Origin: Methanothermobacter thermautotrophicus str. Delta H
GTDB lineage: Archaea; Methanobacteriota; Methanobacteria; Methanobacteriales; Methanothermobacteraceae
Direction of reading: 5' to 3'
NCBI RefSeq assembly: GCF_000008645.1
Contig: NC_000916.1
Span: forward strand, 990,001-1,022,000
DNA: 32,000 bases
Shown here: positions 1-32,000 of the stretch, piece after piece
Layout of the letters: each line of letters begins with the position of its first letter
Position numbering within the stretch: the stretch's first letter is position 1
Program-made: the position numbers and the translations under genes
The notes under the pieces: generated by a model
The model's input: only the letters and a program-made list of their open reading frames with translations
Told to the model about the DNA's origin: nothing
Databases searched by the model: none

Positions 1-1584
1 TCTGTTTCACCTCTTCTTTTTTTCTTTGTGATTTCAATCCCATTTTGGTCTGATTTTAACTTTATTAATTTAGTATTGGTTGTTTGGTTAATTCATTTCA
101 ATCCCATTTTGGTCTGATTTTAACATATATACCATATTGAACATTGATTTTAGCGTTTTTATTTCAATCCCATTTTGGTCTGATTTTAACCCAGCAGAAA
201 CAGTAATAGTCAAATATTATAAGCACAATTTCAATCCCATTTTGGTCTGATTTTAACCTTGATAAGGGTAGTAAACGAACCCGATAGTGAATATATTTCA
301 ATCCCATTTTGGTCTGATTTTAACCCAAATAAAACGTTAATATCGATTTAATTCCAATAATTTCAATCCCATTTTGGTCTGATTTTAACCGTTTCAACTA
401 ATGAAACTGTCTTAAATTGCTTATTTATTTCAATCCCATTTTGGTCTGATTTTAACTCGCAGAACATCATACACATCAGGTAGTCTATACAGTATTTCAA
501 TCCCATTTTGGTCTGATTTTAACTGATGGTTTTGATGTTTTGTGTAAAATTCGTGAGATTTCAATCCCATTTTGGTCTGATTTTAACGAAGTCACACTGA
601 ATACGAAGAAATACAAGACACAGTATTTCAATCCCATTTTGGTCTGATTTTAACCCGGTCCTTGACGGGAAAATCTACAGGGCCACAATAGATTTCAATC
701 CCATTTTGGTCTGATTTTAACACACAGTACAATTATTCGGAATAATACACGCACAATGATTTCAATCCCATTTTGGTCTGATTTTAACATGAACATGCAG
801 ATAAAAGATGATATAATAGAAAAATATTTCAATCCCATTTTGGTCTGATTTTAACAAGTATTTTTCTGAATTCACGGATTGCTTCGCATTTCAATCCCAT
901 TTTGGTCTGATTTTAACTATAATCGAATATTGTTGCGTATTGTGTTGTGTTTTTATTTCAATCCCATTTTGGTCTGATTTTAACAGGTTCTTGTGGGTTA
1001 TTGTTGTCCTAGTCCAGTTTACACATTTCAATCCCATTTTGGTCTGATTTTAACCTAAAGTTTCTCTGTAGTCCACATCCCCTTTTTTCAATTTCAATCC
1101 CATTTTGGTCTGATTTTAACTGAGGTGACAAGTATCAGGTTCTCACAGTGTTTCATGATTTCAATCCCATTTTGGTCTGATTTTAACACCGATGGTACCT
1201 CAGGATACTATTCCCACCACTCACCATTTCAATCCCATTTTGGTCTGATTTTAACTTGAAGACTCATACTACTTAGACAGTTTTGAATTCGATTTCAATC
1301 CCATTTTGGTCTGATTTTAACATCGAGGAATTCTATTTTATCCTCACCAGGATAGCGGATTTCAATCCCATTTTGGTCTGATTTTAACATGTTTTCCGTT
1401 ATACTATAGTGCGTTTTGGTATTGATTTCAATCCCATTTTGGTCTGATTTTAACCCATACCACACATTTGGATTGTAGGTGGTTGATGTTAATTTCAATC
1501 CCATTTTGGTCTGATTTTAACTAGCGGTTAATGTCGTCGATGTCCCTTGTTATTATTTCAATCCCATTTTGGTCTGATTTTAAC
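1..1584 (-). CRISPR. CRISPR array with 24 identical 30-bp repeats, 23 complete spacers (32-40 bp, mostly 36-37) and a partial spacer at 1-30. The array continues beyond the left edge.
   Basis: Repeat ATTTCAATCCCATTTTGGTCTGATTTTAAC was read at 31-60, 95-124, 161-190, 228-257, 295-324, 360-389, 427-456, 494-523, 558-587, 625-654, 692-721, 759-788, 826-855, 888-917, 955-984, 1025-1054, 1091-1120, 1158-1187, 1226-1255, 1292-1321, 1359-1388, 1425-1454, 1492-1521 and 1555-1584. Its reverse complement, GTTAAAATCAGACCAAAATGGGATTGAAAT, ends in ATTGAAAT, the 8-nt handle typical of Cas6-processed type I/III repeats. The crRNA sense is therefore the minus strand, the same as the cas genes. Confidence 0.98.
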
Positions 1585-2193
1585 AGGGCGGATTTTTTCT
1601 TCATTTGACCTCTATCGCTTTGAAATTTCTCCTTTCAGACATATAAATTTGTCGATCCCAGAAAATGCATTCTATTTATATGGATAGACGACTTAACAGA
1701 AGGTATTAAAATCCATAAATAAGACATTTAAAGTATTTAAATCAATTTAAAAAGAATTTTGGCAGGATAAAAAACCATCAGGTTGATAATAAAACCTTTA
1801 ATCCTGAAAGAAGCTTAAAATAACATTATGTTATTATAATGGGATGCTGAAAAATGGCTCATAAACGACTGAACGAAAGGACCCCGATTGGATATATGGA
1901 TTATTTAATCAATTTAAATTGAATTTTAAGATTTTTTAGTGTGATAAAGAATAAATAAAATCTTTAAAATGGTAGCCAAGGTTTCATGAAAAATCTAATT
2001 CAACATGACCAAAAAATAAATGTTTTTGGGGACATTTAATTAAAAATAGATGCTTATAAAACCTGAATTTGTCATAAAACCCTCTGGACTTCATTACAAA
2101 GAATAAAATGACCACGACGCTTCTTAGCAATATGCAAACCATGGAAGTATAACGTTGGTGAGGTTAACTCATTGCCAAAGAGTCTTTAAATAT
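1585..2193 (-). promoter_or_regulatory. AT-rich CRISPR leader with a putative array promoter
   Basis: This region abuts the repeat end that is upstream in crRNA sense. It is strongly AT-rich and has no ORF of 60 aa or more on either strand. A TATA-like AAATTTATAT (minus strand, 1641-1650) lies about 57 nt upstream of the first repeat. An internal 21-nt near-repeat, AATCAATTTAAANNGAATTTT, occurs at about 1740 and about 1908. Confidence 0.6.
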
Positions 2194-2438
2194 CGATAAT
2201 GCCCATTAAAAACAATTAAAGCACCAAAGTTAATAAGAGTTCCTTAGAGACACAATAGAGACACAATAAGGGCAATAGCGACATTAAAACAATTAAAGCA
2301 CCACAGTTAATCCATGCAATGACTGTGGTGACGGGGGCTTCGCAGACATTAAAACAATTAAAGCACATAGATTGCGGGGGTGGAAACAACCACCCCCAAG
2401 GGCTTCGCAGACATTAAAACAATTAAAGCACCAAAGTT
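2194..2438. repeat. Cryptic four-copy interspersed repeat array: a 31-bp unit with a 65-bp period, distinct from the main CRISPR repeat
   Basis: GGCTTCGCAGACATTAAAACAATTAAAGCAC occurs at 2336-2366 and 2401-2431 (identical). A variant GGCAATAGCGACATTAAAACAATTAAAGCAC is at 2271-2301, and a degenerate copy is at 2194-2224. The core ACAATTAAAGCAC sits at 2212, 2289, 2354 and 2419. See findings. Confidence 0.8.
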
Positions 2439-2461
2439 CACTTACAGGCAGAGTAGTCTCT

Positions 2462-2467
2462 AAAAAA
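2462..2467 (-). terminator. Oligo-T (T6) tract just downstream of the csm6 stop codon (2 nt after it), an archaeal-type terminator candidate
   Basis: The minus strand reads TAA-TC-TTTTTT-A after the stop at 2470-2472. Confidence 0.4.
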
Positions 2468-2469
2468 GA

Positions 2470-3672
2470 TTATAAGCGGGGAAAGGTTGCATTATCTATT
2501 TTTGAATCTATTCTCTCATCGATCATACGTGCATATTCAAGAACCTTATCATAGAACCTCTCGTATTGCTCTCCGTTAACGGATTCAAATCCATGGGCCA
2601 GTATTGAATGGTTCCGGATCCTAAGGAGATCCAGTATCTCATTATCCTTACCGAAGGCCCTCCCCACATCATGCCCTTCGCATTCAAGGAGCCTGTATGC
2701 ATTTTTGAGGGCGAGGTGTTTTTTACCGTCCAGTTTGAGGGCTGCCCTGGTACTCATGGCATATTTATCTGGATTGATACTGTCTGTTTCATCACCGTAC
2801 TCTTCCTCGATTAATATCTGGGCTATGAGTTCAAGTGCACGGTAAAGCCTCGCAGCTGCATCATCATACCGGCCCTCAGAGGCTCTCCTCCTGGAATTGG
2901 CAAGAAGATCCGGAAGGAATGGCCGGTATTTATATTTGCGTCTTCCATTCCTTGAGCTGATTATCTCTCCCAGTATGCTCTTGTTTCTCTTTATAACATC
3001 CTCAAGTTCCTCAAGGGAGTTGACCTCATCGCTATTAAGATAATCGAGGGCCTCCTCATGTTCAAAGAGGTCCCAGTGGAGGTACGCCCTTGTGAGTTTG
3101 ATGTAGGCCTCTTTTCTTTCATGGTTCACCACATCATTTTCAAGTATCTGGAGGGCTGTTTCAAACCTTCCATGGTTGAATAGTTCCTTGAATCGCCTTA
3201 TATTCAGTTTATCGTATATCTGGTAGGTGTTCTGTTCTATATTAGACTCTGTTCCACTCTGAACTGTCCCATTCCTGTCACGAAACCCTGTTATCACTGA
3301 GAGCTCCTTTCTGTAGAGTATCCCCATAACAAAGGCTATAGAGGTCATTGTCTTGGTCCCTGAGGTGTAATCGATTATAACCTCCTGGTCGCCATATATC
3401 TTCATCTGCTCCTCAAACTTGTCGAACAATTCTTTGACGCCGTCAATGTCAAGTATCTCAATGAATTTATATTCGGGTAGATCCTTTCCCTGCGCCTCTG
3501 CCTCCTCCTTTATGTACTCAACGGTCTTTTTGCTCATCTCTGACCCAAAGAAGACTATTTTATCGGGTCTTTTGTTGGTTATTGATTGGAAGAGTCCATG
3601 GGCCAGACTCCTGATGCGGTCCTCTGATGTTCCTGTGCCAGTTCCCACCGTCATGAAGAGTACTCTATCCAT
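2470..3672 (-). CDS. csm6: Csm6-family CARF-HEPN ribonuclease (type III accessory effector, cyclic-oligoadenylate responsive)
   Basis: The 400-aa ORF has an N-terminal CARF-like Rossmann signature (LFMTVGTGTG, DYTSGTKTMT). Its C-terminal HEPN R-X6-H motif is RNHSILAHG, preceded by YRALELIAQ. It is the last gene of the csm operon and overlaps the csm5 stop by 8 nt. Confidence 0.85.
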   Translation of the reverse strand: MDRVLFMTVGTGTGTSEDRIRSLAHGLFQSITNKRPDKIVFFGSEMSKKTVEYIKEEAEAQGKDLPEYKFIEILDIDGVKELFDKFEEQMKIYGDQEVIIDYTSGTKTMTSIAFVMGILYRKELSVITGFRDRNGTVQSGTESNIEQNTYQIYDKLNIRRFKELFNHGRFETALQILENDVVNHERKEAYIKLTRAYLHWDLFEHEEALDYLNSDEVNSLEELEDVIKRNKSILGEIISSRNGRRKYKYRPFLPDLLANSRRRASEGRYDDAAARLYRALELIAQILIEEEYGDETDSINPDKYAMSTRAALKLDGKKHLALKNAYRLLECEGHDVGRAFGKDNEILDLLRIRNHSILAHGFESVNGEQYERFYDKVLEYARMIDERIDSKIDNATFPRL

Positions 3673-3952
3673 TGAAGATCACCTTAACCCAGCCGGGTGG
3701 TATTCTGCCATCTATTAGCTTCCTTGTCTTTGGAAACTCATAGGGATAACTTCTTCCCCTGCTGACTTTTCTTATGGATTCATAGGTCCTGTAATCATCC
3801 TCCTTGAATCTGAGGCCTATGGTGGTTGCAAGGAAGCCGCTGCCCTGTCCTATCCTCATGAGGGGGTTTTCAGGGGAGTTCCTTTTTTTCAAGTTTTCTG
3901 TATATCCTCTCAAGGAAATCCACGCCATACCTTGATGCGAAATCCAGCTCAT
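3665..3952 (-). CDS. csm5: Csm5 C-terminal fragment (RAMP glycine-rich loop region) in the +1 frame relative to the upstream fragment
   Basis: The translation contains PLMRIGQGSGFLATTIGL and PKTRKLIDGRIPPGWVKV, typical of a Csm5/RAMP C-terminus. The first roughly 20 residues of this track ORF are probably not real. The useful frame begins at the A7 tract at 3883-3889. Confidence 0.75.
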   Translation of the reverse strand: MSWISHQGMAWISLRGYTENLKKRNSPENPLMRIGQGSGFLATTIGLRFKEDDYRTYESIRKVSRGRSYPYEFPKTRKLIDGRIPPGWVKVIFNG

Positions 3953-4730
3953 GTTCTATGTAGTCCCTGCTGAAGGTGTAAAGGGATTCCCTTATGGTTT
4001 CAGGGTCAACAAGTTCCCTTTTATTCCGCAACCCGATCCTATCATATACATCGTTATAGGTGAAGTTCATCTCAAATTCCAGTTTTTTTCGTGGTATGAA
4101 CTCAAGGTAGAGCGGAAACTTCTTATAGCTGTATGATCCGCCTGAGACCGTGAGGACCCTGACCATGTGAAGTGCAGGTGCCTTTGAGGTGTTTGTGTCT
4201 GTAACCTCCAGGAACCTCATTATACTTTTCTTTGCAGTATCACGTGGGTCAGATGAGAAGAAACTGTTTATGATTTTATTCGGATCCCCTCGATGTCCCC
4301 TGCTGACTTCCTCCGAAATTCTTTCAAGGTCAGAATCCCTCAGGTTTTTATAGAGTAGAGCCGTTCTTATAGATCCCTTGATTGATGAACCCGGAATATA
4401 TATCTCATCAGAGGTTTTAATGTGCTCATGAACATCCTTTATGTTTGAGCTTTCTGTTTTAAGAAAGCCCCTGTATCTCACAGCCCTCCTTGCAGCTTTT
4501 TTAAATTTTTTCATACTGTCAAGCTGGAAATCTTGCGTTGATATGTGATCAACAAGTTCATCCCTTGCATCATCATCAAGTTCACTGTAGAGTTTCGAAA
4601 CGTCGACCCTCCCAAAAATTGGGACAAGCTTATCCCCTGACTTCGCCTTTCCGGTGTAAAACTCCTGGGGCCCATAGGTTGTGCCGTTGCCTATATGGAC
4701 CGGTGTTATAACCTCAAGGGTGCATTGCAA
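3870..4730 (-). CDS. csm5: Csm5 N-terminal portion (286 aa), terminated prematurely after an A7 tract
   Basis: The N-terminus, (TTG)QCTLEVITPVHIGNG, is a RAMP G-rich start, and an IPGSSIKGSIRTAL motif is present. Its position after csm4 fits csm5. The stop lies 12 nt after the AAAAAAA run. Confidence 0.85.
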   Translation of the reverse strand: MQCTLEVITPVHIGNGTTYGPQEFYTGKAKSGDKLVPIFGRVDVSKLYSELDDDARDELVDHISTQDFQLDSMKKFKKAARRAVRYRGFLKTESSNIKDVHEHIKTSDEIYIPGSSIKGSIRTALLYKNLRDSDLERISEEVSRGHRGDPNKIINSFFSSDPRDTAKKSIMRFLEVTDTNTSKAPALHMVRVLTVSGGSYSYKKFPLYLEFIPRKKLEFEMNFTYNDVYDRIGLRNKRELVDPETIRESLYTFSRDYIEHELDFASRYGVDFLERIYRKLEKKELP

Positions 4731-5639
4731 TTAACCACCACCAATCATGAATTTATATGCAAGGCCATATTCCACTGCAGATCTCCCGGACCTCACCAGG
4801 GTTCCATAGTATTCCTTTCCTGTATCATTGAAGGTTGAACCCTCCCTGAAGAACCTTACCTGTTTTCTTATCTCCCCATCGGGCCCCCTTCCCCTGCGGG
4901 ACCCTAATTCAAACCATGCATCTCTGGTCACAGATTCAAGTTCAGAGGGGGCCGGTATGAACCTTGAAAGGGTTACAAACCTTTCACCTGTATATTCTGG
5001 GAGGGGGTTCCTGTCGAATTCGAAGGAGAATGTCCCCTTACCCGTGGATACGTCTGGACCAAGGCCCCTGTCTGCCAGAAATCGGAGGGCTGATTCCAGC
5101 CGGGATCTGAATGAAGCATCCCTGAACTTCACAAGGAAGAACCTTCCCATGTTCTCATAGAAAACTCTCCTGAGATGGAATACTCCCTCTGTTCTTCTTT
5201 CGATCCTGTTTACAACGTTGTGTGGCTCCTCAAATTCCACTTCACCAAATCTAATATCTTTATCGCCATCGATGAGGAGGCCTCCATATACCCTGTTTTT
5301 CTCCATTGAATTAACTATATGCTCCTCATCGGCTTCCCCGGATGCCCATTCAAGGAATAAACCTTCGGGAATGTATGAGACGCCCTTGTATTTCTTGAAG
5401 AGGATTGGATCATAGCTCCCTGGCTCGGTGATTATCCTGGGGTAGAAACGAAGCCTTTCATCCGTCTCTATGTAGGGGAAACTTGATGAGATGAGGAATG
5501 GAGGGTCCTCCATGAATTGATCCACAACTTCATCCACCTCATCGGGGTAGAGCTGGCTGAAGCTGTAGATGAGAGCACCGAAGATGGTGTCTGAAGATAA
5601 TGGTGGGAGAGAGGACTCGGGTTTGAGGTATACGAGCAT
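4731..5639 (-). CDS. csm4: Csm4 (Cas5-like RAMP subunit of the Csm complex)
   Basis: This is a 302-aa ORF. The N-terminus LSSDTIFGALIYSF and a C-terminal G-rich LGSRRGRG are typical of Csm4. It lies between csm3 and csm5. Confidence 0.85.
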   Translation of the reverse strand: MLVYLKPESSLPPLSSDTIFGALIYSFSQLYPDEVDEVVDQFMEDPPFLISSSFPYIETDERLRFYPRIITEPGSYDPILFKKYKGVSYIPEGLFLEWASGEADEEHIVNSMEKNRVYGGLLIDGDKDIRFGEVEFEEPHNVVNRIERRTEGVFHLRRVFYENMGRFFLVKFRDASFRSRLESALRFLADRGLGPDVSTGKGTFSFEFDRNPLPEYTGERFVTLSRFIPAPSELESVTRDAWFELGSRRGRGPDGEIRKQVRFFREGSTFNDTGKEYYGTLVRSGRSAVEYGLAYKFMIGGG

Positions 5640-5645
5640 TTTAAC

Positions 5646-6383
5646 TCACTCTGCAGTTGTATTGATATCTGCAAGGGATTCGAAATCCCCCATAGTGCTT
5701 TCGCCGGCTTCTCCACGGTAATATTCTACGGGCCTCTCTCTGATTTTTATGTTCTTGAATTCGATCTTACCGTAGCCCCTTGTACCGCTTCCACCAAGGT
5801 AGCTGTCCTCAAGGAGTCTGAGTCCCTCAAGTACAATTCTGAGGTTATCACTGTCACCATCATATTCACTCACTATTATCTCAAATCCAAATTTTGATCC
5901 CCTTGGAACCCTCTCCTGGTTCCTTGGATTTGCCATTGAGGTTATCCTGTTCAGGTTGTTCTCGTACTTAAGTTCAGCTCCTTCAACCACTTCACTGCTC
6001 TCCTTCCACTCCTCCACCGTTTCATCTGTTGGGAAGGCGTCTCTTACTATTATTCTTGTGGGCCCTGAACTGCTACTGCTATCTGTTCTTGTGGGCCCTG
6101 AACTGCTACTGCTATCTGCTGCGCTTCCAAATACCCTGCAGATTTCACATTTCCCGCATTTACATGGCCCGCCATTGCTTACACGGTCGAGTTCAAGCTC
6201 AAGGAGGGATCTCATCTTACCCTTGATTGATGATCCGGGGATGTAGGGTAGCCTCGTCACCGGATCCCTTATTATGGGGTTATCTGAGCCCCCTATCTCA
6301 ATGGAGTCCTTGGATACTCCTATGTGGAGTCCTGTTCTGCACAGGATTTCGCCTGTTATAATATAATTTTTCTGGAACCTCAT
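5646..6383 (-). CDS. csm3: Csm3 (Cas7-like backbone and target-RNA-cleaving RAMP)
   Basis: The 245-aa ORF contains GLHIGVS...IGGSDNPIIRDP...LPYIPGSSIKGKMRS, a Cys cluster CKCGKCEICRVFG, RIIVRDA, and C-terminal LGGSGTRGYGK. Confidence 0.92.
   Translation of the reverse strand: MRFQKNYIITGEILCRTGLHIGVSKDSIEIGGSDNPIIRDPVTRLPYIPGSSIKGKMRSLLELELDRVSNGGPCKCGKCEICRVFGSAADSSSSSGPTRTDSSSSSGPTRIIVRDAFPTDETVEEWKESSEVVEGAELKYENNLNRITSMANPRNQERVPRGSKFGFEIIVSEYDGDSDNLRIVLEGLRLLEDSYLGGSGTRGYGKIEFKNIKIRERPVEYYRGEAGESTMGDFESLADINTTAE
6054..6119. repeat. 33-bp x2 in-frame tandem duplication inside csm3
   Basis: TCTTGTGGGCCCTGAACTGCTACTGCTATCTGT (6054-6086) is followed by the same 33-mer ending in C (6087-6119), 32/33 identical. 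It encodes (A/T)DSSSSSGPTR twice. Confidence 0.95.
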
Positions 6384-6410
6384 TTAAAACACCATCTTGA
6401 TTAATAGAAC

Positions 6411-6833
6411 TTAGCTTCTTGGGTTGTAGAACTTATGATAGGCCACTATTGATTCAAGAAAGCGTACAAATACCCTGAAATTTTCGATTTTTTCGTCATC
6501 ATCTCCCCTGTCAACCTTATCCATCATTTTCTTCATTACCTCATAGAACCCCTCGGGTATGAGGTCCCTTCCCCTTGCATTTGCAAGCTGGGGTTTGAGT
6601 AGATAGAAATCCGCCTCTATGCTTTTCCAGGAATCAGCCTTCTTCTCCATGCTCCTTATTGCACTGAAAAATTTTCTGAGCTGTGTTGTCTTCAAATTGT
6701 TTGCCCTGGCTATAACATCAGCATATCCACCAGTATCGGCGTATTTCTTCGCCTCCAGATCGCTGAGCTTATCCAGTGCACTTATCTCCTTCTTAACATC
6801 CTCAAAAGTTAAATCACTCATGGATATCACCAT
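6411..6833 (-). CDS. csm2: Csm2 (Cas11-type small subunit of the type III-A complex)
   Basis: This small (140 aa or less) charged ORF sits between cas10 and csm3. The call rests on position, size and composition. An alternative start, ATG 6821, gives an ATGAGTGA overlap with the cas10 stop. Confidence 0.75.
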   Translation of the reverse strand: MVISMSDLTFEDVKKEISALDKLSDLEAKKYADTGGYADVIARANNLKTTQLRKFFSAIRSMEKKADSWKSIEADFYLLKPQLANARGRDLIPEGFYEVMKKMMDKVDRGDDDEKIENFRVFVRFLESIVAYHKFYNPRS

Positions 6834-9267
6834 TTCTTGTTCTTAAGCTGACCCATGACACCGGTATTCTGATCCATGGGATGAACCTGATCCCCTCATT
6901 AAAGAGCTCCCTTCTAATTTCCCTGTCAGATATATTTCTCAGTTTATAGACATAGTAGGGGACGTAGTCCTTTATGCGGAGCCTCAGCTCCTGGGATTCG
7001 ACCCATTCATCGAAATCCCTGATATCTTCATTGAATGATGATTCATGGAGTTTAAGAAGGGAATATACGAAGTTCTTGGACAGTTTTCCATTTCTTTGGA
7101 GTTTCTCCAGTCTCATGCCGAATTCAAGGAGTTCATTGAATCCCATGAAATGGTCTGTATCCCACTGTACCGTCTCCCCAAATACAGATATTTTTCCCTT
7201 ACCAAGGTTCTTGGATAGTTCAAGCTGCTTTTCTGCAATTTCAGCAGCTTTGCCGGCGGGAAACTTATGTCCGCCCATGAATATGCCTGCTGATATCTCA
7301 ATTGAGGGGTTTTCGCACGTCCATTCCCTGAATTCGTTCCGGAGTCTTCCAGCGAATTCAATTATATCATCGTATGGGCCGAACACAAGGACATCGTCTC
7401 CTCCAGAGTAGGTTATGTATATGGTTGGAGTTGACCTTTCTCTGCATTCATCGCAGATTTCAGAGCTGGACGCTGATGATGGGCGGTATACTGTTCCAAT
7501 TTCGCTTTTTATACTCATAAGTTTATCCCTACACCCATCGCAGGGCTCTCTTATGAAGAAGAACTCGGACGCGACCTGGTTTATGTATCCAAGGAAAAAG
7601 AGGTCCATGAAGGAGCTCATTGTCGAGATCCTTGATATTGATCGGTTCTCCAGTCCCTGGCTGAATATCTGTCCAAGGTTATCAACGTCCATCTTCAGGG
7701 TGGCCAGTTTACCTGCTCCAATGCTCAGGGATGATATCTCTGTGAAGTCAAGAGCTCTCTTCCTTCCACCATCAACCTCTACAGGCACAGTGTTTCCCAT
7801 CAGGGTAAATCCAAAGGACACATTTTCATTCTGAATCCTGTCCTGAATTCCAAGGAAGTCTGTGCTGTTCAGCCTCAGCAATTCTATCCTTCCGCCGAAA
7901 TCTGCCAGATTATCGAGCCTTGAAACAACAGAATCTTCTGTTTCAAAGAAGTATGATATTCCCCCCTCATTGAAATCAGAATCCATGGATCCATGAACCC
8001 TTATCATGTAATCTGCATTGGCAGCCCTTGCCCCCAGTTCTTCATGGGATCTGCACGAGCCACAGATGGTTGAAGATGAGGGCAGACCACAGACGGCACA
8101 TGTTTGAGATGGAGCCTCCTCCTCAAATGTGAAGAACTCGTTGAGGAGTTCCCTGAACTTCGACCTCTTGTTTCTGAGGTTCCTCTGGGCAAGCTTATCC
8201 ATGATGGCGCCGAAATCCTTAAGTTCATCACCGTTTACCTCGATGTAGGAAAGTGCAAGGTAGAGTTCCGCGTTGAAGGCCCCTATGAATCTCTGGTTAA
8301 CCTCCCTGGAAACCCTATCAAGGATATCCTTCACTTCCTGAGTATTTGGAAGTATGATTGTGAAGTGTCCACCTCCGCAGAAGAGTATGTTTGGCTGGGA
8401 TAGTCCTGCCTCAGATATTATCCTGTTTGCAACTGCATCTGTGAGGAGGCTTATGTAGAGGGATCTTCCCCTCAGACGTTTGCTCATACCCTTCTGTGCT
8501 TCCTCAGGAGATTTTACACTGGTTATGAAGTTCTGAATCCCTGATAGGTCGCCTGATACAATGAGGTATGGTTTACCCCCATTCCCCTCTTTCCTGTGAA
8601 GGTAGAGACATCCTGCCAGGGCTGCTGTCGTCTTGAGGTGGTCGAAGAGGGATATGTCTGGAACGCTCATATAGACTGCTGATGGAATCAGGGATGTGTA
8701 CTTTTTGAGGAGGTGGTGGAGCGTGCTGACATCAAAGTTTTTGAGTTCAGCCACCTCTGAGGTGAAGAGTTTCCAGAGTCTCCGGTATTCTCTCTCAAGG
8801 TTCCAGCCAGCCATAACCTGCCTTTTTATCCTATCTGGTTTTGTTCCTTTAAGATCCGTTGGTATGAGTTCCCGGAGGGGTAGATAGTATTCACCCTCTG
8901 CTTTTTCCCTTTCAGGTAGTCTGACCTGGGAGAATACTGATATCAACGGGTGTTCTTTAACCTCCTGTTTTGATTCCGACTTCTCCCTTTCACTTGCTGA
9001 ATGATGGTCCGCGTCCCTTATTATTCTGGCATATTCAGGATTCATGGAATTTGAAGGCTTGTGATGGTAGAGCACAAGGTCCTCTATATCCTCACCGAGG
9101 CCATGGTCAGCCACAAAGCTTGCTGACCATTTACCATGGGCTCCTGATTCCCCAAAATCAGACCTGGTGAGGCCACTATATTTATCACTGTGAGGTGAAG
9201 ATGTTCTCTGATAAAATTTACCTATGTCATGTAGGAGTGCAGCTAGCTGTATATCCTCAAGATTCAT
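6814..9267 (-). CDS. cas10: Cas10/Csm1 with an N-terminal HD nuclease domain and a GGDD cyclase Palm domain
   Basis: An HD motif (AALLHDIGKF) lies near the N-terminus. A Zn-ribbon-like CAVCG...CGSC is present, and the GGDD motif reads TYSGGDDVLVFG. The ORF track starts at TTG 9282, but ATG 9267 (MNLEDIQ...) is more likely. Confidence 0.93.
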   Translation of the reverse strand: MNLEDIQLAALLHDIGKFYQRTSSPHSDKYSGLTRSDFGESGAHGKWSASFVADHGLGEDIEDLVLYHHKPSNSMNPEYARIIRDADHHSASEREKSESKQEVKEHPLISVFSQVRLPEREKAEGEYYLPLRELIPTDLKGTKPDRIKRQVMAGWNLEREYRRLWKLFTSEVAELKNFDVSTLHHLLKKYTSLIPSAVYMSVPDISLFDHLKTTAALAGCLYLHRKEGNGGKPYLIVSGDLSGIQNFITSVKSPEEAQKGMSKRLRGRSLYISLLTDAVANRIISEAGLSQPNILFCGGGHFTIILPNTQEVKDILDRVSREVNQRFIGAFNAELYLALSYIEVNGDELKDFGAIMDKLAQRNLRNKRSKFRELLNEFFTFEEEAPSQTCAVCGLPSSSTICGSCRSHEELGARAANADYMIRVHGSMDSDFNEGGISYFFETEDSVVSRLDNLADFGGRIELLRLNSTDFLGIQDRIQNENVSFGFTLMGNTVPVEVDGGRKRALDFTEISSLSIGAGKLATLKMDVDNLGQIFSQGLENRSISRISTMSSFMDLFFLGYINQVASEFFFIREPCDGCRDKLMSIKSEIGTVYRPSSASSSEICDECRERSTPTIYITYSGGDDVLVFGPYDDIIEFAGRLRNEFREWTCENPSIEISAGIFMGGHKFPAGKAAEIAEKQLELSKNLGKGKISVFGETVQWDTDHFMGFNELLEFGMRLEKLQRNGKLSKNFVYSLLKLHESSFNEDIRDFDEWVESQELRLRIKDYVPYYVYKLRNISDREIRRELFNEGIRFIPWIRIPVSWVSLRTRNGDIHE

Positions 9268-9391
9268 ATAGAACACCGGCAATTAATTATTTTAATATGG
9301 TTGGAATTATGATTAATATATATGTTATCCTTACAATTGAATGGAAAGATTTATAAATATGAAAATTTGTGGGATGTGATGATGAAGCTGT
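9268..9391 (-). promoter_or_regulatory. AT-rich intergenic region with a candidate promoter of the csm operon
   Basis: This is the only sizeable gap inside the cas super-operon. A minus-strand TATA-like ATATTAAAATAATTAA (about 9283-9298) lies roughly 20-30 nt upstream of ATG 9267, geometry that fits a leaderless or short-leader mRNA. Confidence 0.45.
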
Positions 9392-9667
9392 TCAGAGAAT
9401 AACATCAAGTGGTGATTTCTCCAGGCCAAGAACATTGCGGTTCATGGCCCTCTCAGACCTGAAGGAGTATATGATAACAGAGTCCCGTTCACGATCGATA
9501 ATTCTCTCAAGGTTTGTTTCTATGCGCCTAAACTGGCTTTCAGTTACTTCTCCCTCAAATACGGAATTCTGGACCCAGTGAAGTTCTGTCCTTAGATATG
9601 ACTTCACCCGGTTAACCCTCTCAACCCCCACATCGTATACAATTAGAAGGTACACAGTTACCACCAC
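9392..9667 (-). CDS. cas2: Cas2
   Basis: The 91-aa ORF reads YLLIVYDVGVERVNRVKSYL...WVQNSVFEGE, the classic Cas2 ferredoxin fold signature. It has a GTG start that overlaps the cas1 stop. Confidence 0.92.
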   Translation of the reverse strand: MVVTVYLLIVYDVGVERVNRVKSYLRTELHWVQNSVFEGEVTESQFRRIETNLERIIDRERDSVIIYSFRSERAMNRNVLGLEKSPLDVIL

Positions 9668-10632
9668 ATCACGAATGGTTCATAACTCTTCTGACCGATT
9701 AAATGTTTGATGAGCTTGTATGCCTCCAGCCTTATTAGACGTCTGTATGAAACTTTTCTCCCCAGTTCCCTGTGTTTAACTGTCTTCCCAAGACGTCTGT
9801 CATACTCTGCGAGAAATTTCCTTTTACCAGAATTGTTAAGGAGACAATGATTCATTCCATGCTCAAAATCTTCAGCCTTAATCGCTTTTTTCTTGATAAG
9901 GGAAATTATCATCCTGTCAATGAGGGTTGGTTTGAATATCTCACTTAGGTCCAGGGCGAGTGAATATCTCCTTTCAAAGGGTTCATGTAAATAGGAGATG
10001 GTTGGATTAAGCTGTGTATTGTAAAGTTCAGTTATTACTGTTGAGTAGAGGAGTGAGTTCCCAAAGCTTATCATGGCATTGGTCATATTTTCAGGGGGTC
10101 TGCGTGTCCTCTTACCTATCCTGAATCCTTCAGGAAGGATACTGTCAATTGCATTGTAGTAATCTGAACGTATCCTTCCCTCGACATTCATGACATCGGT
10201 TACTGAATTTGAGGAGTCCAGATCCATCAGTGTATCAGAAATCCCATTTTCGATGCCATAGTAACTCAGAACCCTCCTCATGTTAAGGGCGGCTCCCCTG
10301 ACAAATGACCTTGCAAGTTCAATTCTTTTATCATGGTCAATGACATGTTCGGCCTGTTTAATAATTACATCTCCAGATAGAAGCGTCTCGCGGGGGTAGA
10401 AACTGCCACTGTAGAAGCCATATCTGTTGAAAAAGTGGATGGGTATGCCTTCCTTTGATAGAAGATTCAGGGCCTGTGACGATATTGTCAGGGCGCCATA
10501 GGAGTATATCGAATAAATTTTGTTTATGGGTATTGGTCGCTTTAAATCCTTGTTGATGAAGTATAACGTGTTTTCATTCCTTTTAAGCAAGCCATCTGTT
10601 GTTATATAGTAGTTTTTTCTTGTCATGATCAT
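9658..10632 (-). CDS. cas1: Cas1 integrase
   Basis: This roughly 324-aa ORF sits between cas4 and cas2. The track start is TTG 10662, which overlaps cas4. ATG 10632 or 10626 (MIMTRKNYYIT) just after the cas4 stop is more likely. Confidence 0.9.
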   Translation of the reverse strand: MIMTRKNYYITTDGLLKRNENTLYFINKDLKRPIPINKIYSIYSYGALTISSQALNLLSKEGIPIHFFNRYGFYSGSFYPRETLLSGDVIIKQAEHVIDHDKRIELARSFVRGAALNMRRVLSYYGIENGISDTLMDLDSSNSVTDVMNVEGRIRSDYYNAIDSILPEGFRIGKRTRRPPENMTNAMISFGNSLLYSTVITELYNTQLNPTISYLHEPFERRYSLALDLSEIFKPTLIDRMIISLIKKKAIKAEDFEHGMNHCLLNNSGKRKFLAEYDRRLGKTVKHRELGRKVSYRRLIRLEAYKLIKHLIGQKSYEPFVMWW

Positions 10633-10642
10633 CCCACACTGC

Positions 10643-11170
10643 TCAAGCCCAGCAGAGTTCAAAGTAAGCGCAGCTTCTGCAGATGGGTTTTCTCTGGGGG
10701 GCTGGTGGAGGTCCCATTATTATCCTATCAATTTCATGGATCACTCTACGAAGTTCCTCTTCATCTTCAGCACTAAGTGAAACCTCGGTTCTCTTTTTAA
10801 GAGCTGGGTAGTCAATGAATCCCCTGATCTTTTCTATTCCCTTTTCATTTTTTAGGTAGAATAGATAATATAGAAGCTGGAACCTGTGGGCCTCCTCCAT
10901 GGTCATGCCCTTTTTAACCTCATGGACCTCCAGGTAACCTTTTCTTTTAACAAAATCAGCGGCTATAAGATCATCAATTATCAATTCCTTTTTCTCACGT
11001 GTATATGATTCCTCATGTAACAGTTTCCCCAGTTTAACGAGTTCAGACTCCCGTTCCATACTAATATGGTGGGAGAAGAACCATAGCTTGGTTTTGCAGA
11101 TGAAGTAATAGTTTATCTGCAATCCCCTGACTCTGAGGTTATCCTCTCCGATTATCAAGAAAACCGCCAT
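10643..11170 (-). CDS. cas4: Cas4 (RecB-like nuclease with a C-terminal Fe-S Cys cluster)
   Basis: This 175-aa ORF has an N-terminal Cys in YYFICKTKLW, an E-V-K nuclease motif (EVHEVKKG), and C-terminal CRSCAYFELC. Confidence 0.88.
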   Translation of the reverse strand: MAVFLIIGEDNLRVRGLQINYYFICKTKLWFFSHHISMERESELVKLGKLLHEESYTREKKELIIDDLIAADFVKRKGYLEVHEVKKGMTMEEAHRFQLLYYLFYLKNEKGIEKIRGFIDYPALKKRTEVSLSAEDEEELRRVIHEIDRIIMGPPPAPQRKPICRSCAYFELCWA

Positions 11171-11171
11171 C

Positions 11172-13664
11172 TCACACTATGAGTGATGATTCTGTTTCCC
11201 CGAAAATGCTGTCAAGTCCAAGTTCTTCTAGGAGCTCCACATCATCATCTTCCATAGATCCCCATACATAGAAACCCTTGAATTCGCCTGTCGTCCTGCT
11301 CCAGAAATCACTTTTCTCCTCGTAGAATACCGGCACATTGACTGAGTATTCATAGAGAACCTTCTTGAGGTCCCACATTGTTGTTTTCTCTCCAGTTATT
11401 CTCTCTATTTCTCCAAGTATATCCTTCCAAAGCCTGTAATCGCCCTTTATCAGTTCAGCGAAGGTTCTTTCAATTTCGGATTCTGAGTAGCGGAGGACCG
11501 CATCTGGAATGAAGACCTTGTAACCTGCCATGTTACGAAACAACCTCTGTGCCTGGGTTCTCTTTTCCACTGTAAAGTAATCAAGGTCAGATATTGTTTC
11601 TCTGATCTGGTTCTCATAAATCTCCTTGAGTGTCGATCCGTCAATTTCCTCCTGGAAGACCTCCTCTATCATGGACCTTTCAAGGTTATAGTCAAGAATC
11701 TGTCCATCATACCTTTCAAGAATTGCTCTAGTCGCATCCAGGACCTTTTTATCATATATGAGGGATGTTCTTCTATCTGAATCTGTGAAGATTATTATAT
11801 TGGGATCTCCTGAATCGTAGTCAGCATCACGGTTACGGTGTATCCTTCCCCATCTCTGAATCTGACTGTCTATTGTTGAAATCTCTGTAATCATGAGATC
11901 AAAGTCAATGTCAACTGATGCCTCAATTATCTGTGTTGATATAACAGTTAAGCCCCTTTCATCTTGACTCCTTTTTTTTACCTCCCCTATCCTCTGGGAC
12001 TTCACCTTCTCAAGCAACCTTGAGTGGAGTAGATAAACATCAGGATCGTCCTGATATTCCCTGTAAAGTTCAATTGCCTTCTGAACATTATTGACAACTA
12101 TCAGAACGTTTTTTTCGGAATTTTCATCAAGTATTTTACCGAGTTTATCTGAAACTTCAAGTTCATCATTAAACAGAGGTTCCTCTATAAGCTGAGGGAC
12201 ATGCCTTTTTAAGTTGAGGTTTTTTATGTCATGTGCACCTGGAATGGCTGCGACATCCATCACCTCAAAGTTCATTGCATCAAGAAAGCTCCTGAAGTAG
12301 GGTGGAAGTGTGGCTGTCATTACAAGTATATTCCCATCAACCTCGTTGACCAGCTCGAGGGTTTTGATTATCACAGCAGCCATTTCCTCATTGTAGGTCT
12401 GTATTTCATCCAGAATCATCGAAGCGAAGGGATAAACAGATATAACCTTATCAGAACCGAAGTAATTGAGTGATGTTATTAGAACCTGGTCAGGTGTTGT
12501 CAGAAGCGCCGGTGACGCCATTAACCTTGCAGAGGTCATCATGGAATCAAGATCCGTCCCCCTGCCAAGTCTTTCCTCCTTCAGGTATTCTATGAATGCA
12601 GTTGAATGTAGTATATCGATTTCATCCTCACTGAAATATCCATCAGAGTCCCGGAGTCTCATGAAGATATCGTTGAGGGCGACCCTGAGTGGCAGTGTAT
12701 AGATGAATTTTCTTCCATGCTTCGCCGCCCATAAAATAGAGAACTCTGTTTTTCCAGAGCCCGTTGGTGCGACAAGAACCATCTTTTTAGGGCCGCCAAG
12801 CTCCCCCATCAACCTTATCTGCCATGGTGCCCCACCTATCTTTGAGGTTATTTTCTCATCAATATCCCTGAAAACCTCTTCACTGAATAGTTCAATGTCA
12901 ACGCCTGCACTGGCAGAATAATCAGCCCTTCGGAGGATCCCTGAGAGAATTAAAATGTCAGCTGATCTCTCTTCAGGTTCATAGAAGGCTGCAAACTCGG
13001 ATATGTCATCATCATATTCCTTTATCTTCTCTAGGAGAAGCTCTGGCTTTTCGAAGTCCATGTTTGATCTTATTTCATCAGCTGCGGAAATCACAAGATC
13101 TGATTCCAGGGAATTCTGAATATAATTGAGTATGTCCTCAATGAAAATTCTCAGAGTCTCTTTTTTCTCAATTATGAAGTTCAGGTAGATTTCAAATGCG
13201 TCCCTGTAGGTGAAGATGATCTCCATGAGGTCCTTATCATTCAAGAAGTATTCATTGTAATGGTGGAGGAGTATTGCTGTCCTCATCATTGCATCAAGGT
13301 CATCGTTGCCGAGAAGGAATGTGCTCCATATTATGGAAAGTATCTCATGCCGGGGGGACCTTTTAAGGGGTTTAAGTGGTGAGAGGAATTCTTCAAGGAC
13401 TTCCCATGCTTCTGAATCATCACCCATGAGTTTTTTCTGGAAGTTATAGTCAATCTTTCCCAGGTCATGTATTATGGAGGCCATGGCCAATGCTCTGAAT
13501 GTCTTCTCTCCAATTTTATAGGAAAATTTTTCCCTGTTTGTTTGATAGAAATTATGGAAATCATCTATGCGCGCCACTGTTTCTTTTAAATGGTCCTTTA
13601 AAAGATAGTTTCGCTGATCATTGGATTTAGCCCGTATTATATCGATTAATTCCATCATAGCCAC
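11172..13664 (-). CDS. cas3: Cas3, an HD nuclease fused to a DExH helicase
   Basis: The ORF is 830 aa. HD motifs are IIHDLGK and LLHHYNEY. Walker A is APTGSGKTE and the DExH-like motif is ILDEIQ. The real start is possibly ATG 13658, which forms an ATGA overlap with the cas5 stop. Confidence 0.93.
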   Translation of the reverse strand: MAMMELIDIIRAKSNDQRNYLLKDHLKETVARIDDFHNFYQTNREKFSYKIGEKTFRALAMASIIHDLGKIDYNFQKKLMGDDSEAWEVLEEFLSPLKPLKRSPRHEILSIIWSTFLLGNDDLDAMMRTAILLHHYNEYFLNDKDLMEIIFTYRDAFEIYLNFIIEKKETLRIFIEDILNYIQNSLESDLVISAADEIRSNMDFEKPELLLEKIKEYDDDISEFAAFYEPEERSADILILSGILRRADYSASAGVDIELFSEEVFRDIDEKITSKIGGAPWQIRLMGELGGPKKMVLVAPTGSGKTEFSILWAAKHGRKFIYTLPLRVALNDIFMRLRDSDGYFSEDEIDILHSTAFIEYLKEERLGRGTDLDSMMTSARLMASPALLTTPDQVLITSLNYFGSDKVISVYPFASMILDEIQTYNEEMAAVIIKTLELVNEVDGNILVMTATLPPYFRSFLDAMNFEVMDVAAIPGAHDIKNLNLKRHVPQLIEEPLFNDELEVSDKLGKILDENSEKNVLIVVNNVQKAIELYREYQDDPDVYLLHSRLLEKVKSQRIGEVKKRSQDERGLTVISTQIIEASVDIDFDLMITEISTIDSQIQRWGRIHRNRDADYDSGDPNIIIFTDSDRRTSLIYDKKVLDATRAILERYDGQILDYNLERSMIEEVFQEEIDGSTLKEIYENQIRETISDLDYFTVEKRTQAQRLFRNMAGYKVFIPDAVLRYSESEIERTFAELIKGDYRLWKDILGEIERITGEKTTMWDLKKVLYEYSVNVPVFYEEKSDFWSRTTGEFKGFYVWGSMEDDDVELLEELGLDSIFGETESSLIV

Positions 13665-14464
13665 CCGAAATCTGCAGGTATTTTAAAAGTGGATCCATCT
13701 TCAAGTTTGTAAATCTCAGTCCTCACGGTGTCATTGAGGAATATGACCTGGTTCATGCCTGTGTATATAACAGTTTGAAATGTGGGAATCCTCTCGGTTG
13801 ATTCGCCGATTTCCGCCTTGTTTGAGATTATACTTTCGCCATTTCTAAATATGACGCGCTCCGGGATTGAATAAACCGGAAATCTCTCATTTCTTATGGG
13901 GAAATGTGTTTTACCGTTACTGAGTTTTATGTATGTGGGGTATGTCATCCAGAGGTTCTTTTTAACCTCCCTTTCAATTACCTCAAAATCCCTGTGAATC
14001 CCTCTTATGAATATTATGTCCTCTGACCTCCCTAGGGATAGTGGCTTCGTGGGTTTGCGCAGTGAATCACATACCTCCTCAATTATGTCATCATCCCCTC
14101 TCAGGAAGATGTAGTAGTGACCGTTGAAGAGTTCCTGCTGATAGGAAGGACTCCGCTGGGACTTCTTGTTTACACTGTAAAGAGGGTAGCCCTTGTTCCA
14201 GAGTTTTAATTTATTATGGTGATACTTCAGGGCGATATCCCCCACTATAAAACTCTGGTAGTTCCAGAAGGTGCTCTCAAAGAGTCCATGTATGCTCACA
14301 CTGATTTCGCTGATATCCTGGTCATAGTATCTTCCAGTGGCGTTCTGCAGCATTCCGGTCACAGTTGATTTGGGGCTGAGGGGATATGTCTGCGCGTAAT
14401 CAAATGTGAAGGGGTTTCTGAACTGGGCAAATGGCTGGAATATCTCCACTGCAAGGGTTTCCAT
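13655..14464 (-). CDS. cas5: Cas5 (type I-B)
   Basis: This 269-aa ORF has the N-terminus FQPFAQFRNPFTFDYAQTYPLSPKSTVTGML, typical of Cas5. It lies between cas7 and cas3. Confidence 0.88.
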   Translation of the reverse strand: METLAVEIFQPFAQFRNPFTFDYAQTYPLSPKSTVTGMLQNATGRYYDQDISEISVSIHGLFESTFWNYQSFIVGDIALKYHHNKLKLWNKGYPLYSVNKKSQRSPSYQQELFNGHYYIFLRGDDDIIEEVCDSLRKPTKPLSLGRSEDIIFIRGIHRDFEVIEREVKKNLWMTYPTYIKLSNGKTHFPIRNERFPVYSIPERVIFRNGESIISNKAEIGESTERIPTFQTVIYTGMNQVIFLNDTVRTEIYKLEDGSTFKIPADFGWL

Positions 14465-14465
14465 C

Positions 14466-15641
14466 CTAATCCCCTGAACCTTTCCGTAACTCTACAGAAG
14501 GGTCTGTGAAAACAGCCACTCTAGATAACTCTCCGTCGTCAAATATCCCTTCGACGAACTCTTCCACCTTATCAACGTCTAAACTTTCAGCTTCAAGGCC
14601 TTCCACTTCAAAAACAGGTTTTCTCTGTTTGCTTGTGACGTGCCTGACTTTAAGTATGCGTCCATTATCGGTTTCCTGTTCCTCTATCTCATCATATTCT
14701 TCCTCAGTGTATTCATCAAGGAGAACAATTCTGTCCTTGAAGGTCATGTATGGTGAATCCCTGTAGAGTCCCATTACCATGATTTTAGGTGAGAGGTCCT
14801 CGTCCCTAGCCTTTATGGATCGTTTAAGGTTCATAACTGTCTTTATAAGGTTCATTATGCGTTTCTTTATCTTTTCATCATCCTTGAGACGGTAACGTAT
14901 CCTGTAAACCTTATCTATCTTTTCAAAGTCGCATAATTCAACATTTTCTGACTGTAATATCTCTTTCTTGTTCTTTCCCTTCTTCAGCTTAATAAGAAGC
15001 CCGTCGCCCTTCAGGCTGGATACCTTCTCAATAGATTCAAGCTTGTATTTACCATCTGCAAGAGTAACGTCACTTTTCTCAGAGATGTAAACCTCAATTT
15101 CGCCGATGCTGTCAACATCCACAACTATGGAATACTGATAGAAGGTCTGATGCTCCTCAGCTGTGAAGGGGTTTGGCTTCATCTCACCGTGACGTTTGCG
15201 CATACGATTCGCGAGACCTATGTTGGCATTGAAGTGGGCGTCATACATGAATGGTGTCATTGAAACTGCATGCCCCACCTTAACTGGGGCCGTTCTGAAA
15301 TTCTGGGGTTTTGTCTCAGTTATCAGGTAACCAAAGAGGTCGAACTCAGGGTACTCGAGTATATCTCCTGTAAGGAGGAACTCAGTGGCTGGCTGTATCA
15401 CTGTACTGTCGCCTTTACCTGATTTAACAAGGTTGTCTGCCTCAGCAAGTTCAAAGAGTCCAAACTTATCTGCAGTGTCCAGCATGCTGTACCTGAGAGC
15501 GTACCTACTCACAAGGGTGTATTGGCGACCATCCCACTTTGTTATCTTCTTGAGTTCCTGATAGTTTCCACTTCCCTGGTCATAGTTCAGGGAGTTTCCA
15601 TAGAACACGAGGTCCATTACAATGTACCTTGACATTTTCAT
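14466..15641 (-). CDS. cas7: Cas7 (Cst2/DevR-type backbone subunit, type I-B)
   Basis: This 391-aa ORF has the N-terminal motif GNSLNYDQGSGNYQELKKI, typical of Cas7. Its position also fits. Confidence 0.88.
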   Translation of the reverse strand: MKMSRYIVMDLVFYGNSLNYDQGSGNYQELKKITKWDGRQYTLVSRYALRYSMLDTADKFGLFELAEADNLVKSGKGDSTVIQPATEFLLTGDILEYPEFDLFGYLITETKPQNFRTAPVKVGHAVSMTPFMYDAHFNANIGLANRMRKRHGEMKPNPFTAEEHQTFYQYSIVVDVDSIGEIEVYISEKSDVTLADGKYKLESIEKVSSLKGDGLLIKLKKGKNKKEILQSENVELCDFEKIDKVYRIRYRLKDDEKIKKRIMNLIKTVMNLKRSIKARDEDLSPKIMVMGLYRDSPYMTFKDRIVLLDEYTEEEYDEIEEQETDNGRILKVRHVTSKQRKPVFEVEGLEAESLDVDKVEEFVEGIFDDGELSRVAVFTDPSVELRKGSGD

Positions 15642-15955
15642 TCACCTTCTCCTGCTGCCATTATTCCGATGATTATTGAGTAAGCGACCTTCTCAAAATT
15701 TTCAGGGCTGAGAGGGTAGACCCATTCAAGCTTTCTGCACAGTTTCCTGACGTTTTCATCCCCCTTCCTGGAGTTGAGGGTTCTGAGCAGAAACGAAAAG
15801 AAATCTGACTGGTTATTAACCCTCGCTGTGTTGAGCAGTTTATAAACAAGCCTCTGTCTGTAGTTCTCAGACCCGATACTTTCAAATGCAGACCTGGAAT
15901 ACCTCTTTATCTGCCAGTAGTCCCTCTCAGAGAGGAGTTTCATTTTCTTATACAT
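15638..15955 (-). CDS. Small hypothetical protein (105 aa) between cas8b and cas7, a candidate stand-alone small subunit (Cas11-like)
   Basis: ATG 15955 overlaps the cas8b stop (TAATG), and its own stop overlaps the cas7 start (ATGA). These overlaps indicate translational coupling inside the effector operon. I recognise no motif in it. Confidence 0.55.
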   Translation of the reverse strand: MYKKMKLLSERDYWQIKRYSRSAFESIGSENYRQRLVYKLLNTARVNNQSDFFSFLLRTLNSRKGDENVRKLCRKLEWVYPLSPENFEKVAYSIIIGIMAAGEGE

Positions 15956-17751
15956 TATCTGCCTCCTAAAAATCCAGTTAGAAGTGCCGCTGCGTAAATA
16001 TCCCATGTATCATCATTCTGAAGGATCCTGTTAAATAGATAATTTTTGAGGCTGTGAAATGCCGCATTCTCCTGAATAAGAATCTTCAAGAGGTTGTTAA
16101 CGAAGAGGTACCTGTTGTTCCTCCTAAGGATTGATATTAGCTGATTTATGTTGTTCTCTCTGGTTCCTGGTGGTATGAGCTCCTGAATGTTTCTCCTTGC
16201 AGTATTCATTTCCCTGTAGGTCTCCTTTATCCTTAAAACGATTTCATCCATTCTGGCTGAAATTTGAAGTGGATCATTGAAGACCTCCGGTTCTTTACGG
16301 GAGAATATCTCAGAATCAATTGCAAGTGAATAAAGGAGGGGCTTGATTCCCATCTGCCCCGTCTTTCTGTTGGCCCTTAGTATGATATGCCTCATTATCA
16401 GTGGCTTTAGGGGCTTGTTCTGAATCAGGTTTTCAAGCAGCCATCTGTACTCAGACTGGCTAACATGTAGATTGTAGTTGATTGCATCCCTTATGACATC
16501 GTCAAGGAGTATTGACGCATGGATCTTTGAGATTCCTATGTACTCAACATCGACAAATCTCTGGGTCTGACTGTTAACATCCCGGTACTTTATGATATAC
16601 ATGTTCTCAAGGGCCCACGAAGATTTGAGTTCAATGAGTGAATCTATTATCTCCTGCCAGGTAACCCTCATAAGCACACTGTTTTCCTCTATCTTCGACT
16701 TTCTGAGTCTTAATTTCTTATTGACCCGGTATGTAATTTCAATGTCATTGGAGTAGAAGAGAACATAGCCTAATCTGTTAAAAAATTCAAAGGCCCTGTC
16801 AAATGATATTAGGTATACAAAGAGGTATTTGCTGAAACCTTTGAGGTGCTTGCTTGTTAGGGGCGTATAGTATGTATTCTTTGCCTTTTTGTAGGATGTT
16901 AAGAACTTGTTGATTGTTTTATCAACCCTTCTAAGCACATCCAGGTCATCAACTCTGAAGCTTATGATATCAAAGAGGCCCTGTTTCTGTTTCTGATGGG
17001 TCGTGGATTGCTGGAAGAATACAAAATTCTTATAGAACTTGTTATCAATGGGGATTCTGTAGAAAGAATCAAGATCCTCCGGGATGCTGCTGGTACCGAT
17101 GACATCCCGCAGCCACATGCCTTTAAGTAGCTCCCTGAACCTCAACAGATGATCCTTGTAGTCTCTGAATGACTCTGAAAATTCTTCAGAAATTTCCCTG
17201 AGATTCTCATCGGGTACTGAAAATATCCTGTCAATGTCATCAAACTTGAAGCCTTTGAATTTACGTTTAAAAATCTCTCCCAGTTCCTCTGAATTATTAT
17301 CAATTAAATTTTTCTCGAGTTCCTTTACCTTCAGCGCAAGATTCTTCACATCGTCTGGTAATTTATCAGGAACTTTCTTCTTGAATATTGTTGATTCTGT
17401 CTTATTTTCAATCCAGAGGTCCATAGCTGCCCTTGTGATGTAACTGTTCCATGTGAACTCAAATATTTCATCTGGTGAATCAAATTCAGAATCGAAAAGT
17501 GCTTTTATGAATTCATTTATCAGTTCGCTGGAAACCCTTGATTTGGACTTTCTGTTTATCTCGCTGCACAGGTATGCGAAGGGGAAAAGTCCATAGTAGA
17601 GTAGTTTCTCATTTTCTGAAATTTCACGAATTTTATGGATATCAAATCCATAAATGTCCTCGATTATAAATATGAATCCAAGAATACCTGAATCAACGAA
17701 CCAGTTCCCTGTGAATTCAAGGCCTGAAGTGCGTCTGAATTCGTAGATCAT
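15955..17751 (-). CDS. cas8b: Cas8b (type I-B large subunit)
   Basis: This 598-aa Lys/Asn/Ile-rich ORF sits immediately after cas6 and before cas7-cas5-cas3. The N-terminus reads FTGNWFVDSGILGF. The call is based mainly on position and size. Confidence 0.8.
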   Translation of the reverse strand: MIYEFRRTSGLEFTGNWFVDSGILGFIFIIEDIYGFDIHKIREISENEKLLYYGLFPFAYLCSEINRKSKSRVSSELINEFIKALFDSEFDSPDEIFEFTWNSYITRAAMDLWIENKTESTIFKKKVPDKLPDDVKNLALKVKELEKNLIDNNSEELGEIFKRKFKGFKFDDIDRIFSVPDENLREISEEFSESFRDYKDHLLRFRELLKGMWLRDVIGTSSIPEDLDSFYRIPIDNKFYKNFVFFQQSTTHQKQKQGLFDIISFRVDDLDVLRRVDKTINKFLTSYKKAKNTYYTPLTSKHLKGFSKYLFVYLISFDRAFEFFNRLGYVLFYSNDIEITYRVNKKLRLRKSKIEENSVLMRVTWQEIIDSLIELKSSWALENMYIIKYRDVNSQTQRFVDVEYIGISKIHASILLDDVIRDAINYNLHVSQSEYRWLLENLIQNKPLKPLIMRHIILRANRKTGQMGIKPLLYSLAIDSEIFSRKEPEVFNDPLQISARMDEIVLRIKETYREMNTARRNIQELIPPGTRENNINQLISILRRNNRYLFVNNLLKILIQENAAFHSLKNYLFNRILQNDDTWDIYAAALLTGFLGGR

Positions 17752-18485
17752 GATGTAACCACCATACCAAAACCCATACTGTTCTTTTCACCAAAGCCAC
17801 AGTCATATCCAAACTCTATTAAACGGGGATCCCCCTCTACCCTGAACTTCATGTGATAGGCCCTGTGGTATGTCTCAGCGCCCTCCTTGGGTATCATTAT
17901 CCTTTTCCTCTTTATTGAGCGCTGATAGGGTACCAGTCTGAGGTACTCGTCGCCATCATAGTCACCATAAAACTCCCGGTACTTCCTCACAAGGTTATTC
18001 TGCAGGTTCTCATAGAATTTGAGGTCATTGGGGTTAACGTCCCACTGCTTCAGGACCCCATCCTCCTCCCTAACAGTCTTTATTATTATCGGGGAGAGTG
18101 TCCTGAACTTCATGTTTCTCCTGAATTCAGGTGGCTCCAGGAACTCCACGTACTCGACGTTTACACTTCTCCTTAGAAAATCAATCTCTGGCCTGTCGAT
18201 GAATCCCTCCACCAGGCTCTTGATCAGTTCCGTGTTTGGTGATGATATGAAGAAGTGGAATCTGCCGTCCTCTGAGAGAAGAAAGTTCTTGAAGGCCTTC
18301 CTGCGGGGTATGCTGATCTGTGAGAAGGTGAAAAACTTGAATCCATCTGCACCATGCAGCTGACTTGCAAGTTCCAGGTCAGCTATCCTGCGGTATATTA
18401 TCGCGGACAGTACATGGTTGTAGTTGTACTGAATCTTGAATGGCCTAATGTCTGATTTCAGCTCTATCTTGATTCTTAATTCAAT
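17748..18485 (-). CDS. cas6: Cas6 crRNA endoribonuclease, with the 5' end unresolved (no canonical start codon)
   Basis: The C-terminal G-rich loop reads GFGEKNSMGFGMV. The same frame stays open upstream of the track start (GTG 18212) and encodes RIKIELKSDIRPFKIQYNYNHVLSAIIYRRI..., a Cas6 N-terminal RRM. See findings. Confidence 0.85.
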   Translation of the reverse strand: MELRIKIELKSDIRPFKIQYNYNHVLSAIIYRRIADLELASQLHGADGFKFFTFSQISIPRRKAFKNFLLSEDGRFHFFISSPNTELIKSLVEGFIDRPEIDFLRRSVNVEYVEFLEPPEFRRNMKFRTLSPIIIKTVREEDGVLKQWDVNPNDLKFYENLQNNLVRKYREFYGDYDGDEYLRLVPYQRSIKRKRIMIPKEGAETYHRAYHMKFRVEGDPRLIEFGYDCGFGEKNSMGFGMVVTS

Positions 18486-18503
18486 ACCCCCTACATAATG
18501 TCA

Positions 18504-18560
18504 ATGACTAATGTTGACATTATTGTATATAAATTTATCTATTTTTGTTTAGCTAATAAT
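18504..18560 (-). promoter_or_regulatory. Candidate promoter of the type I-B cas operon
   Basis: A consensus methanogen TATA box, TTTATATA, lies on the minus strand at 18526-18533. This places the expected TSS near 18500, just upstream of the cas6 open frame. Confidence 0.5.
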
Positions 18561-18705
18561 ATCTCACAGATAACTCAATTCCCGCATTATTTTAAAAATG
18601 TGCTAAACCCTTCAACCTTAAAAAGAATAATATAATATTATCCTGGGAATTTGATGGCCTCTTTATGCGCAGCCCCTCTGTCTCCCCCTAAATGACCTCC
18701 TGGAT

Positions 18706-19479
18706 CTACATGAGGTTCTGCTCCTTCCTGTTGAAGAGGAAGGCTGCGATGAGTACCGCTATCACCGCAAAGATGGTTATCACCAGGAGGTTAACCTCAA
18801 GGGGGAGCACAGATCTTCTGAGTATTGTGAACCTGAGGGCATCCACTGCATAGGTGAGGGGGTTGATGTACACCGCGCCCTGAAGCCATGCTGGAAGCCC
18901 TGTTATCGGGAAGAGGGCCCCGCTCAGGAGGAATATGGGGAGCACTATGAAGCTCATTATGAGGTTGAATCCCTCCATGCTGTCGGTGAAGGCTGCTATC
19001 ACCAGTCCGAGGCCCCCGAGGCCCATGGAGATTATGAGGGCTATCACCATGCTCACAATAAAGCACTGGGGTGACATGGTGATTCCGACTATGAATGACA
19101 GGGCAAGGAGTATTGCTGCCTGTATCATTGAGGCCGTGCTTATACCCAGCGCCTTTCCAACCACCATTGACTCCCTTGAGATGGGTGCCACCAGGATCTC
19201 CTTCAGGAACCCGTACTGCCTGTCAATTATCACCGAGACCCCCGAGAATATGCTGGTGAAGAGCACTGTCTGGCCTATTATACCCGGGTATATGAATGCC
19301 TTGTAGCCCCCAGGGACTCCCCCGAATCTGACCGCGGCCCCCAGCCCTGTCCCGAATATTATGAGCCAGAGGAGGGGTGTGACTATTGATGTGACTATCC
19401 TTGACCTGTACCTGAAGAACCTCTTCATTTCACGGAGCCATATCGTGTATATACCTTCAATTTCAGCCATCCAGATCAC
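18706..19479 (-). CDS. ABC-2 type transporter permease
   Basis: This 257-aa polytopic membrane protein (about 6 hydrophobic segments) has a GTG start that overlaps the stop of the upstream ATPase (GTGA). Confidence 0.8.
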   Translation of the reverse strand: MIWMAEIEGIYTIWLREMKRFFRYRSRIVTSIVTPLLWLIIFGTGLGAAVRFGGVPGGYKAFIYPGIIGQTVLFTSIFSGVSVIIDRQYGFLKEILVAPISRESMVVGKALGISTASMIQAAILLALSFIVGITMSPQCFIVSMVIALIISMGLGGLGLVIAAFTDSMEGFNLIMSFIVLPIFLLSGALFPITGLPAWLQGAVYINPLTYAVDALRFTILRRSVLPLEVNLLVITIFAVIAVLIAAFLFNRKEQNLM

Positions 19480-20414
19480 GCCTCACTTATTCCCCTGCCT
19501 GTGTACTTTATGAATACGTCCTCAAGGGTGGGGTGTTCGAGTTCCACTGCCCTCACATAGTAGTTGTTCCTGGCTGCCAGGTTAACTATCTCAGGGACCA
19601 GGTTCTCCCCCCTCTCAACCAGCACCTTAACCTCATCATCCATCAGGTATGCCTCCTTGACGTAGTCCTGTTTCTCAAGGATTTCATGGAATCCCCTGGC
19701 CCTGTCAACCCTGACGGTTATGGTGTCAGCGCCGAGCTCCCTTTTGAGGTTCCCTGGACTGTCGGCCTTTATTATCTCACCGTGGCTCATTATGGCCACC
19801 TCGTCGCAGAGCTTATCTGCCTCCTCCATGTAATGGGTTGTCAGGAGCACTGTGACGTCCTCCTCCCTGTTGAGCTTCTCTATGTACCTCCATATGCTCT
19901 CCCTTGTCTGGGGGTCGAGTCCCAGGGTTGGCTCGTCCAGGAAGAGCACCCTTGGGTGGTGTATGAGGCCCCGCCCTATCTCCAGGCGCCTCTTCATACC
20001 CCCGGAGTAGGTCTTCACGTACTCGTCTGCCTTGTCCCCGAGGGCTATGAGTTCAAGTACCTCCTCTATCCTCCTATCCCTTACATCGCGGGGTACGCCG
20101 TAGAGGGCGGCGTGCATCTCCAGGTGCTCCCTCCCTGTGAGTATATCGTCGAGGGCCCTTGACTGGAAGACTATCCCTATGGATTCCCGGACCTTCCTCG
20201 CATCCCTGACTATGTCGTAGCCGTTGACGGTACCCCTGCCCCCTGTGGGGCGTAGTATTGTGCACAGCATGGAGATCAGTGTTGTTTTACCTGCCCCGTT
20301 GGGTCCCAGGACCCCGTAGATGGATCCCTCCGGTACCCTGAGGTTCACCCCCTTAACCGCAAGGAATTCATCATACTTCTTTTTTATATCCTCTGTCTCG
20401 ATTATGTGATCCAT
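19476..20414 (-). CDS. ABC transporter ATP-binding protein (DrrA/NatA-like exporter type)
   Basis: Walker A is GPNGAGKTT, the signature motif is YSGGMKRRLEI and Walker B is LFLDEPTLGLD. It is 312 aa with a C-terminal extension. Confidence 0.92.
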   Translation of the reverse strand: MDHIIETEDIKKKYDEFLAVKGVNLRVPEGSIYGVLGPNGAGKTTLISMLCTILRPTGGRGTVNGYDIVRDARKVRESIGIVFQSRALDDILTGREHLEMHAALYGVPRDVRDRRIEEVLELIALGDKADEYVKTYSGGMKRRLEIGRGLIHHPRVLFLDEPTLGLDPQTRESIWRYIEKLNREEDVTVLLTTHYMEEADKLCDEVAIMSHGEIIKADSPGNLKRELGADTITVRVDRARGFHEILEKQDYVKEAYLMDDEVKVLVERGENLVPEIVNLAARNNYYVRAVELEHPTLEDVFIKYTGRGISEA

Positions 20415-20510
20415 CCAAATCCTCCGCGACCCTGAAGCATCGGGTATTATGGTTAGATTTTTATCCCTGATAGTATAAATTGTTATAGTGATGCTGTGGA
20501 GGGTGCATGA

Positions 20511-21923
20511 ATGGATTTTGAGAACATTGAGAAGGCCCCTACCGGAATAAAGGGCCTTGATATGATTACTGAGGGTGGTTTTCCAAGGGGTCGTAACACG
20601 CTGATATATGGGGGTCCCGGGACAGGGAAGACTTTCATTGCAATGGAGTTCCTGCTTAAGGGTGCATCGGTCTATGGAGAGCCCGGTGTCATGGTGAGCT
20701 TCGATGAAGCCATGGAAAACCTCATTGAGAACTTCAGATCATCGGACAGGCTTCTTGAAAGGCTTATTGATGAGGGCCTGCTCTTCATAGAGGATGCTTC
20801 CAGGGGTATGGACCCGGATGCGGGGTCCTACAGCCTTGAGGCCCTGAAGCTCCGGCTTGAGGATGCCATAAGGAGGACAGGTGCCAGGCGGGTGGTCCTG
20901 GATAAGGTAGATAATCTCTTTGATGGCACTGAAAGGCAGGGAATGATTGGCTTCGAACTCAGGGAACTCATAAGGTGGCTGAATGGCATGGGGGTTACCA
21001 GCGTATTCACCTCAGGGGATTATGGTGGTTCCCCAACCCATAGGCTTGAGGAGTACATATCCGACTGTGTTATCCACCTGACACACACCTTTGAGGGACA
21101 GGTGGGTACAAGGCACCTGAGGATAGTGAAGTACCGTGGATCAGGCCACGGCCTGAACAGGTACCCCTTCATTATAACCCGGCGCGGTGCATCCATATTC
21201 CCCATCACCTCCATCAGCCTTGATTACAGTGTGAGCAGGGAACTTGTATCAACAGGAATCCCTACCCTGGATGAGATGCTCGGTGGGGGCGTGTACAGGG
21301 GGTCAGCAGTGCTCGTATCAGGTACCACCGGGGCCGGTAAGACCAGCCTGCTCTCGAAGTTTGCCTATGAGTCATGCAGGAGGGGGGAGAGGTGCCTATT
21401 CTTTTCCAATGAGGAACCCGCTGACCAGATAGTCCGCAACATGGAATCCATAGGCATCAAACTTGGTGAGTTCCTGGGCGATAAGCTACTCATACACTCT
21501 GACCGCCCCACATCCCTTGGCCTTGAGGCCCACCTCACATACATGCAGGACCTTATCATGGACTTCAACCCGGACAGTGTTCTGGTCGACCCGGTCACCG
21601 GGCTGGCAGGGGCTGGTGGGAGCCCTGAAACCCGGAATGAGAATGCTAAGCACCTCTTCATAAGGTTAACGGATTTCCTCAAAGGCAGGGGGATCACCTC
21701 AATATTCAGCTATCTGATAGCCTCGCCCTTCACCGCGACAACGACTGAGCTTAAACTCTCCTCCCTGATAGACACCTGGATCGTCCTTGAGAGCATCCGG
21801 GCCAACGGAGAGTACCGGAGGTCCCTCAGGATACTCAAGAGCAGGGGTATGAACCATTCAAGCAGCGTCGCCGAGGTCAGATTCACAGACAGGGGTATAC
21901 TCATCAAGGGGGGCTCCTGGTGA
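20511..21923 (+). CDS. kaiC: KaiC-like double-domain RecA-superfamily ATPase
   Basis: The 470-aa ORF has two Walker A motifs (GGPGTGKT and GTTGAGKT). Acidic pairs follow each domain core (SFDE, SNEE). The C-terminal block LSSLIDTWIVLESIRANGEYRRSLRILKSRG resembles the cyanobacterial KaiC phospho-site region. A KaiB gene follows directly. Confidence 0.85.
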   Translation: MDFENIEKAPTGIKGLDMITEGGFPRGRNTLIYGGPGTGKTFIAMEFLLKGASVYGEPGVMVSFDEAMENLIENFRSSDRLLERLIDEGLLFIEDASRGMDPDAGSYSLEALKLRLEDAIRRTGARRVVLDKVDNLFDGTERQGMIGFELRELIRWLNGMGVTSVFTSGDYGGSPTHRLEEYISDCVIHLTHTFEGQVGTRHLRIVKYRGSGHGLNRYPFIITRRGASIFPITSISLDYSVSRELVSTGIPTLDEMLGGGVYRGSAVLVSGTTGAGKTSLLSKFAYESCRRGERCLFFSNEEPADQIVRNMESIGIKLGEFLGDKLLIHSDRPTSLGLEAHLTYMQDLIMDFNPDSVLVDPVTGLAGAGGSPETRNENAKHLFIRLTDFLKGRGITSIFSYLIASPFTATTTELKLSSLIDTWIVLESIRANGEYRRSLRILKSRGMNHSSSVAEVRFTDRGILIKGGSW

Positions 21924-21932
21924 AGGCTGGGG

Positions 21933-22187
21933 GTGTTATCTGATGATAAGGCTGCGCTCTATGTAACCGGGGATAGCCTCTCAGAGAGGGCCCTTGAAAA
22001 CCTCATGGATGTCATTGATGATAGGGTGGAACTGGAGGTTGTGAACGTCCTGGAGAAACCCTGGCTTGCAAGGGAGAGGGGTATAATAGCGATCCCCACC
22101 CTTGAGAGGCTCAACCCGGGGCCTGAGAGGAGGGTTATAGGGGATCTTTCCGATGCAGATGCGCTGAGGAGGTTCCTTGGAATCTGA
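21933..22187 (+). CDS. kaiB: KaiB (thioredoxin-like fold)
   Basis: The 84-aa ORF reads LYVTGDSLSERALENL...VVNVLEKPWLARERGIIAIPTLERLNPGPERRVIGDLSD. This matches the KaiB hallmark LYVAG...ALxNL...VIDVLxxPxLAExxxIxATPTL...RRIIGDLSD. Its GTG start lies 9 nt after the kaiC stop. Confidence 0.88.
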   Translation: MLSDDKAALYVTGDSLSERALENLMDVIDDRVELEVVNVLEKPWLARERGIIAIPTLERLNPGPERRVIGDLSDADALRRFLGI

Positions 22188-22197
22188 GGTGGATGCC

Positions 22198-22785
22198 ATG
22201 GAGGGGAATCTCAGGAAGTTCAGGGATCTGCTCAGGGAGATATCATGTCATAGGAGCATGGAGTCCCTCATCAGGGACATGAGGGCAGGGGACCATATAT
22301 GCCTAATATATGATGGTGATGATGAGTGGAGGGGTGCCGTTGTCCCCTTCATTGTTGAAGGCCTCCGGAGGGGTGTGGACCCTGTGAGGAGGTCCCTGAT
22401 ACGGCTGGGATACGATAACATGGCAGGATACCTTGCAGGTGGATTCCCCTCCTGGTACATGGCTGGACTTGAAATCATGAAAATGAGGGCCATCAGTGTC
22501 CATGAGTTAAGGGAGATGGAGGGTGACTTCTTCCTCCTGGACGTCCGTAAGATAACAGACAGGGAGAGGTTCCACATTGAGGGCTCAGAGCACATCTGGG
22601 TTGGTGATCTGCCAGATAACCTTGATTTGATCCCAGAGAAGGATGTTGTCATCTACTGTGACTCCGGTTACAAGTCAACCATTGCTGCGAGCATACTTGA
22701 AGGCCATGGTTTCAATGTGACCACCGTCCTTGGCGGTATCGGGGCCTGGCTGAGGGCAGGATACCCTGTAGCCGGTGATGTTTAA
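22198..22785 (+). CDS. Chimeric protein: an N-terminal MEDS-domain fragment, the tail of one rhodanese domain, and one complete rhodanese domain
   Basis: GDHICLIYDGDDEWRGAVVPFIVEGLRRG matches the MEDS N-terminal signature. LGYDNMAGYLAGGFPSWYMAGLEI parallels the end of the complete C-terminal rhodanese domain (HGFNVTTVLGGIGAWLRAGYPV). The active-site loop is CDSGYKS. ATG 22198 has the SD GAGGTGG 5 nt upstream, whereas the track start is TTG 22177. Confidence 0.7.
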   Translation: MEGNLRKFRDLLREISCHRSMESLIRDMRAGDHICLIYDGDDEWRGAVVPFIVEGLRRGVDPVRRSLIRLGYDNMAGYLAGGFPSWYMAGLEIMKMRAISVHELREMEGDFFLLDVRKITDRERFHIEGSEHIWVGDLPDNLDLIPEKDVVIYCDSGYKSTIAASILEGHGFNVTTVLGGIGAWLRAGYPVAGDV

Positions 22786-22819
22786 GTTTTAATGGATAAC
22801 TGAATATGGAGGAAAAAGG

Positions 22820-23296
22820 ATGAGTATTGTTAAGATACCCCTGATGACAAAGGAAGAGTATGATGAGTTCATAGCAGAGAACTTCATAAGCAGGATAGCC
22901 TTCAACGGTGACTATCCATACATAGCCCCATTTCTCTATGTATTTGATGGGGAACACCTCTACTTCCTATCAACGAGGTACGGCAGGAAGATAGAGCTCC
23001 TCAAGAGGAACCCCTACGTCGCTGTTGAAATCGAACACTACAGTGATGACCTTTCAGAGTATCGCTTCGTTACACTGCAGGGCCAGATAGTTGAGGAGAA
23101 TGACCCCTCAACAAAGAGGCGTGTGAAGGAGATGTTCGCTGACCTCATAGAGAAGCGGGGGCTCTCAAGGAACATCCTCAGGGCTCTGGGGCATTCACCA
23201 GAGGACCCACTCAACTGTCTTGTGGAGATGGACCGATCCTATGTCTGGAAACTCGTTGAAGTGGTTGATATAGTCGGGATAAAGGGTGGTGAATGA
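22820..23296 (+). CDS. Pyridoxamine 5'-phosphate oxidase-like FMN-binding split-barrel protein
   Basis: This 158-aa ORF has the pattern ISRIAFNGDYPYIAPFLYVFDGEHLYFLSTRYGRKIELLKRNPYVAVEIE, typical of the PNPOx-like family. Its SD is GGAGGAAAAAGG. Confidence 0.7.
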   Translation: MSIVKIPLMTKEEYDEFIAENFISRIAFNGDYPYIAPFLYVFDGEHLYFLSTRYGRKIELLKRNPYVAVEIEHYSDDLSEYRFVTLQGQIVEENDPSTKRRVKEMFADLIEKRGLSRNILRALGHSPEDPLNCLVEMDRSYVWKLVEVVDIVGIKGGE

Positions 23297-23465
23297 ATTC
23301 AATGGTTCCAGGTCGTTTCAGGATCCACAAATCAACCATAAAACAGTTATAAAGAAATTCAATGGTTCCAGGTGGTTAACCACCCGGAACAGGTTAGGGG
23401 GATGAAAATTAGAAAAAGGGTTAGGGTGGTTTTGAAGGAGTTTAAATGAAGGTTGGGGGGATGAA
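23296..23465. repeat. Two pairs of direct repeats with roughly 60-bp spacing, plus a 14-bp perfect palindrome, in a convergent intergenic region
   Basis: AATTCAATGGTTCCAGGT occurs at 23296-23313 and 23356-23373. AGGTT(A/G)GGGGGATGAA occurs at 23391-23406 and 23450-23465. The palindrome GGTGGTTAACCACC lies at 23371-23384. Confidence 0.85.
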
Positions 23466-23565
23466 CATCTACCTCCTTCACCTACCCTGCTCTCTTCTAA
23501 CAATTCACATACACTAAATCTTTTTTGTGAATATATTCACTGTGGCCAGTTACTTTGTGATCACC

Positions 23566-24411
23566 TCAGGAAAGGCCTGTGAGTGCTGTGATGGTCCCGC
23601 TGCCAGCTGCAAAGGCGATGAATGTCAGGGCCATGCCTACCTTTATCATCCTTGATACCCGGGATGCTGTGGCCCTATCCTGACCCCTGAGGATCATTAT
23701 GGCTGCCCTTAGAAAAACAGCCACTGCTAGTAGGAGTACAGGAATATAGAGAGCTGAGAATATCCCTAGGAGGTAGAGGCTGGGACTTGTGAGGCTGGCG
23801 ATCAGCATGAAGGAGGCTGCCAGGACCCCTGAAATCCTCATCCCGTGGGTTATGGGGAGTGTTGTTGCACCCTCAGCCCGGTCCCCCTCAACATCCTCCA
23901 TGTCCTTGACAATCTCCCTCGCCATGGTCATCAGGAAGGCATAGAAGCCCAGGAGGATTGAAGCCCTCACCTCCCCCAGGACTATGCCCCCGAAGACGAA
24001 GCTGAGGCCCGTTAGGAAGGATATCGTAATGTTACCCACCAGGCACCTTTTCTTGAGGCGCCATGCATAGTAGACCATGAGAAGTGAACTTGAGACCACA
24101 ACGAGTCCCGGGAGCAGGCCAAGGTAGAACCCCATCAGGGACGCCAGAGCAAATAGTATGATTGAGTAAACCCCTGCAACGCCCCTGCTGATCCTCCCTG
24201 ATGGTATGGGACGTTCTGGCCTGTTTATGGCATCTATTTCATGGTCAAAGTAGTCATTGATAACATTACCTGCACCCGTGGCTGTGAAAACAACCACAGA
24301 TGCCAGGAGAACACTGAAATCGAATCTGCCCGTGATGAGGGCCATCAGCATAACTGTTATCACCGCCATGACGGCATTTACGGGTCTGAGTATCTCTATA
24401 TATGGATTCAT
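23566..24411 (-). CDS. UbiA-family prenyltransferase, probably digeranylgeranylglyceryl phosphate synthase (archaeal lipid synthesis)
   Basis: This 281-aa polytopic membrane protein has the first Asp-rich motif NVINDYFDHEIDAINRPERPIPSG and a second acidic motif KDMEDVEGD. Confidence 0.8.
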   Translation of the reverse strand: MNPYIEILRPVNAVMAVITVMLMALITGRFDFSVLLASVVVFTATGAGNVINDYFDHEIDAINRPERPIPSGRISRGVAGVYSIILFALASLMGFYLGLLPGLVVVSSSLLMVYYAWRLKKRCLVGNITISFLTGLSFVFGGIVLGEVRASILLGFYAFLMTMAREIVKDMEDVEGDRAEGATTLPITHGMRISGVLAASFMLIASLTSPSLYLLGIFSALYIPVLLLAVAVFLRAAIMILRGQDRATASRVSRMIKVGMALTFIAFAAGSGTITALTGLS

Positions 24412-24504
24412 ATGGAAACCTCCTCTTGAACCGGTAAAATCTCATCACCTCAGGTTAAAACTGAAGTCTGTCAGTTTGTTATCCTCCACCGTAAATTGGA
24501 ATCA

Positions 24505-24601
24505 GAGCCATCCAGACCAGGTCAAATCAAAACCCTCATGGAAGCGGATAGTGTGGGCTGGGATGTACCCGAGCCAGCCAGACCAGGTCAAATCAAAACC
24601 C
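24505..24601. repeat. 31-bp direct repeat pair, 66 bp apart, in a divergent promoter region
   Basis: GAGCCATCCAGACCAGGTCAAATCAAAACCC lies at 24505-24535 and GAGCCAGCCAGACCAGGTCAAATCAAAACCC at 24571-24601, with 30/31 identity. Confidence 0.9.
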
Positions 24602-24631
24602 ACTTATATCTTGAATTACTTCATAAATCCT

Positions 24632-25291
24632 ATGACTGGCAGTGACATTCTTGGACTCCTGATGGTATATGTATATGTTGCAGTTTTATTACTTGTATCT
24701 GAGAGGTTCCTGGGTGATAGGCCAAATCTAAGCAGAAAGTTTGTACATATAATGGTTGGTAACATCCTATTTATATTACCACTCTTTGAGAGCCGCCTCG
24801 TCATAACATTCCTTGCAGCAGCCCCCTTCATCCTCATAACCTTCCTCCTAAGTCCCTACTCCCCCCTCAGGGTGAAGCACCGTGCCTCATCCTACGGACA
24901 CGGCCTTGGACTCGTATATTATTCCATATCCTGGACCATCCTGGCATACCTCTTCTTTGAGGCCCCCTGGATTACAGGTATAGGGATAGCAGCCATGTCC
25001 TACGGTGACGGGTTCGCAAGCCTGACGGGTGAGAGGTTCGGGAGGACAACCTTCAGTGTCCTGGGGGATAAGAAGAGCCTTGAGGGTTCACTTGGGATGT
25101 TCATCATCCTCCTGGTGATGCTCCCCGTGGTCCTCACCTACTACTCCCAGGGCTTCACCCCGTACCTTATCCTGGGGGTGGCCCTGGTATCAACTGTACT
25201 GGAGGCCCTCACCCCCCGGGGACTCGACAACCTGACTGCTTGCTTCGGGGCTGTTGCAGCATACATCCTACTTGGGGGAATGGGGATTTGA
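24632..25291 (+). CDS. Polyprenol/dolichol-kinase-like CTP-dependent membrane kinase family (COG0170-like)
   Basis: Motifs SRKFVHIMVGN, YGDGFASLTGERFGR and KSLEGSLGMF resemble the dolichol/phytol kinase family. The track ORF starts at 24257, but that extension is antisense to ubiA and spans the intergenic repeats. ATG 24632 has a TATA-like CTTATATC about 25 nt upstream. Confidence 0.6.
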   Translation: MTGSDILGLLMVYVYVAVLLLVSERFLGDRPNLSRKFVHIMVGNILFILPLFESRLVITFLAAAPFILITFLLSPYSPLRVKHRASSYGHGLGLVYYSISWTILAYLFFEAPWITGIGIAAMSYGDGFASLTGERFGRTTFSVLGDKKSLEGSLGMFIILLVMLPVVLTYYSQGFTPYLILGVALVSTVLEALTPRGLDNLTACFGAVAAYILLGGMGI

Positions 25292-25890
25292 GGTTCATAG
25301 TGATTGACGGCCTCGACGGAGCAGGGAAGGACACCCACGCGGAGCTGATAAGGAGGAGGTACCTTGAGAGGGGTGAGCATGTCGTCTTCAGGTCCCACCC
25401 CGAGGATGACAACCCCTATGGTAAGAGGGCTAGGGAGGCCCTCCTCAGGGGTGGTAAGGTTAACCACATCAGGGCAGCCATATTCTACGCCCTGGACGTC
25501 ATAAGGTCCCTGTGGCTCTACCACTGGCGCTCCAATCCCGGACCGGATACACTCATATTCTCAAGGTACCTCATGGGTGTCGCCTACCTCCCTGGGCCCC
25601 TCTCATCAGTACTTTACCGTCTGCTATCAAGGGTTCTGCCCACAACAGAGTACATGTTCTTCCTGGACGTTTCCCCTGAGGAGTCCCTGAGGCGGCTGAT
25701 GGAGAGGGATGAACATGAAATGTTTGAAAACCTCGATGACCTCACCAGCACCCGGGAGAAGGCCCTCAGACTTGCAGATGGATGGTACATCATAAACACC
25801 GAGGACCCCATCGAGGACGTGCAGAGTAGGATTGATGAGATCCTGGACAGACTTGACGGTGATGTATATGAAGATAACGTGCCTTGTTGA
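25288..25890 (+). CDS. Thymidylate-kinase-family P-loop kinase
   Basis: IVIDGLDGAGKDT resembles the Tmk P-loop IVIEGLEGAGKTT. FFLDVSPEESLRRL resembles LYLDVTPEVGLKR. TTG 25288 overlaps the upstream stop (TTGA), whereas the track start 25240 lies inside the previous gene. Confidence 0.6.
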   Translation: MRFIVIDGLDGAGKDTHAELIRRRYLERGEHVVFRSHPEDDNPYGKRAREALLRGGKVNHIRAAIFYALDVIRSLWLYHWRSNPGPDTLIFSRYLMGVAYLPGPLSSVLYRLLSRVLPTTEYMFFLDVSPEESLRRLMERDEHEMFENLDDLTSTREKALRLADGWYIINTEDPIEDVQSRIDEILDRLDGDVYEDNVPC

Positions 25891-26650
25891 GGATAGGGCA
25901 AGACCACCCCTCCGGGCCGAGCATGGACTGTCACTCCACATTGAGGGTGATGTGAACATACTCTTTGATACCGGTCAGAGCGGACTCTTCATGGAGAATG
26001 CTGAGCTGCTTGGTGTTGACCTGGGGGATGTGGACCTGGCCATCCTTTCCCATGGACACTACGACCATGGCGGCGGCCTGACCCATTTCATGGAGATAAA
26101 TGAAAACACTGAGGTATTAACCGGTGAAGGAGCGTTCAGGGGGCGATGGGCTGTTGAGGACGGTGCTGAGAGGTTCATAGGAATTGAGGAGATAACAGAT
26201 CCCAGGATAAGGCTCATTGATGAGGATACGGTGATCCATGAGGGCTACACCATCCTGAAGGGTTTCAGTGGTCCATTCAGAAGACCCCTGGGTAACAGGA
26301 CCCTCTTCATGGAGTCAGCGCAGGGTCTGGTTCCTGACACCTTCGATGATGAACTGGTCCTTGTCATTGATGGTCAGGGTGGGCTTACTGTTGTGACCGG
26401 TTGCTCACATAATGGCATACTGAACATACTGGGCACTGTGCGGGACCATTTCCCTGACAGGGAGATTGGAACGGTCGTGGGGGGCCTCCATATCTCAGGG
26501 GATGCACTGTATGTGGCCAGTGAGATCCAGGAATTTGAGGTTGGAAAGATTTACACGGGCCACTGCACCTCAGAGGAGGCATTTAAAGTTCTGGGCAGAT
26601 CATGTAATGTAAATGTGCTCAGAACAGGAACTGTCATCGAGGTTGATTAA
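25868..26650 (+). CDS. Metallo-beta-lactamase-fold protein (COG1237 / DHPS-like MBL family)
   Basis: It has the HxHxDH motif ILSHGHYDHGGGL, a later GCSHNG, and C-terminal TGHCT. ATG 25868 (MKITCLVEDR) overlaps the upstream gene by 23 nt. Confidence 0.7.
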   Translation: MKITCLVEDRARPPLRAEHGLSLHIEGDVNILFDTGQSGLFMENAELLGVDLGDVDLAILSHGHYDHGGGLTHFMEINENTEVLTGEGAFRGRWAVEDGAERFIGIEEITDPRIRLIDEDTVIHEGYTILKGFSGPFRRPLGNRTLFMESAQGLVPDTFDDELVLVIDGQGGLTVVTGCSHNGILNILGTVRDHFPDREIGTVVGGLHISGDALYVASEIQEFEVGKIYTGHCTSEEAFKVLGRSCNVNVLRTGTVIEVD

Positions 26651-26762
26651 AAAAAGACCCGTGGCGACATCAAACATTACCCTGCTTAACCTGTTGAAAA
26701 CAAAGCAGCTCTGGAACTCAGGTGACCGGTTCAGCACTCCCTTAATAGCTGCAAGCATGCGC

Positions 26763-27023
26763 TCATATCAGGTACATGGTAATTATAACTAATGTAATTA
26801 AAATTATGAGCAAGCTCCAGTATAAAGGATGATCATATTTTGATCCCTTCTCCCCTCTCCTTCCTGGAATGACGGTGAATGCCCAGTAGATGATTATATA
26901 GACGAGAACATCCCTGGATAGGATATCTGATGGGATGAGAAGAAGATTCTTCAGTACAATAACTAATCCCACCAGACAAAGTCCCGCCACTAGGGATACC
27001 TTATTCTGGTCTGATAGTCTCAT
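26763..27023 (-). CDS. Small hypothetical membrane protein (86 aa, about 3 hydrophobic segments)
   Basis: The only support is the ORF and its hydrophobic segment pattern. No convincing SD or promoter geometry is present. Confidence 0.35.
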   Translation of the reverse strand: MRLSDQNKVSLVAGLCLVGLVIVLKNLLLIPSDILSRDVLVYIIIYWAFTVIPGRRGEKGSKYDHPLYWSLLIILITLVIITMYLI

Positions 27024-27501
27024 GATCTATCATTTTTATATCGGCAGGTACATAACTGTAACCCTGATCTCCGCCGACCAGGATGGGGCTCCTATGATCC
27101 TCAGTTGAATGGGCTGGAGTTAATTTAATTGCTAAGGTTTCAGCTGGCTTCTAACCTCTAAAATCTCGAAGATCATAGCATTCTCTCAAAAATAGCCGAT
27201 GCATATGCTTGAATACAGGGAGTGCATGGAATCCGGCGGTTATGACTACAAATCTCAAACTGGCCCCATGGAGTGCATTGAGGACCGGAATTCAAATTTT
27301 TTTTTAACAGTAAATAGCCGGCTAGCTTACCTCTACCTTTTTTCTTCTGAAACCCATGCCTCATCATCAGTTGCCATCCAGGCCACCTGACGCTACGGAC
27401 AGTTCATTAAATAATATCTTATCGGAGAAAGGAGGGATGATATATGACAAAAAGAATCCGCACCGTGATATTTATTAAATCATATCTCCATATATATCAA
27501 C

Positions 27502-28377
27502 ATGAGAGGCTGGGTTCTGTTTATCATCGTACTCATAACCATTACCTGTGCCTCAGCTGCATACTCACATCAGCCGAGGCTGGTAACAGGGTCAGATGAG
27601 GTCATTGTACAGAACCCTGAAGTTTCACAGGCATTCTACGGTGAGCTGAAGGGAAAACCTGTCTACTTCAGGATAACGTCAGAGAGTCCCTTCAGGTTAT
27701 ACGTGAACATACTTGTCCCCTACTCTCCAGATGCAGAGCCCGTGTATGTGGACATAATAAGGGGTGACGGTAAGGTCATAGGGACCCTCAAGGGTAACAT
27801 CAGCACCTGGGAGCCCTACTTTGAAGAATTCGGTGGCGACTACTACCTCAAGGGCCCGGAGTTCAACGGTACCGTTGATGCAGGCACATACCGGCTGAAG
27901 GTATACAGTCCCGCAAACAGGGAAAAGTTCTCCCTTGCTGTGGGTAGCATTGAATCCTTCCCACCGGATGAGTCCCTGAAGGCACTGGTGCTGCTCCCGG
28001 TGCTTAAATCAGAGATATTCCAGGTGCCGGTCATTCTCCTCTTCACACAGTTCCTGGGCATGATACTGGGTATGGGATCATTCACAGTTATCCTGCTACT
28101 CTCACGGCTGAAACTCGGATCAGAGGATGTTTACAGGCCACTTGTTAAGCTGGGGTGGGCCGGGATCATCCTGACGGCCGTTGCCTGGATACTAACCTAC
28201 ATTAAAAACCCCCTCAACATACTGGGTAACGTTGAAAACCTCATTCTAATATTGATCATAATTTTAACCTGGCGCTTCAATGCAGCCCTCCCCGATTATC
28301 AGAGATTCAGGGGTCCCTTCACGCTACTTATGTGGCTCCTCTTCCTCCTGATAAGGGTGAGCCTCATCTTCTACTGA
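27502..28377 (+). CDS. Hypothetical exported/membrane protein with an N-terminal signal peptide and a C-terminal multi-TM region
   Basis: MRGWVLFIIVLITITCASAAY looks like a signal peptide. A soluble domain of about 150 aa follows, then about 4 hydrophobic helices. A TATA-like TTTATTAAAT lies about 25 nt upstream of the ATG, which suggests a leaderless mRNA. Confidence 0.6.
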   Translation: MRGWVLFIIVLITITCASAAYSHQPRLVTGSDEVIVQNPEVSQAFYGELKGKPVYFRITSESPFRLYVNILVPYSPDAEPVYVDIIRGDGKVIGTLKGNISTWEPYFEEFGGDYYLKGPEFNGTVDAGTYRLKVYSPANREKFSLAVGSIESFPPDESLKALVLLPVLKSEIFQVPVILLFTQFLGMILGMGSFTVILLLSRLKLGSEDVYRPLVKLGWAGIILTAVAWILTYIKNPLNILGNVENLILILIIILTWRFNAALPDYQRFRGPFTLLMWLLFLLIRVSLIFY

Positions 28378-28569
28378 TCTGGAAGCGTTAATCCTACTGC
28401 TTCTGTGATTATCCCCTCATCAGGACATATAAAATGAGTGCGCAGATTCCTATGCAATTGAGAGGTTTCAGGGAAGGGCGAAACATTTAATAGTTTAATA
28501 TGCAAATCTTAAAAAGTAGGTTGATCAATTTATAGCCTTGATTTTATGATTATCACAAGTCTCTGAAAG

Positions 28570-29676
28570 GTGTTTCAATTGGATAAGATAAAGATCGCGA
28601 TAGTAGGTGTGGGAAACTGTGCCAGCTCCCTGATTCAGGGGATATACTATTACCGTAATAAGGGTGCCGGTGACTCGATAGGTCTCATGCACTGGGATAT
28701 AGGCGGCTATGAACCCGGCGATATTGAGGTCGTTGCTGCCTTCGATATTGATAGGCGGAAGGTTGGCCGGGATGTGAGTGAGGCCATATTCGCCCCACCA
28801 AACTGTACAGCAGTCTTCTGCGATGACGTCCCGGAAATGGGTGTTGAGGTGTCCATGGGGCATGTCCTTGATGGTGTGGCCCCCCACATGAAGGACTACC
28901 CTGAAAAACAGACCTTCGTGGTTGCGGATGAGGAACCCGTGGATGTCGTTGAGGTCCTCCGGGAGAGCGGGGCTGAGATACTCCTCAACTATCTGCCGGT
29001 GGGTTCAGAGGAGGCCGCAAGGTTCTATGCCCGCTGCGCCCTTGAGGCGGGGGTAGCCTACATAAACAACATGCCTGTATTCATTGCAAGTGACCCTGAA
29101 TGGGCTGCCAGATTCCAGGAGAAGGGCATACCCATAGTCGGTGATGACATAAAGGCCCAGCTGGGGGCCACCATAACCCACAGGACCCTCACAAACCTCT
29201 TCAAGAGGAGGGGTGTTAAACTCGACCGCACCTACCAGATAAACACTGGTGGGAACACTGATTTCCTCAACATGCTGAACCGTGACCGTCTGGACTCAAA
29301 GAAGGAGTCCAAGACCGAAGCTGTCCAGTCAATACTTGGTGAGGACCGCCTGGATGATGAGAACATCCACATAGGGCCAAGTGACTACATACCCTGGCAG
29401 AAGGATAACAAGATCTGCTTCCTGAGGATGGAGGGCAGGCTCTTCGGGGACGTCCCCATGAACCTTGAGCTCAGGCTGAGTGTTGAGGATTCCCCCAACT
29501 CTGCGGGCTGTGTTATTGACGCCATAAGGTGCTGCAAGCTGGCCATTGACCGGGGTATCGGTGGGCCCCTGACCTCCATATCATCCTATACAATGAAGCA
29601 TCCCCCGGTCCAGTACACTGACGACGTGGCAGCGCGTATGGTGGATGAATTCATTGCCGGTGAAAGGGAGAGATAA
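28570..29676 (+). CDS. myo-Inositol-1-phosphate synthase (archaeal short type)
   Basis: This 368-aa ORF has an NAD-binding N-terminus, [18 protein letters not shown], together with [13 protein letters not shown] and [16 protein letters not shown], all typical of MIPS. Confidence 0.88.
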
Positions 29677-29694
29677 TCCCTTCACAGAATTCTC

Positions 29695-29700
29695 TTTTTT
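29695..29700 (+). terminator. Oligo-T (T6) terminator candidate downstream of the MIPS gene
   Basis: CTCTTTTTT lies 19 nt after the stop codon. The opposite-strand gene has a T8 tract (plus-strand A8 at 29755-29762). Confidence 0.4.
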
Positions 29701-29719
29701 AAAAATACAACTTTAGAAT

Positions 29720-29801
29720 CCCTGAAAATCTTCTTACCAGAATTCCATACATACAAAAAAAACCTTAGAAACGATCCCCTGAAAATCTTCTTACCAGAAT
29801 T
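29720..29801. repeat. 25-bp perfect direct repeat pair in a convergent intergenic region
   Basis: CCCTGAAAATCTTCTTACCAGAATT occurs at 29720-29744 and 29777-29801. Flanking similarity is C(T/C)TTAGAA upstream and CATA(C/T)A downstream. Confidence 0.9.
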
Positions 29802-29845
29802 ATCATATACAGAAATAAGGAATAAATAAAGGGTCTGTAAGGGAA

Positions 29846-30031
29846 TCAGTCCTCTTCAACCTCTATGCACTCGTTTGGACATACGTCCATGCACACCTCA
29901 CATTCATTGCATTCCTCAGGGTGCTGGACCTCGAGCTTACCATCAACTATTATGAGTACCTCCATCGGGCATACATCAACACATTCTCCACATGCATCAC
30001 ATTCATCATAATCTATGATTATCTTTGCCAT
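29846..30031 (-). CDS. 2x[4Fe-4S] ferredoxin (61 aa)
   Basis: Two CxxCxxCxxxCP clusters are present: CDACGECVDVCP and CNECEVCMDVCP. ATG 30031 (MAKIIIDYD) is preferred over the longer track ORF that starts at 30100. Confidence 0.88.
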   Translation of the reverse strand: MAKIIIDYDECDACGECVDVCPMEVLIIVDGKLEVQHPEECNECEVCMDVCPNECIEVEED

Positions 30032-30207
30032 TTTTGATTCTCCCTTAAAATTCCATGTAAATTTAATTGTTAGGATTATGATTTCATCCCTTATAACCAT
30101 TATACGTTGTAGTACAGAGTTCTGATGAATTAATACATCTGCTGTGTATTTAAGGAAGTTCCTACTATGTATATAAAGAATCTAATTGATCTCATGAGAG
30201 GGTCACG

Positions 30208-31914
30208 ATGAAAGGGATAAAGGTCGTTGAAACAGCATTCAGGGATGCGCACCAGTCACTTCTTGCAACACGCCTCCGTACCCGTGACATGACACCCATC
30301 GCAGAGGAAATGGACCGGGTGGGTTTCTTCTCACTGGAGGCATGGGGCGGTGCAACCTTCGATACCTGCATACGCTACCTGAATGAGGATCCATGGGAGA
30401 GGCTACGGGAACTTAAGGAACACGTGAAAAGGACGCCGATACAGATGCTCCTCAGGGGCCAGAACCTTGTGGGGTACAAGCACTACCCCGATGACATAGT
30501 GAGGAAGTTCATTGAGAAGTCCTATGAAAACGGCGTTGATGTCTTCAGGATATTCGACGCCCTCAATGACATAAGGAACATGGAGTACGCCATAAAGGTC
30601 GCCAGGGAACAGGAAGCCCATGTGCAGGGAGTCATCTGCTACACCATCAGCCCTTATCACACCCTTGAGAGTTATGTGGACTTTGCAAGGGAACTGGAGG
30701 CCCTTGAATGTGACTCCGTTGCAATAAAGGACATGGCAGGCCTAATATCTCCACATGATGCCTACGAACTCGTGAGGGCCCTCAAGGAAGAGACCGACCT
30801 CATGGTGAACCTTCACTGCCACTGCACAAGTGGAATGACACCCATGAGCTACTATGCCGCCTGTGAGGCCGGCGTTGATATACTTGATACCGCCATATCA
30901 CCCCTATCCTGGGGTGCCTCCCAGCCACCCACAGAGAGCATTGTGGCTGCACTCCGGGACACACCCTACGACACGGGCCTTGACCTTGAGATCCTGAAGA
31001 ACATCAAGAAGTACTTCGAGGAGATCCGGAAGAAGTACAGCAGCATCCTCGACCCCATAGCCGAGCAGATCGACACAGACGTCCTCATATACCAGATACC
31101 CGGGGGTATGCTGTCAAACCTTGTTGCGCAGCTCAAGGAGCAGAACGCCCTGGACCGCTATGAGGAGGTCCTCGAGGAGATGCCCCGGGTGAGGAAGGAT
31201 ATGGGTTACCCTCCCCTTGTAACCCCAACCAGTCAGATAGTCGGTATACAGGCCGTTATGAACGTCCTGAGCGGTGAGAGGTACAGCATGGTCACCAATG
31301 AGGTGAAGGACTACTTCCGGGGACTCTACGGCAGACCCCCTGCCCCATTAAATGAGGAGGTCGCAAGGAAGGTCATCGGAGATGAGAAACCCATCGACTG
31401 CAGACCAGCGGACATCCTCAAACCCCAGTATGATGAGTGCAGGAGGAAGGGTGAGGAGATGGGCATAATAGAGAAGGAGGAGGACATACTGACCCTCGCC
31501 CTCTACCCTGCCATTGCACCTAAATTCCTGAGGGGTGAAATCGAGGAGGAGCCCCTGGAGCCCCCGGCAGAGGAGATGGCCCCGACAGGTGAGGTGCCAA
31601 CCGTCTTCCACGTGGAGGTCGATGGTGACGAGTTCGAGGTCAAGGTGGTCCCCACAGGCTACATGACCATCGAGGAAGCTGAACCCGAACCGGTGGATGT
31701 TGAGGGTGCAGTTAAGTCCACCATGCAGGGCATGGTTGTGAAGCTCAAGGTCAGTGAGGGCGACCAGGTGAATGCCGGGGACGTTGTCGCGGTTGTTGAA
31801 GCCATGAAGATGGAGAACGATATCCAGACACCCCACGGTGGTGTTGTTGAGAAGATATACACCGCTGAGGGTGAAAAGGTTGAGACCGGCGACATAATCA
31901 TGGTCATAAAATAA
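30208..31914 (+). CDS. pycB: Pyruvate carboxylase subunit B (carboxyltransferase domain plus a C-terminal biotinyl carrier domain)
   Basis: The 568-aa ORF has an N-terminal TIM-barrel carboxyltransferase signature (VETAFRDAHQSLLATR, IKDMAGL, HCHCTSGM). The C-terminal biotinylation motif is EAMKMEN. Confidence 0.92.
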   Translation: MKGIKVVETAFRDAHQSLLATRLRTRDMTPIAEEMDRVGFFSLEAWGGATFDTCIRYLNEDPWERLRELKEHVKRTPIQMLLRGQNLVGYKHYPDDIVRKFIEKSYENGVDVFRIFDALNDIRNMEYAIKVAREQEAHVQGVICYTISPYHTLESYVDFARELEALECDSVAIKDMAGLISPHDAYELVRALKEETDLMVNLHCHCTSGMTPMSYYAACEAGVDILDTAISPLSWGASQPPTESIVAALRDTPYDTGLDLEILKNIKKYFEEIRKKYSSILDPIAEQIDTDVLIYQIPGGMLSNLVAQLKEQNALDRYEEVLEEMPRVRKDMGYPPLVTPTSQIVGIQAVMNVLSGERYSMVTNEVKDYFRGLYGRPPAPLNEEVARKVIGDEKPIDCRPADILKPQYDECRRKGEEMGIIEKEEDILTLALYPAIAPKFLRGEIEEEPLEPPAEEMAPTGEVPTVFHVEVDGDEFEVKVVPTGYMTIEEAEPEPVDVEGAVKSTMQGMVVKLKVSEGDQVNAGDVVAVVEAMKMENDIQTPHGGVVEKIYTAEGEKVETGDIIMVIK

Positions 31915-32000
31915 AAACCTTCTTTTATATTCTGCCTCTAGTCCGGGACCGTTAAATATATGATTCAGGCCTCAACCATTCCTCTGAAAGAAGCCTGTTT

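Follow-up and report, generated by a model that had tools for sequence, protein, structure and literature searches.

A cryptic repeat array beside the CRISPR leader of Methanothermobacter thermautotrophicus, a probable natural product of off-target spacer integration

A short cryptic array lies between a CARF effector gene and the leader of the resident CRISPR array in the window, by which we mean the whole 32,000-nucleotide stretch of Methanothermobacter thermautotrophicus DNA analysed here. It is probably a natural neo-CRISPR, assembled by off-target Cas1-Cas2 spacer integrations and probably non-functional, and most likely it records three successive integrations of this kind. Related strains carry one, three or four copies of the repeat unit, empty sites are preserved, the geometry is that of a CRISPR unit, the adaptation module of the same genome is active, and footprints of the same size occur at other loci. 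We infer that Cas1-Cas2 was the agent and that the array is a neutral by-product.

Setting and anatomy of the cryptic array

The minus strand of the window carries a composite CRISPR-cas locus of types I-B and III-A (Table 1). The crRNA sense of the resident repeat, GTTAAAATCAGACCAAAATGGGATTGAAAT, is the minus strand; spacers of the resident array are for the most part 36-37 nt long, and one of them (655-692) is a 97.4% match to phage psiM2. The leader is conserved in three relatives (L030, L031 and L035), and the motif at its junction with the first repeat, CCCT/GTTA (with the slash at the junction), is one on which the Cas1-Cas2 of P. furiosus reportedly depends critically (Grainy et al., 2019, PMC6698737). 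The gene on the far side of the cryptic array, named csm6 in the original prediction, encodes a CARF-HEPN effector; a T6 run within its 3′ UTR (2462-2467, minus strand) is likely the operon terminator. In three near-identical strains (L001-L003) the leader-proximal spacers of the true array differ in each, and since these strains are at least 99.97% identical, adaptation is active. An apparent 5′ truncation of cas6 proved to be an artefact of the start-codon choice in the list of open reading frames, the DNA being identical to that of a strain annotated with a 245-aa Cas6.

Table 1. Features of the window and footprints in related loci (coordinates in the window unless a locus is named)
Feature	Position	Strand	Description
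Type I-B and adaptation genes		-	cas6, cas8b, cas7, cas5, cas3, cas4, cas1, cas2
Type III-A genes		-	cas10, csm2-5
Resident CRISPR array	1..1584	-	24 copies of the 30-nt repeat
Resident array leader	1585..2190	-	about 600 bp; ends ...CCGCCCT/GTTA at the leader-repeat junction
Copy a	2204..2234	+	orthologue of the single ancestral unit; target site CATTAAAAACAATTAAAGCACCAAAGTTAAT; aligns to the sole copy in L030 and L031
Insert X2	2235..2281	+	36 nt of unrelated DNA plus the later 11-bp slippage duplication (2245-2266)
Copy b	2282..2311	+	duplicates copy a over 30 nt, with one mismatch and one A missing; 96% identity
Insert X1	2312..2346	+	35 nt
Youngest duplicated target, copy 1	2335..2366	+	32 nt; G at position 1, CAGAC at 9-13, C at 30
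Insert X3	2367..2399	+	33 nt, with GGGGGTGG/CCACCCCC hairpin; X3 plus one repeat copy absent from L044
Youngest duplicated target, copy 2	2400..2431	+	identical to 2335-2366
Ancestral right flank and 3′ UTR of the CARF gene	2432..2469	-	flank common to L030
CARF-HEPN effector gene	2470..3672	-	TIGR02710 family, E = 2.9e-149
Adaptation module	9392..11170	-	cas2 9392-9667, cas1 9658-10662, cas4 10643-11170; all intact
Unoccupied 30-nt target site	18680..18709	-	exact 30-mer duplicated around a 35-nt insert in L067 (18572)
Second footprint, outside the CRISPR locus	24505..24601	+	31-nt direct repeat 24505-24535 and 24571-24601; 35-nt insert 24536-24570
L067 footprint	L067 18572		30+35 bp; empty site is window 18680-18709
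L067 footprint	L067 3286		30+35 bp
L067 footprint	L067 7256		period 67, about 30+37 bp
Methanothermobacter sp. DP footprint	L035 5310		31+35 bp; between its CARF gene and leader

We found the four copies of the unit at 2194-2431, where they had been placed originally, the fourth of them degenerate. The last two are identical, as had been stated, but they measure 32 nt and not 31 nt (2335-2366 and 2400-2431, GGGCTTCGCAGACATTAAAACAATTAAAGCAC); the third copy (2270-2301) has 81% identity, and the degenerate fourth runs from about 2194 to 2234. The 21-nt core ACATTAAAACAATTAAAGCAC has three exact occurrences, against none in 100 shuffles. Unit spacings of 77, 65 and 65 bp were confirmed, together with the 11-bp tandem duplication (TAGAGACACAA twice, 2245-2266); the 77-bp period is made up of 66 bp and this slippage duplication, and the CRISPR-like geometry proposed for the array, approximately 31+34 bp, was right.

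The array resolves into three growth steps, in each of which some 30-32 bp were duplicated and 33-36 bp of new, unrelated DNA appeared. Reconstruction of X2 is based on the flanks common to copies a and b. The last 12 nt of X1 (GGGCTTCGCAGA) are part of the next target, and in this youngest target the landmark bases G1, CAGAC at 9-13 and C30 occupy the same positions as in the true repeat. The segments that are flanked by two identical repeats have no similarity to one another; simple tandem duplication with later divergence can therefore be excluded at such relatedness.

The original prediction had aligned the unit to the main repeat at 13 of 30 positions with CAGAC in register. That alignment is correct, but the overall similarity is not above chance: the best match reaches 14/30, while shuffles average 14.5 (P = 0.80). 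The offset of CAGAC, said to be the same as in the true repeat, is indeed so and proves to be the informative part.

Both GC-rich hairpins described earlier are real. One forms where ACTGTGGTG in X1 pairs with CACCACAGT of copy b, the other lies in X3, and altogether two of the three cryptic-array inserts form, or contribute to, strong hairpins. Perfect stems of at least 8 bp were seen in 6 of 279 native spacers (2%), and the free energy of the segment labelled S1 is within the lowest 0.7% when compared with native spacers; such rarity may point to selection, or to inserts drawn from some other kind of DNA. RNA folding gave z = -1.4 for the minus strand and -3.5 for the plus strand, a signal that is due to the two palindromes and does not separate the hypotheses. 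An Rfam covariance-model scan of the whole window yielded no matches at the gathering threshold.

Copy number in relatives and footprints at other loci

Orthologous loci from other assemblies were recovered through the CARF protein, and comparison of these syntenic loci, a check proposed with the original prediction, showed that units have indeed been gained or lost: relatives have one, three or four. Strains L001-L003, 99.97-99.99% identical to the window over 7.2 kb of cas genes, have four units and an identical cryptic region. L044 (99.4% identity) has three; it differs from the window by one clean 65-bp indel that comprises one repeat and the GGGGGTGG hairpin segment, both absent in L044, and its third repeat bears an additional 4-nt insertion. 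L030 (90.7%) and L031 (85.9%) have one unit each, with both outer flanks conserved, so that these single-unit loci look like empty sites. Copy number thus appears to have risen from one to three to four toward the window lineage, though the last step could be a loss in L044, whose three-unit state could be due to deletion between identical repeats rather than ancestral.

In Methanothermobacter sp. DP (L035) the sequence at the equivalent place is unrelated to the cryptic array. Homology with that region was considered and rejected, the alignment not being significant (P = 0.07-0.14), and a 12-mer common to the window and DP, ATTGCCCTTATT, was taken as chance. Three distant CARF loci (L055, L056 and L058) were uninformative as comparators, differing in gene and array arrangement.

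A search with the 20-nt core in one genome per species (185,579 species) gave single chance matches only and no array with the repeat; the sole match in Methanobacteriaceae is inside a coding gene. In a metagenome scan for the unit, several copies were found only at the orthologous locus of the sister strain, L044. Other pattern-scan matches were discarded as single chance matches, among them one inside a gene (L020) and one that is an unrelated duplicated gene (L042). Between them, the genome and metagenome scans were negative for a dispersed REP/MITE-like element, the identity that the original prediction had named as fatal to its hypotheses.

We then asked of the window and the related loci, outside true arrays, what perfect direct repeats of at least 18 nt they hold at periods of 20-200 bp. 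Six of the eight independent direct-repeat families in DNA of the M. thermautotrophicus group have a period of 65-67 bp. The same search in 240 kb of unrelated loci served as control, and there periods of 60-70 bp were absent except for one microsatellite. The footprint at 24505-24601 is intergenic, between a UbiA gene and its divergently oriented neighbour, and has CAGAC at repeat positions 9-13; L067 provides its empty site, with a single copy (GAGCCAGCCAGACC...) and no insert. In the other direction the window holds the unoccupied site of an L067 footprint, and further examples come from L067 and from DP (Table 1). The largest clean indels between the window and its close relatives are 65, 66 and 66 bp. 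Direct-repeat pairs with other periods also occur, at 57 bp and 60 bp (window 29720 and 23281) and at 62 bp (DP), and these do not fit the CRISPR unit. The sample is biased in that all footprint examples are within about 25 kb of the CRISPR-cas locus, which is the DNA covered. For one L067 insert that looks tRNA-like, origin from a tRNA gene was considered and dropped; an Rfam scan of L067 7200-7420 gave no matches.

Proposed integration by Cas1-Cas2 and the alternatives

In the mechanism that we propose, the agent would be the resident Cas1-Cas2(-Cas4) integrase and the target a stretch of non-CRISPR DNA that lies downstream of the CARF gene and precedes the true leader-repeat junction by about 600 bp. 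Loaded with a prespacer of about 35 bp, the integrase would attack a pseudo-repeat on both strands, at points some 30 bp apart, and repair of the gaps would duplicate those 30 bp, leaving duplicate, insert and duplicate at a period of 65-66 bp. With the order of events read from shared flanks, the single ancestral unit would first have been duplicated around X1; the left copy would then have been struck again in the same frame, giving copies a and b around X2; and the third event, its frame shifted by 12 bp and by then offering G-N7-CAGAC like the true repeat, would have produced the identical 32-mers around X3. The slippage that made the 11-bp duplication and the 4-nt insertion in L044 would have come afterwards. 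A crRNA is probably not made from the product, because the unit is unlike a Cas6/Cascade substrate.

The sizes can be compared directly. In the window and its relatives, native spacers (n = 264) are most often 36-37 nt long and span 32-45 nt, with 35-37 nt in the resident array, so that a native unit of 30-bp repeat plus spacer has a usual period of 65-67 bp. Against the 30-bp resident repeat, duplications measure 32, 30 and 27-30 bp in the cryptic array and 31, 30, 30 and 31 bp at the other sites; the inserts are 33, 35 and 36 nt in the cryptic array and 35, 35, 35 and 35-37 nt elsewhere. At 32+33 bp and not 30+35/36, the youngest event is at the edge of the native range (spacers of 33 nt number 3 of 264), and it needs two chance matching bases at a junction. 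As off-target integration would have it, the target-site duplication has the length of the resident repeat and the insert that of a resident spacer, there are empty sites in relatives, and the adaptation module in the same genome is intact and active.

Sequence at the target fits published off-target rules in part. P. furiosus Cas1-Cas2 alone carries out full-site integration in vitro, also at non-CRISPR sites, and at its off-target sites G/C borders are spaced by 30-31 bp and the similarity to the repeat is positional rather than overall (Grainy et al., 2019, PMC6698737). All five clean duplications found here have G/C at both ends, against a background of 0.22 per 30-mer. At the 11 key positions common to the P. 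furiosus off-target logo and the resident repeat, the youngest target matches at 8, which places it in the top 0.2% of window 30-mers. G-N7-CAGAC in exact register is present at two of the five clean sites (the youngest target and 24505), while the window outside the array has about 20 such sites among about 60,000 frames. The frame used in events 1 and 2 matches at 3 of the 11 positions, a poor resemblance to the repeat, and motif tests pooled over all five sites are weak (P = 0.04-0.15). The source of the eight inserts was sought in phages, plasmids and IMG/VR (six scans) and in the window and related loci, with no matches and hence no protospacer or PAM to show; this search has little power, because by the same measure only 1 of 23 native spacers found one.

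The failure to trace any insert to a protospacer could suit some duplication-insertion process apart from Cas1-Cas2, such as another integrase or a repair pathway, that makes a 30-bp duplication with a 35-bp insert, and the direct-repeat pairs whose periods (57, 60 and 62 bp) do not suit the CRISPR unit lean toward it as well. We think it unlikely. Under such a process the agreement with the resident repeat and spacer lengths becomes a coincidence six times over, and the inserts share no sequence and are therefore not one mobile element. Known transposases and casposases, moreover, make target duplications that are much shorter.

It is equally improbable that the units act as tandem terminators, or as an insulator, to separate the csm operon from the promoter of the array, as the original prediction had suggested; the T-rich unit would then have been amplified since extra termination was useful. 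On the minus strand, immediately past the CARF gene, the unit is indeed rich in T (sense strand GCTTTAATTGTTTT(T)AATG), a T5 run is present in the ancestral copy of the window, L030 and L031, one hairpin abuts a T-rich tract, and the S2 hairpin followed by CTTTAATTGTTTT resembles an intrinsic terminator. However, a conserved run of T6-T9 already stands directly after the stop codon in the window, L030, L031 and L035, whereas the added copies have T4 only, and between 1 and 4 copies are found in close relatives, all of which have active arrays. A consensus terminator scan found none, although it is part of a bacterial promoter and terminator scan and uninformative for an archaeon. Termination would also leave unexplained both the unrelated 33-36-bp inserts between identical repeats and the recurrence of the geometry at unrelated loci.

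A CRISPR-derived regulatory mini-array (CreA, CreR or another crRNA-like RNA), which would load into Cascade or Csm and repress a promoter or a toxin, had also been put forward, in the form of a creA-like RNA. The array does lie inside a composite I-B/III-A locus, a kind in which mini-arrays are common (Shmakov et al., 2023, PMC10120712); it adjoins the resident array and its geometry is CRISPR-like. We nevertheless judge this very unlikely: the unit is not repeat-like (P = 0.80, as above), neither position nor copy number is conserved in relatives, and a search of the 32-kb window for seed-type matches to the inter-repeat segments, a check originally proposed, gave no promoter match, the best being chance-level matches of 10-14 nt in coding DNA. 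In type III loci, the same survey found no conserved mini-arrays and no targets (PMC10120712).

Still less credible is the decayed remnant of another CRISPR array, brought in with the III-A module. The array adjoins the III-A genes and one terminal copy is degenerate, but outgroup strains with the same III-A module have a single copy, the copies farthest from the ancestral one are identical, the extra unit is specific to the window lineage, and the 20-nt core matches no array in the species genomes searched; with a copy number that rises 1, 3, 4, the array is therefore nascent and not decaying. As for a row of micropeptide genes on the minus strand (MSAKPLGVVVSTPAIYVL and others), the least likely reading of all, each unit does open an ATG...TAA frame as claimed, but the ATGs lack a Shine-Dalgarno sequence upstream, the peptides have only MSAKP in common, and that is encoded by the repeat itself, the 4-nt insertion in L044 shifts the third frame so that it is not conserved, and L030 and L031 are without these ORFs.

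A further step beyond off-target integration would be to see here an array caught at birth, with such integration frequent enough in M. thermautotrophicus to be a real mutational force near its CRISPR-cas locus, and with a three-spacer product that might be transcribed and used. We hold this as doubtful. Were it true, the origin of new CRISPR repeats would be directly observable in natural strains, and the product could serve, for instance, as a repeat family of its own or as a source of regulatory RNAs.

Comparison with known systems

Like a canonical CRISPR array, the cryptic array repeats regularly every 65-66 bp, has a different segment in each interval between repeats and has grown in steps of one unit; unlike one, it has a repeat outside known families, a duplication register that shifts, no dedicated leader and no evidence of processing. 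With the CreA and CreR mini-arrays it shares a short array-like structure in or beside a cas locus. Those are distinguished by degenerate CRISPR repeats, by conservation and by a partial match to a promoter (Shmakov et al., 2023, PMC10120712), and the cryptic array has none of the three.

Closer parallels come from integration experiments. P. furiosus off-target integration (Grainy et al., 2019, PMC6698737) likewise involves a 30-nt repeat and the CCCT/GTTA junction, and the off-target sites share scattered repeat positions (G1, A12, A17 and others). One site that is used efficiently is 43% identical to the repeat, the same as the 13/30 (43%) of the cryptic unit. By the positional rule of that system our youngest target scores 8/11, and all sites pooled conform weakly (P about 0.05). 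The P. furiosus events were on plasmids in vitro (PMC6698737), whereas those of M. thermautotrophicus are known from genomic footprints.

In E. coli, off-target integration is reported to seed neo-CRISPR loci in vivo (Nivala, Shipman and Church, 2018, Nat Microbiol; 10.1101/148544, PMC7054753). There too, a non-CRISPR sequence is duplicated at repeat length around a spacer-sized insert, and repeated events can seed an array. The E. coli events needed overexpression of Cas1-Cas2, and the evidence reported there for natural neo-CRISPRs is circumstantial only and comes from two other species (10.1101/148544, PMC7054753). The M. thermautotrophicus events are by contrast natural and archaeal and belong to a composite I-B/III-A locus; they differ also in that three events are stacked next to a true leader, are polymorphic among strains and have their empty sites preserved.

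How CRISPR arrays and repeat families first come about is the wider question, and the present case most likely shows how an array could start in nature. It offers a natural series of 1, 3 and 4 units and independent footprints with preserved empty sites in the presence of active adaptation, as well as a list of off-target sites hit in vivo, which may reveal the rules by which an archaeal I-B integrase chooses its targets (G/C borders 30 bp apart, G-N7-CAGAC). The footprints would amount to integrase scars in host intergenic DNA, and array-finding software may list them as small "questionable" CRISPRs. Off-target integration is known from experiments; M. thermautotrophicus would add a natural instance that is new and unusually well documented.

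Insertion-like repeats and their single-copy counterparts

Several direct repeats and single-copy targets were found outside the resident array and are collected in the table below. The footprint around the 35-nt insert is intergenic, lying between the UbiA gene and a divergently oriented gene of 219 aa. Every strain whose UbiA protein is identical carries it, and it is absent from L067, L068 and L069; the relative L067 holds a single-copy empty site for its repeat. At a second locus of L067 (18572-18666), two copies of the 30-mer that is unoccupied in the window enclose a 35-nt insert. In Methanothermobacter sp. DP (L035 5280-5450), a 31+35-bp event falls within a possible small hydrophobic ORF (MEAETALVIGFLIALILNPM...) and keeps the reading frame (66 bp, 22 codons), yet brings in a stop codon.

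Two further intergenic pairs, one of 57-bp and one of 60-bp period, do not match the 65-67-bp unit; the single-copy state of the 60-bp pair was found in L068. The 57-bp pair starts with CCCTGAAAATC, similar to the leader-repeat junction CCCT/GTTAAAATC (slash at the junction).

Repeat features of the window and of Methanothermobacter sp. DP (L035)
Feature	Location	Repeat or motif	Period
Direct repeat with 35-nt insert	window 24505-24601	31 nt, GAGCCA[T/G]CCAGACCAGGTCAAATCAAAACCC	66 bp
Unoccupied 30-mer at ABC permease gene stop codon	window 18680-18709, minus	GTAGATCCAGGAGGTCATTTAGGGGGAGAC	
Intergenic direct-repeat pair	window 29720-29801	25 nt	57 bp
Intergenic direct-repeat pair	window 23281-23377	about 23-37 nt	60 bp
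Second direct-repeat pair of L035	L035 5523-5606	22 nt	62 bp
Perfect tandem duplication within csm3	window 6053-6118	33 bp (11 codons, in frame)	
Leader repeat motif	window 1737 and 1904	TTAAATCAATTTAAA	
Leader repeat motif	window 1788 and 1954	AATAAAACCTTTAA	

Variation in the csm genes and leader

The segment duplicated within csm3 is single-copy in L044. In the window, csm5 consists of two ORFs (3870-4730 and 3665-3952), split by one additional base in a homopolymer run (3883-3889) of 7 bases, versus 6 in the near-identical strains L001-L003, whose Csm5 is intact at 354 aa; the split is either a true frameshift or a sequencing error. Within the long leader (window 1700-1970), sequence recurs at a period of about 167 bp, the two motifs in the table being examples, and inverted copies of these motifs are also present, which suggests that part of the leader was duplicated.

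Assembly breaks and probable spacer turnover

Many short-read assemblies of the locus (L004-L010, short Logan contigs) end about 68 nt past the CARF stop codon, a point within the first cryptic repeat. The cryptic repeats evidently break short-read assemblies, and the mini-array will therefore often be missing from metagenome-assembled genomes.

The leader-proximal spacers of the resident array (window 1518-1584; about 8118-8160 in L001, L002 and L003) differ in each strain despite cas-gene identity of at least 99.97%, and this comparison of sequences points to rapid, ongoing spacer turnover. The array targets a known phage of the same genus, since one native spacer (window 655-692) has a 97.4% match to positions 12197-12234 of Methanobacterium phage psiM2 (AF065411 / NC_001902).

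Follow-up and report, generated by a model that had tools for sequence, protein, structure and literature searches.

The kaiC and kaiB genes of Methanothermobacter thermautotrophicus Delta H are best read, with a probability of about 60%, as an intact KaiBC module of the hourglass subfamily that was orphaned in this strain by a microhomology-mediated deletion of its kinase gene. The deletion removed the kinase, created a chimeric ORF and placed a rhodanese remnant and a PNPOx-like gene behind kaiB. The window (the whole stretch of 32,000 nt that was analysed) contains the genes and intergenic regions as follows:

20415-20510, intergenic region between the divergent ABC-transporter operon (MTH1093/1094, minus strand) and kaiC
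20511-21923, plus strand, kaiC, 470 aa, double-domain (CI + CII), of the bacterial kaiC-kaiB-histidine kinase subfamily
21933-22187, plus strand, kaiB as read in this record, 84 aa, GTG start, 9 nt after the kaiC stop
22198-22785, plus strand, chimeric ORF, 195 aa (202 aa from a TTG at 22177)
22820-23296, plus strand, PNPOx-like (Pyridox_ox_2) flavoprotein gene, 158 aa, 34 nt past the chimera
23297-23565, convergent intergenic region before the UbiA gene (minus strand, 23566-24411)

The four gene products are identical to the M. thermautotrophicus proteins AAB85583-86, and the flanking locus tags suggest that the genes are MTH1095-1098.

The third ORF had been taken in the sequence-only reading for a MEDS/rhodanese gene 10 nt after kaiB. 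The ORF, its spacing (ATG at 22198, preceded by GAGGTG) and its rhodanese domain (55.9 bits, Pfam) were confirmed, but MEDS is present only as a fragment covering 28/161 profile positions (24.6 bits, under the Pfam cut-off of 29.8), and the gene is the product of a deletion. Blastn comparison to three relatives (L007, L001 and L092) identified codons 1-58 as the N-terminus of a MEDS-PAS-PAS histidine kinase and codons 59-195 as the C-terminal 137 residues of an MBL-rhodanese-rhodanese protein, including the tail of rhodanese 1 and the intact rhodanese 2. Two sites lie within the chimera:

22367-22375, plus strand, deletion junction, 9-bp microhomology GGAGGGGTG
22657-22659, plus strand, rhodanese active-site Cys, C154 of the chimera, retained in the loop CDSGYKS

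The sequence GGAGGGGTG is common to the kinase gene and the MBL-rhodanese gene of an intact relative (L092, positions 5426-5434 and 8294-8302). The deletion covers 2,868 bp (956 codons), is in frame (blastn, junction alignments), and removed kinase residues 59-670 together with residues 1-312 of the MBL-rhodanese-rhodanese protein. The same chimera was found on 33 contigs, one of which is a complete genome of independent origin, and one of the eight lineages described below, with 97% DNA identity to Delta H, has an intact kinase locus. The "MEDS/rhodanese protein" is the scar of a strain-level deletion, not a designed sensory-sulfur fusion. Its rhodanese part, with the retained Cys, would be catalytically competent. 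The deletion has thus left KaiBC of Delta H orphaned, with no cognate kinase.

In eight Methanobacteriales lineages with the kinase directly after kaiB (L001, L003, L005, L007, L008, L009, L092 and L095), the gene order is kaiC-kaiB-[MEDS-PAS-PAS histidine kinase]-[MBL-rhodanese-rhodanese]-PNPOx, in several of them with overlaps of 4-11 nt at gene junctions. The kinase of the relatives has the architecture MEDS-PAS-PAS-HisKA_2-HATPase with a full MEDS domain (126-174 bits, profile search). MEDS has been described as an inactivated KaiC domain (PMC5847659), and it aligned with KaiC CII from just past Walker A (hhalign probability 81%, E 1.2e-5). MEDS-PAS kinases are also found without kai neighbours (L096), and an adjacent MEDS protein was present in just one of the 80 bacterial KaiB loci (L022), for which reasons a specific MEDS-Kai interaction in the relatives is only putative. 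The order of kaiC and kaiB had been noted as the reverse of the cyanobacterial order, but kaiC-kaiB is standard in the subfamily and not peculiar to this genome: it was found in 18 bacterial loci, with a histidine kinase directly downstream in 16 of them, and a 'kaiC-B-PAS/HK operon' has been reported for Rhodopseudomonas palustris and Rhodobacter sphaeroides (PMC4794148).

The KaiC-KaiB pair itself proved genuine and co-oriented. KaiC was matched by PF06745 in two stretches (360 bits, Pfam profile search) and has two Walker A motifs (residues 35-41 and 271-278), and KaiB was matched by PF07689 with 83 bits against a cut-off of 27 (Pfam). Of the NCBIfam models, KaiC passed the double-domain KaiC model NF006799 (608 bits, cut-off 408) and failed the cyanobacterial KaiC equivalog TIGR02655 (297, cut-off 546). 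The best PDB match was R. sphaeroides KaiC (8DB3/8DBA, E 1e-119), with an identity of 47% compared to 38% with Synechococcus elongatus KaiC. The sites of KaiC are the following:

20613-20633, plus strand, CI Walker A, GPGTGKT, residues 35-41; K40/T41 correspond to S. elongatus K52/T53
20703-20708, plus strand, CI catalytic acid pair D65-E66, in the columns of S. elongatus E77-E78
20796-20831, plus strand, B-loop region ASRGMDPDAGSY, residues 96-107, on CI
21321-21344, plus strand, CII Walker A, GTTGAGKT, residues 271-278; K277 corresponds to S. elongatus K294
21411-21416, plus strand, CII catalytic glutamates E301-E302, corresponding to S. elongatus E318-E319; columns invariant
21744-21764, plus strand, phospho-site block T412-ELKL-S417-S418, corresponding to S. 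elongatus T426/S431/T432 and R. sphaeroides S413/S414

The catalytic and phospho-site columns were conserved in 9/9 archaeal KaiC sequences. In the alignment with S. elongatus, the first catalytic acid of CI is Asp instead of Glu, a residue shared by four of the nine archaeal sequences, whereas all 52 bacterial sequences have Glu. The B-loop, which by analogy with cyanobacterial and R. sphaeroides complexes would be the KaiB docking site, is divergent in sequence and lacks two residues in comparison to S. elongatus and R. sphaeroides. Because of these two features, the CI ATPase activity and KaiB docking may differ.

The phospho-site alignment of the sequence-only reading, giving a T/S/S triad, was reproduced with an S. 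elongatus reference sequence that was 100% identical to PDB 1U9I: T412/S417/S418 fall in the columns of T426/S431/T432, and the Ser-Ser pair does not lie outside the phospho-site positions but in the S431/T432 columns. In R. sphaeroides the pair corresponds to S413/S414, both of which are Glu in the phosphomimetic entry 8FWI and the phosphorylation of which has been experimentally demonstrated (PMC10076222). The Ser-Ser pair was present in 9/9 archaeal and 37/37 bacterial long-type KaiCs.

The absence of both a long C-terminal tail and a kaiA in the window, likewise claimed earlier, held true. The last residue of Mth KaiC aligns with S. elongatus residue 484, so that the protein stops short of both the A-loop (487-497) and the tail, and the alignment revealed no A-loop, KaiA-binding tail or C-terminal coiled coil; all nine archaeal KaiCs terminate 6-10 residues past the RGI motif. 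No kaiA was found, as every scanned ORF of at least 150 aa in the window was a cas or housekeeping gene. With no A-loop to bury, autophosphorylation should be KaiA-independent. Kim et al. (2008, PNAS) reportedly found S. elongatus KaiC constitutively hyperphosphorylated upon A-loop deletion. When truncated at residue 490, R. sphaeroides KaiC remains hexameric and autophosphorylates normally, with minimal dephosphorylation, but the coil-less protein disassembles on KaiB binding (PMC10076222), so that the coil-less archaeal KaiC may deviate from this model.

The 9-nt gap between kaiC and kaiB stands as this record reads, but it depends on the GTG start, which exists only because the record lacks one base. 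kaiB has its canonical ATG at 21943, and compared with all relatives the record lacks a base after 21957 (CTGCGC-TCTATG in the DNA alignment vs CTGCGCCTCTATG in the others), so that the ATG frame stops after seven codons. Same-lineage records encode an 81-aa KaiB beginning MIRLRLYVTG. This form was found on 41 contigs, one of them a 1,751,429-bp genome in which the 2,868-bp deletion is present too, and the 84-aa form on one contig only; with kaiB intact on 41 other contigs, the 1-nt deletion is probably a sequencing error. The AF2 model of KaiB (pLDDT 86.6) has a thioredoxin-like beta-alpha-beta-alpha-beta-beta-alpha topology, and its closest structural matches were Legionella 4KUN, the KaiC-bound R. 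sphaeroides 8FWJ_M and the fold-switched 5JWR/5JYT. No ground-state KaiB structure was among the top 50 matches, and Mth KaiB (81-84 aa) is without the C-terminal segment that builds the ground-state fold. KaiB is predicted to be permanently thioredoxin-like and KaiC-binding, even if the fold state given by AF2 depends on the supplied alignment and fold switching is possible. The claim that KaiB is rare in archaea agrees with a published survey, in which it was present in four genera, Methanothermobacter included (Schmelling 2017, PMC5520375).

The loss of the kinase could have left KaiBC in Delta H as a decaying remnant without function, which is possible but rather doubtful. Besides the deletion of the cognate kinase, the frameshift at codon 5-6 of kaiB in this record, the further shortened gene-3 products (88-89 aa) of some related assemblies, a frameshifted KaiC-KaiB fusion in one related MAG, and a dN/dS near 1 vs the nearest relative for the 58 kinase-derived codons, on only nine changes, are consistent with decay. 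However, kaiC is full-length with complete catalytic residues and a dN/dS of 0.11-0.17 (0.17 vs the nearest strain), the Delta H branch of kaiC has 15 synonymous vs three non-synonymous changes, and the kaiB frameshift is the probable sequencing error described above. Purifying selection on kaiC persists and no decay is seen, although the deletion may be too recent to let decay of kaiBC show.

It is decidedly unlikely that KaiC is a generic archaeal KaiC-family ATPase hub (motility, pili, DNA transactions) without a phosphorylation cycle and KaiB its adaptor. KaiC-like ATPases have been proposed as general signalling hubs of archaea (cited in PMC5847659) and KaiC gave weak matches to RadA, RecA and ArlH models, but the archaeal single-domain families TIGR03877/03880/03881 remained under their cut-offs while the double-domain NF006799 was passed. 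Moreover, T412 and the Ser-Ser sites are invariant across the archaeal clade, and the nearest KaiC relatives outside Methanobacteriales are bacterial double-domain KaiCs. In the KaiC tree, the archaeal clade grouped with the bacterial kaiC-then-kaiB long KaiCs in 100/100 bootstrap replicates as a sister to the bacterial clade, being nested inside it in 4/100 replicates.

The sequence-only reading had suggested a designed operon, kaiC-kaiB-MEDS/rhodanese-PNPOx, in which a KaiBC timer or stress switch would have a sulfur/redox output via the sensor and the flavoprotein; this is very improbable. All four genes run in one direction, are separated by 9, 10 and 34 nt and have a ribosome-binding site each; they are probably now co-transcribed in Delta H, so that the operon claim may hold for the present strain, but as a designed unit it is contradicted by the comparative data. 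Upstream of kaiC, there are TATA-like AT-rich boxes (TTTTTATCC at ~20459-20467 and TTATAGT at ~20483-20489) and a Shine-Dalgarno-like GGAGGGTG at 20499-20506. The TTTAT and TATA(G/A)T blocks are the sole conserved columns among six Methanothermobacter kaiC upstream regions, and this region probably holds the promoter. At the other end, a T6 run (23520-23525) could be a putative terminator of the plus-strand transcript. Two direct copies of an 18-nt repeat, AATTCAATGGTTCCAGGT, also lie in the convergent intergenic region (23296-23313 and 23356-23373), and a 60-bp unit of the region is absent in L007 (blastn).

The flavoprotein gene is as had been described (Pyridox_ox_2, 84.3 bits, Pfam; 34 nt after the third ORF). 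Its strong purifying selection (dN/dS 0-0.04) and the retained rhodanese Cys are in favour of the designed operon. The arrangement is nevertheless unique to the Delta H lineage and was created by the 2,868-bp deletion, which also reduced MEDS to a fragment below the Pfam cut-off. In the eight relatives, a kinase of 624-675 aa and a further 14-613 bp part kaiB from the MBL-rhodanese/PNPOx pair, and the PNPOx gene, located 3-35 bp after the MBL-rhodanese gene in L001, L003, L007, L008, L092 and L095, is a tight partner of that gene, not of kaiBC. The bacterial subfamily members had neither rhodanese nor PNPOx neighbours in the loci examined. Synteny extends over the whole region from the ABC transporter to UbiA, so that mere adjacency gives no functional signal, and kaiBC has been kept by descent within Methanothermobacter and related Methanobacteriales. 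Because of the deletion, the apparent sulfur/redox coupling in Delta H is accidental, and the output of KaiBC was likely the histidine kinase since lost, not sulfur/redox enzymes.

A self-sustained, temperature-compensated circadian oscillator in a methanogen has next to no probability despite the full-length double-domain KaiC with conserved phospho-sites and the KaiB, as KaiA, A-loop and KaiA-binding tail are missing, R. sphaeroides KaiBC, the nearest relative to have been characterised, works as an hourglass requiring external ATP/ADP cycling (PMC10076222), the host is a non-phototrophic thermophilic anaerobe, and the predicted fold of KaiB is fixed in the binding-competent state, whereby the slow fold-switch delay would be gone.

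For the orphaned hourglass module, homology and gene order suggest that KaiC would be a double-ring ATPase and autokinase phosphorylating S418 and S417, with T412 auxiliary, and that its KaiA-independent autophosphorylation would be on by default at high ATP. The short KaiB would bind the CI ring of phosphorylated, post-hydrolysis KaiC and drive the system back, the expected outcome being an ATP/ADP-responsive phospho-switch or hourglass rather than a self-sustained clock. In the relatives, the state of KaiBC would most likely be sensed by the translationally coupled downstream kinase, whose N-terminal MEDS is itself KaiC-like but has no P-loop.

The best solved relative is R. sphaeroides KaiBC (8DBA/8DB3/8FWI, 8FWJ; Pitsawong et al. 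2023, PMC10076222), which shares the Ser-Ser columns, the kaiC-kaiB-kinase order of the subfamily and KaiA-independence (predicted in Mth); the Mth KaiB model also superposes on the KaiC-bound R. sphaeroides KaiB. Unlike Mth KaiC, R. sphaeroides KaiC has ~100 extra C-terminal residues forming an exposed A-loop and a coiled coil, which builds the dodecamer and drives dephosphorylation; Mth KaiC ends ~24 residues short of the end of the engineered coil-less construct. Further differences are the CI Asp, the shorter B-loop, and the kinase, to which a MEDS domain is added in the Methanobacteriales relatives and which is deleted in Delta H. In the R. palustris kaiC-kaiB-PAS/HK operon (Ma et al. 2016, PMC4794148), the three genes are arranged as in the Methanobacteriales relatives, and the system is likewise proto-circadian, hourglass-type and non-cyanobacterial, but it comes from a phototrophic bacterium with a long KaiC and a kinase without MEDS.

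S. elongatus KaiABC shares with Mth the double-domain fold, the Walker motifs, CII E318/E319, the T426/S431/T432 columns and the arginine fingers, and the natural end of Mth KaiC coincides with that of the crystallised truncated construct 7X1Y (residue 484). In addition to the failed equivalog model and the missing KaiA, A-loop and tail, Mth differs in its opposite gene order, Ser at the T432 position and a C-terminally shorter KaiB. Legionella pneumophila KaiB (Lpp1115, 4KUN), the top structural match of the Mth KaiB model (TM 0.87), is similarly short and thioredoxin-like and comes from a non-photosynthetic organism, although a bacterial one, and the identity is only 35%. Legionella KaiBC is tied to stress resistance, not timing, and no MEDS kinase is known beside it. 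The cyanobacterial SasA-KaiC pathway resembles the Methanobacteriales kinase in having a histidine kinase with an N-terminal sensor homologous to a clock component. The SasA sensor is a KaiB-like thioredoxin domain and that of the Methanobacteriales kinase a KaiC-like MEDS. The mimicry is thus reversed and an interaction is putative; the Methanobacteriales kinase is absent from the Delta H window.

The system as such is of a known kind, being annotated by NCBI and its genus included in the published survey (PMC5520375). Its main value is that it offers, in a tractable model methanogen, a KaiBC variant that has lost its kinase naturally.

The four proteins encoded at the locus have exact matches in M. 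thermautotrophicus (AAB85583-AAB85586, in a genome of 1,751,377 bp), and the reading frames and their spacing were as the sequence-only reading had described them. The genes, with locus tags assigned by inference, are the following:

20511-21923, plus strand: kaiC (470 aa), MTH1095
21933-22187, plus strand: kaiB, MTH1096
22198-22785, plus strand: third open reading frame (195 aa), MTH1097
22820-23296, plus strand: PNPOx-like gene, MTH1098

In NCBI the first two products already carry the names 'circadian clock protein KaiC' and 'circadian clock KaiB family protein'. Just upstream of kaiC, on the minus strand, lie MTH1093 and MTH1094, an ABC transporter according to Kaster et al. (2011). The left flank consists of CRISPR-Cas genes and the right flank of housekeeping genes, namely those of a UbiA prenyltransferase, thymidylate kinase, inositol-1-phosphate synthase and a pyruvate carboxylase subunit. 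Scans of the window for Rfam families and tRNA genes found neither. The literature searched contained nothing on MTH1095-1097, nor on kaiB under the name 'Methanobacterium thermoautotrophicum'.

The array and cas region covers positions 150-800 and 2470-18212 on the minus strand. After the CRISPR array (repeat ATTTCAATCCCATTTTGGTCTGATTTTAAC) come two cas clusters, one type III-A-like (Csm6, RAMPs, Cas10) and one type I (Cas1, Cas4, Cas3, Cas5, Cas7/DevR, Cas6). Cas6 is 154 aa long both in the window and in L092, a strain 97% identical in its DNA, compared with 217-256 aa in more distant relatives. A RAMP-family cas gene includes a perfect tandem duplication of 33 nt (2.0 copies, 6053-6118). 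Directly 3' of the PNPOx stop codon there are two copies of an 18-nt direct repeat, AATTCAATGGTTCCAGGT, at a distance of 60 nt (23296-23373); the 60-bp unit is present in L092 and absent in L007, another related Methanobacteriales lineage.

The KaiC-KaiB pair is genuine, as both proteins pass their family models. KaiC matched Pfam PF06745 with 360 bits in two stretches, corresponding to two KaiC/RecA domains (CI and CII), and scored 608 against the cut-off of 408 in NF006799, the NCBIfam model of double-domain KaiC. The Walker A motifs GPGTGKT (residues 35-41) and GTTGAGKT (residues 271-278) are also present, as are D131 and D360. By its tandem domains and the curated cut-off the protein is thus a member of the double-domain KaiC family. 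KaiB scored 83 bits with PF07689 (cut-off 27) and has the LYV(T/A)G, PTL and IGDLS motifs, and so belongs to the KaiB family; its scores with the cyanobacterial equivalogs stay below the cut-offs (NF006798, 47 vs 110; TIGR02654, 46.6 vs 145). Residues L9, Y10, V11, T12, G13, P55, T56 and I69-S73 were invariant in the KaiB alignment. Methanothermobacter is among the four archaeal genera in which Schmelling et al. (2017; PMC5520375) reported KaiB.

The catalytic and phosphorylation residues of KaiC were studied in a three-way alignment with the KaiCs of Synechococcus elongatus and Rhodobacter sphaeroides. The S. elongatus query was verified to be 100% identical to PDB 1U9I before the alignment. 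T412, S417 and S418 of the window KaiC fall into the columns of S. elongatus T426, S431 and T432, and the T/S/S triad proposed earlier was thereby upheld. The Ser-Ser pair also aligns with R. sphaeroides S413/S414, which are Glu-Glu in the phosphomimetic entry 8FWI and have been found experimentally to be phosphorylated (PMC10076222). The Walker lysines, the arginine fingers and the CII residues E301/E302 (S. elongatus E318/E319) are conserved. The CI catalytic pair is D65/E66 in place of E77/E78, with Asp replacing the first Glu; this replacement occurs in the window KaiC and in four of the nine archaeal sequences, Glu being kept in each of the 52 bacterial ones. Apart from this CI position, the residues of the ATPase and kinase and the phospho-sites are complete and do not vary within the archaeal clade, and autokinase, autophosphatase and slow ATPase activities would be expected of a double-domain KaiC. 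Among archaea, KaiC3 homologues of Thermococcus and Pyrococcus are able to autophosphorylate (PMC5520375).

The window KaiC ends at the equivalent of S. elongatus residue 484, ahead of the A-loop (487-497), and no KaiA was found among the window ORFs scanned, so that the absence of the long KaiA-binding tail noted at first sight was confirmed. All nine archaeal sequences terminate 6-10 residues past the RGI motif. An identity as the cyanobacterial KaiC1 of the KaiABC oscillator was ruled out by the TIGR02655 score (297 vs 546) together with the lack of the A-loop/KaiA-binding tail and of kaiA. Neither is the protein an R. sphaeroides-type KaiC, in which approximately 50-100 residues following CII build an exposed A-loop and a coiled coil: it has 470 aa, versus 561-629 aa in most bacterial members. 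With neither A-loop nor coiled coil, the KaiC of Methanobacteriales is the most stripped-down full-length KaiC among those compared here.

The best solved relative is the R. sphaeroides hourglass KaiC (E 1e-119, 47% identity), with cyanobacterial KaiC behind it (approximately 1e-83, 38%). In a search of 5.8 billion proteins, all matches with at least 59% identity belonged to Methanobacteriales and were 465-485 aa long, and the next tier, at approximately 50% identity, was bacterial and mostly 560-600 aa in length, with a C-terminal extension. In the neighbor-joining tree the archaeal KaiC clade was monophyletic in 100 of 100 replicates, and in as many it joined the long bacterial KaiCs encoded in the order kaiC then kaiB. 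The two groups appeared as sisters, the archaeal clade being nested inside the bacterial one in 4 of 100 bootstraps. An origin by transfer from bacteria, with the coiled coil lost afterwards, was dropped as not established, given this low frequency of nesting.

A contig scan with the RRVIGDLSD pattern gave 80 KaiB loci. They were all bacterial; the scan missed even Methanothermobacter, probably because both arginines are encoded in the window by AGG codons, and it is uninformative on the distribution of KaiB in archaea. The loci formed two classes, one with the order kaiC(long)-kaiB(-kaiB)-histidine kinase and the other with kaiB-kaiC (approximately 500 aa). The first class included 18 loci, 16 of them with a histidine kinase directly downstream, and it corresponds to the 'kaiC-B-PAS/HK operon' already described from Rhodopseudomonas palustris and R. 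sphaeroides (Ma et al. 2016; PMC4794148). Since kaiC precedes kaiB on the same strand in the window, in these 18 bacterial loci and in eight archaeal lineages, the order, earlier noted as the reverse of that in cyanobacteria, is normal for the subfamily.

The eight archaeal lineages were M. marburgensis (CP001710), a second marburgensis-labelled genome, strains with 88%- and 96%-identical KaiC, and four more distant Methanobacteriales. All eight share a syntenic locus composed of an ABC transporter (minus strand), kaiC, kaiB, a kinase (624-675 aa), an MBL-rhodanese-rhodanese protein (448-452 aa), a PNPOx-like protein (158 aa) and UbiA (minus strand). The kinase has the architecture MEDS-PAS-PAS-HisKA_2-HATPase_c, and kaiC, kaiB and the kinase gene overlap by 4-11 nt at their junctions in several lineages. 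A PAS histidine kinase thus lies directly downstream of kaiB in 8/8 related lineages; in the window its first 58 codons are left. Two kaiC-kaiB-kaiB-kinase loci of Desulfobacterota, in Desulfococcaceae/Desulfobacteraceae MAGs (L025:166-4151 and L032:929-7127), have the most similar HisKA_2-type kinase core, one that matched our own methanogen-kinase HMM with E approximately 1e-73, versus 1e-7 to 1e-17 in the other bacterial loci. The KaiCs of both loci diverge basally in the clade of long bacterial KaiCs, and the likeness to the methanogen kinase may be a trace of exchange between anaerobes.

The loss of the kinase could be traced to a single junction. In blastn, the window aligned with L092 in two blocks, 18680-22375 with L092 positions 1736-5434 and 22367-24321 with 8294-10246, sharing 9 bp (GGAGGGGTG) common to the kinase gene and the MBL-rhodanese gene. 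Delta H has thus an in-frame deletion of 2,868 bp, or 956 codons, which joins kinase residues 1-58 (...PFIVEGLRRG) to MBL-rhodanese residues 313-449 (VDPVRRSLIRLGYDNMAGY...). The third open reading frame is this deletion scar. It had been read as a MEDS/rhodanese protein with a possible sulfur/redox output of the clock pair, and neither part of that reading holds: the ORF is the product of the deletion, and its MEDS match reached 24.6 bits over profile positions 1-28 of 161 (PF14417, cut-off 29.8), in comparison to complete MEDS domains of 126-174 bits (positions 1-161) in the kinases of the relatives. As the remainder comprises the N-terminal helix, the first strand and the first helix, a MEDS domain cannot form in the chimera. 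The second rhodanese domain is intact, including the CDSGYKS cysteine loop (C154), and of the first rhodanese domain the tail is left. The chimera was present on 33 contigs, including an independent assembly of 1,751,429 bp, and is therefore real and fixed in the lineage.

In the intact genomes the MBL-rhodanese and PNPOx genes form a tight pair, 3-35 bp apart, located 14-613 bp downstream of the kinase. The 449-aa MBL-rhodanese protein of L092 had full-length matches to 3TP9 (E 3e-55) and to 3R2U (E 5e-47), the latter being the S. aureus CstB-type persulfide dioxygenase-sulfurtransferase. The window encodes no such CstB-like protein with an N-terminal metallo-beta-lactamase and two rhodanese domains. 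Because the whole region is syntenic, the gene neighborhood gives no evidence for the pair as part of the Kai module. Some MAGs of Methanobacteriaceae have the MBL-rhodanese gene broken up into several ORFs (L004/L005:9600-11400; L009:9687-11032), and in L004/L005 the PNPOx gene is split as well. The kaiC-kaiB-kinase genes are intact there, and the downstream pair hence looks more dispensable than the Kai module. In L007 the MBL-rhodanese protein (5358-6707) has THRNEDY in place of the usual metallo-beta-lactamase motif HxHxDH, which is odd for a persulfide-dioxygenase-like enzyme; such an enzyme would need O2, and the host is a strict anaerobe.

Also the kaiB gene of this record differs from those of its relatives. 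The DNA alignment showed it to lack one C after position 21957, a base that every relative has and that is present on 41 other contigs of the lineage. The conserved ATG lies at 21943 with GGGGGTG in front of it, and from this start the reading frame is not intact in this record, stopping after seven codons (21943-21966); an upstream GTG rescues an ORF of 84 aa. The 84-aa form (starting MLSDDKAALYVTG) was found on one contig, and an 81-aa KaiB starting MIRLRLYVTG on 41 contigs of the lineage, including the 1,751,429-bp genome. For this reason the missing base is most likely an error of the 1997 sequence record; were the loss real, the change would be confined to the first strand. The 84-aa KaiB and the NCBI name 'rhodanese-like domain-containing protein' for MTH1097 are both misleading, and unsuitable for design or for reading the function of the operon. 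A Methanothermobacter MAG protein (MBC7111892.1) annotated as a 558-aa KaiC-KaiB fusion, corresponding to window positions 21900-22187, originates from a frameshift just ahead of the kaiC stop that runs into the kaiB ATG frame, and may be either an assembly error or a real fusion.

The AF2 model of KaiB, built from an alignment of 60 sequences, had a pLDDT of 86.6 and a thioredoxin-like beta-alpha-beta-alpha-beta-beta-alpha topology. The top Foldseek matches were the Legionella KaiB 4KUN (TM 0.87), the KaiC-bound R. sphaeroides KaiB 8FWJ_M and the fold-switch-stabilised 5JWR/5JYT, with no ground-state KaiB structure in the top 50. The protein is accordingly modelled, as a prediction only, in the thioredoxin-like, KaiC-binding fold. 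In our own alignment its last residue corresponds to S. elongatus residue 91, and Phe and Gly stand in place of G88 and D90, which makes a permanently binding-competent KaiB plausible, while the AF2 result would be compatible with a second state.

Given the lack of the A-loop, autophosphorylation of the archaeal KaiC would be expected to be independent of KaiA and on by default. Deletion of the A-loop in S. elongatus KaiC leads to constitutive hyperphosphorylation. In R. sphaeroides KaiC an exposed A-loop gives fast KaiA-independent phosphorylation, and a KaiC without the coil is phosphorylated normally, shows hardly any dephosphorylation and dissociates upon KaiB binding (PMC10076222). From this behavior, the archaeal KaiC would need KaiB, ADP or the kinase for its resetting, or else other stabilising features. 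Most likely, KaiBC would act as a phospho-switch or hourglass that responds to the energy state (ATP/ADP) and is read by the kinase encoded downstream. The KaiA-independent timer or switch suggested in the sequence-only reading thus stands as far as the pair, its phospho-sites and the independence from KaiA are concerned, without the unusual gene order and the sulfur/redox coupling.

With the kinase gone, KaiBC in Delta H is an orphan; it may work with a different partner, or it may have begun to decay. Purifying selection acts on kaiC (dN/dS 0.11-0.17), with 15 synonymous and 3 non-synonymous changes on the Delta H branch. A visible decay of kaiC after the loss of the kinase was dropped, as the substitution counts gave it no support; they show none so far, but the deletion is a recent one.

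How the kinase of the relatives might read KaiBC is suggested by its MEDS domain, which aligned with KaiC CII just past Walker A (hhalign probability 81%, E 1.2e-5). MEDS has been described as an inactivated KaiC domain (PMC5847659), and its KaiC-like nature is based on hhalign, on cross-matches of our own HMMs and on that description; a Foldseek search with the full-length kinase model was dominated by PAS/HWE-kinase matches and did not inform on the MEDS fold. The alignment and the description led to the idea that a histidine kinase of Methanobacteriales reads the state of KaiBC through MEDS, its P-loop-less copy of KaiC, which would dock on KaiB or stack with the KaiC ring, the system being tuned to the supply of energy (H2/ATP) and not to light. 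We consider this doubtful, with a probability of roughly one in four. If true, the MEDS kinase would mirror SasA of cyanobacteria, in which the sensor is a mimic of KaiB, and archaea would have their first output pathway leading from KaiBC to a two-component system.

The view that KaiBC regularly has a MEDS partner was dropped, since among the 80 bacterial KaiB loci a MEDS neighbor was found in one, L022 (5945-9850, Anaerolineae MAG DAOTVC010000156.1). There, the gene of a MEDS-GAF-PAS protein (688 aa, MEDS 161 bits) extends into the start of a kaiB-kaiC pair, which has the other of the two gene orders, and a PAS/GAF histidine kinase of 1,443 aa comes next; the locus hints at an independent MEDS-Kai association. 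Another Methanobacteriales genome has a MEDS-PAS kinase without kai neighbors.

KaiBC systems outside cyanobacteria are regarded as the prokaryotic clock in its ancestral, hourglass form. To our knowledge, the R. sphaeroides system is the only non-cyanobacterial KaiBC dissected biochemically, and none has been dissected in archaea. The gene pair had already been annotated and catalogued, and the operon type described. Within the literature searched, three features appear to be new: the type strain has lost the cognate kinase in a strain-specific manner, the partner kinase in the genus bears a MEDS domain, and the KaiC is naturally without A-loop and coil. A KaiC of this kind can be used to find out which elements of the R. 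sphaeroides mechanism are indispensable, and the KaiC-like sensor on the partner kinase of the relatives points to an output route that can be tested. Delta H, the type strain and a standard laboratory methanogen, is a natural knock-out without the kinase, which M. marburgensis and the 97%-identical strain retain; if the proposed output route is true, Delta H would serve as the kinase-null strain and these two as its wild-type comparators.
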